From the NCBI GenBank assembly GCA_964016885.1, contig OZ024744.1:14384001-14448000 (forward strand): a stretch of 64,000 nt of DNA, in the 5' to 3' direction. The translations under genes and the position numbers were made by a program. The notes under the pieces are model-generated. The model was not told the DNA's origin, did not search any database, and worked only from the letters and a program-made list of their open reading frames with translations. Source of the stretch: Eledone cirrhosa. Its lineage: Eukaryota. Position 1 is the first letter of the stretch. Each line of letters starts with the position of its first letter. Positions 1 to 64,000 of the stretch are shown here, in pieces.

Positions 1-3000
1 ATGTCAATAGTTGCCCTGTGATCCCACCAGGATAGAAGCCCCGTACTAATCTATGTATGTTGTGACTTGATGTCAATAGTTTCCCTGTGATACCACCAGG
101 GTAGAAGCCCCATACTAATCTATGTTGTGACTTGATGTCAATAGTTTCCCTGTGATCTCACCAGGATAGAAGCCCCATACTAATCTATGTTGTGACTTGA
201 TGTCAATAGTTTCCCTGTGATCCCACCAGGATAGAAGCCCCATACTATTCTATGTTGTGACTGGATGTCAATAGTTTCCCTGTGATCCCACCAGGATAGA
301 AGCCCCATACTAATCTATGTTGTGACTTGATGTCAATAGTTGCACTGTGATCCCACCAGGGTAGAAGCCCCATACTAATCTATGTTGTGACTTGATGTCA
401 ATAGTTGCACTGTGATCCCACCAGGATAGAAGCCCCATACTAATCTATGTTATGACTTGATGTCAATAGTTTCCCTGTGATCCCACCAGGATAGAAGCCC
501 CATACTATTCTATGTTATGACTTGATGTCAAAAGTTTCCCTGTGATCCCACCAGGATAGAAGCCCCATACTAATCTATGTTGTGACTTGATGTCAATAGT
601 TTCCCTGTGATCCCAAGAGGATAGAAGCCCCATACTATTCTATGTTGTGACTTGATGTCAATAGTTTCCCTGTGATCCCACCAGGATAGAAGCCCCATAC
701 TATTCTATGTTGTGACTTGATGTCAATAGTTGCCCTGTGATCCCACCAGGGTAGAAGCCCCATACTAATCGCTGTATGTTGTGACTTGATGTCAATAGTT
801 TCCCTGTGATCCCACCAGGATAGAAGCCCCATACTAATCTATGTATGTTGTGACTTGATGTCAATAGTTGCACTGTGATCCCACCAGGATAGAAGCCCCA
901 TACTAATCTATGTATGTTGTGACTTGATGTCAATAGTTGCACTGTGATCCCACCAGGATAGAAGCCCCATACTAATCTCTGTATGTTGTGACTTGATGTC
1001 AATAGTTTCCCTGTGATCCCACCAGGATAGAAGCCCCATACTAATCTATGTTATGACTTGATGTCAATAGTTTCCCTGTGATCCCACCAGGATTGAAGCC
1101 CCATACTATTCTATGTTATGACTTGATGTCAATAGTTTCCCTGTAATCCCACCAGGATAGAAGCCCCATACTAATCTATGTTGTGACTTGATGTCAATAG
1201 TTGCACTGTGATCCCACCAGGATAGATGCCCCATACTAATCTATGTTATGACTTGATGTCAATAATTTCCCTGTGATCCCACCAGGATAGAAGCCCCATA
1301 CTAATCTATGTTATGACTTGATGTCAATAGTTTCCCTGTGATCCCACCAGGATAGAAGCCCCATACTAATCTATGTTGTGACTTGATGTCAATAGTTTCC
1401 CTGTGATCCCACCAGGATAGAAGCCCCATACTAATCTATGTTGTGACTTGATGTCAATAGTTTCCCTGTGATCCCACCAGGATAGAAGCCCCATACTAAT
1501 CTATGTTGTGACTTGATGTCAATAGTTTCCCTGTGATCCCACCAGGATAGAAGCCCCATACTAATCTATGTTGTGACTTGATGTCAATAGTTGCACTGTG
1601 ATCCCACCAGGATAGAAGCCGCATACTAATCTCTGTATGTTGTGACTTGATGTCAATAGTTGCACTGTAAACCCACCAGGATAGAAGCCCCATACTAATC
1701 TATGTTGTGACTTGATGTCAATAGTTTCCCTGTGATCCTACCAGGATAGAAGCCCCATACTATTCTATGTTGTGACTTGATGTCAATAGTTTCCCTGTGA
1801 TCCTACCAGGATAGAAGCCCCATACTATTCTATGTTGTGACTTGATGTCAATAGTTGCACTGTGATCCCACCAGGATAGAAGCCCCATACTAATCTCTGT
1901 ATGTTGTGACTTGATGTCAATAGTTTCCCTGTGATCCCACCAGGATAGAAGCCCCATACTAATCTCTGTATGTTGTGACTTGATGTCAATAGTTTCCCTG
2001 TGATCCCACCAGGATAGAAGCCCCATACTAATCTATGTATGTTGTGACTTGATGTCAATAGTTTCCCTGTGATCCCACCAGGATAGAAACCCCATACTAA
2101 TCTATGTTGTGACTTGATGTCAATAGTTGCACTGTGATCCCACCAGGGTAGAAGCCCCATACTAATCTCTGTATGTTGTGACTTGATGTCAATAGTTTCC
2201 CTGTGATCCCACCAGGGTGGAAGCACCATACTAATCGCTGTTGTGACTTGAAGTTCAATAGTTGCACTGTGATCCCACCAGGGTAGAAGCCCCATACTAA
2301 TCTATGTTGTGACTTGATGTCAATAGTTGCACTGTGATCCCCCCAGGATAGATGCCCCATACTAATCTATGTTGTGACTTTATGTCAATAGTTTCCCTGT
2401 GATCCCACCAGGATAGAAGCCCCATACTATTCTATGTTATGACTTGATGTCAATAGTTGCACTGTGATCCCACCAGGATAGAAGCCCCTTACTAATCTAT
2501 GTTATGACTTGATGTCAATAGTTTCCCTGTGATCTCACCAGGATAGAAGCCCGATACTAATCCATGTTGTGACTTGATGTCAATAGTTGCACTGTGATCC
2601 CACCAGGATAGAAGCCCCATACTAATCTATGTTGTGACTTGATGTCAATAGTTGCACTGTGATCCCACCAGGATAGAAGCCCCATACTATTCTATGTTGT
2701 GACTTGATGTCAATAGTTGCACTGTGATCCCACCAGGATAGAAGCCCTATACTATTCTATGTTGTGACTTGATGTCAATAGTTTCCCTGTGATCCCACCA
2801 GGATAGAAGCCCCATACTAATCTATGTTGTGACTTGATGTCAATAGTTTCCCTGTGATCCCACCAGGATAGAAGCCCCATACTAATCTATGTTGTGACTT
2901 GATGTCAATAGTTTCCCTGTGATACCACCAGGATAGAAGCCCCATACTAATCTATGTTGTGACTTGATGTCAATAGTTTCCCTGTGATCCCACCAGGATA

Positions 3001-6000
3001 GAAGCCCCATAATAATCTATGTTGTGACATGATGTCAATAGTTGCACTGTGATCCCACCAGGATAGAAGCCCCATACTAATCTATGTTGTGACTTGATGT
3101 CAATAGTTGCACTGTGATCCCACCAGGATAGAAGCCCCATACTAATCTATGTTGTGACTTGATGTCAATAGTTGCACTGTGATCCCACCAGGATAGAAGC
3201 CCCATACTAATCTATGTTGTGACTTGATGTCAATAGTTGCACTGTGATCCCACCAGGATAGAAGCCCCTTACTAATCTATGTTATGACTTGATGTCAATA
3301 GTTTCCCTGTGATCTCACCAGGATAGAAGCCCGATACTAATCCATGTTGTGACTTGATGTCAATAGTTGCACTGTGATCCCACCAGGATAGAAGCCCCAT
3401 ACTAATCTATGTTGTGACTTGATGTCAATAGTTGCACTGTGATCCCACCAGGATAGAAGCCCCATACTATTCTATGTTGTGACTTGATGTCAATAGTTGC
3501 ACTGTGATCCCACCAGGATAGAAGCCCTATACTATTCTATGTTGTGACTTGATGTCAATAGTTTCCCTGTGATCCCACCAGGATAGAAGCCCCATACTAA
3601 TCTATGTTGTGACTTGATGTCAATAGTTTCCCTGTGATCCCACCAGGATAGAAGCCCCATACTAATCTATGTTGTGACTTGATGTCAATAGTTTCCCTGT
3701 GATACCACCAGGATAGAAGCCCCATACTAATCTATGTTGTGACTTGATGTCAATAGTTTCCCTGTGATCCCACCAGGATAGAAGCCCCATAATAATCTAT
3801 GTTGTGACTTGATGTCAATAGTTGCACTGTGATCCCACCAGGATAGAAGCCCCATACTAATCTATGTTGTGACTTGATGTCAATAGTTGCACTGTGATCC
3901 CACCAGGATAGAAGCCCCATACTAATCTATGTTGTGACTTGATGTCAATAGTTGCACTGTGATCCCACCAGGATAGAAGCCCCATACTATTCTATGTTGT
4001 GACTTGATGTCAATAGTTGCCCTGTGATCCCACCAGGATAGAAGCCCCGTACTAATCTATGTATGTTGTGACTTGATGTCAATAGTTTCCCTGTGATACC
4101 ACCAGGGTAGAAGCCCCATACTAATCTATGTTGTGACTTGATGTCAATAGTTTCCCTGTGATCTCACCAGGATAGAAGCCCCATACTAATCTATGTTGTG
4201 ACTTGATGTCAATAGTTTCCCTGTGATCCCACCAGGATAGAAGCCCCATACTATTCTATGTTGTGACTGGATGTCAATAGTTTCCCTGTGATCCCACCAG
4301 GATAGAAGCCCCATACTAATCTATGTTGTGACTTGATGTCAATAGTTGCACTGTGATCCCACCAGGGTAGAAGCCCCATACTAATCTATGTTGTGACTTG
4401 ATGTCAATAGTTGCACTGTGATCCCACCAGGATAGAAGCCCCATACTAATCTATGTTATGACTTGATGTCAATAGTTTCCCTGTGATCCCACCAGGATAG
4501 AAGCCCCATACTATTCTATGTTATGACTTGATGTCAAAAGTTTCCCTGTGATCCCACCAGGATAGAAGCCCCATACTAATCTATGTTGTGACTTGATGTC
4601 AATAGTTTCCCTGTGATCCCAAGAGGATAGAAGCCCCATACTATTCTATGTTGTGACTTGATGTCAATAGTTTCCCTGTGATCCCACCAGGATAGAAGCC
4701 CCATACTATTCTATGTTGTGACTTGATGTCAATAGTTGCCCTGTGATCCCACCAGGGTAGAAGCCCCATACTAATCGCTGTATGTTGTGACTTGATGTCA
4801 ATAGTTTCCCTGTGATCCCACCAGGATAGAAGCCCCATACTAATCTATGTATGTTGTGACTTGATGTCAATAGTTGCACTGTGATCCCACCAGGATAGAA
4901 GCCCCATACTAATCTATGTATGTTGTGACTTGATGTCAATAGTTGCACTGTGATCCCACCAGGATAGAAGCCCCATACTAATCTCTGTATGTTGTGACTT
5001 GATGTCAATAGTTTCCCTGTGATCCCACCAGGATAGAAGCCCCATACTAATCTATGTTATGACTTGATGTCAATAGTTTCCCTGTGATCCCACCAGGATA
5101 GAAGCCCCATACTATTCTATGTTATGACTTGATGTCAATAGTTTCCCTGTAATCCCACCAGGATAGAAGCCCCATACTAATCTATGTTGTGACTTGATGT
5201 CAATAGTTGCACTGTGATCCCACCAGGATAGATGCCCCATACTAATCTATGTTATGACTTGATGTCAATAATTTCCCTGTGATCCCACCAGGATAGAAGC
5301 CCCATACTAATCTATGTTATGACTTGATGTCAATAGTTTCCCTGTGATCCCACCAGGATAGAAGCCCCATACTAATCTATGTTGTGACTTGATGTCAATA
5401 GTTTCCCTGTGATCCCACCAGGATAGAAGCCCCATACTAATCTATGTTGTGACTTGATGTCAATAGTTTCCCTGTGATCCCACCAGGATAGAAGCCCCAT
5501 ACTAATCTATGTTGTGACTTGATGTCAATAGTTTCCCTGTGATCCCACCAGGATAGAAGCCCCATACTAATCTATGTTGTGACTTGATGTCAATAGTTGC
5601 ACTGTGATCCCACCAGGATAGAAGCCGCATACTAATCTCTGTATGTTGTGACTTGATGTCAATAGTTGCACTGTAATCCCACCAGGATAGAAGCCCCATA
5701 CTAATCTATGTTGTGACTTGATGTCAATAGTTTCCCTGTGATCCTACCAGGATAGAAGCCCCATACTATTCTATGTTGTGACTTGATGTCAATAGTTTCC
5801 CTGTGATCCTACCAGGATAGAAGCCCCATACTATTCTATGTTGTGACTTGATGTCAATAGTTGCACTGTGATCCCACCAGGATAGAAGCCCCATACTAAT
5901 CTCTGTATGTTGTGACTTGATGTCAATAGTTTCCCTGTGATCCCACCAGGATAGAAGCCCCATACTAATCTCTGTATGTTGTGACTTGATGTCAATAGTT

Positions 6001-9000
6001 TCCCTGTGATCCCACCAGGATAGAAGCCCCATACTAATCTATGTATGTTGTGACTTGATGTCAATAGTTTCCCTGTGATCCCACCAGGATAGAAGCCCCA
6101 TACTAATCTATGTTGTGACTTGATGTCAATAGTTGCACTGTGATCCCACCAGGGTAGAAGCCCCATACTAATCTCTGTATGTTGTGACTTGATGTCAATA
6201 GTTTCCCTGTGATCCCACCAGGGTGGAAGCACCATACTAATCGCTGTTGTGACTTGAAGTTCAATAGTTGCACTGTGATCCCACCAGGGTAGAAGCCCCA
6301 TACTAATCTATGTTGTGACTTGATGTCAATAGTTGCACTGTGATCCCCCCAGGATAGATGCCCCATACTAATCTATGTTGTGACTTTATGTCAATAGTTT
6401 CCCTGTGATCCCACCAGGATAGAAGCCCCATACTATTCTATGTTATGACTTGATGTCAATAGTTGCACTGTGATCCCACCAGGATAGAAGCCCCTTACTA
6501 ATCTATGTTATGACTTGATGTCAATAGTTTCCCTGTGATCTCACCAGGATAGAAGCCCGATACTAATCCATGTTGTGACTTGATGTCAATAGTTGCACTG
6601 TGATCCCACCAGGATAGAAGCCCCATACTAATCTATGTTGTGACTTGATGTCAATAGTTGCACTGTGATCCCACCAGGATAGAAGCCCCATACTATTCTA
6701 TGTTGTGACTTGATGTCAATAGTTGCACTGTGATCCCACCAGGATAGAAGCCCTATACTATTCTATGTTGTGACTTGATGTCAATAGTTTCCCTGTGATC
6801 CCACCAGGATAGAAGCCCCATACTAATCTATGTTGTGACTTGATGTCAATAGTTTCCCTGTGATCCCACCAGGATAGAAGCCCCATACTAATCTATGTTG
6901 TGACTTGATGTCAATAGTTTCCCTGTGATACCACCAGGATAGAAGCCCCATACTAATCTATGTTGTGACTTGATGTCAATAGTTTCCCTGTGATCCCACC
7001 AGGATAGAAGCCCCATAATAATCTATGTTGTGACTTGATGTCAATAGTTGCACTGTGATCCCACCAGGATAGAAGCCCCATACTAATCTATGTTGTGACT
7101 TGATGTCAATAGTTGCACTGTGATCCCACCAGGATAGAAGCCCCATACTAATCTCTGTATGTTGTGACTTGATGTCAATAGTTGCACTGTGATCCCACCA
7201 GGATAGAAGCCCCATACTATTCTATGTTGTGACTTGATGTCAATAGTTTCCCTGTGATCCCACCAGGGTAGAAGCCCCATACTAATCTATGTTGTGACTT
7301 GATGTCAATAGTTGCACTGTGATCCCACCAGGATAGAAGCCCCATACTAATCTATGTTGTGACTTGATGTCAATAGTTTCCCTGTGATCCCACCAGGATA
7401 GAAGCCCCATACTATTCTATGTTGTGACTTGATGTCAATAGTTTCCCTGTGATCCCACGAGGGGAGAAGCCCCATACTAATCTATGTTGTGACTTGATGT
7501 CAATAGTTTCCCTGCGATTCCACCAGGATAGAAGCCCCATACTAATTTATGTTGTGACTTGATGTCAATAGTTTCCCTGTGATCCCTCCAGGATAGAAGC
7601 CCCATACTATTCTATGTTGTGACTTGATGTCAATAGTTTCCCTGTGATCCCGCCAGGATAGAAGCCCCATACTATTCTATGTTGTGACTTGATGTCAATA
7701 GTTTCCCTGTGATCCCACCAGGATAGAAGCCCCATACTAATCTATGTTGTGACTTGATGTCAATAGTTGCACTGTGATCCCACCAGGGTAGAAGCCCCAT
7801 ACTAATCTATGTTGTGACTTGATGTCAATAGTTGCACTGTGATCCCACCAGGATAGAAGCCCCATACTAATCTATGTTATGACTTGATGTCAATAGTTTC
7901 CCTGTGATCCCACCAGAATAGAAGCCCCATACTATTCTATGTTATGACTTGATGGCAATAGTTTCCCTGTGATCCCACCAGGATAGATGCCCCATACTAA
8001 TCTATGTTGTGACTTGATGTCAATAGTTGCCCTGTGATCCCACCAGGATAGAAGCCCCATTCTAATCTAGGTATGTTGTGACTTGATGTCAATAGTTGCA
8101 CTGTGATCCTACCAGGATAGAAGCCCCATACTAATCTATGTTGTGACTTAATGTCAATAGTTTCCCTGTGATCCCACCAGGATAGAAGCCCCATACTAAT
8201 CTATGTATGTTGTGACTTGATGTCAATAGTTGCACTGTGATCCCACCAGGATAGAAGCCCCATACTAATCTATGTATGTTGTGACTTGATGTCAATAGTT
8301 GCACTGTGATCCCACCAGGATAGAAGCCCCATACTAATCTCTGTATGTTGTGACTTGATGTCAATAGTTTCCCTGTGATCCCACCAGGATAGAAGCCCCA
8401 TACTAATCTATGTTATGACTTGATGTCAATAGTTTCCCTGTGATCCCACCAGGATAGAAGCCCCATACTATTCTATGTTATGACTTGATGTCAATAGTTT
8501 CCCTGTAATCCCACCAGGATAGAAGCCCCATACTAATCTATGTTGTGACTTGATGTCAATAGTTGCACTGTGATCCCACCAGGATAGATGCCCCATACTA
8601 ATCTATGTTATGACTTGATGTCAATAATTTCCCTGTGATCCCACCAGGATAGAAGCCCCATACTAATCTATGTTATGACTTGATGTCAATAGTTTCCCTG
8701 TGATCCCACCAGGATAGAAGCCCCATACTAATCTATGTTTTGACTTGATGTCAATAGTTTCCCTGTGATCCCACCAGGATAGAAGCCCCATACTAATCTA
8801 TGTTGTGACTTGATGTCAATAGTTTCCCTGTGATCCCACCAGGATAGAAGCCCCATACTAATCTATGTTGTGACTTGATGTCAATAGTTTCCCTGTGATC
8901 CCACCAGGATAGAAGCCCCATACTAATCTATGTTGTGACTTGATGTCAATAGTTGCACTGTGATCCCACCAGGATAGAAGCCGCATACTAATCTCTGTAT

Positions 9001-12000
9001 GTTGTGACTTGATGTCAATAGTTGCACTGTAATCCCACCAGGATAGAAGCCCCATACTAATCTATGTTGTGACTTGATGTCAATAGTTTCCCTGTGATCC
9101 TACCAGGATAGAAGCCCCATACTATTCTATGTTGTGACTTGATGTCAATAGTTTCCCTGTGATCCTACCAGGATAGAAGCCCCATACTATTCTATGTTGT
9201 GACTTGATGTCAATAGTTGCACTGTGATCCCACCAGGATAGAAGCCCCATACTAATCTCTGTATGTTGTGACTTGATGTCAATAGTTTCCCTGTGATCCC
9301 ACCAGGATAGAAGCCCCATACTAATCACTGTATGTTGTGACTTGATGTCAATAGTTTCCCTGTGATCCCACCAGGATAGAAGCCCCATACTAATCTATGT
9401 ATGTTGTGACTTGATGTCAATAGTTTCCCTGTGATCCCACCAGGATAGAAGCCCCATACTAATCTATGTTGTGACTTGATGTCAATAGTTGCACTGTGAT
9501 CCCACCAGGGTAGAAGCCCCATACTAATCTCTGTATGTTGTGACTTGATGTCAATAGTTTCCCTGTGATCCCACCAGGGTGGAAGCACCATACTAATCGC
9601 TGTTGTGACTTGAAGTTCAATAGTTGCACTGTGATCCCACCAGGGTAGAAGCCCCATACTAATCTATGTTGTGACTTGATGTCAATAGTTGCACTGTGAT
9701 CCCCCCAGGATAGATGCCCCATACTAATCTATGTTGTGACTTTATGTCAATAGTTTCCCTGTGATCCCACCAGGATAGAAGCCCCATACTATTCTATGTT
9801 ATGACTTGATGTCAATAGTTGCACTGTGATCCCACCAGGATAGAAGCCCCTTACTAATCTATGTTATGACTTGATGTCAATAGTTTCCCTGTGATCTCAC
9901 CAGGATAGAAGCCCGATACTAATCCATGTTGTGACTTGATGTCAATAGTTGCACTGTGATCCCACCAGGATAGAAGCCCCATACTAATCTATGTTGTGAC
10001 TTGATGTCAATAGTTGCACTGTGATCCCACCAGGATAGAAGCCCCATACTATTCTATGTTGTGACTTGATGTCAATAGTTGCACTGTGATCCCACCAGGA
10101 TAGAAGCCCTATACTATTCTATGTTGTGACTTGATGTCAATAGTTTCCCTGTGATCCCACCAGGATAGAAGCCCCATACTAATCTATGTTGTGACTTGAT
10201 GTCAATAGTTTCCCTGTGATCCCACCAGGATAGAAGCCCCATACTAATCTATGTTGTGACTTGATGTCAATAGTTTCCCTGTGATACCACCAGGATAGAA
10301 GCCCCATACTAATCTATGTTGTGACTTGATGTCAATAGTTTCACTGTGATCCCACCAGGATAGAAGCCCCATAATAATCTATGTTGTGACTTGATGTCAA
10401 TAGTTGCACTGTGATCCCACCAGGATAGAAGCCCCATACTAATCTATGTTGTGACTTGATGTCAATAGTTGCACTGTGATCCCACCAGGATAGAAGCCCC
10501 ATACTAATCTATGTTGTGACTTGATGTCAATAGTTGCACTGTGATCCCACCAGGATAGAAGCCCCATACTATTCTATGTTGTGACTTGATGTCAATAGTT
10601 GCCCTGTGATCCCACCAGGATAGAAGCCCCGTACTAATCTATGTATGTTGTGACTTGATGTCAATAGTTTCCCTGTGATCCCACCAGGATAGAAGCCCCA
10701 TACTAATCTCTGTATGTTGTGACTTGATGTCAATAGTTGCACTGTGATCCCACCAGGATAGAAGCCCCATACTATTCTATGTTGTGACTTGATGTCAATA
10801 GTTTCCCTGTGATCCCACCAGGGTAGAAGCCCCATACTAATCTATGTTGTGACTTGATGTCAATAGTTGCACTGTGATCCCACCAGGATAGAAGCCCCAT
10901 ACTAATCTATGTTGTGACTTGATGTCAATAGTTTCCCTGTGATCCCACCAGGATAGAAGCCCCATACTATTCTATGTTGTGACTTGATGTCAATAGTTTC
11001 CCTGTGATCCCACGAGGGGAGAAGCCCCATACTAATCTATGTTGTGACTTGATGTCAATAGTTTCCCTGTGATTCCACCAGGATAGAAGCCCCATACTAA
11101 TTTATGTTGTGACTTGATGTCAATAGTTTCCCTGTGATCCCACCAGGATAGAAGCCCCATACTATTCTATGTTGTGACTTGATGTCAATAGTTTCCCTGT
11201 GATCCCGCCAGGATAGAAGCCCCATACTATTCTATGTTGTGACTTGATGTCAATAGTTTCCCTGTGATCCCACCAGGATAGAAGCCCCATACTAATCTAT
11301 GTTGTGACTTGATGTCAATAGTTGCACTGTGATCCCACCAGGGTAGAAGCCCCATACTAATCTATGTTGTGACTTGATGTCAATAGTTGCACTGTGATCC
11401 CACCAGGATAGAAGCCCCATACTAATCTATGTTATGACTTGATGTCAATAGTTTCCCTGTGATCCCACCAGAATAGAAGCCACATACTATTCTATGTTAT
11501 GACTTGATGGCAATAGTTTCCCTGTGATCCCACCAGGATAGATGCCCCATACTAATCTATGTTGTGACTTGATGTCAATAGTTGCCCTGTGATCCCACCA
11601 GGATAGAAGCCCCATTCTAATCTAGGTATGTTGTGACTTGATGTCAATAGTTGCACTGTGATCCCACCAGGATAGAAGCCCCATACTAATCTATGTTGTG
11701 ACTTAATGTCAATAGTTTCCCTGTGATCCCACCAGGATAGAAGCCCCATACTAATCTATGTTGTGACTTGATGTCAATAGTTTCCCTGTGATCCCACCAG
11801 GATAGAAGCCCCATACTAATCTATGTTGTGACTTGATGTCAATAGTTGCACTGTGATCCCACCAGGATAGAAGCCCCATACTAATCTATGTTGTGACTTG
11901 ATGTCAATAGTTTCCCTGTGATCCTACCAGGATAGAAGCCCCATACTATTCTATGTTGTGACTTGATGTCAATAGTTGCCCTGTGATCCCACCAGGGTAG

Positions 12001-15000
12001 AAGCCCCATACTAATCTCTGTATGTTGTGACTTGATTTCAATAGTTTCCCTGTGATCCCACCAGGATAGAAGCCCCATACTAATCTATGTATGTTGTGAC
12101 TTGATGTCAATAGTTTCCCTGTGATCCCACCAGGATAGAAGCCCCATACTAATCTATGTATGTTGTGACTTGATGTCAATAGTTGCACTATGATCCCATC
12201 AGGATAGAAGCCCCATACTATTCTATGTTGTGACTTGATGTCAATAGTTTCCCTGTGATCCCACCAGGGTAGAAGCCCCATACTAATCTATGTTGTGACT
12301 TGATGTCAATAGTTGCACTGTGATCCCACCAGGATAGAAGCCCCATACTAATCTATGTTGTGACTTGATGTCAATAGTTTCCCTGTGATCCCACCAGGAT
12401 AGAAGCCCCATACTATTCTATGTTGTGACTTGATGTCAATAGTTTCCCTGTGATCCCACCAGGGTACAAGCCCCATACTAATCTATGTTGTGACTTGATG
12501 TCAATAGTTTCCCTGTGATCCCACCAGGATAGAAGCCCCATACTAATCTATGTTGTGACTTGATGTCAATAGTTTCCCTGTGATCCCACCAGGATAGAAG
12601 CCCCATACTATTCTATGTTGTGACTTGATGTCAATAGTTTCCCTGTGATCCCACCAGGATAGAAGCCCCATACTAATCTATGTTGTGACTTGATGTCAAT
12701 AGTTGCACTGTGATCCCACCAGGCTAGAAGCCCCATACTAATCTATGTTGTGACTTGATGTCAATAGTTGCACTGTGATCCCACCAGGATAGAAGCCCCA
12801 TACTAATCTATGTTATGACTTGATGTCAATAGTTTCCCTGTGATCCCACCAGGATAGAAGCCCCATACTATTCTATGTTATGACTTGATGTCAATAGTTT
12901 CCCTGTGATCCCACCAGGATAGAAGCCCCATACTAATCTATGTTGTGACTTGATGTCAATAGTTTCCCTGTGATCCCACCAGGATAGAAGCCCCATGCTA
13001 TTCTATGTTGTGACTTGATGTCAATAGTTGCCCTGTGATCCCACCAGGATAGAAGCCCCATACTAATCTATGTATGTTGTGACTTGATGTCAATAGTTGC
13101 ACTGTGATCCCACCAGGATAGAAGCCCCATACTAATCTCTGTATGTTGTGACTTGATGTCAATAGTTTCCCTGTGATCCCACCAGGATAGAAGCCCCATA
13201 CTAATCTATGTTGTGACTTGATGTCAATAGTTGCACTGTGATCCCACCAGGATAGATGCCCCATACTAATCTATGTTATGACTTGATGTCAATAGTTTCC
13301 CTGTGATCCCACCAGGATAGAAGCCCCATACTAATCTATGTTATGACTTGATGTCAATAGTTTCCCTGTGATCCCACCAGGATAGAAGCCCCATACTAAT
13401 CTATGTTATGACTTGATGTCAATAGTTTCCCTGTGATCCCACCAGGATAGAAGCCCCATACTAATTTATGTTGTGACTTGATGTCAATAGTTTCCCTGTG
13501 ATCCCACCAGGATAGAAGCCCCATACTAATCTATGTTATGACTTGATGTCAATAGTTTCCCTGTGATCCCACCAGGATAGAAGCCCCATACTAATCTATG
13601 TTATGACTTGATGTCAATAGTTTCCCTGTGATCCCACCAGGATAGAAGCCCCATACTAATCTATGTTGTGACTTGATGTCAATAGTTGCACTGTGATCCC
13701 ACCAGGATAGAAGCCCCATACTAATCTATGTTGTGACTTGATGTCAATAGTTGCACTGTGATCCCACCAGGATAGAAGCCCCATACTAATCTATGTTGTG
13801 ACTTGATGTCAATAGTTTCCCTGTGATCCCACCAGGATAGAAGCCCCATACTATTCTATGTTGTGACTTGATGTCAATAGTTTCCCTGTGATCCCACCAG
13901 GATAGAAGCCCCATACTATTCTATGTTGTGACTTGATGTCAATAGTCTCCCTGTGATCCCACCAGGATAGAAGCCCCATACTAATCTATGTTGTAACTTG
14001 CTGTCAATAGTTGCACTGTGATCCCACCAGGGTAGAAGCCCCATACTAATCTATGTTGTGACTTGATGTCAATAGTTGCACTGTGATCCCACCAGGATAG
14101 AAGCCCCATACTAATCTATGTTATGACTTGATGTCAATAGTTTCCCTGTGATCCCACCAGGATAGAAGCCCCATACTATTCTATGTTATGACTTGATGTC
14201 AATAGTTTCCCTGTGATCCCACCAGGATAGAAGCCCTATACTAATCTATGTTGTGACTTGATGTCAATAGTTTCCCTGTGATCCCACCAGGATAGAAGCC
14301 CCATACTATTCTATGTTGTGACCTGATGTCAATAGTTGCCCTGTGATCCCACCAGGGTAGAAGCCCCATACTAATCTCTGTATGTTGTGACTTGATGTCA
14401 ATAGTTTCCCTGTGATCCCACCAGGATAGAAGCCCCATACTAATCTATGTATGTTGTGACTTGATGTCAATAGTTGCACTGTGATCCCACCAGGATAAAA
14501 GCCCCATACTAATCTATGTTGTGACTTGATGTCAATAGTTTCCCTGTGATCCCACCAGGATAGAAGCCCCATACTAATCTATGTTGTGACTTGATGTTAA
14601 TAGTTTCCCTGTGATCCCACCAGGATAGAAGCCCCATACTAATCTATGTTGTGACTTGATGTCAATAGTTGCACTGTGATCCCACCAGGATAGAAGCTCC
14701 ATACTAATCTATGTTGTGACTTGATGTCAATAGTTTCCCTGTGATCCTACCAGGATAGAAGCCCCATACTATTCTATGTTGTGACTTGATGTCAATAGTT
14801 GCCCTGTGATCCCACCAGGGTAGAAGCCCCATACTAATCTCTGTATGTTGTGACTTGATGTCAATAGTTTCCCTGTGATCCCACCAGGATAGAAGCCCCA
14901 TACTAATCTATGTTGTGACTTGATGTCAATAGTTTCCCTGTGATCCCACCAGGATAGAAGCCCCATACTAATCTATGTTATGACTTGATGTCAATAGTTT

Positions 15001-18000
15001 ACCTGTGATCCCACCAGGATAGAAGCCCCATACTAATCTATGTTATGACTTGATGTCAATAGTTTCCCTGTGATCCCACCAGGATAGAAGCCCCATACTA
15101 ATCTATGTTGTGACTTGATGTCAATAGTTGCACTGTGATCCCACCAGGATAGAAGCCCCATACTAATCTATGTATGTTGTGACTTGATGTCAATAGTTGC
15201 ACTGTGATCCCACCAGGATAGAAGCCCCATACTAATCTATGTTGTGACTTGATGTCAATAGTTTCCCTGTGATCCCACCAGGATAGAAGCCCCATACTAT
15301 TCTATGTTGTGACTTGATGTCAATAGTTTCCCTGTGATCCCACCAGGATAGAAGCCCCATACTATTCTATGTTGTGACTTGATGTCAATAGTCTCCCTGT
15401 GATCCCACCAGGATAGAAGCCCCATACTAATCTATGTTGTAACTTGCTGTCAATAGTTGCACTGTGATCCCACCAGGGTAGAAGCCCCATACTAATCTAT
15501 GTTGTGACTTGATGTCAATAGTTGCACTGTGATCCCACCAGGATAGAAGCCCCATACTAATCTATGTTATGACTTGATGTCAATAGTTTCCCTGTGATCC
15601 CACCAGGATAGAAGCCCCATACTATTCTATGTTATGACTTGATGTCAATAGTTTCCCTGTGATCCCACCAGGATAGAAGCCCTATACTAATCTATGTTGT
15701 GACTTGATGTCAATAGTTTCCCTGTGATCCCACCAGGATAGAAGCCCCATACTATTCTATGTTGTGACTTGATGTCAATAGTTGCCCTGTGATCCCACCA
15801 GGGTATAAGCCCCATACTAATCTCTGTATGTTGTGACTTGATGTCAATAGTTTCCCTGTGATCCCACCAGGATAGAAGCCCCATACTAATCTATGTATGT
15901 TGTGACTTGATGTCAATAGTTGCACTGTGATCCCACCAGGATAAAAGCCCCATACTAATCTATGTTGTGACTTGATGTCAATAGTTTCCCTGTGATCCCA
16001 CCAGGATAGAAGCCCCATACTAATCTATGTTGTGACTTGATGTCAATAGTTGCACTGTGATCCCACCAGGATAGAAGCTCCATACTAATCTATGTTGTGA
16101 CTTGATGTCAATAGTTTCCCTGTGATCCTACCAGGATAGAAGCCCCATACTATTCTATGTTGTGACTTGATGTCAATAGTTGCCCTGTGATCCCACCAGG
16201 GTAGAAGCCCCATACTAATCTCTGTATGTTGTGACTTGATGTCAATAGTTTCCCTGTGATCCCACCAGGATAGAAGCCCCATACTAATCTATGTATGTTG
16301 TGACTTGATGTCGATAGTTTCCATGTGATCCCACCAGGATAGAAGCCCCATACTAATCTATGTATGTTGTGACTTGATGTCAATAGTTGCACTGTGATCC
16401 CACCAGGATAGAAGCCCCATACTATTCTATGTTGTGACTTGATGTCAATAGTTTCCCTGTGATCCCACCAGGGTAGAAGCCCCATACTAATCTATGTTGT
16501 GACTTGATGTCAATAGTTGCACTGTGATCCCACCAGGATAGAAGCCCCATACTAATCTATGTTGTGACTTGATGTCAATAGTTTCCCTGTGATCCCACCA
16601 GGATAGAAGCCCTATACTATTCTATGTTGTGACTTGATGTCAATAGTTTCCCTGTGATCCCACCAGGATAGAAGCCCCATACTATTCTATGTTGTGACTT
16701 GATGTCAATAGTTTCCCTGTGATCCCACCAGGATAGAAGCCCCATACTATTCTATGTTGTGACTTGATGTCAATAGTTTCCCTGTGATCCCACCAGGATA
16801 GAAGCCCCATGCTAATCTATGTTGTGACTTGATGTCAATAGTTTCCCTGTGATCCCACCAGGATAGAAGCCCCATACTATTCTATGTTGTGACTTGATGT
16901 CAATAGTTTCCCTGTGATCCCACCAGGATAGAAGCCCCATACTATTCTATATTGTGACTTGATGTCAATAGTTTCCCTGTGATCCCACCTGGATAGAAGC
17001 CCCATACTAATCTATGTTGTGACTTGATGTCAATAGTTGCACTGTGATCCCACCAGGGTAGAAGCCCCATACTAATCTATGTTGTGACTTGATGTCAATA
17101 GTTGCACTGTGATCCCACCAGGATAGAAGCCCCATACTAATCTATGTTGTGACTTGATGTCAATAGTTGCACTGTGATCCCACCAGGATAGAAACCCCAT
17201 ACTATTCTATGTTGTGACTTGATGTCAATAGTTGCACTGTGATCCCACCAGGATAGAAGCCCCATACTATTCTATGTTGTGACTTGATGTCAATAGTTTC
17301 CCTGTGATCCCACCAGGATAGAAGCCCCATACTAATCTATGTTATGACTTGATGTCAATAGTTTCCCTGTGATCCCACCAGGATAGAAGCCCCATACTAA
17401 TCTATGTTGTGACTTGATGTCAATAGTTTCCCTGTGATCCCACCAGGATGGAAGCCCCATACTATTCTATGTTGTGACCTGATGTCAATAGTTGCCCTGT
17501 GATCCCACCAGGGTATAAGCCCCATACTAATCTCTGTATGTTGTGACTTGATGTCAATAGTTTCCCTGTGATCCCACCAGGATAGAAGCCCCATACTAAT
17601 CTATGTATGTTGTGACTTGATGTCAATAGTTGCACTGTGATCCCACCAGGATAGAAGCCCCATACTAATCTCTGTATGTTGTGACTTGATGTCAATAGTT
17701 TCCCTGTGATCCCACCAGGATAGAAGCCCCATACTAATCTATGTTATGACTTGATGTCAATAGTTTCCCTGTGATCCCACCAGGATAGAAGCCCCATACT
17801 ATTCTATGTTATGACTTGATGTCAATAGTTTCCCTGTGATCCCACCAGGATAGAAGCCCCATACTAATCTATGTTGTGACTTGATGTCAATAGTTGCACT
17901 GTGATCCCACCAGGATAGAAGCCCCATACTAATCTATGTTGTGACTTGATGTCAATAGTTGCACTGTGATCCCACCTGGATAGAAGCCCCATACTAATCT

Positions 18001-18880
18001 CTGTATGTTGTGACTTGATGTCAATAGTTGCACTGTGATCCCACCAGGATAGAAGCCCCATACTAATCTATGTTGTGACTTGATGTCAATAGTTTCCCTG
18101 TGATCCTACCAGGATAGAAGCCCCATACTATTCTATGTTGTGACTTGATGTCAATAGTTTCCCTGTGATCCTACCAGGATAGAAGCCCCATACTATTCTA
18201 TGTTGTGACTTGATGTTAATAGTTGCACTGTGATCCCACCAGGATAGAAGCCCCATACTAATCTCTGTATGTTGTGACTTGATGTCAATAGTTTCCCTGT
18301 GATCCCACCAGGATAGAAGCCCCATACTAATCTATGTATGTTGTGACTTGATGTCAATAGTTTCCCTGTGATCCCACCAGGATAGAAGCCCCATACTAAT
18401 CTATGTTGTGACTTGATGTCAATAGTTGCACTGTGATCCCACCAGGATAGAAGCCCCATACTAATCTATGTTGTGACTTGATGTCAATAGTTACACTGTG
18501 ATCCCACCAGGATAGAAGCCCCATACTAATCTCTATATGTTGTGACTTGATGTCAATAGTTGCACTGTGATCCTACCAGGATAGAAGCCCTATACTATTC
18601 TATGTTGTGACTTGATGTCAATAGTTTCCCTGTGATCCCACCAGGATAGAAGCCCCATACTAATCTATGTTGTGACTTGATGTCAATAGTTGCACTGTGA
18701 TCCCACCAGGATAGAAGCCCTATACTATTCTACGTTGTGACTTGATGTCAATAGTTGCACTGTGATCCCCCCAGGATAGAAGCCCCATACTATTCTATGT
18801 TGTGACTTGATGTCAATAGTTTCCCTGTGATCCCACCAGGATAGAAGCCCCATACTAATCTATGTTGTGACTTGATGTCA
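1..18880. repeat. Satellite A: 65-bp tandem repeat (69-bp variant with a 4-nt insertion), ~290 monomers, open at the left window edge
   Basis: Consensus read directly: ATGTCAATAGTT(TCC/GCA/GCC)CTGTGATCCCACCAGG(A/G)TAGAAGCCCCATACTA(A/T)TCTATGTT(G/A)TGACTTG = 65 nt. The 69-mers carry CTATGTATGTTG or CTCTGTATGTTG. The array ends abruptly at ...GACTTGATGTCA|TGTAAAC (18880). Confidence 0.99.
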
Positions 18881-18903
18881 TGTAAACAATACTATACTAT
18901 ATC

Positions 18904-19200
18904 TTTTTTTTTTTTACATGTTTAATAAATAAATTTATTCAAAGGCAAAGAAAAAACCTTTTTTAGTAAGAAAAAAATAAAAAGAAGGGGAAACATAAGG
19001 AAAGAAAGAATAGGGAAATATATAAAAAAATGGGATAAAGAAACAAAGAAAAAAAACAGGAAAGGGAGGGTATGGCAAGAGCTCTGGTATTGCAAAAGAG
19101 AGGGGGTGTGGTTAGGTGATTGGGTTCAGCAGTAGGGGTCCAAGTATGCCAGGGGTCTTGACTGCGACTGTTGCGAAGAAGAAGCAGCCGAACAAACCCC
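18904..19200 (-). mobile_element. Possible polyadenylated retroposed 3' fragment (LINE 3' UTR or processed transcript)
   Basis: A T12 run at 18904-18915 reads as poly(A) on the minus strand. It is preceded on that strand by AATAAA (plus TTTATT ~18934-18939) and ATTAAA (~18921-18926), and by a pyrimidine-rich UTR-like tract. No TSD or recognisable protein motif found; the right boundary is uncertain. Confidence 0.35.
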
Positions 19201-19291
19201 TGTATTTGTTTATTTTATGTTCTTCTGTGAGGGGGATGTGATTATAAACATATAATGAAAAATATTATTGTAAATTTATATGATAAAAACA

Positions 19292-20189
19292 GGACTTTAG
19301 AACTCTGTAACTACATATATTGATAGGTGTACATATCTCAAGTACTATATAGTGGAAAAGTGGACTTTAGTCTCTGATTTAGTATCTTGGTCACCCCTGT
19401 AACTACATATACTGATAGGTGCACATATCTCAAGTACTATATAGTGTAAAAGTGGACTATAGATTCTGATTTAGTATCTTCGTCACCCCTGTAACTACAT
19501 ATACTGATATGTGTACATATCTCAAGTACTATATAGTGTAAAAGTGGACTAAAGTCTCTGATTTAGTATCTTGGTCACCCCTGTAACTACATATACTAAT
19601 ATGTGTACATATCTATAAGTACTATATAGTGTAAAATGGACTATAGTTTCTGATTTATTATCTTGGACACCACTGTAACTAAATATATTGATATGTGTAA
19701 ATATCTCAAGTACTATATAGTGTAAAAGTGGACTATAGTCTCTGATTTAGTATCTTGGTCACCCCTGTAACTACATATACTGATATGTGTACAAATCTCA
19801 AGTACTATATAGTGTAAAAGTGGACTATAGTCTCTGATTTAGTATCTTGGACACCCCTGTAACTACATATACTGATAGGTGTACATACCTCAAGTACTAT
19901 ATAGTGTAAAAGTGGACTATAGTCTCTGATTTAGTATCTTGGACACCCCTGTAACTACATATACTGATAGGTGTACATACCTCAAGTACTATATAGTGTA
20001 AAAGTGGACTATAATCTCGGATTTAGTATCTTGGACACCCCTGTAACTACATATACTGATATGTGTACATACATCAAGTACTATATAGTGTAAAACTGGA
20101 CTATAGTCTCTGATTTAGTATCTTGGTCACCCCTGTAACTAAATATACTGATATGTGTACATACCTCAAGTACTATATAGTGTAAAAGT
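19292..20189. repeat. Minisatellite B: 92-bp tandem repeat, 9 full copies plus 1 partial
   Basis: GGACT starts at 19362, 19454, 19546, 19638, 19730, 19822, 19914, 20006, 20098 (period 92). Consensus GGACTATAGTCTCTGATTTAGTATCTTGG(T/A)CACCCCTGTAACTACATATACTGATA(T/G)GTGTACATA(T/C)CTCAAGTACTATATAGTGTAAAAGT. Confidence 0.97.
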
Positions 20190-20295
20190 ATATATAGTAA
20201 AATTACTTCAATTGCTATAACAGTTAAGAGCAATGGTATGGTGTTTTTTCCCCAAATGTTTGTGTTAAATATTTGATTTATAATAAATAATTCAT

Positions 20296-23200
20296 AGTAA
20301 TTTCAAACTACACCACCACTATAGTATACCAAGTAATTTCATAATACACCACCACTATAGTATACCAAGTAATTTCATACTACACCACCACTATCGTATA
20401 CTAAGTAATTTCATACTACAGCATCAGAGTAACTATAGTATACCAAGTATAATCATACTACAGCAGCATAGTAACTATAGTATACCAAGTAATATCATAC
20501 TACAGCACCATAGTAACTATAGTAAACCAAGTAATTTCATACTACACCACCACTATAGTATACCAAGTAATTTCATACTACACCACCACTATAGTATAGC
20601 AAGTAATTTCATACTACACCACCACTATAGTGTACCAAGTAATTTCATACTACACCACCACTATAGTATACAAAGTAATTTTATACTACACCACCACTAT
20701 AGTATACCAAGTAATTTCATACTACACCACCACAGTAAATAAAGTATACCAAGTAATTTCATAATACACTACCACAATAGTATACCAAGTAATTTCATAC
20801 TACATCCCCACTATAGTATAACAAATAATCTCATACTACGCCACGACTATCGTATAACAACAAATTTCAAACTACAGCACCATAGTAACTATAGGATACC
20901 AAGTAATTTCATACTACACCACTAGTATAGTATAAAAAGTAATTTCATACTACACGACCATAATAGTATACCAAGTAACTTCATACTACACCACCACTAT
21001 AGTATAGCAAGTAATTTCATACTACACCACCACTACAGTATACCAATTAATTTCATACTACACCACCACTATAGCCTACCAAATAAATTCATACTACACC
21101 ACCACTATAGTGTACCAAGTAATTTTATACTACACCACGACTATAGTATACCAAATAATTTCATACTACACCACCACTACAGTATACCAAGTAATTTCAT
21201 ACTACACAACCACTATAGTATACCAAGTAATTTCATACTACATTCACCACTATAATATACCAAGTAATTCCATACTACACCACCACTATCGTATACCAGG
21301 TAATTTCATACTACAGTATCGTAGTAACTATAGTATACCAAGTAATATCATACAACAGCACAATAGTAACTCTAGTATGCCAAGTAATATCATATTACAG
21401 CACCATAGAAACTATAGTATGAGAAGTAATTTCATACTACACCACCACTAAAGTATACCAAGTTATTTCATAATACACTACCACAATAGTATACCAAGTA
21501 ATTTCATACTACACCACCACTATAGTATAACAAATAATTTCATACTACGCCACGACTATCGTATGACAAGTAATTTCATACTACAGCACCATAGTAACTA
21601 TAGGATACCAAGTAATTTCATACTACACCAATACTATAGTATAAAAAGTAATTTCATACTACACGACCATAATAGTATACCAAGTAACTTCATACTACAC
21701 CACCACTATAGTATACCAAGTAATATCATACTACAGCACCATTATAGTATACCAAGTAATATCATACTACACCACCACTATAGTATACCAAGTAATTTCA
21801 TACTACAGTATCATAGTAACTATAGTATGCCAAGTAATATCATACTACAACACCATAGTAACTATAGTATAACAAGTAATTTCATACTACACCACTACTA
21901 CAGTATACCAATTAATTTCATACTACACCACCACTATAGTATACCAAATAATTTCATACTACACCACCACTATAGTATACCAAATAATTTCATACTACAA
22001 CACCACTATAGTATACCAAGTAATATCATACTACACCACCACAGTAACTACAGTTTACTAAGTAATTACATACTACAAAACCTATAGCATACCAAATAAT
22101 TTCATACTACACCACCACTATAGTATACCAAGTAATTTCATACTACACCACCACTATAGTGTACCAAGTAAATTCATAATATAGCACCACAGTAACTATA
22201 GTATACCAAGTAATTTCATACTACAACACCACTAGAGTGTACCAAATAATTTCATATTACACCACAACTATAGTATACCAAGTAATTTCCTACTACAGCA
22301 CCATAGTAACTATAGTATACCAAGTAATATCATACTACAGCACCATAGTAACTATAGTATACCAAGAAATATCATACTACAGCCCCATTATAGTATACCA
22401 AGTAATATCATACTACAGCACCACAGTAACTATAGTATACCAATAAATTTCATACTACACTACCACAGTAACTATAGTATACCAAATAATTTCATACTAC
22501 ACCACCACTATAGTATACCAAGTAATTTCAAACTGCATCCACCACTATAATATACCAAGTAATTTCATACTATACAACCACAGTAACTATAGTATACCAA
22601 GTAATTTCATACTACACCACCACTATAGTGTACCAAGTAATTTTATACTACACCACCAATATAGTATACCAAGTGATTTCATACTACACCACCACTACAG
22701 TATACCAAATAATTTCATCATACACCACCACTATAGTATACCAAGTAATTTCATACTACAGTATGATAGTAACTATAGTATATCAAATAATATCATACTA
22801 CAGCACAATAGTAACTATAGTATGCCAAGTAATATCATACTACAGCACCATAGTAACTATAGTATACAAAATAATTTCATGCTACACCACCACTACAGTA
22901 TACCAATTAATTTTATACTAACCACCACTATAGTATACCAAGTAATTTCATACTACACCACCACTATAGTATACAAAATAATTTCATACTACAACACCAC
23001 TATAGTATACCAAGTAAATTTATACTACACCAGCACTATAGTATACAAAGTAATTTCCTACTACCGCACCATAGTAACTATAGTATACCAAGTAATATCA
23101 TACTACCGCACCATTATAGTATACCAAGTAATTTCATACTACATCACCACTATAGTATACCAAGTAATTTCATACTACAACTCCACTATAGTATACCAAG

Positions 23201-26200
23201 TAATTTCATACTACACCACCACTACAGTATACCAAGTAATTTCATACTACACCACCACTATAGTATACCAAGTAATTTCATACTACACCACCACAGATGG
23301 TATACCAAATAATTTCATCCTACACCTCCACTATAGTATACCAATTAATTTCATCCTACACCTCAACTATAGTATAACAAGTAATTTCATGCTACACCAC
23401 CACTACAGTATACCAAGTAATTTCATACTACACCACCACTACAGTATACCAAGTAATTTCATACTACACCACCACAGATGGTATACCAAATAATTTCATC
23501 CTACACCTCCACTATAGTATACCAATTAATTTCATACTACACCAACACTATCGTATACCCAGTTATTTTATACTACACCACCACTATAGTATACCAAGTA
23601 ATTTCATACTACACTACCACTACAGTATACCAGGTAAATTCATACTACACCACCACTACAGTATACCAAGTAATTTTATACTACACCACAACCACAATAT
23701 ACCAAGTAATTTTATACTACACCACCACTATAGTATACCAAGTAATTCACACTACACCACCACTATAATATACCAAGTAATTCATACTACACCACCACTA
23801 TAATATACCAAGTAATTTCATACTACAGCAAAATAGTAACTATAGTATGCCAAGTAATATCATACTACAGCACCATATTAACTATAGTATAACAAGTAAT
23901 TTCATACTACACCAACATTATTGTATAAATAATAATTTCATAATACACCACCTGTACAGTATACCAATTAATTTCATACTACACCACCTCGATAGTATAC
24001 CAAACAATTTCATATAACACCACCACTATAGTATACAAAATATTTTCATACTACAACACCACTATAGTATACCAAGTAATTTCCTACTCTAGCACCATAG
24101 TAACTATAGTATACCAAGTAATTTCATACTACACCAGCACAGTAACTACAGTTTACCAAGTAATTCATACTCCAAAACCTATAGTATACCAAATAATTTC
24201 ATACTATGCCACGACTAACGTATAACAAGAAATTTGATACTACAGCACCATAGTAACTATAGGATACCAAGTAATATCATATTACAGCACCATAGTAACT
24301 AAAGTATACCAAGTAATTTCATACTACACCACTACTATAGTATAAAAAGTAATTTCATACTACACCACCATAATAGTATACCAAGTAACTTCATACTACA
24401 CCACGACTATAGTATACCAAGTAATTTCATACTACACCGCCACTACAGTATACCAAGTAATTTCATACTACAGTATCATAGTAACTATAGTTTACCAAAT
24501 AATATCATACTACAGCACAATAGTAACTATAGTATAACAAGTAATTTCATACTACACCACCACTGTAGTAAACAAAATAATTTCATACTACACCACCACT
24601 ACAGTATACCAATTAATTTCATACTACACTACCACTATACTATACCAAATAATTTCATACTACACCATCGCAGTAACTACAGTACCACAACTACAGTATA
24701 CCAAGTAATTTCATACTACACCTCCACTAAAGTATACCAAGTTATTTCATACTACACCCCACTACAGTGTACCAAGTAATTTCATACTACAACACCACAG
24801 TAACTACAGTTTACCAAGTAATTTCATACTACACCACTACTATAGTATACCAAGTAATTTCATACTACACCACCACTACAGTATACCAAGTAATTTTATA
24901 CTACACCACCATTATAGTGTACAAAGTAATTTCATACTACACCACCACAGAAACTATAGTATACGAAGTAATTTCATACTACACCACCACAGTAACTATA
25001 GTATAACAAGTAATATCATACTACACCACCACTATAGTATACCAAGTAATTTCATACTACACCACCACTATAATATACCAAGTAATTTCATACTACACTA
25101 CCACTATATTATACCAAATAATTTCATACTACACCACAACTATAGTATACCAAGTAATATATACTACACCACCACGATTGTATACAAAGTAATTTCATAC
25201 TACACCACCACTATAGTATACCAAGTAATTTCATACTACATCCACCACTCTAATATACCAAGTAATTTCATACTACACCACCACATTAACTTCAGTATAC
25301 CAAGTAATTTCATACTACACCACCACAGTAACTATAGTATACCAATTAATTTCATACAAAACCACCACTACAGTATAACAAGTAATGTCATACTACACCA
25401 CGACTATAGTATACCACGTAATTTCATACTACACCATCACTATAGTATAACAAGTGATTTCATACTACACCACCACTATAATATACCAAGTAATTTCATA
25501 ATACACCATCACTATAGTATACCATATGATTTCATACAACACCACCACTACAGTATACCAAGTAATTTCATACTACACCACGACTATAGTATACCACGTA
25601 ATTTCATACTACACCATCACGATAGTATAACAGGTGATTTCATACTGCACAACCACTACAGTATACCAATTAATTGCATACTAGACCACCACTATAATAT
25701 ACCAAGTAATTTCATACAACACAATCACTACACTATACCAATTAATTTCATACTACACCACCACTATAGTATACAAAGTAATTTCACACTACAAAAGCTA
25801 TAGTATAAAGAATAATTCCATACTACACCACCACCACATTATACCAAGTAATTCCATACTACACCACCACCACATTATACCAAGTATTTTCATACTAAAC
25901 CACCACTACAGTATACCAAGTAAATTCATACAAACCACCACTACAGTATACCAAGTAAATTCATATTACACCACCACTACACTATACCAAATAATTTCAT
26001 ACTACACCACAACTATAGTATACCAAGTAATTTCTTACTATAACACCATAGTAACTATAGTATACCAAGACATTTCATACTACAGCACCACAGTAACTAC
26101 AGTTTACCAAGTAATTTCATACTACACCACCACAGTAACTATAGTATACCAAGTAATTTCATACTAAACCACCACTATAGAATACCAAGTAATTTAATAC

Positions 26201-29200
26201 TACACAACATCTATAGTGTACCAAGTAATTTCATACTACCACACCACTATAGTATACCAAGTAATTTCATATTACACCACCACTATAATGTACCAGGTAA
26301 TTTCATAGTACACCACCACTATTGTATACCAAGTAATTTCATACTACAAAATCTATAGTATACCAAATAATTTCATACTACACCACCACTACAATATACC
26401 AAGTAAATTCATACTATAGCACCATAGTAAGTATAGTATACCAAGCAATTTCATACTACAGCACCACAGTAACTACAGTTTATCAAGTGATTTCATTATA
26501 CAAAATCTATAGTATACCAAATAATTTTATACTACACCACCACTACAGTATACCAAGTAATTTCATACTAACCACCACTACAGTATACCAATTAAATTCA
26601 TATTACACCACCACTACACTATACCAAATAATTTCATACTACACCACCAATATAGTATACCAAGTAATTTCCTACTTTAGCACCATAGTAACTATAGTAT
26701 ATCAAGTAATTTCATACTACACCACCACTATTGTATACCAAGTAATTTGATACTACACAACCACTATTGTATACCAAGTAATTTCATACTACACCACCAC
26801 TATAGTATACCAAGTAATTTCATAGTACACCACCACTATTGTATACCAAGTAATTTGATACTACAAAATCTATAGTATACCAAATAATTTCATACTACAG
26901 CACCACTACACTATACCAAGTAATTTCATACTACACCTCCACAGTAACTATAGTAAACTAAGTATTTTCATACTAAACCACCACTAGAGTATACCAAGTA
27001 ATTTCATACTACAAAATCTATAGTATACCAAATAATTTCATACTACAGCACCACTACAATATACCAGGTAATTTCATATTACACCATTACTGCAGTATAC
27101 AAAGTCATTTTATACTACACGACCACCTTACTATACCAAATAATTTCATACTACACCACCACTACAGTATACCATGTAATTTCATACTACACCACCACTA
27201 AAGTATACCAGGTAATTTTATACTACAGCACCACTAAAGTATAACAATTAATTTCATACTACACCACGACTATAGTATACCAAGTAATTTCATACTGCAT
27301 TACCACAATAATATACTAAGTAATTTCATACTACACCACCACTATAGTATACCAAGTAATTTCATACTACACCACTATTATAATATACCAAGTAATGTCA
27401 TACTACACCCCCACTACAGTATACAAAGTAATTTCATACTACACCACCACTACAATATACCAAGTAAATTCATACTATAGCACCATAGTAAGTATAGTAT
27501 ACCAAGTAATTTCATACTACAGCACCACAGTAACTACAGTTTATCAAGTGATTTCATAATACAAAATCTATAGTATACCAAATAATTTTATACTACAGTA
27601 TACCAAGTAAATTCATACAAACCACCACTACAGTATACCAAGTAAATTCATATTACACCACCACTACACTATACCATATAATTTCATACTACACCACAAC
27701 TATAGTATACCAAGTAATTTCTTACTATAACACCATAGTAACTATAGTATACCAAGACATTTCATACTACAGCACCACAGTAACTACAGTTTACCAAGTA
27801 ATTTCATACTACACCACCACAGTAACTATAGTATACCAAGTAATTTCATACTAAACCACCACTATAGAATACCAAGTAATTTCATACTACAAAATCTATA
27901 GTATACCAAATAATTTCATACTACATCACTACTACAATATACCAAGTAATTTCATACTACACCACCACAGTAACTATAGTATACCAAGTATTTTCATACT
28001 AAACCACCACTAGAGTATACCAGGTAATTTCATACTACACCACCACTATTGTATACCAAGTAATTTAATACTACAAAATCTATAGTATACCAAATAATTT
28101 CATGCTACAGCACCACTACAGTATACCAAGTAATTTCATACTACACCATCACTACAGTATGCCAAGTAATTTCATACTACACCACCACTACACTATACCA
28201 AGTAATTTCATACTACACAACCACTAAAGCATGACAATTAATTTCATACTACACCACCACTATAGTATACCAAGTAATTTCATACTGCACTACGACAATA
28301 ATATACCAAGTAATTTTATACTACACTACCACAGTAACTATAGTATACCAAATAATTTCATACTACACCACCACTATAGTATACCAAGTAATTTCATACT
28401 ACACCACCACTACAGTATACCAAGTAAATTCATATTACACCACCACTAGACTATACCAAATAATTTTATAATACACCACCACTATAGTATACCAAATAAT
28501 TTCATACTACACCACCACTATAGTATACCAAGTAATTTCATACTACACCACCACTACAGTATACCAAGTAAATTCATATTACACCACCACTACTCTATAC
28601 CAAATAATTTCATACTACACCACCACTATAGTATACCAAGTAATTTCAAACTACACCACAACTATAGTATACCAAGTAATTTCATAATACACCACAACTA
28701 TAGTATACCAAGTAATTTCATACAACACCATCACTAAACTATACCATGTAATTTCATACTACACCAAAACTATAGTAGACCAAGTAATTTCATACTACAA
28801 AATCTATAGTATACCAAATAATTTCATACTAAAACACCACTAGAGTATACCAGGTAATTTCATACTACACCACCACTATAATGTACCAAGTAATTTCATA
28901 CTACACCACCACAATAGTATACCAAGTAATTTCATACTACACCATCACTACAGTATACCAAGTAATTTCATACTACACCACCACTATTGTATACCAAGTA
29001 ATTTCATACTACAAAATCTATAGTATACCAAATAATTTCATACTACAGCAGCACTACAATATACCAAGTAATTTCATACTACACCTCCACAGTAACTATA
29101 GTATACCAAGTATTTTCATACTAAACCACCACTATAGTATACCAAGTAATTTCATACTACAAAATCTATAGTATACCAAATACTTTTGTACTACAGCACC

Positions 29201-32200
29201 AAGTAATTTCATACTACACCACCACAGTAACGATAGTATACCAAGTAATTTCATACTACACCATCACTACAATATACCAAGTCATTTTATACTACACGAC
29301 CACCTTAGTATACCAAATAATTTCATACTACACCACCACTAGAGTATACCAAGTAATTTCATACTACAGCACCACTAAAGTATAACAATTAATTTCATAC
29401 TACACCACCACTATAATATACCAAGTAATTTCATACTACACGAACACTATAGTATACCAAGTAATTTCATACTACACGAACACTATAGTATACAAAGTAA
29501 TTTCATACTACACCACCACTACAATATACCAAGTAAATTCATACTACACCACCACTACAGTATACCAAGTAATTTCATACTACATCACCACTATAGTATA
29601 CCAAGTAATTTCATACTACAAAATCTATAGCATACCAAAAAATTTCATACTACATCACTACTACAATATACCAAGTAATTTCATACTACACCATCAGAGT
29701 AACTATAGTATACCAAGTAATTTCATACTACACCATCACTACAGCATACCAAGTAATTTCATGCTACACCACCACTACAGTATACCAAGTAATTTCATAC
29801 TACACCACCACTAAAGTATACCAAGTAATTTTATACTACACCACTATTATAATATACCAAGTAATTTCATACTACACCACCACTATAGTATCAACAGTAA
29901 TTTCATACTACACGACCTCTATAGTATACCAAGTAATTTCATACTACACCATCAGAGTAACTATTGTATACCAAGTAATTTCGTACTACACCACCACTAT
30001 AGTATACAAAGTAATTTCATACTACACCACCATTACAATATACCAAGTAAATTCATACTACACCACCACTATAGTATACCAAGTAATTTCATACTACAAA
30101 ATCTATAGTAGACCAAGTAATTTCATACTACACCATCACTACAGCATACCAAGTAATTTCATGCTACACCATCACTACAGTATACCAAGTTATTTCATAC
30201 TACACCACCACTAAAGTATACCAAGTAATTTTATACTACACCACTATTATAATATACCAAGTAATTTCATACTACAACACCACTATAGTATCAACAGTAA
30301 TTTCATACTACACCACCTCTATAGTATACCAAGTAATTTCATACTACACCACTATTATAATATACCAAGTAATTTCATACTACACCACCACTATAGTATA
30401 CAAAGTAATTTCATACTACACCACCACTACAATATACCAAGTAAATTCATACTACACCACCACTACACTATACCAAATAATTTCATAGTACCCCACCACT
30501 ATAGTATACCAAATAATTTATTACTAGATCACCACAGTAACTATAGTATACCAAGTAATTTCATACTACACAAAAACTATAGTGTACCAAGTCATTTGTT
30601 ACTACACTACCACTACAGTATACAAAGTAATGTCATACTAGACCACCACAGTAACTATTGTATACCAAGCTATTTCATACTACAACACCACTATAATGTA
30701 CCAAGTAATTTCATACTACACCACCACAGTAACTATAGTATAACAAGTAATTTCATACTAAAAACTCTATAGTATACTAAATAATTTCATACTACACCGC
30801 CACTACAGTATACCAAGTAATTTCATACTACACCACCACAGTTACTGTAGTATACCAGGTATTTTCATACTAAACCACCACTAGAGTATACCAAGTAATT
30901 TCATAGTACACCACCACTATATTGTACCAAGTAATTTCATACTACACCACCACTATAGTATACCAAGTAATTTCATACTACACTATGACTACATTACACC
31001 AAGTAATTTCATACTACAACACCACTATAGTATACCAAGTAATTTCATAATACACCACAACTATAGTATACCAAGTAATTTCATACTACACCACAACTAT
31101 AGTATACCAAGTAATTTCATAATACACCACAACTATAGTATACCAAGTAATTTCATACAACACCATCACTACACTATACCAAGTAAATTTATACTACACC
31201 TCCACTATAGTATACCAAGTAATTCCATACTACACCACCACTACACTATACCAAGTATTTTCATACTACACCACCACTATAGTATACCAAGTAATTTCCT
31301 ACTCTAGCACCATAGTAACTATAGTATACCAAGTAATTTCATACTACAGCATCACAGTAACTACAGTTTCCCAAGTAATTTCATACTACACCACCACAGT
31401 AACTATAGTATACCAAGTAATATCATACTAAACCACCATTAGATTATACCAAGTAATTTCATACTAAACCACCACTATAATGTACCAAGTAATTTCATAA
31501 TACACCACCACTATAGTTTACAAAGTAATTTCATACTTCAACATCTATAGTATACCAAATAATTTCATACTGCACAACCACTACAATATACCAAATAATT
31601 TCATACTACACCACCACTACACTCTAGCAAGTAATTTCATACTACACAAACACAGTAACTATAGTATATCAAGTAATTTCATACTAAACTACCACTATAG
31701 TATACCCAGCAATTTAACACTACACCACCACTATAGTGTACCAAATATTTTCGTACTACACCACCACTATAGTGTACCAAGTAAATTCCTACTACAGCAC
31801 CATAGTAACTATATTATACCAAGTAAGATCATACTACAGCTCCATAGTAACTATTGTATACCAAGTAATATCATACTACACCACAATAGTAACTATATTA
31901 TACCAAGTAATTTCATACTACACCACCATTATAGTATAACAAGTAATTTCATACTACACCACCCCTACAGCATACCATTTGATTTCATAATACACCAAAA
32001 CTATAGTATACCAAATAATTTCATACTACACCACCACTATAGTATACCAAGTAATTTCATACGACACCACCACTACAGTATACCAAGTAATTTCATACTA
32101 CACCACCAGTGAAGTATACCAAGTAAATTTATACTACACCAACACTAGAGTATAACAATTAATTTCATACTACACCACCACTATAGTATACCAAGTAATT

Positions 32201-35200
32201 TCATACTACACCATTACTATAATATACCAAGTAATTTCATACTACACCACCACTATCGTATACCAAGTAATTTCATACTACAGCACCATAGTAACTATAG
32301 TATACCAAGTATTTTCATACTAAATGACCACCACTATAGTATACCAAGTAATTTCATACTACACGACTACTATAATGTACCAAGTAATTTCATACTACAC
32401 CACCACTATAGTATACCAAGTAGTTTCATACTACACCAGCACTATAGTAAACCAAGTAATTTAATACTACACCACCACTAGAGTATACCAACTAATTTCA
32501 TACTACACCACCACTAAAGTATACCAAGTAATTTCATACTACACAAGCACAGTAACTACAGTTTACCAAGTAATTTCATACTACACCACCACTGTAGTAT
32601 ACCAAGTAATTTCATACTACAAAATCTATACTAAACCAAATAATTTCATACTGCACAACCACTACAATATACCAAATAATTTCATACTGCACAACCACTA
32701 CAATATACCATGTAATGTGATACTACAGCACCACAGTACCTATAGTATACCAAGTAATTTCTGTATACACCACCACTATAATATACCAAGTAAGCTCCTA
32801 CTACAGCTCCATAGTAACTATAGTATAGCAAGTAATATCATACTACAGAACCATAGTAACTATTGTATACCAAGTAATTTTATACTACACCATCACTACA
32901 GTATACCGAGTAATTTCATACTGCACCACCACTACAGTATACCAAATAATTTCATAATACACCACCACTATAGTATACCGAGTAATTTCATACTACACCA
33001 CCACTATAGTATACCAAGTAATTTCATACTACACCATCACTACAGTATACCTAGTAATTTCATACTACACCACCACTACAGTATACCAAATAATTTCATA
33101 ATACACCACCACTATAGTATACCGAGTAATTTCATACTACACCACCACTATAGTATACCGAGTAATTTCATACTACACCACCACTACAGTATACCAATTA
33201 ATTTCATACTACACCACCACAGTAACTATAGTATACAAAGTAATTTCATACTAAACCACCACTGTAGTATACCAAATAATTTTATACTAAACCACCAATC
33301 TAATGTACCAAGTAATTTCATACTACACCACCAATATAGTATACAAATAATTTCATACTACACCACCACTATAGTATACCAAATAATTTCATACTAAACC
33401 ACCACTATAGTATACCAATAATTTCATACTACGTCCACCACTACAGTATACCAAGTAATTTCCTACTACACCACCACCATAGTATACGAAGTAATTTCAT
33501 ACTACACGACAACAGTAACTACAGTATACCAATTAATTTCATACTACACCACCACTATAGTATACCACATAATTTCATACTACACCACCACTACAGTATA
33601 CCAATTAATTTCATACTAGACCTCCACTACAGTATACCAATCAATTTAATACTACACCACCACAGTAACTATAGTATACCAAGTAATTTCATACTACACC
33701 ACTAGTATCGTATACCAAGTAATTTCATACTACAACACCACTATAGTATATCAAGTAATTTCATACTACACCACCAATATAATGTACCAAGAAATTTCAT
33801 ACTACACCACCACTATAGTATACCAAGTAATTTCATACTACACCACCACTACAGTATACCAAGTAATTTCATACTACAACACCACTCTAGTATACCAAGT
33901 AATTTCATACTACACCACCACAGTAACTATAGTATACCAAGTAATTTCAGAATACACCACTACTACAGTATACCAAGTAATTTTATACTACACCGCCACT
34001 ATAGTATGACAAGTAATTTCATACTAAACCACCACTATAATATAACAAGTAATTTCATACTACACCACCACTATAGTATACCAAGTAATTTCATACTACA
34101 CCACCACTATAGTATACCAAGTAATTTCATACTACACCACCACTATAGTATACCAAGTAATTTCATACTACACCACCACTATAGTATACCAAGTAATTTC
34201 ATACTACAACACCATAGTAACTATAGTATAACAAGAAATTTCGTACTACACCACCACTATAGTATGACAAGTAATTTCATACTACACCACCACTATAACA
34301 AGTAATTTCATACTACACCACCACTATAGTATACCAAGTAATTTCATACTACACCACCACTATAGTATACCAAGTAATTTCATACTACAACACCACTCTA
34401 GTATACCAAGTAATTTCATACTACACCACCACAGTAACTATAGTATACCAAGTAATTTCAGAATACACCACCACTACAGTATACCAAGTAATTTTATACT
34501 ACACCACCACTATAGTATGCCAAGAAATTTCATACTACACCACCACTATAGTATGACAAGTAATTCCATACTACACCACCACTATAATATAACAAGTAAT
34601 TTCATAGTACACCACCACTACAGTATACCAATTAATTTCATACTACACCACCACAGTAACTATAGTATACAAAGTAATTTCATACTAAACCACCACTGTA
34701 GTATACCAAATAATTTTATACTAAACCACCAATCTAATGTACCAAGTAATTTCATACTACACCACCAATATAGTATACAAATAATTTCATACTACACCAC
34801 CACTATAGTATACCAAATAATTTCATACTAAACCACCACTATAGTATACCAATAATTTCATACTACGTCCACCACTACAGTATACCAAGTAATTTCCTAC
34901 TACACCACCACTATAGTATACCACATAATTTCATACTACACCTCCACTATAGTATACCACATAATTTCATACTACACCACCACTACAGTATACCAATTAA
35001 TTTCATACTACACCACCACTATAGCATACCACATAATTTCATACTACACCACCACTACAGTATACCAATTAATTTCATACTAGACCTCCACTACAGTATA
35101 CCAATTAATTTAATACTACACCACCACAGTAACTATAGTATACCAAGTAATTTCATACTACACCACTAGTATCGTATACCAAGTAATTTCATACTACACC

Positions 35201-38200
35201 ACCACTACACTATATCAAGTAATTTCATACTACACCACCACTATAGTATACCAAGTAATTTCATACTACACCATTACTATAATATACCAAGTAATTTCAT
35301 ACTACACCACCACTATCGTATACCAAGTAATTTCATACTACAGCATCAGAGTAACTATAGTATACCAAGTATAATCATACTACAGCACCATGGTAACTAT
35401 AGTATACCAAGTATTTTCATACTAAATGACCACCACTATAGTATACCAAGTAATTTCATACTACACGACTACTATAATGTACCAAGTAATTTCATACTAC
35501 ACCATCACTATAGTATATCAAGTAATTTCATACTACACCACAACTATAGTATACCAAGTAATGTCATACTACACTACACTACAGTATACCAATTAATTTC
35601 ATACTACAAAACCATTATAGGATACCAAATAATTTCATACTACAACACCACTATAGTATACCAAGTAGTTTCATACTACACCAGCACTATAGTAAACCAA
35701 GTAATTTAATACTACACCACCACTAGAGGATACCAACTAATTTCATACTACACCACCACTAAAGTATACCAAGTAATTTCATACTACACCAGCACAGTAA
35801 CTACAGTTTACCAAGTAATTTCATACTACACCACCACTGTAGTATACCAAGTAATTTCATACTACAAAATCTATAGTAAACCAAATAATTTCATACTGCA
35901 CAACCACTACAATATACCAAATAATTTCATACTGCACAACCACTACAATATACCAAGTAATGTCATACTACAGCACCACAGTACCTATAGTATACCAAGT
36001 AATTTCTGTATACACCACCACAATAATATACCAAGTAAGCTCCTACTACAGCTCCATAGTAACTATAGTATAGCAAGTAATATCATACTACAGAACCATA
36101 GTAACTATTGTATACCAAGTAATTTCATACTACACCATCACTACAGTATACCGAGTAATTTCATACTACACCACCACTACAGTATACCAAATAATTTCAT
36201 AATACACCACCACTATAGTATACCGAGTAATTTCATACTACACCACCACTATAGTATACCAAGTAATTTCATACTACACCATCACTACAGTATACCGAGT
36301 AATTTCATACTACACCACCACTACAGTATACCAAATAATTTCATAATACACCACCACTATAGTATACCGAGAAATTTCATACTACACCACCACTATAGTA
36401 TACCGAGTAATTTCATACTACACCACCACTACAGTATACCAATTAATTTCATACTACACCACCACAGTAACTATAGTATACAAAGTAATTTCATACTAAA
36501 CCACCACTGTAATATACCAAATAATTTTATACTAAACCTCCAATCTAATGTACCAAGTAATTTCATACTACACCACCAATATAGTATACAAATAATTTCA
36601 TACTACACCACCACTATAGTATACCAAATAATTTCATACTAAACCACCACTATAGTATACCAATAATTTCATACTACGTCCACCACTACAGTATACCAAG
36701 TAATTTCCTACTACACCACCACTATAGTATATGAAGTAATTTCATACTACACGACAACAGTAACTACAGTATACCAATTAATTTCATACTACACCACCAC
36801 TATAGTATACCACATAATTTCATACTACACCACCACTACAGTATACCAATTAATTTCATACTAGACCTCCACTACAGTATACCAATTAATTTAATACTAC
36901 ACCACCACAGTAACTATAGTATACCAAGTAATTTCATACTACACCACTAGTATCGTATACCAAGTAATTTCATACTACAACACCACTATAGTATATCAAG
37001 TAATTTCATACTACACCACCAATATAATGTACCAAGTAATTTCATACTACACCACCACTATAGTATACCAAGTAATTTCATACTACACCACCACTATAGT
37101 ATACCAAGTAATTTCATACTACAACACCACTCTAGTATACCAAGTAATTTCATACTACACCACCACAGTAACTATAGTATACCAAGTAATTTCAGAATAC
37201 ACCATCACTACAGTATACCAAGTAATTTTATACTACACCACCACTATAGTATGACAAGTAATTTCATACTACACCACCACTATAATATAACAAGTAATTT
37301 CATACTACACCACCACTATAGTATACCAAGTAATTTCATACTACACCACCACTATAGTATACCAAGTAATTTCATACTACACCACCACTATAGTATACCA
37401 AGTAATTTCATACTACAACACCATAGTAACTATAGTATAACAAGAAATTTCATACTACACCACCACTATAGTATGACAAGTAATTTCATACTACACCACG
37501 ACTATAATATAACAAGTAATTTCATACTACACCACCACTATAGTATACCAAGTAATTTCATACTACACCACCACTATAGTATACCAAGTAATTTCATACT
37601 ACAACACCACTCTAGTATACCAAGTAATTTCATACTACACCACCACAGTAACTATAGTATAGCAAGTAATTTCAGAATACACCACCACTACAGTATACCA
37701 AGTAATTTTATACTACACCACCATTATAGTATGCCAAGAAATTTCATACTACACCACCACTATAGTATGACAAGTAATTCCATACTACACCACCACTATA
37801 GTATACCAAGTAATTTCATACTACACCACCACTATAGTATACCAAGTAATTTCATACTACACCACCATAGTAACTACAGTTTACCAAGTAATTTCATACT
37901 ACACCACCACTACAGTATACCAAGTAATATCAAACTACACCACCAGGTTAACTATAGGATACCACGTAATTTCATACTACACCACCACTAGAGTATACCA
38001 GGTAATTTCATACTACACCACCACTATTGTATACCAAGTAATTTAATACTACAAAATCTATAGTATACCAAATAATTTCATGCTACAGCACCACTACAGT
38101 ATACCAAGTAATTTCATACTACACCATCACTACAGTATGCCAAGTAATTTCATACTACACCACCACTACACTATACCAAGTAATTTCATACTACACCACC

Positions 38201-41200
38201 ACTAAAGCATGACAATTAATTTCATACTACACCACCACTATAGTATACCAAGTAATTTCATACTGCACTACGACAATAATATACCAAGTAATTTTATACT
38301 ACACTACCACAGTAACTATAGTATACCAAATAATTTCATACTACACCACCACTATAGTATACCAAGTAATTTCATACTACACCACCACTACAGTATACCA
38401 AGTAAATTCATATTACACCACCACTAGACTATACCAAATAATTTTATAATACACCACCACTATAGTATACCAAATAATTTCATACTACACCACCACTATA
38501 GTATACCAAGTAATTTCATACTACACCACCACTACAGTATACCTAGTAAATTCATATTACACCACCACAACTCTATACCAAATAATTTCATACTACACCA
38601 CCACTATATTATACCAAGTAATTTCATACTACACCACAACTATAGTATACCAAGTAATTTCATAATACACCACAACTATAGTATACCAAGTAATTTCATA
38701 CAACACCATCACTAAACTATACCATGTAATTTCATACTACACCACAACTATAGTAGACCAAGTAATTTCATACTACAAAATCTATAGTATACCAAATAAT
38801 TTCATACTAAAACACCACTAGAGTATACCAGGTAATTTCATACTACACCACCACTATAATGTACCAAGTAATTTCATACTACACCACCACAATAGTATAC
38901 CAAGTAATTTCATACTACACCATCACTACAGTATACCAAGTAATTTCATACTACACCACCACTATTGTATACCAAGTAATTTCATACTACAAAATCTATA
39001 GTATACCAAATAATTTCATACTACAGCACCACTACAATATACCAAGTAATTTCATACTACACCTCCACAGTAACTATAGTATACCAAGTATTTTCATACT
39101 AAACCACCACTATAGTATACCAAGTAATTTCATACTACAAAATCTATAGTATACCAAATACTTTCGTACTACAGCACCAAGTAATTTCATACTACACCAC
39201 CACAGTAACGATAGTATACCAAGTAATTTCATACTACACCATCACTACAATATACCAAGTCATTTTATACTACACGACCACCTTAGTATACCAAATAATT
39301 TCATACTACACCACCACTAGAGTATACCAAGTAATTTCATACTACAGCACCACTAAAGTATAACAATTAATTTCATACTACACCACCACTATAATATACC
39401 AAGTAATTTCATACTACACGAACACTATAGTATACCAAGTAATTTCATACTACACGAACACTATAGTATACAAAGTAATTTCATACTACACCACCACTAC
39501 AATATACCAAGTAAATTCATACTACACCACCACTACAGTATACCAAGTAATTTCATACTACATCACCACTATAGTATACCAAGTAATTTCATACTACAAA
39601 ATCTATAGCATACCAAAAAATTTCATACTACATCACTACTACAATATACCAAGTAATTTCATGCTACACCATCACTACAGCATACCAAGTAATTTCATGC
39701 TACACCACCACTACAGTATACCAAGTAATTTCATACTACACCACCACTAAAGTATACCAAGTAATTTTATACTACACCACTATTATAATATACCAAGTAA
39801 TTTCATACTACACCACCACTATAGTATCAACAGTAATTTCATACTACACGACCTCTATAGTATACCAAGTAATTTTATACTACACCACTATTATAATATA
39901 CCAAGTAATTTCATACTACACCACCACTATAGTATACAAAGTAATTTCATACTACACCACCACTATAGTATACCAAGTAATTTCATACTACACCACCACT
40001 ATAGTATACCAAGTAATTTCATACTACAAAATCTATAGTATACCAAATAATTTCATTCTACATCACTACTACAATATACCAAGTAATTTCATACTACACC
40101 ATCAGAGTAACTATAGTATACCAAGTAATTTCGTACTACACCACCACTATAGTATACAAAGTAATTTCATACTACACCACCACTACAATATACCAAGTAA
40201 ATTCATACTACACCACCACTATAGTATACCAAGTAATTTCATACTACAAAATCTATAGTATACCATGTAATTTCATACTACACCATCACTACAGCATACC
40301 AAGTAATTTCATGCTACACCATCACTACAGTATACCAAGTTATTTCATACTACACCACCACTAAAGTATACCAAGTAATTTTATACTACACCACTATTAT
40401 ACTATACCAAGTAATTTCATACTACACCACCACTATAGTATCAACAGTAATTTCATACTACACCACCTCTATAGTATACCAAGTAATTTCATACTACACC
40501 ACTATTATAATATACCAAGTAATTTCATACTACACCACCACTATAGTATCAACAGTAATTTCATACTACACCACCTCTATAGTATACCAAGTAATTTCAT
40601 ACTACACCACTATTATAATATACCAAGTAATTTCATACTACACTACCACTATAGTATACAAAATAATTTCATACTACACCACCACTACAGTATACCAAGT
40701 AAATTCATACTACACCACCACTACACTATACCAAATAATTTCATAGTACCCCACCACTATAGTATACCAAATAATTTATTACTAGATCACCACAGTAACT
40801 ATAGTATACCAAGTAATTTCATACTACACAACAACTATAGTGTACCAAGTCATTTGTTACTACACTACCACTACAGTATACAAAGTAATGTCATACTAGA
40901 CCACCACAGTAACTATTGTATACCAAGCTATTTCATACTACAACACCACTATAATGTACCAAGTAATTTCATACTACACCACCACAGTAACTATAGTATA
41001 ACAAGTAATTTCATACTAAAAACTCTATAGTATACTAAATAATTTCATACTACACCGCCACTACAGTATACCAAGTAATTTCATACTACACCACCACAGT
41101 TACTGTAGTATACCAGGTATTTTCATACTAAACCACCACTAGAGTATACCAAGTAATTTCATACTACACCACCACTATAGTATACCAAGTAATTTCATAC

Positions 41201-44200
41201 TACACTATGACTACATTACACCAAGTAATTTCATACTACAACACCACTGTAGTATACCAAGTAATTTCATAATACACCACAACTATAGTATACCAAGTAA
41301 TTTCATACTACACCACAACTATAGTATACCAAGTAATTTCATAATACACCACAACTATAGTATACCAAGTAATTTCATACAACACCATCACTACACTATA
41401 CCAAGTAAATTTATACTACACCTCCACTATAGTATACCAAGTAATTCCATACTACACCACCACTACACTATACCAAGTATTTTCATACTACACCACCACT
41501 ATAGTATACCAAGTAATTTCCTACTCTAGCACCATAGTAACTATAGTATACCAAGTAATTTCATACTACAGCATCACAGTAACTACAGTTTCCCAAGTAA
41601 TTTCATACTACACCACCACAGTAACTATAGTATACCAAGTAATATCATACTAAACCACCATTAGATTATACCAAGTAATTTCATACTAAACCACCACTAT
41701 AATGTACCAAGTAATTTCATAATACACCACCACTATAGTTTACAAAGTAATTTCATACTTCAACATCTATAGTATACCAAATAATTTCATACTGCACAAC
41801 CACTACAATATACCAAATAATTTCATACTACACCACCACTACACTCTAGCAAGTAATTTCATACTACACAAACACAGTAACTATAGTATATCAAGTAATT
41901 TCATACTAAACTACCACTATAGTATACCCAGCAATTTAACACTACACCACCACTATAGTGTACCAAATATTTTCGTACTACACCACCACTATAGTGTACC
42001 AAGTAAATTCCTACTACAGCACCATAGTAACTATATTATACCAAGTAAGATCATACTACAGCTCCATAGTAACTATTGTATACCAAGTAATATCATACTA
42101 CACCACAATAGTAACTATATTATACCAAGTAATTGCATACTACACCACCATTATAGTATAACAAGTAATTTCATACTACACCACCCCTACAGCATACCAT
42201 TTGATTTCATAATACACCAAAACTATAGTATGCCAAATAATTTCATACTACACCACCACTATAGTATACCAAGTAATTTCATACGACACCACCACTACAG
42301 TATACCAAGTAATTTCATACTACACCACCAGTGAAGTATACCAAGTAAATTTATACTACACCAACACTAGAGTATAACAATTAATTTCATACTACACCAC
42401 CACTATAGTATACCAAGTAATTTCATACTACACCATTACTATAATATACCAAGTAATTTCATACTACACCACCACTATCGTATACCAAGTAATTTCATAC
42501 TACAGCATCAGAGTAACTATAGTATACCAAGTATAATCATACTACAGCACCATAGTAACTATAGTATACCAAGTATTTTCATACTAAATGACCACCACTA
42601 TAGTATACCAAGTAATTTCATACTACACGACTACTATAATGTACCAAGTAATTTCATACTACACCACCACTATAGTATATAAAGTAATTTCATACTACAC
42701 CACAACTATAGTATACCAAGTAATGTCATACTACACTACACTACAGTATACCAATTAATTTCATACTACAAAACCATTATAGGATACCAAATAATTTCAT
42801 ACTACAACACCACTGTAGTATACCAAGTAGTTTCATACTACACCAGCACTATAGTAAACCAAGTAATTTAATACTACACCACCACTAGAGTATACCAACT
42901 AATTTCATACTACACCACCACTAAAGTATACCAAGTAATTTCATACTACACCAGCACAGTAACTACAGTTTACCAAGTAATTTCATACTACACCACCACT
43001 GTAGTATACCAAGTAATTTCATACTACAAAATCTATACTAAACCAAATAATTTCATACTGCACAACCACTACAATATACCAAATAATTTCATACTGCACA
43101 ACCACTACAATATACCAAGTAATGTGATACTACAGCACCACAGTACCTATAGTATACCAAGTAATTTCTGTATACACCACCACTATAATATACCAAGTAA
43201 GCTCCTACTACAGCTCCATAGTAACTATAGTATAGCAAGTAATATCATACTACAGAACCATAGTAACTATTGTATACCAAGTAATTTCATACTACACCAT
43301 CACTACAGTATACCGAGTAATTTCATACTACACCACCACTACAGTATACCAAATAATTTCATAATACACCACCACTATAGTATACCGAGTAATTTCATAC
43401 TACACCACCACTATAGTATACCGAGTAATTTCATACTACACCACCACTACAGTATACCAATTAATTTCATACTACACCACCACAGTAACTATAGTATACA
43501 AAGTAATTTCATACTAAACCACCACTGTAGTATACCAAATAATTTTATACTAAACCACCAATCTAATGTACCAAGTAATTTCATACTACACCACCAATAT
43601 AGTATACAAATAATTTCATACTACACCACCACTATAGTATACCAAATAATTTCATACTAAACCACCACTATAGTATACCAATAATTTCATACTACGTCCA
43701 CCACTACAGTATACCAAGTAATTTCCTACTACACCACCACCATAGTATACGAAGTAATTTCATACTACACGACAACAGTAACTACAGTATACCAATTAAT
43801 TTCATACTACACCACCACTATAGTATACCACATAATTTCATACTACACCACCACTACAGTATACCAATTAATTTCATACTAGACCTCCACTACAGTATAC
43901 CAATTAATTTAATACTACACCACCACAGTAACTATAGTATACCAAGTAATTTCATACTACACCACTAGTATCGTATACCAAGTAATTTCATACTACAACA
44001 CCACTATAGTATATCAAGTAATTTCATACTACACCACCAATATAATGTACCAAGTAATTTCATACTACACCACCACTATAGTATACCAAGTAATTTCATA
44101 CTACACCACCACTGTAGTATACCAAGTAATTTCATACTACAACACCATAGTAACTATAGTATAACAAGAAATTTCATACTACACCACCACTATAGTATGA

Positions 44201-46124
44201 CAAGTAATTTCATACTACACCACGACTATAATATAACAAGTAATTTCATACTACACCACCACTATAGTATACCAAGTAATTTCATACTACACCACCACTA
44301 TAGTATACCAAGTAATTTCATACTACAACACCACTCTAGTATACCAAGTAATTTCATACTACACCACCACAGTAACTATAGTATACCAAGTAATTTCAGA
44401 ATACACCACCACTACAGTATACCAAGTAATTTTATACTACACCACCACTATAGTATGCCAAGTAATTCCATACTACACCACCACTATAGTATACCAAGTA
44501 ATTTCATACTACACCACCACTATAGTATACCAAGTAATTTCATACTACACCACCATAGTAACTACAGTTTACCAAGTAATTTCATACTACAAGTATATCG
44601 AAAGTATATCAAATAATTTCATACTAGACCACCACTACAGTATACCAAGTATTTTCATACTAAACCACCACTATAGTATACCAAGTAATTTCATACTACA
44701 CCATCACTATAGTATACCAAATAATTTCATACTACACCACCAATAGAGTATACCAAGTAATATCAAACTACACCACCAGGGTAACTATTGGATACCAAGT
44801 AATTTCATACTACACGACCACCATAGTATACCAAGTAATATCATACTACACCACCACTTTATTATACCAAGTAATTTCATACTACACCACCACTACAGTA
44901 TACCAAGTAATATCAAACTACACCACCAGGTTAACTATAGGATACCAAGTAATTTCATACTACACCACAACTATAGTATACCAGGTAATTTCATACTACA
45001 CCATAACTATAGTATAACAAATAATTTGATACTACACCACCACTACAGTATAACAAGTAATTTCATGCTACACCAACACCATAGTATACCAAGTAAGTTC
45101 CTACTACAGCAGCATAGTAACTATAGTATACCAAGTAATATCATACTATAGCATCATAGTAACTATAGTATACCAAGTAATTTCATACTACATCACCACT
45201 ATAGAATACAAAGCAATTTCATACTACACCACCACTATAGTATACCAAGTAATTTCATACTACACCATCTCTACATTATACCAATTGATTTCATACTACA
45301 CCACCACTATAGTATACCAAGTAATTTCATACTACACCATCTCTACATTATACCAATTGATTTCATATAACACAACAACTATAGTGTACCAAATAATTGC
45401 ATAATACACCACCACTATAGTATACCAAGTAATTTAATAATACATCACCACTACAGTATACCAAGTAATTTCATACTACGATACCATTATAGTATACCAA
45501 ATAAATTCATACTACACCACCACTATCGTATACCAAGTAATTTCATACTACAGCATCATAGTAAATATTGTATACCAAGTGATATCAATCTACAACACCA
45601 TAGTAACTATAGTATAACAATTAATATCATACTACAGCACCACTATAATTTATGAAGTAATTTAATACAACACCATCACTATAGTATACCAAGTATTTTC
45701 ATACTAAAAAATCTATAGTATACCAAATAATTTCATCCAACATCACCAATACAATATACCAAGTAATTTCATACTACACCACCACAGTAACTAAAATATA
45801 CCAAGTATTTTCATAATACACCACCACTACACTATATCAAGTAATTTCATACAACAACACCACTATAGTATACCAAGTAATTTCATACTACACCACCACA
45901 GCAACTATAGTATATCAAGTAATTTCATAATACACCACTACGATAGTTCCTACTACAGCACCATAGTAACTATAGCATACCAAGTAATATCATACTACAG
46001 CATCATAGTAACTATAGTATACCTAGTAATTTTATACTACACCACCACTATAGAATACAAAGTAATTTCATACTACACCACCACTATAGTATACCAAGTA
46101 ATTTCATACTACACCACCACTACT
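20296..46124. repeat. Satellite C: 36-bp tandem repeat with 42-bp and 34-bp monomer variants, ~25.8 kb
   Basis: Consensus ACTACACCACCACTATAGTATACCAAGTAATTTCAT (36 nt; matches the 12-aa periodicity HHHYSIPSNFIL / YYTTTIVYQVIS in the ORF track). The 42-mer contains CAGCACCATAGTAACTATAG; the 34-mer contains ACTACAAAATCTATAG. Confidence 0.99.
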
Positions 46125-46183
46125 GGAATGATGTGTTCCTGTGATGTTATATAATCTATAACATCAGAGGAACACATCATTCC
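46125..46183. other. Fold-back inverted repeat (27-bp arms, 5-nt loop, 1 mismatch) at the satellite C/D junction
   Basis: GGAATGATGTGTTCCTGTGATGTTATA (46125-46151) - TAATC - TATAACATCAGAGGAACACATCATTCC (46157-46183). The arms are reverse complements except at one position. Confidence 0.93.
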
Positions 46184-47556
46184 TATTATATAATCTCTAA
46201 AATATATTGACCACATCATTCCTATTATATAATCTATAACATCTCTTGAACACTTAATCCATATTATATAATCACTAACATATCCTTAACACATCATTCC
46301 TATTATATAATCTATAACATCACAGGAGCACATCATTCCTATTATATAATCTATAAAATCTCTTGAGCACATCATACCTATCATATAATCTCTAAAATAT
46401 CTTTAACACATCATTCCTATTATATAATCTATAACACCTCTTGAACACATCATACCTATTATATAATTTATAACACCTCTTGAATACATCATTCCTATTA
46501 TATAATATATATAATCTCTTGAACACATCATACATTTTATATAATCTATAAAATCTCTTGAACACATCATTCCTATTATATAATCTATAACATCTCTTGA
46601 ACACATCATACCTATTATATAATCTATAACACCTCTTGAACACATCATTCCTATTATATAATCTATCACATCTTTTCACAACATTCCTATTATATAATCT
46701 TTAACATCTCTTGAACACATCATTCCTTTTATATAATCTATAACATCTGTTCAACACATCATTCCTTTTATATAATCTATAACATCTCTTGAATACAGCA
46801 TTCCTATTATATAATCTATAACATCTCTTGGAAACATCATTCCTATTATATAATATATAACATCACAGGAACACATCATTCCTATTATATAATCTTTAAC
46901 ATATCTTGAATACATCACTCCTATTATATAATATATAACATCACAGGAACATATCATTGCTATTATATAATCTTTAACATACCTTGAACACATCACTCCT
47001 ATTATATAATATATAACATGACAGGAACACATCATTCCTATTATATAATCTTTAACATATCTTGAACACATCACTCCTATTATATAATCCATCACATCTC
47101 TTCACATGATTCCTATTATATAATCTATATCATCTCTTGAACACATCATTCCTATTATATAATCTATAACATATCTTGAACACATCATTACTATTATACA
47201 ATCTATAACATATCTTGAACACACCATTCCTATTATATAATTTATAACATCTCATGAACACATCAATCCTATTATATAATCTATAAAATCTCTTGAGCAC
47301 ATCATACCTATTATATAATCTATAAAATATCTTTAACACATCATTCCTATTATATAATCTATAACACCTCTTGAACACATCATAACTATTATATAATCTA
47401 TAACACCTCTTAAATACATCATTCCTATTATATAATATATATCATCTCTTGAACACATCATACATATTATATAATGTATAACATCTCTTCAACACATCAT
47501 TCCTATTATATAATATATAACATCTCATGAACACATCATTCCTTTTATATAATATA

Positions 47557-48045
47557 CTAGCATTAAAGCCCGGCGTTGCTCGAGGTCAGTAAGTTACCAA
47601 AGTTAGGTTGCACCACCCATTGTATGGCAGGACTTATTTGTCTGGCAGGCACTGGGGAATGAATTGCAGACCTGGACTGCCGAAGCAGGAGCTGCACCAG
47701 CAGTGACAATTGTAGTTTCGCCTATGGATATTATCTCTGTGCAAGAGCATTTCACACTCAATAACATACGTTCTCTTTCCCTCTCTCTCTCCCTCTGAAA
47801 GTTTAACCGAAGTATAGAGAGGTGATCAGATGCTATTAGAGGGGTAAAGTGCCATGTATTTAGTTTTATCGATTATTTCCGTAATTGGGGGGGAGTGTGA
47901 ATGGAATAATTAGTCGATGACCTATGTAAGACCATTTACAACATTCCTCCAGACGTTGAGTCGAATCGGTGTGACATTGTGCAAATGTATAAATATGGAA
48001 CAGGCACACACACACACACAACAACAACAATCTGTCATTTATAGG
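47557..48045 (-). mobile_element. Non-autonomous Helitron copy 1 (internal ~380-bp deletion)
   Basis: Minus-strand 3' end CCTCGAGCAACGCCGGG-CTTTAATG-CTAG|T (GC hairpin + CTAG). The 5' end is (C)CTATAAATGACAGATTG(TTG)n(TG)n. It lacks the central part seen in the other copies (junction GTGCAA|GAGCATTT ~47743). Confidence 0.8.
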
Positions 48046-49057
48046 TAATAATATATCTCTTGAGCACATCATTCCTATTATATAATCTATAAAATATCTT
48101 TAGCACATCATACCTATTATATACTCTTTAACACCGCTTGAACACGTCATTCCTATTATATAATCTATAACCTCTCTTCAACTCATCATTCCTATTATAT
48201 AATCTATATCATCTCTTGAAGACATCGTTCATATTTTATAATATATAACATCTCTTAAACACATCATTCATATTATATAATCTATAACATCTCTTGAACA
48301 CATAATTCCTATTATATAATATATAACATCTCTTAAACATATCATTCCTATTATATAATCTATAACATCTCTTGAACACATCATACCTATTATATAATCT
48401 ATAACATTTCTTGAACACATCATTCCTATTATATAATCTATAACATCTCTTAAACACATCATTCCTATTATATAATCTATAACATCTATTGAGCAGATCA
48501 TTCCTAATATATAATCTATAACATCTCTTCAACACATCAGTCCTATAATATAATCTATAACACCCTTGAACACATCATTCCCATTATATAATCTATAACA
48601 TCTCTTGTACACATCATTCCTATTATATAATCTATAACATCTCTTAAACACATCATTCCTATTATATAATCTATAACATCTATTGAGCAGATCATTCCTA
48701 ATATATAATCTATAACATCTCTTCACATCATTCCTATTATATAATCTATCACATCTCTTCACATCATTCCTATTATATAATCTATAACATCTCTTGTACA
48801 CATCATTCCTATTATATAATCTATAATATCAGAGGAACACATCATTCATATTATGTAATCTCTAAAATATCTTGAGCACATCATTTCTATTATATAATCT
48901 ATAACATGTCTTCAACACATCATTCCTATTATCTAATCTATAACATCTCTTCAACATATCATTCCTATTATATAATCTATAAAATATCTTGAGCACATTA
49001 TTCCTATTATATAATATATAACATCTCTTGAACACATCATTCCTTTTATATAATATA

Positions 49058-49672
49058 CTAGCATTAAAGCCCGGCGTTGCTCGGGGTCAGTAAGTTACCA
49101 ACGTTATGTTGCACCACCCATTTTATGGCAGCACTTTTTTGTTGGAAGGCACTGGGTGAATGAATTGCAGACCTGGACTTCCGAAGCAGGAGCTGTGCCA
49201 GCAGTGACAATTGTAGTTTCGCCTATGGACATTATCTCTGTGCAAAGAAGAGTTGAAATTTATTGTTTCACATTACTTACGCAACGCGCGCATAGACGAT
49301 GCCAGCCGAACAACAGAGCTGCGATGGAGTTGTTCTGCATGGTTGTCTAATGTGTGTTTTCTAAATTTAAGACAGTAGGGAGGGGTGTGATATGGGGGAG
49401 AGTTAGCTGCTGTTTCTAGCAGGTTTAGTGATCTCATAGAGGATATTATTGTATATAGTAAATGAACTGATGCTTCTTTCTTCCACATTCGTTGATAGAT
49501 GTTCTAAAAAAGATTTGTCACTATTTTTTTGTTGTTGAATAAATTTATCTGTTGCTTTTGAATAATTGTTGTTTTGTAAGAAAAGTATTAAGTTCTCTTT
49601 GTCATTGAAGTAAATAAATATTTGACCGATCCACACCCAATAACAACCGTTCTGTCTCCCCCTCTCTCCCTC

Positions 49673-49707
<35 letters not shown>

Positions 49708-49952
49708 GTTTAAGGGGAGTAGAGAGAGGTAATCAGATTGTACTAGATGGGTAAAGCGCCATGTATTAAGTTTTATCGATTATTTCCGTAATGCTGAATG
49801 AGTGTGAATGAAATAAATAGTCGGTTACCTATGTAAGAGCATTTACAACATTCTTACAGACGTTGATTCGAATCGGTTTGAAATTGTGCAAATGTATAAA
49901 AATGGAACATGCACACACACACACACAACAACAACAATCTGCCTTTTATAGA
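49058..49952 (-). mobile_element. Non-autonomous Helitron copy 2 (subtype B)
   Basis: Minus strand: A|TCTATAAAAGGCAGATTG(TTG)n(TG)n ... CCCGAGCAACGCCGGG-CTTTAATG-CTAG|T. It has the canonical Helitron 5'-TC, 3' hairpin, CTAG and A|T flanks, with no TSD or TIR. Confidence 0.87.
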
Positions 49953-51124
49953 TAATGATAACATCTCTTCAGCACATCATTCCTATTATATAATCTATAA
50001 CCAGTCTTCAACACATCATTCCTATTATAAAATATATAACATCTCTTAACACATCATTCCTATTATATAATCTATAATATCTCTTGAACACATCATTCCT
50101 ATTATATAATCTATAACATCTCTTGAACACATCATTCCTAATATATAATCTATCACATCTCTTCACTTCATTCCTGTTATATAATCTATAACATATCATG
50201 AGCACATCATTCCTATTATATAACCCATAACACCTCTTGAACACATCATTCCTATTATATAATCTATAACATCTCTTGAACACATCATTCCTATTATATA
50301 ATCTATAACATATCTTGAACACATCATTCCTATTATGTAATATATAAGATCTCTTCAACACATCATTCCTATTATATAATCCCTAACATCTCTACAACAC
50401 ATCATTCCTATTATATAATATATAACATCTCTTCACTACATCATTCCGATTATATAATCAATAACATCTCTTGAACACATCATTTTTATTATATAATCTA
50501 TAACATCTCTTCATCACATCATTCATATTATATAATCTATAACATCTCTTCAACATATCAGTCTTATTATATAATCTATAACACCTCTTGAACACATCAT
50601 TCCTATTATATAATACATAAGATCTCTTGCGCACATCATTCCTATTATATAATCTATATCACCTCTTGAACACATCATTCCTATTAAATATCCTATAACA
50701 CCTCTTGAACACATCATTCCTATTATATAATCTATAACATCTCTTGAGCACATCATTCCTATTATATAATCTATAACATCTCTTGAACACATCAATCCTA
50801 TTATATAATCTATAACATCTCTTGAGCACACCATTTCTATTATATAATCTATAACATCTCTTGAGCACACCATTTCTATTATATAATCTATAACATCTCT
50901 TGAAAACATCATTACTATTATATAATCTATATCATCTCTTCAATACATCATTCCTATTATATAATCTCTAAAATATCTTGAGCACATCATTCCTATTATA
51001 TAATCTATATCATCTCTTCAACACATCATTACTATTATACAATCTATAACATCCCTTGAACACATCGTTCCTATTATATAATCTATAACATCTTATGAAC
51101 ACATCATTACTATTATATAATATA

Positions 51125-52013
51125 CTAGCATTAAAGCCCGGCGTTGCTCGGGGTCAGTAAGTTACCAAAGTTTGGTTGCACCACCCATTTTATGGCAGCA
51201 CTTTTTTGTCTGGCAGGCACTAGGTGAATGGATTGCAGACCTGGACTGCCGAAGCAGGAGCTGCGCCAGCAGTGACAATTGTAGTTTGGCCTATGGATAT
51301 TATCTCTGTGGAAAGAAGTATTGAAATTTATTGTTTCACAGTACTTTCACAACACATGCATAGACGATGCCAGCCGGACAACAGAGCGGCGATGGTGTTG
51401 TTCTGCATGGTTGTCTAATGTGTGTTTTCTAAGTTTAAGACAGTTGGGAGGGGTGTTATATTGGGGAGAGTTAGCTGCTGTTTCTAGCAGGTTTAGTGAC
51501 CTCATAGAGGATATTATTGTGTATAGTAAATGATCTGATGCTTCTTTCTTCCACGTTCGTTGATAGATGTTATAAAAAAGATTTATCGCTATTTTTTTGT
51601 TGTTGAATAAATTTATCTTTTGCTTTTGAATAATTGTTGTTTGGTAAGAAATGTAATAAGTTCTCTTTGTCATTGAATTTAATATATGTTTGAGCATTTC
51701 ACACTCAATAACATACGTTCTCTCGCCCCCTATCTCCCCCCTCTCACTCTCTCTCTCTCTCTCTTAGAGTTTAAGGGGAGTAGAGAGAGGTGATCAGATT
51801 CTATTAGAGGGTTAAAGTGCCATGTATTTAGTTTTATCGATTATTTCCGTAATTGTGGGGGAGTGTGAATGAAATAATTAGTCGGTAACCTATGTAAGAC
51901 CATTCACAACATGCTTACAGACGTTGAGTCGAATCGGTGTTAGATTGTGCAAATGTATAAAAATGGAACATGCACACACACACGCACAACAACAACAATC
52001 TGCCTTTTATAGA
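51125..52013 (-). mobile_element. Non-autonomous Helitron copy 3 (subtype A)
   Basis: Same termini as copy 2 (plus strand CTAGCATTAAAGCCCGGCGTTGCTCGGG ... TGCCTTTTATAGA); colinear over its full length. Confidence 0.87.
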
Positions 52014-53337
52014 TAATAATAACATCTCATGGGCACATCATTCCTATTATATAATCTATACAATATCTTGAGCACATCATTCCTATTATATAATCTCTAA
52101 AATATATTCAACACATCATTCCTATTATATAATCTATAACCTCTCTTCAACACATCATTCCTATTATATAATAAATAACATCACTTAAACATATTATTCA
52201 TATTATATAATCTATAACATCTCTTGAACACATCATTCCTATTATATAATATATAACATCTCTTGAACACATCATTCCTATTATATAATCTATAACATCT
52301 CTTGAACATATCATTCCTATTATATAATCTATAACATTTCTTGAACACATCATTCCTATTATTAAATCTATACCATCCCTTGAACACATAATTCCTATTA
52401 TATAATCTATAATATCAGATGAACACATCCTTCCTATTATGTAATCTCTAAAGTTTCTTGAGCACATTATTCCTATTATATAATGTATAACACCAGTTGA
52501 ACACATCATTCCTATTATATAATCTATAACACCTCTTGAACCCATCATTCCTATTATATAATCTATAACGCATCTTGGGCACATCATTCCTATTATAAAA
52601 TCTATAACATCTCTTGAGAACATCATTCCTATTATATAATCCCTAAAATATCCTTAACACATCATTTCTATTATATAATATATAACATCTCTTGAACACA
52701 TCATTCCTATTATATAATCTATAACATCTCTTGAGCACATCATTCCTATTATATAATCTATAACATCTCTTTAACACATCATTCCTATTATATAATATAT
52801 AACATCTCTTAAACACATCATTCCTATTATATAATCTATAACATCTCTTGAACACATCATTCCTATTATATAATCTATAACATCTCTTGAACACATCATT
52901 CCTATTATATAATCTATAACATCTCTTGAACACATCATTCCTATTATATAATCTATAACATCTCTTCAACACATCATTCCTATTATATAATCTATAACAG
53001 CTCTTGAACACATCATTCCTATTATATAATTTATAACATCTCTTGAACACTTCATTAATATTACATAACATCACATGAACACATCATTCCTATTATATAA
53101 TCTATAACATCTCTTGAGCACATCATTCCTATTATATAATCTATAACATCTCTTGAACACATATTCCTATTATATAATCTATAATATCAGATGAACACAT
53201 CAATCCTATTATGTAATCTCTAAAATATCTTGAGAACATCATTCCTATTATATAATCTATATCATCATTTCAACACATCATTCCTATTATATAATCTATA
53301 ACATCTCATGAACACATCATTACTATTATATAATATA

Positions 53338-54225
53338 CTAGCATTAAACCCGGCGTTGCTCGGGGTCAGTAAGTTACCAATGTTAGGTTGCACCACACAT
53401 TTTATGGCAGCACTTTTTTGTTTTGAAGGCACTGGGTGAATGAATTGCAGACCTGGACTGCTGAAGCAGGAGCTGTGCCAGCAGTGGCAATTGTAGTTTC
53501 GCCTATGGACATTATCTCTGTGCAAAGAAGTGTTGAAATTTATTGTTTCACAATACTTGCGCAACACGCGCACAGACGATGCCAGCCAAACAACAGAGCT
53601 GCGATGGAGTTGTTCTGCATGGTTGTCTAATGTGTGTTTTTTAAATTTAAGACAGTAGGGAGGGGTGTGATATGGGGGAGAATTAGCTGCAGTTTCTAGC
53701 AAGTTTAGTGACCTCATAGAGGATATTATTTTGTATAGTAAATGAACTGATACTTCTTTCTTCTACGTTCGTTGATAGATGTTTTAAAAAAGATTTATCG
53801 CTTTTTTTTGTTGTTGAATATATTTATCTGTTGCGTTTGAATAATTGTTGATTCGTATGAAATGTAATAAGTTCTCTTTGTCATTGAAGTAAATAAATGT
53901 TTGACCGTTCCACACCCAATAACAAACGTTGTCTCTCCCTCCCTCTCTCCCTCTCACTCACTCTCTCTCTCATAAAGTTTAAGGGGAGTAGAGAGAGGTA
54001 ATCAGATTGTATTAGATGGGTGAAGCGCCATCTATTTAGTTTTATCGATTTTCTCCGTAATTGTGGGGGAGTGTGAATGAAATAAATAGTCGGTTACCTA
54101 TGTAAGACCATTTAGAACATTCTTACAGACTTTGAGTCGAATCGGTTTGAAATTGTGCAAATGTAAAAAAATGGAACATACACACACACGCACAACAACA
54201 ACAACAACAATCTGCCTTTTATAGA
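53338..54225 (-). mobile_element. Non-autonomous Helitron copy 4 (subtype B)
   Basis: Same termini. Shares GGACATT, TTGACCG, GGTAATCAG, AATCGGTTTGAAA and the right flank GATAATGATAAC with copy 2. Confidence 0.87.
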
Positions 54226-55354
54226 TAATGATAACATCTCTTCGGCACATAGTTCCTATTATATAATCTATTACACCTCTTGAACACGTCATTCCTATTA
54301 TATAATGTATAACATCTCTTGAACACATAATTCCTATTATAAAATCTATAACCTCTCTTTAACACATCATTCCTATTATATAATCTATAACATCTTTTGA
54401 ACACATCGTTCCTATTATATAATCTATAACATCAGATGAACACAGCATTCCTATTATTTAATCTCTAAAATATCTTGAGCACATTATTCCTATTATATAA
54501 TCTATAACATCTCTTGAACACATCATTCCTATTATATAATATATAACATCTCATGAGCACATCATTCCTATTATATAATCTATAACACCTCTTGAACACA
54601 TCATTCCTATTATATAATCTGTAACACCTCTTGAACACATCATTCCTATTATATAATCTATATCATCTCTTCACATCGTTCCTATTATATAATCTATAAT
54701 ATCTCTTGAGCAGATCATTCCTATTATAGAGTCCCTAAAATATCCTAACACATCATTCCTATTATATAATCTATAACATCACGGGAACACATCATTCCTA
54801 TTATATAATCTATAACATCTCTTCAACACATCAGTCCTATAATATAATCTATAACACCCTTGAACACATCATTCCCATTATATAATATATAACATCACAG
54901 TAACACATGATTCCTATTATGTAATCTATAACTTCTCTTGAACACATCATTCATATTATATAATCTATAACATCTCTTCAACACATCATTCCTATTATAT
55001 AATCTATAACATATCTTGAACACATCACGCCTATTATATAATTCATAACATCACATGAACACATCATTCCTATTCTATAATCTTCAACATATCTTGAACA
55101 CATCACTCCTATTATATAATCCATCACATCTCTTCACATGATTCCTATTATATAATATATAACATATCTTGAACACATCATTACTATTATATAATCTATA
55201 ACATTTCTTCAACACATCATTCCTATTATATAATCTATAACATATCTTGAACACATCATTACTATTATACAATCTATAACACCTCTTGAACACATCATTC
55301 CTATTATATAATCTATAACATCTCATGAACACATCATTCCTATTATATAATATA

Positions 55355-56220
55355 CTAGCATTAAAGCCCGGCGTTGCTCGGAGTCAGTAAGTTTCCAAAG
55401 TTAGGTTGCACCACCCATTTTATGGCAGCAAGTTTTTGTCTGGCAGGCACTGGGTGAAAGAATTGCAGACCTAGACAGCCGAAGCAGGATCTGCGCCAGC
55501 AGTGACAATTGTAGTTTCGCCTATGGATATTATCTCTGCAAAGAAGTCGTTGATATTTATTGTTTCACAGTACTTTCGCAACACGCGCATAGACGATGCC
55601 AGCCGAACAACAGAGCTGCGATGGAGTTGTTCTGCATGGTTGTCTAATGTGTGTTTTCTAAGTTTAAGACAGTAGGGAGGGGTGTTTATATTGGGGAGAG
55701 TTAGCTGCTGTTTCTAGCAGGTGTAGTGACCTCATAGAGGATATTATTGTGTCTAGTAAATGATCTGATGCTTCCTTCTTCCACGTTCGTTGATAGATGT
55801 TTTAAAAAAGATTTATCGCTATTTTTTTGTTGTTGAATAAATTTATCTTTTGCTTTTGAATAATTGTTGTTTCGTATGAAATGTAATAAGTTCTCTTTGT
55901 CATTGAAGTAAATAAATGTTTGAGCATTTCACACTCAATAACATAGGTTCTCTGTCCCTCTCTCTCCCTCTTAAAGTTTAAGGGGAGTAGAGAGAGGTGA
56001 TCAGATTCTATTAGAGGTTTAAAGCGCCATGTATTTAGTTTTATCGATTATTTCCGTAATTGTGTGGGAGTGTGAATGAAATAATTAGTCGTTGATCTAT
56101 ATAAGTCCATTCACAACATTCTTACAGACGTTGAGTCTAATAGGTCTCAGATTGTGCAAATGTATAAAAATGGAACATGCACACACACACGCACAACAAC
56201 AACAATCTGTCTTTTATAGA
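55355..56220 (-). mobile_element. Non-autonomous Helitron copy 5 (subtype A)
   Basis: Same termini. Shares GGATATT, TGAGCATTTC and GGTGATCAG with copies 1 and 3. Confidence 0.87.
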
Positions 56221-56993
56221 TAATAATAACATCTCATGAGCACATCATTCCTATTATATAATCTATAACACCTATTGAACACATCATTCCTATTATATAA
56301 TCTATAACCACTCTTCAACACATTATTCCTATTATATAATCTGTATCATCTCTTGAACACATCATTCCTATTATATAATCTATAACATCTCTTAAACACA
56401 TCATTCCTATTATATAATCTATAACATCTCTTGAAAACATCATTCCTATTATATAATCTATAACATCTCTTGAACACTTCATTACTATTACATAACATCA
56501 CATGAAAACATCATTCCTATTATATACTATATAACATCTCTTGAACACATCATTCCTATTATATAATATATAACATCTCTTGAACACATCATTCCTATTA
56601 TATAATGTATAACATCTCTTGAGCACATCATTGCTAATATATAATCTATCACATCTCTTTACATAATTCCGATTATATAATCTATAACATATCTTGAACA
56701 CATCATTCCTATTATATAATCGATCACATCTATTCACATGATTCCTGTTATATAATCTATAACATATCTTGAACACATCATTCCTATTATATAATATATA
56801 ACATCACATGAACACATCATTCCTATTATATAATCTATAATATCAGATGAACACATCATTCCTATTATGTAATCTATAACAACTCTTGAACACATCATTC
56901 CTATTATATAATTTATAACATCACATGAACACATCATTCCTATTATATAATCTATAACATCTCATGAACACATCATTCCTATTATACAATATA

Positions 56994-57952
56994 CTAGCAT
57001 TAAAGCCCGGCGTTGCTCGGGGTCAGTAAGTTACCAAAGTTAGGTTACACCACCCATTTTATGGCAGCACTTTTTTGTCTGGCAGGCACTGGGTGAATGA
57101 ATTGCAGACCTGGACTGCCGAAGCAGGAGCTGCGCCAGCAGTGACAATTATAGTTTCGCCTATGGATATTATTTCTGTGCAAAGAAGTGTCGAAATTTAT
57201 TGTTTCACAGTACTTGCGCAACACGCGCATAGACGATGCCAGCCAAACAACAGATCTGCGAAGGAGTTGTTCTGCATGGTTCTCTAATGTGTGTTTTCTA
57301 AATTTAAGACAGTATGGAGGGGTGTCAAATGGGGGAGAGTTAGCTGCTGTTTCTAGCAGGTTTAGTGACCTCATAGAGGATATGTTTTCTAAATTTAAGA
57401 TAGTAGGGAGTGGTGTGATATGGGGGAGAGTTAGTTGCTGTTTCTAGAAGGTTTAGTGACCTCATAGAGGACATTATTGTGTATAGTAAATGATATGATG
57501 CTTCTTTCTTCCACGTTCGTTGATAGATGTTTTAAAAAAGATTTATCGCTATTTTTTTGTTGTTGAATAAACTTATCTGTTGCTTTTGAATAATTGTTGT
57601 TTCGTATGAAATGTTATAAGTTCTTTTTGACATTGAAGTAAATAAATGTTTGAGCGTTCCACACTCAATAACATACGTTCTCTCTCCCTCTCTCTCCCTC
57701 TTAAAGTTTAAGGGGAGTAGAGAGAGGTGATCAGATGGTATTAGAGGGGTAAACGCCATGTATTGAGTTTTAAATATTTGTTCCGTAATTGGGGGGGGGG
57801 GAGTGTGAATGAAATAATTAGTCGTTAACCTATGTACGGCCATTTACAACATTCTTACAGACGTTGAGTCTAATCGGTGTGAGATTGTGCAAATGTATAA
57901 AAAAGGAACATGCACACACACACAACAACAACAACAATCTGCCTTTTATAGC
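56994..57952 (-). mobile_element. Non-autonomous Helitron copy 6 (subtype A, internal ~91-bp tandem duplication)
   Basis: Same 3' hairpin and CTAG. The segment TGTTTTCTAAATTTAAGA...CATAGAGGA occurs twice (from 57292 and from 57383). The 5' terminus is slightly degenerate (TTTTATAGCC). Confidence 0.85.
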
Positions 57953-58108
57953 CAATAACATCTCTTGAGCACATCATTCCTATTATATAATCTATCACAT
58001 CTCTTCACATCATTCCTATTATATAATCTATAACACCTCTTGAACACATCATTCCTATTATATAATCTATAACATCTCTTGAACACATCATTCCTTTTAT
58101 ATAATATA

Positions 58109-58705
58109 CTAGCATTAAAGTCCGGCGTTGCTCGGGGTCAGTAAGTTTCAAAAGTTAGGTTGCATCACCCATTTTATAGCAGCACTTAATTGTCTGGCAG
58201 GCACTGGGTGAATGAATTGCAGACCTGGACTGCCGAAGCAGGAGTTGTGCCAGCAGTGGCAATTGTAGTTTCGCCTATGGACATTATCTCTGTGCAAGAA
58301 GTGTTGAAATTTATTGTTTCACAGTACTTGCGTAACACGCGCATAGACGATGCCAGCCGAACAACAGAGCTGCGATGGAGTTGTTCTGCATGGTTGTCTA
58401 ATGTGTGTTTTCTCAATTTAAGACAGTAGGGAGGGCTATGATATGGGGGAGAGTTAGCTGCTGTTTCTAGCAGGTTTAGTGACCTCATAGAGGATATTAT
58501 TGTGTATAGTAAATGAACTGATGCTTCTTTCTTCCACGTTCGTTGATAGATGTTTTAAAAAAGATTTATTGCTATCTTTTTGTTGTTGAATATATTTATC
58601 TGTAGCTTTTGAATATGGGGTAGAGTTAGGTGCTGTTTCTAGCAGGTTTATTGACATCATAGAGGATATGTTTTCTAAATTTAAGACAGTAGGGAGTGGT
58701 GTGAT
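58109..58705 (-). mobile_element. Non-autonomous Helitron copy 7, 5'-truncated and rearranged, fused to a LINE
   Basis: The 3' end CTAGCATTAAAGTCCGGCGTTGCTCGGG is present. It is colinear to ~58613, jumps back to an internal segment, then ends at GGTGTGAT|GAAGAAG. Confidence 0.82.
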
Positions 58706-60225
58706 GAAGAAGTGCAATATCATCTGCAATGTCAAGGTCAATGTGCCTAGAGCTCATGCAGGGTTTGATGGTTTTACCTTTTTTATTGATTTTGTCAATT
58801 GAGAATCTCAGGGTGTAATCTAGTGCAATGATAAAGAGGAATGGAAAAAGAGTGTCACCCTGCAGCACACCTGCTGAGATGTCAAAGAACTCTGTTTGGC
58901 CATCAAGGGTGGTGATAGCATCACTTGTGTTGAGATACAGAGCCTTACTTGTTTCCACAAGTCTTGCTGGTATACCATACCAGAGTAGAATTTCAAACAA
59001 AAACTAGAGCCATTTGTCTGTTGGTGTTTCTCATCTCCCCCACTTTTCTTCTCAAGGCCAAAATCTGTGCAAGTGTAGATCTACCATGCCCAAAACCATT
59101 TTGGTTGATGCAAAGGATTGGATCAACATACGGAACTATACGGTTGAGGATTAGCTTGTTGTAGATCTTGGCAGCAATGGTCATAAATGATATTCCTCGG
59201 TAGTTTTGGGGGGGATGAGAGGTGACCCTTTTTGGGGACAGACACTATTCCTGCTTTTAACCAACTCATTGGAGGAGTTTTGTTGCTTAAGGTGGCGTTG
59301 CAGATTGATAATAGGACTGAAGTAAGGTTTGGGTCTTTCCAAATTATACTGGGTATATTGTTGAGACTGGGTGATTTTTTGTTTTCACCTGGTTGATCTC
59401 ACTCAAGGTGAAAGTCCAGTGGAGATGTTGAGTTCAGGTGATAGACTTTGAGGGATCGCCTTCTACAGGGGATGGTTTGCCCAGTAGACCCTTGAAGTGG
59501 TCTGTCCACCTCTTTTTCCTAGCTTCTTCAGAGCCTCCTTTTATGATGGGTGAAGGTTTCTCTTTTCTGCCAGTTATTTCGTTGACTAGATCCCATGCAG
59601 CTGCGTGCTTTTTGTTTATATGGAGGGTCTTAAGTTTGCTTATTTTTCCTTCTACATTCTCAGCAAGAGCAGTTGTGTACCCCTCATCAAGGTCTTTTTT
59701 GCATTGGGTAATTTCACTTTTCAGTAAACTAGTTGGATTTGAGTTGTACTGAGAAAAAAGACTTTGCAATTTTTTGCGGACTGAGGATACTAAGATATGT
59801 GAGCTCAATTTCATGAGCTCTTTGTCTTTTTGGGTAAGCTGGAAAGAGCAACTTCCTCATTTGCAACAATTAGGTTGGAGTATTTAATCTCAATGCAATC
59901 ATCAGTACAGGATAGTTTAGAGAACCTATTGTAGACACTGATTTGAATACCAGCTGGAGAGCTCCATATTTGATGACACTAACCTTCAGTCAATTTGTTT
60001 TATAGGCTCAGCAGGAACTTTCTTAGGAGTGCGAAGGCTAAGAGTAACTTTGGAAGAGACACTCCTGTGATCAGATCCAACGCGAAGGAGGAATAGGTTT
60101 CAGTCGCGTACACTGTTTTGCCATTTTTTTCCGAAATAGGATATAATCCAATTGAGCTCTATTCCCATTAAGGTAGATGGATGACCAGAGTTTGGATTCC
60201 TTTTTCATGAAGCTATTTTTATTTT
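58706..60225 (-). mobile_element. Degenerate non-LTR retrotransposon (LINE, RTE-like) fragment: C-terminal APE endonuclease + N-terminal RT; pseudogenised
   Basis: Minus-strand translation gives APE motifs NSFMKKESKLWS..NGNRAQLDYILFRKKWQNSV and GSDH (60060-60220), linker WDLVNEITGRK..RWTDHFKGLL, and RT motifs AAKIYNKLILNRI, QNGF..GRSTLAQILALRR, YGIP, GVLQGDTLFPFLFII, DIADDIALL. There are several frameshifts and stops. The clade call is from memory of motifs, not a search. Confidence 0.92.
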
Positions 60226-60577
60226 ATAACGTATGGGATTTCTAGTAATCTAGTAATTTTTGTCATGTAAAATGTTTTTTAATGTATGAAGAAAATTGAA
60301 TGTCGCAGGAATGCTACCACTTAAAATAAATATTTTGCCGGAGATAGATTAGTAAAATTAAATAAGCAGTGGCAGGGTGGAATATGAGTGGGGTAGGATG
60401 GAAAAAATCTAGAAAATTAATTAGTGGGATGGGGCTGGATGTAATTATTGGGGACCAAAGAGTACTTGGGCTTTGTTTGGAGAGAGTCAGAAGAAATAAC
60501 AAGGAATTTTGTTCTGATTCTCTAATGATTCTGCTAATTTGCTGCAACAAACTTAATAAATTATCCATAAGAAACAA

Positions 60578-60722
60578 TATGGTTTCTGATTTAGGCACAG
60601 GGCCAATGATTTTGGTGGAGGGGAAAGTCAATTAAATTGACCCCAGTGTGTTACTGGTACTTTATTTTATAGACTCTGTATGGATAAAAGACAAAGCTAA
60701 CCTCGACTGGATTTGAACTGAA
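60578..60722 (-). mobile_element. tRNA-derived SINE remnant (Nin/Deu-core-like; resembles an abundant octopus SINE)
   Basis: Minus-strand B-box GTTCAAATCC (60709-60718), followed by core ...TTTGTCTTTTATCC...ATAAAATAAAGTACCAG...CTGGGGTCAAT. Homologous to the copies at 60737 and 61977 (shared TTTAGGCWCA and TTACTGGTACTTTATTT). Confidence 0.75.
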
Positions 60723-60736
60723 AAGGTTTATTTATA

Positions 60737-60916
60737 ATGGTTTCTGATTTAGGCTCAAGTCTACCAATTTAAAAGGAAGGAGAAAGTTGATTAAATCAAT
60801 CACAGTGTATTACTGGTACTTTATTTCATCAACGCTAACCTCAGTGGGATCTGAACTCAGAATGTTAAAGGATGTAACTGCTTGCAAAGCAGGTTGTCCG
60901 TTGCTTTACTGATTCC
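60737..60916 (-). mobile_element. Second SINE remnant of the same family, head-to-tail with the first
   Basis: Repeats ATGGTTTCTGATTTAGGC and TTACTGGTACTTTATTT of the previous copy. B-box-like GTTCAGATCC on the minus strand (60847-60856). Confidence 0.72.
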
Positions 60917-61172
60917 AAAAGAAATAATAAAAAACCCATTTATTTTTATAAGAAAACTATGAAACTAAAGAGGAGATAATTATAATTGTAGAAAAAGTAT
61001 AGCCAGTGCATGAGTAATTGTATCATATATCCCCCCCCCCCCCTTTCCTTTTAACCCATAACTACTGGTGGAATCATAGGGGGACTGTAGTGTCAAAAGC
61101 ATGTCTTGGGTGATTTTTAAACCTGGCAGAGCCCATTCCCTCTCCAGGTCTGGATACAGCTTATTTCTTCCA

Positions 61173-61783
61173 GGGAAAGCGTGATAGAGAGAAGTGGGAA
61201 AGAGTGATAGAGAGAAGTGAGAAAGAGTGATAGAGAGAAGTGAGAAAGAGTGATAGAGAGAAGTGGGAAAGAGTGATAGAGAGAAGTGAGAAAGAGTGAT
61301 AGAGAGAAGTGGGAAAGAGTGATAGAGAGAAGTGAGAAAGAGTGATAGAGAGAAGTGAGAAAGAGTGATAGAGAGAAGTGAGAAAGAGTGATAGAGAGAA
61401 GTGAGAAAGAGTGATAGAGAGAAGTGGGAAAGAGTGATAGAGAGAAGTGAGAAAGAGTGATAGAGAGAAGTGAGAAAGAGTGATAGAGAGAAGTGGGAAA
61501 GAGTGATAGAGAGAAGTGAGAAAGAGTGATAGAGAGAAGTGAGAAAGAGTGATAGAGAGAAGTGGGAAAGAGTGATAGAGAGAAGTGGGAAAGAGTGATA
61601 GAGAGAAGTGGGAAAGAGTGATAGAGAGAAGTGGGAAAGAGTGATAGAGAGAAGTGGGAAAGAGTGATAGAGAGAAGTGAGAAAGAGTGATAGAGAGAAG
61701 TGAGAAAGAGTGATAGAGAGAAGTGAGAAAGAGTGATAGAGAGAAGTGGGAAAGAGTGATAGAGAGAAGTGGGAAAGAGTGAT
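61173..61783. repeat. 23-bp purine-rich minisatellite, ~26.5 copies, two variants
   Basis: Unit GTGATAGAGAGAAGTG(G/A)GAAAGA; copies are identical except at the single G/A site. Confidence 0.98.
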
Positions 61784-61807
61784 TGAGGCAGAAACAATAT
61801 TGGACCT

Positions 61808-61928
61808 GTACTGACCTCAGATGAAAGGCAAAGTTTATTTTGGCAGGTTTTAAACTGAGAGTGCAGAAAGCTGGGAGAAATTGTGCAAAACATTCTATCC
61901 AATGCTCTAGAAACTCTGCCAGTTCTTT
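61808..61928 (-). mobile_element. Degenerate SINE head/core remnant (same family)
   Basis: GACCTCAGATGAAAGGCAAAGTT...TTTAAACTGAGA aligns to GACCCCGTAAGGATCAATGGCAAAGTT (~62040) and TCTGAACTCAGA (~60850). Minus-strand ACTTTGCCTTTCATC is the core motif. Confidence 0.6.
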
Positions 61929-61976
61929 GCTCTGATCATGTATCAGGTCACTACAAATAAAATAAATAAAAATAAT

Positions 61977-62070
61977 TGTTCCTACTTTAGGCACAAGGCC
62001 AGCAATTAACCAGTACATTACTGGTACTTTATTTTATCGACCCCGTAAGGATCAATGGCAAAGTTAACCT
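61977..62070 (-). mobile_element. SINE remnant (core + tail, internally deleted)
   Basis: TTTAGGCACAAGGCCAGCAATT...TTACTGGTACTTTATTTTATCGACCCCGTAAGGAT...GGCAAAGTTAACC, homologous to 60578-60722. Confidence 0.72.
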
Positions 62071-62506
62071 AAAATAAATAAAAATAATAATAAATAAGAG
62101 TACTGATGTATCTTAACAACCAGTTTAACAGAAGAGTAATTTTAGATCTGTAGTTAAAGTTAAAGAAAACAATGATCACAACTATACTGCAATGCCTGTA
62201 ATCATAAGTTTGCTAACATAGGGTGTTTCAAAGATAAACAACAACAACAGTAACAAGAACAAGATGTGACAATATCGCAGATTAGTATTATTTATTGACT
62301 ATAAATACGTATCTATGGAGCAAGAATAGTAAAGTTAAAGCAAACAAGACAAACAAGATAAGCAGCACTAGTTGAAATTGATTAAGAGGTTTCTAAAGTA
62401 GATTGGTGATAACATGTGAATGGTCAGTATTAGTGGTCTTAATCAACCTGGGGGTTGTTTTTAAACAAATATTCAGCCTGTTGAAGAAAAAGAAAAAATA
62501 TAAATA

Positions 62507-62510
<4 letters not shown>

Positions 62511-62577
<67 letters not shown>

Positions 62578-62598
62578 TATACATATATATGTATATAT
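62511..62598. repeat. (TA)n microsatellite with a degenerate TA/TG-rich tail to ~62740
   Basis: About 30 perfect AT units followed by interrupted ones. Confidence 0.97.
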
Positions 62599-62843
62599 AA
62601 CAGAGTTTTTTTCAAACGCGTGCATTATGAAATGTATGATATATGTATGATATATGCGTGTGTGTGCATGAATGTTTGTATGTGTGTGCATGAATATAAA
62701 TTTATGTAGTGAAAGATATGTGTGCGATATATGCATGTGTCTAGTGAGAACATAGATTTAATTTGAAAGAAAGAATGAAACTGGCCTTTGGGATGTTGGA
62801 ATATTGGCTTTTAAATTAACCATTCTGGTGTATTTCTTTCCAT

Positions 62844-63570
62844 TCAATTATTGATCCTAGGTTTTAATTGCTTGATTAAGAGGGCTTCCTTAATTCTCAG
62901 TGTGCCTCTGCCGTGTTCAGTAGCTAAGATTGTGGTGGTAATGTTGTCCTGGTTCCCACATTTGATGATGTCTTCCCGGAAGGAAGAGGAGTTGGTGTTA
63001 ACAGGCTCTTTAATACGGAGATGTAACAGTCAAATAGTGCTGCCTATGTAAAATAGATTGCACTTGTTACATTCTAGCCTGTATACTACGTAGGTACGTA
63101 GGCAACAATTAGTGTTGAGGATAGGGAAATTGGGAAGGGTTCATCTGTTATCATCGTTAGGGGGTTGCCTTGTGGTGAGGCATTTTCGCAGGGAAGGTCT
63201 AGAGTGACCTAGTTTGATATTGAGGCCCTCTCTTTTGATGGCTTTGCATATGGGATTGGTGGTTTCCTCGGTGAGATGTGGGATCTTGAAGAAGCAACTG
63301 TTGTTTGTGTTGGTCCGGTCTCTGGGTCTGGGGTTTCATCTTGGGGTGGGGAAGGAAGCTGGGTAGCCATTAATCTCTAGTACCTTGTGGAATCGTCTGA
63401 TATGGGTAGCTCTATTAACAGCATCACTGCATTGGTTGCATATGCGAACCATTTCATTGAAGATGTACCCTCTTTTAGAGCTGGAGGAGGGGGGCAGATT
63501 TGTCATGCACAAACAGGTCTCTGCTGGCCACCTTCAGTAGAAATTGGTGTGGAATTCAGTTGTCAGAAAT
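62844..63570 (-). mobile_element. Penelope-like retroelement remnant: RT thumb, linker and GIY-YIG endonuclease; pseudogenised, 5'-truncated
   Basis: Hand translation of the minus strand: KVASRDLFVHDKSA..SKRGYIFNEMVRICNQCS..FHKVLEINGYP..FKIPHLTEE..AIKREGLNIKL..CCLRTYVVYRLECNKCNLFYIGSTI*LLHLRIKEP..LRIKEALLIKQLKPRINN*. VVY-x-CxxC-x-YIGST, EALxI and PxIN are GIY-YIG hallmarks; NGYP is typical of the Penelope thumb. It has an internal stop and frameshifts, so it is absent from the ORF track. Confidence 0.88.
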
Positions 63571-64000
63571 GTTCAAGGGTTTAGTAACATTTGTAGAGCA
63601 TAAAAACATTGGCTACTGGACTTGGTAGTGCTTTGTTTGAGTTTATCATAGTAGTAAACCGGTCTGGTGGAGAAAGTGGGGGGGGGGGCAGTCGGTGGTA
63701 AGTGTATCTGGACAGGCAAGGGGTCAGGAGAAGGATGTAGTGTGGGTAGGGGTAGGAGTGGTTAGTGGGTGGGAGTGAAGTAGAAGAAGAAGGGGCATAA
63801 TGACCATAGTGTGGTAGGGTAAGTCTATTTATAGATGGAGCTTATAGGCTGAAGGAGTATTTCGAAGTGAAGAATTAAAAGTAAAAAGTAGATTGTATAG
63901 AAGAAAAGGAGCAGATAGTTAAATAAAGTTGTAAATAAGGTAAAATAAGATCAGGTAAAATATAGGGGTTTAAAAATAGGTAGAGTGGATTATATGGGTG

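Follow-up and report, generated by a model that had tools for sequence, protein, structure and literature searches.

Seven in-phase copies of a non-autonomous Helitron in a single-locus 39-bp minisatellite of Eledone cirrhosa, most likely multiplied in place after one insertion

Structure of the array

The window analysed, a 64,000-nucleotide stretch of Eledone cirrhosa contig OZ024744.1 (positions 14,384,001 to 14,448,000), contains a plus-strand 39-bp minisatellite interrupted by seven minus-strand copies of a Helitron, designated W1 to W7. The array begins with a fold-back (46125..46183, unstranded), in which a 27-bp inverted monomer piece is joined at a palindromic TTATATAA core, and which as a DNA hairpin scores -26.9 kcal/mol (z -9.9). 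Minisatellite block B0 (46147..47556; 36 monomers of 39 bp plus a 12-nt stub) is followed by W1 (47557..48051), a 495-bp copy of subtype B with a ~400-bp internal deletion, a 5' TT and a 3' CTAG. Block B1 (48052..49057, 26 monomers) separates it from W2 (49058..49958, 901 bp, subtype A), which runs from 5'-TCATTATC to CTAG-3', and block B2 (49959..51124, 30 monomers) leads to W3 (51125..52019, 895 bp, 5' TT, subtype B). Beyond block B3 (52020..53337, 34 monomers) lies W4 (53338..54231, 894 bp, subtype A) with an intact 5'-TC, and beyond block B4 (54232..55354, 29 monomers) lies W5 (55355..56226, 872 bp, 5' TT, subtype B). Block B5 (56227..56993, 20 monomers) precedes W6 (56994..57955, ~962 bp, subtype B), in which the 5' end is altered and an internal 91-bp repeat of the family is present twice. 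Finally, block B6 (57956..58108, 4 monomers) precedes W7 (58109..58705, 597 bp, subtype A), which lacks the 5' part and retains an internal-duplication junction. The order of subtypes from W1 to W7 is therefore B-A-B-A-B-B-A. The CTAG 3' ends lie on the minus strand at 47557, 49058, 51125, 53338, 55355, 56994 and 58109, and in all seven copies the plus strand directly before CTAG reads ...ATAATATA or ...ACAATATA. A preliminary description had reported seven minus-strand copies at one phase of the 39-mer, together with the numbers of monomers between them, and both were reproduced; its element size of about 0.9 kb held for W2 to W6 but not for the shorter W1 and W7.

W7 adjoins a broken LINE-like reverse-transcriptase fragment (58706..59860, minus strand), which matched a Pfam RVT_1 protein by BLASTP (E 2e-6), the 99-aa piece itself giving no match in Pfam. 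The reverse-transcriptase domain is severed where W7 adjoins it, a likely deletion junction terminating the array. No coding potential was seen in the reading frames of the array, which are repeat translations or short. Identity between the seven copies reaches only 86-93%, so that collapse or duplication in the assembly does not account for the array. In public run X3, possibly from the same sample, both satellite flanks of W3 were covered and a 148-bp contig was identical to W3.

The minisatellite and its confinement to the locus

A 35-nt pattern spanning the satellite-CTAG junction matched seven times in 3.0 Gb, each time at this locus, while its reversed control had no match in the same 3.0 Gb, so that the arrangement is not a product of chance. 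The 39-mer itself matched 118 times, in every case on the forward strand, and the matches listed, 100 in number, all lay in the array. A degenerate 39-mer pattern matched 37 times in the array and a further 33 times in a single 42-bp relative, located on C1; this repeat, ~79% like the 39-mer, was the only related one found elsewhere and contains no Helitron. In these searches the 39-mer proper and the satellite-CTAG junction are thus confined to the locus. The preliminary description had named a composite present only here, with the satellite occurring elsewhere free of the element, as the result that would reduce its proposal to one insertion plus ordinary tandem duplication. Essentially this result was obtained, the composite being restricted to one locus, with the caveat that what occurs elsewhere is the ~79% relative and not the 39-mer proper. 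In two further public runs (X1 and X2, with small word shares) the Helitron family was present and the 39-mer had no depth at 90% likeness, although these are contigs, which makes the absence uninformative; a fourth run (X4) is RAD-seq.

The element belongs to a dispersed Helitron family

Matches to an internal motif numbered 1,072 genome-wide (~1,070 dispersed copies), and the element is a member of a non-autonomous Helitron1-type family that is dispersed and mostly solo. The family 3'-end pattern gave 4,715 matches, this end being common to other families too. The family termini are 5' TCATTATC and 3' ...TTTAATGCTAG. Among 52 sampled 5' ends, 33 read TCATTATC (28 right after A and 5 after an extra TCA); the other 19 comprised 8 of the form A/TTATC, 7 CTAG/TTATC joins and 4 others. 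The same CTAG, a CTRR-3' terminus, ends the dispersed copies with unrelated flanks, as had been expected of a Helitron, and these flanks begin with T in 61/61. When the element is taken out of the array, the two flanks join into one complete monomer, with A^T at the join and without target duplication. Of the 18 A^T sites that the variant monomer offers, the occupied one scores highest, at 5.1 bits with a matrix built from the 61 dispersed 3' flanks, and so best matches the target preference of the family. The Helitron assignment holds. CTAG is present in every array copy, 5'-TC survives in the array only in W2 and W4, and the subterminal hairpin, a 6-bp bulged stem 8 nt before CTAG, can be seen but is weak, being no stabler than shuffles (-4.1 kcal/mol, z -0.35).

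None of the 69 dispersed loci checked (0/28 and 0/41) had the 39-mer nearby. Solo elements therefore exist, the satellite lies outside the Helitron termini as proposed, and carriage of the satellite on the element's 3' end, also considered, was ruled out by these loci and by the single-locus junction. Two features were likewise discarded as array-private markers: the 91-bp duplication of W6 and W7 belongs to the family at large, its junction having matched 2,228 times, and the rearranged junction of W7 was present in five dispersed copies. Direct head-to-tail joins within the family numbered 15 genome-wide, the spacer being zero in all 15. RepHel sequences abound in the genome, 150 having been scored among 3,704 candidates. 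No termini matching the family were found within ~10 kb of the 9 RepHel loci checked out of these 3,704 candidates, and no RepHel was found upstream of four atypical family 3' ends, so that these loci yielded no autonomous partner.

Common origin of the seven copies

Phylogenetic placement against 28 dispersed copies put all seven array copies in one clade (support 99/98), and a tree of the 5' part with 51 dispersed copies, from which 3 of 54 pieces had been dropped, recovered 6/6 (94/92). With the 3' 330 bp, for which 4 of 65 rows more than 20% divergent were dropped to leave 61, only six of the seven grouped together (94/89, bootstrap not settled), the 191-bp piece of W1 being placed with two divergent dispersed rows. 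Private mutations were also found. A two-base diagnostic had both changes together in array copies only (4 of 21 matches, the other 17 having one change only), a G>C change was present in 7/7 array copies and 0/61 dispersed copies, and an A>G change was common to W7, W2 and W4 and absent from all 61. Some sites conflict with the tree; W4, for instance, has the family letter where others are derived. A single long form of the family suffices, through internal collapse, to derive the structures of every copy from W2 to W7.

Identity was 89.8% among array copies and 90.4% between array and dispersed copies. Compared with their dispersed siblings, the array copies show about twice the divergence, which may reflect either an older insertion or faster mutation. 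Their mutation spectrum was not special (transversion/transition/CpG 46/38/16 versus 169/169/62). The duplications fell early after insertion, the stem of the array clade measuring 0.013-0.024 and its tips 0.03-0.06.

G14 was found in the monomer after each 5' end in 6/6 cases versus 2/23 empty target sites (Fisher p 6e-5, with related monomers counted as independent), and A10 in 5/7 flanking monomers versus 1/23 empty sites (p 8e-4, with the same counting of related monomers). The proposal that the amplified unit was the Helitron plus adjacent satellite is borne out. Between 4 and 36 monomers long, the blocks between and before the copies vary in size and composition and are patchworks, and all end exactly in phase at ...GTTA without a new CTAG or terminator. 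A clean two-element higher-order repeat was only partly supported, as B2 and B4, its expected paralogues, were similar at only z 1.1, below B0-B4 (5.4) and B3-B4 (4.2). Diagonal runs between spacers numbered 21 against 13-17 in shuffles, a weak excess because single similar monomers persist through shuffling.

One insertion amplified in place

The array clade, the private mutations and the flanking variants rare at empty sites together point to a single insertion amplified in place. Whole-monomer junctions, variable patchwork spacers and the lack of spread elsewhere are best fitted by unequal crossover or conversion, the one of three routes offered in the preliminary description that is favoured here. 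We conclude with high confidence that a common non-autonomous Helitron entered a single-locus 39-bp minisatellite once, that all seven copies go back to this insertion, and that unequal crossover or gene conversion between the repeats most likely multiplied them where they stand. The founder would have inserted at the best-matching A^T site of the monomer, after which the monomers flanking it may have paired out of register and so duplicated the element plus flank; phase and strand would then be inherited automatically. Later exchanges would have duplicated larger pieces, giving the present subtype order, altered spacer lengths and shuffled monomer runs between spacers, while the internal duplications of the element collapsed differently from copy to copy. 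A final deletion would have joined the last copy to the LINE fragment. The enzyme behind the first duplication cannot be named from sequence alone, and no function is implied for the array.

It was also considered that the Helitron itself set off the expansion, RepHel nicking or 3' bypass causing an in-phase burst while the family was active. This would explain why the duplications came early and then stopped, and damage repair would account for the roughly twofold divergence, but we regard it as improbable. Another route is quite improbable, in which RepHel nicking or rolling-circle read-through, initiated by the transposase at the 5' end, ran past the 3' terminator and copied element and downstream satellite for local re-integration, recombination only reshuffling them later. 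Capture by 3' bypass and rolling-circle tandems are known in Helitrons (PMC12628747 and PMC13085455, in the portions available), and the weak hairpin, the early and then arrested duplications and the abundance of RepHel would suit this route. However, no composite copy lies away from the locus, and the spacers vary in length and content and end in phase without a terminator. Furthermore, every copy has its own 3' end, whereas a single 3' end combined with many 5' ends is frequent in the rolling-circle arrays reviewed (available part of PMC12628747), and the direct tandem joins of the family are spacer-free. Rolling-circle seeding of the satellite, which had been put forward as a way of spreading it, is thus largely refuted by a composite found at this locus only and by solo elements being the rule.

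A mixed history, in which one founder was amplified by recombination but W1 or W7, or tracts of copies, were replaced by conversion from dispersed members, is very unlikely. The sharing of the W7 junction with five of the dispersed copies examined, the tree-conflicting sites and the position of W1 in the short 3' tree could be read in this way, but both W1 and W7 have the array-private G>C, W7 has in addition the private A>G that is found in W2 and W4, and W2 to W7 are derivable from one long form. Repeated independent insertion into a targeted A^T site is scarcely credible, for although the occupied site scores highest, the array copies are as distant from each other as from dispersed ones, and Helitrons likely target a repeat in Paramecium telomeres (PMC13085455, in the part available), it is refuted for no fewer than six copies by the clade, with its private mutations, and by the shared flanking haplotypes, and ~1,070 copies in 3 Gb predict far fewer than one copy in 12 kb.

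On the reading of one insertion amplified in place, the array adds a neat Helitron case to a process already known, in which a transposon is carried along by unequal exchange in the repeat where it landed, and as such matters little. The seven copies are a record of the duplication history of the minisatellite, of modest use as a natural marker, and the ~1,070 dispersed siblings provide a clock for testing whether mutation is faster in the DNA of recombining arrays. Expansion driven by transposase would, if true, tie rolling-circle transposition directly to host satellite growth, but this is not where the evidence leads.

Comparison with known systems

The systems below are compared as described in the available portions of the cited sources. 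Non-autonomous Helitron1 elements have 5'-TC, CTRR-3', a subterminal hairpin and an A^T target without target site duplication (TSD) (PMC5148889, PMC13085455); the Eledone family matches them in 5'-TC, CTRR-3' and the A^T target without TSD, while its hairpin is no stabler than shuffles and its 5' ends differ in steps of TCA. Central tandem repeats are found in oyster Cg_HINE Helentrons (PMC7492417), and the Eledone family likewise has an internal tandem repeat of its own, the 91-bp unit. Unlike the satellites of Cg_HINE and DINE-1, however, the 39-mer is located beyond the termini and does not travel through the genome with the element, and the termini are of Helitron1 and not Helentron type. 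Plant rolling-circle tandem arrays (Xiong, Dooner and Du 2016, per PMC12628747) similarly consist of co-oriented Helitron copies, but in plants the copies are joined directly into concatemers, which frequently combine many 5' ends with a single 3' end, whereas here all seven 3' ends are present and the copies are 4-34 in-phase host monomers apart.

In the openly accessible literature searched, no report was found of a Helitron multiplied in phase within a host minisatellite. The underlying sequence of events, a single integration followed by recombination copying within satellites, has already been described in print for Gypsy, LINE, retroviral and Alu copies. In the human Yq12 DYZ units with Alu, and in DYZ2/HSat1B, insertion into a repeat unit was followed by expansion and contraction with the array, for which slippage, NAHR or conversion was proposed (10.1101/2022.12.01.518658). 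Those arrays are of megabase scale and involve a retroelement, compared with a 12-kb array and a Helitron here, and DYZ2 is a composite monomer of fixed length, in contrast to spacers of 4-36 monomers. Comparable too are the Gypsy copies of Anoplius nigerrimus, the LINE copies of Porphyrio hochstetteri and the retroviruses of Cervus elaphus, multiplied in satellites after single integration (10.64898/2026.09.17.752431), for which the same conclusion was drawn of one integration and subsequent copying by recombination. The pattern of amplification after insertion is found in Eledone as well, the copies being monophyletic (with W1 outside in one short-fragment tree), on one strand, at one site and with common flanks. 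Here, however, the element is a non-autonomous Helitron without a TSD, for which reason variants of the flanking monomers were used as the insertion fingerprint, the host is a 12-kb single-locus minisatellite, and the copies, at 86-93% identity, are older.

Seven Helitron copies within a 39-bp minisatellite

By its repeat annotation, the window (C28:14,384,001-14,448,000 in a 3.0-Gb genome) is made up of successive large tandem arrays, namely a 65-mer array (1-18880), a 92-mer array, a 36-mer array (20296-46122) and the 39-mer array (46147-58108). A putative SINE motif in the flanks may point to an octopod cephalopod. The neighbourhood (window positions 1-46122; L069; L070:440-10000) is a chain of long 65-, 92-, 36-, 23- and 41-mer arrays, with at least 29 kb of 65-mer, about 700 copies of the 36-mer and at least 9.5 kb of 41-mer, the unit of which presumably resembles a SINE/tRNA-derived fragment. 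The 39-mer array starts with a 27-bp fold-back at the palindromic core of the monomer, and the resulting near-perfect hairpin (46125-46183), at the boundary with the 36-mer array, probably arose by a template switch at that core. At the array end, the last Helitron adjoins a LINE-like reverse transcriptase (RT) fragment cut inside the RT domain, likely a deletion junction.

As the preliminary description had stated, the CTAG ends of seven minus-strand Helitron copies (W1-W7, left to right) break the 39-mer at one monomer position, and the blocks before and between them (B0-B6) count 36, 26, 30, 34, 29, 20 and 4 monomers. Its picture of seven ~0.9-kb Helitrons with complete termini required amendment: seven copies are present, but W1 measures 495 bp and W7, which has no 5' end, 597 bp; all seven end in CTAG, but the subterminal hairpin is weak and the 5'-TC is kept in W2 and W4 only. 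Pairwise identity among the copies was 86-93%. In sequencing run X3, which may derive from the source sample, both satellite flanks of W3 were covered and a 148-bp contig was identical to W3.

The Helitron family is dispersed and the satellite is not

On sequence grounds, the element is a member of a dispersed, non-autonomous Helitron1-type family. Across the 3.0 Gb searched, an internal 31-mer gave 1,072 matches at up to three mismatches (884 at up to one) and the 3'-terminal 26-mer gave 4,715, part of which are other families alike in the last ~31 bp only. Dispersed copies began with TCATTATC in 33/52 sampled, ended in CTAG followed by T in 61/61, and had flanks unrelated to one another; these termini match the Helitron1 features described in the available text of PMC5148889 and PMC13085455. 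Inside the element, the family has a 91-bp tandem repeat of its own (2,228 junction matches genome-wide), the familiar array-in-element arrangement (PMC7492417, available text). No autonomous partner was found near the 9 RepHel loci examined of 3,704 candidates.

Direct head-to-tail joins of the family numbered 15 genome-wide (L146-L157, e.g. G000:C1:73899389), all of CTAG to TTATC without a spacer and never of CTAG to TCATTATC (0/15), and the same join was present in runs X1, X3 and X4. The form of these joins, together with family 5' ends that occur as TTATC, TCATTATC and TCATCATTATC, suggests that the family may insert at an A^T lying three bases in from its own 5' terminus, which would grow by TCA steps. 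The family seems to have a narrower target than A^T alone: in many dispersed 3' flanks (L003-L114) the sequence is T-N5-6-ATAAA, which is similar to Helitron 5' ends, and some copies adjoin other Helitron-like ends (L005, L006, L085).

RepHel Helitron matches recurred every ~80-210 kb on one strand of contig C20 (3.54-5.19 Mb, at least 14 among the matches listed), and similarly on C27 (13.1-15.5 Mb), C19 (35.4-39.9 Mb) and C16 (0.54-0.80 Mb) (loci L126-L145, L176-L177, L182-L194), in DNA that is 95-99% identical from unit to unit and from contig to contig. One putative 79-kb unit held, besides RT fragments and many minisatellites, a RepHel interrupted by stops (Pfam Helitron_like_N and PIF1) and a short Cys-rich stretch, which we take to be an EGF-like motif and for which no Pfam match was obtained; no rRNA was found. 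The recurrences probably reflect a very large tandem repeat, segmental or of a gene family, in which the Helitron is a passenger.

The suggestion that the 39-mer is attached to the element's 3' end was not borne out, as it was absent within 1.5 kb of the 28 best-scoring dispersed copies (0/28) and of 41 further loci (0/41); solo elements are the rule. The satellite-CTAG junction had seven genome matches, all in this array, and the 39-mer pattern had 118, all on the forward strand, with 100/100 of those listed lying here. The sole relative found was a young 42-bp array on contig C1 (L068:5147-6564, G000:C1:426437147; 33.7 copies, 99% matches), ~79% alike to the 39-mer through either common origin or convergence, with no family element in the surrounding 10 kb. 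A degenerate pattern matched no dispersed seed sequence. By eye, both monomers are loosely like the Helitron 5' end.

Probable amplification in place

Where a copy is taken out, a complete monomer results, and every spacer thus closes in register and lacks a new terminator. Homologous exchange between monomers would yield such spacers, which read-through is not expected to do. Furthermore, subtype A (W2, W4, W7) alternates with subtype B (W1, W3, W5, W6) and the first flanking monomers split along the same lines, suggesting that two-element pieces may have been duplicated. The spacers are patchworks, not copies of one unit (similarity z of 5.4 for B0-B4, 4.2 for B3-B4, 3.1 for B1-B5, 3.0 for B1-B3 and only 1.1 for B2-B4). 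We consider it very likely that a single insertion was followed by unequal crossover or conversion; unequal crossover is the favoured one of the three routes first proposed. Duplication driven by the transposase is improbable, given the register of the spacers, the spacerless joins of the family and the form of reviewed rolling-circle arrays, in which a single 3' end commonly goes with numerous 5' ends (PMC12628747, available text); this array resembles neither the joins nor those arrays.

Evidence for a single insertion

All seven array copies formed a clade against 28 dispersed copies (support 99/98), as did, in a 5'-part tree, the six with a 5' part against 51 (94/92). As a counter-result, the last-330-bp tree grouped six array copies (94/89) and placed a 191-bp piece of W1 outside them, with two divergent rows. 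This placement would fit a mixed history including conversion from outside the array, which is slightly less probable still, as a G>C change was present in 7/7 array copies and 0/61 dispersed copies and the layouts of W2-W7 can all be traced to a single long form of the family whose internal duplications collapsed. A two-base diagnostic occurred together only in array copies (4/21 genome matches), the other 17 having one change. In comparisons of related, not independent, monomers, G14 was found after the 5' end in 6/6 cases versus 2/23 empty target sites, and A10 in the upstream monomer in 5/7 versus 1/23. As the array copies form a clade and have flanking-monomer variants in common, the sequences show that a Helitron landed once in the 39-mer array. 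By the family flank matrix, the occupied site ranks first among the 18 A^T sites that the variant monomer offers, which accounts for the founder's landing place; repeated targeting of this site, which the ranking would also suit, is the least probable account given the clade and common flanks.

Divergence from the family majority was 6.5-10.6% for array copies and 1.5-6.9% for the best-scoring dispersed copies, in samples that lean young but hold a few copies as diverged as those of the array (3' part, 3.3-6.1% versus a median of 1.8%; 5' part, 8.1-11.9% versus a median of 4.3%). Family-wide, the 3' internal motif gave ~2.5% per site by Poisson arithmetic on 884 of 1,072 matches. Because of this sampling and these diverged dispersed copies, and because the mutation spectrum is the same in both groups, an older insertion is sufficient to account for the difference; a roughly twofold faster local mutation rate may be an alternative source. 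The stem common to the array copies is short relative to the tips, and the duplications therefore came soon after insertion.

Comparison with known systems

Two candidate classes were rejected: a Helentron-borne satellite, as the 39-mer does not travel with the element, and a rolling-circle concatemer, from which the array differs in its spacers and ends. Literature searches found no Helitron example of in-array multiplication. The array falls in the class of transposons that integrated once into a tandem array and were then multiplied there. It is like the Gypsy, LINE and retrovirus copies multiplied in centromeric satellites after a single integration, as described in the available text of 10.64898/2026.09.17.752431, and like the Alu-containing DYZ units of the human Y, in which the element was multiplied with its tandem array (10.1101/2022.12.01.518658, available text). 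The process is already known, and the array adds a Helitron example to it.
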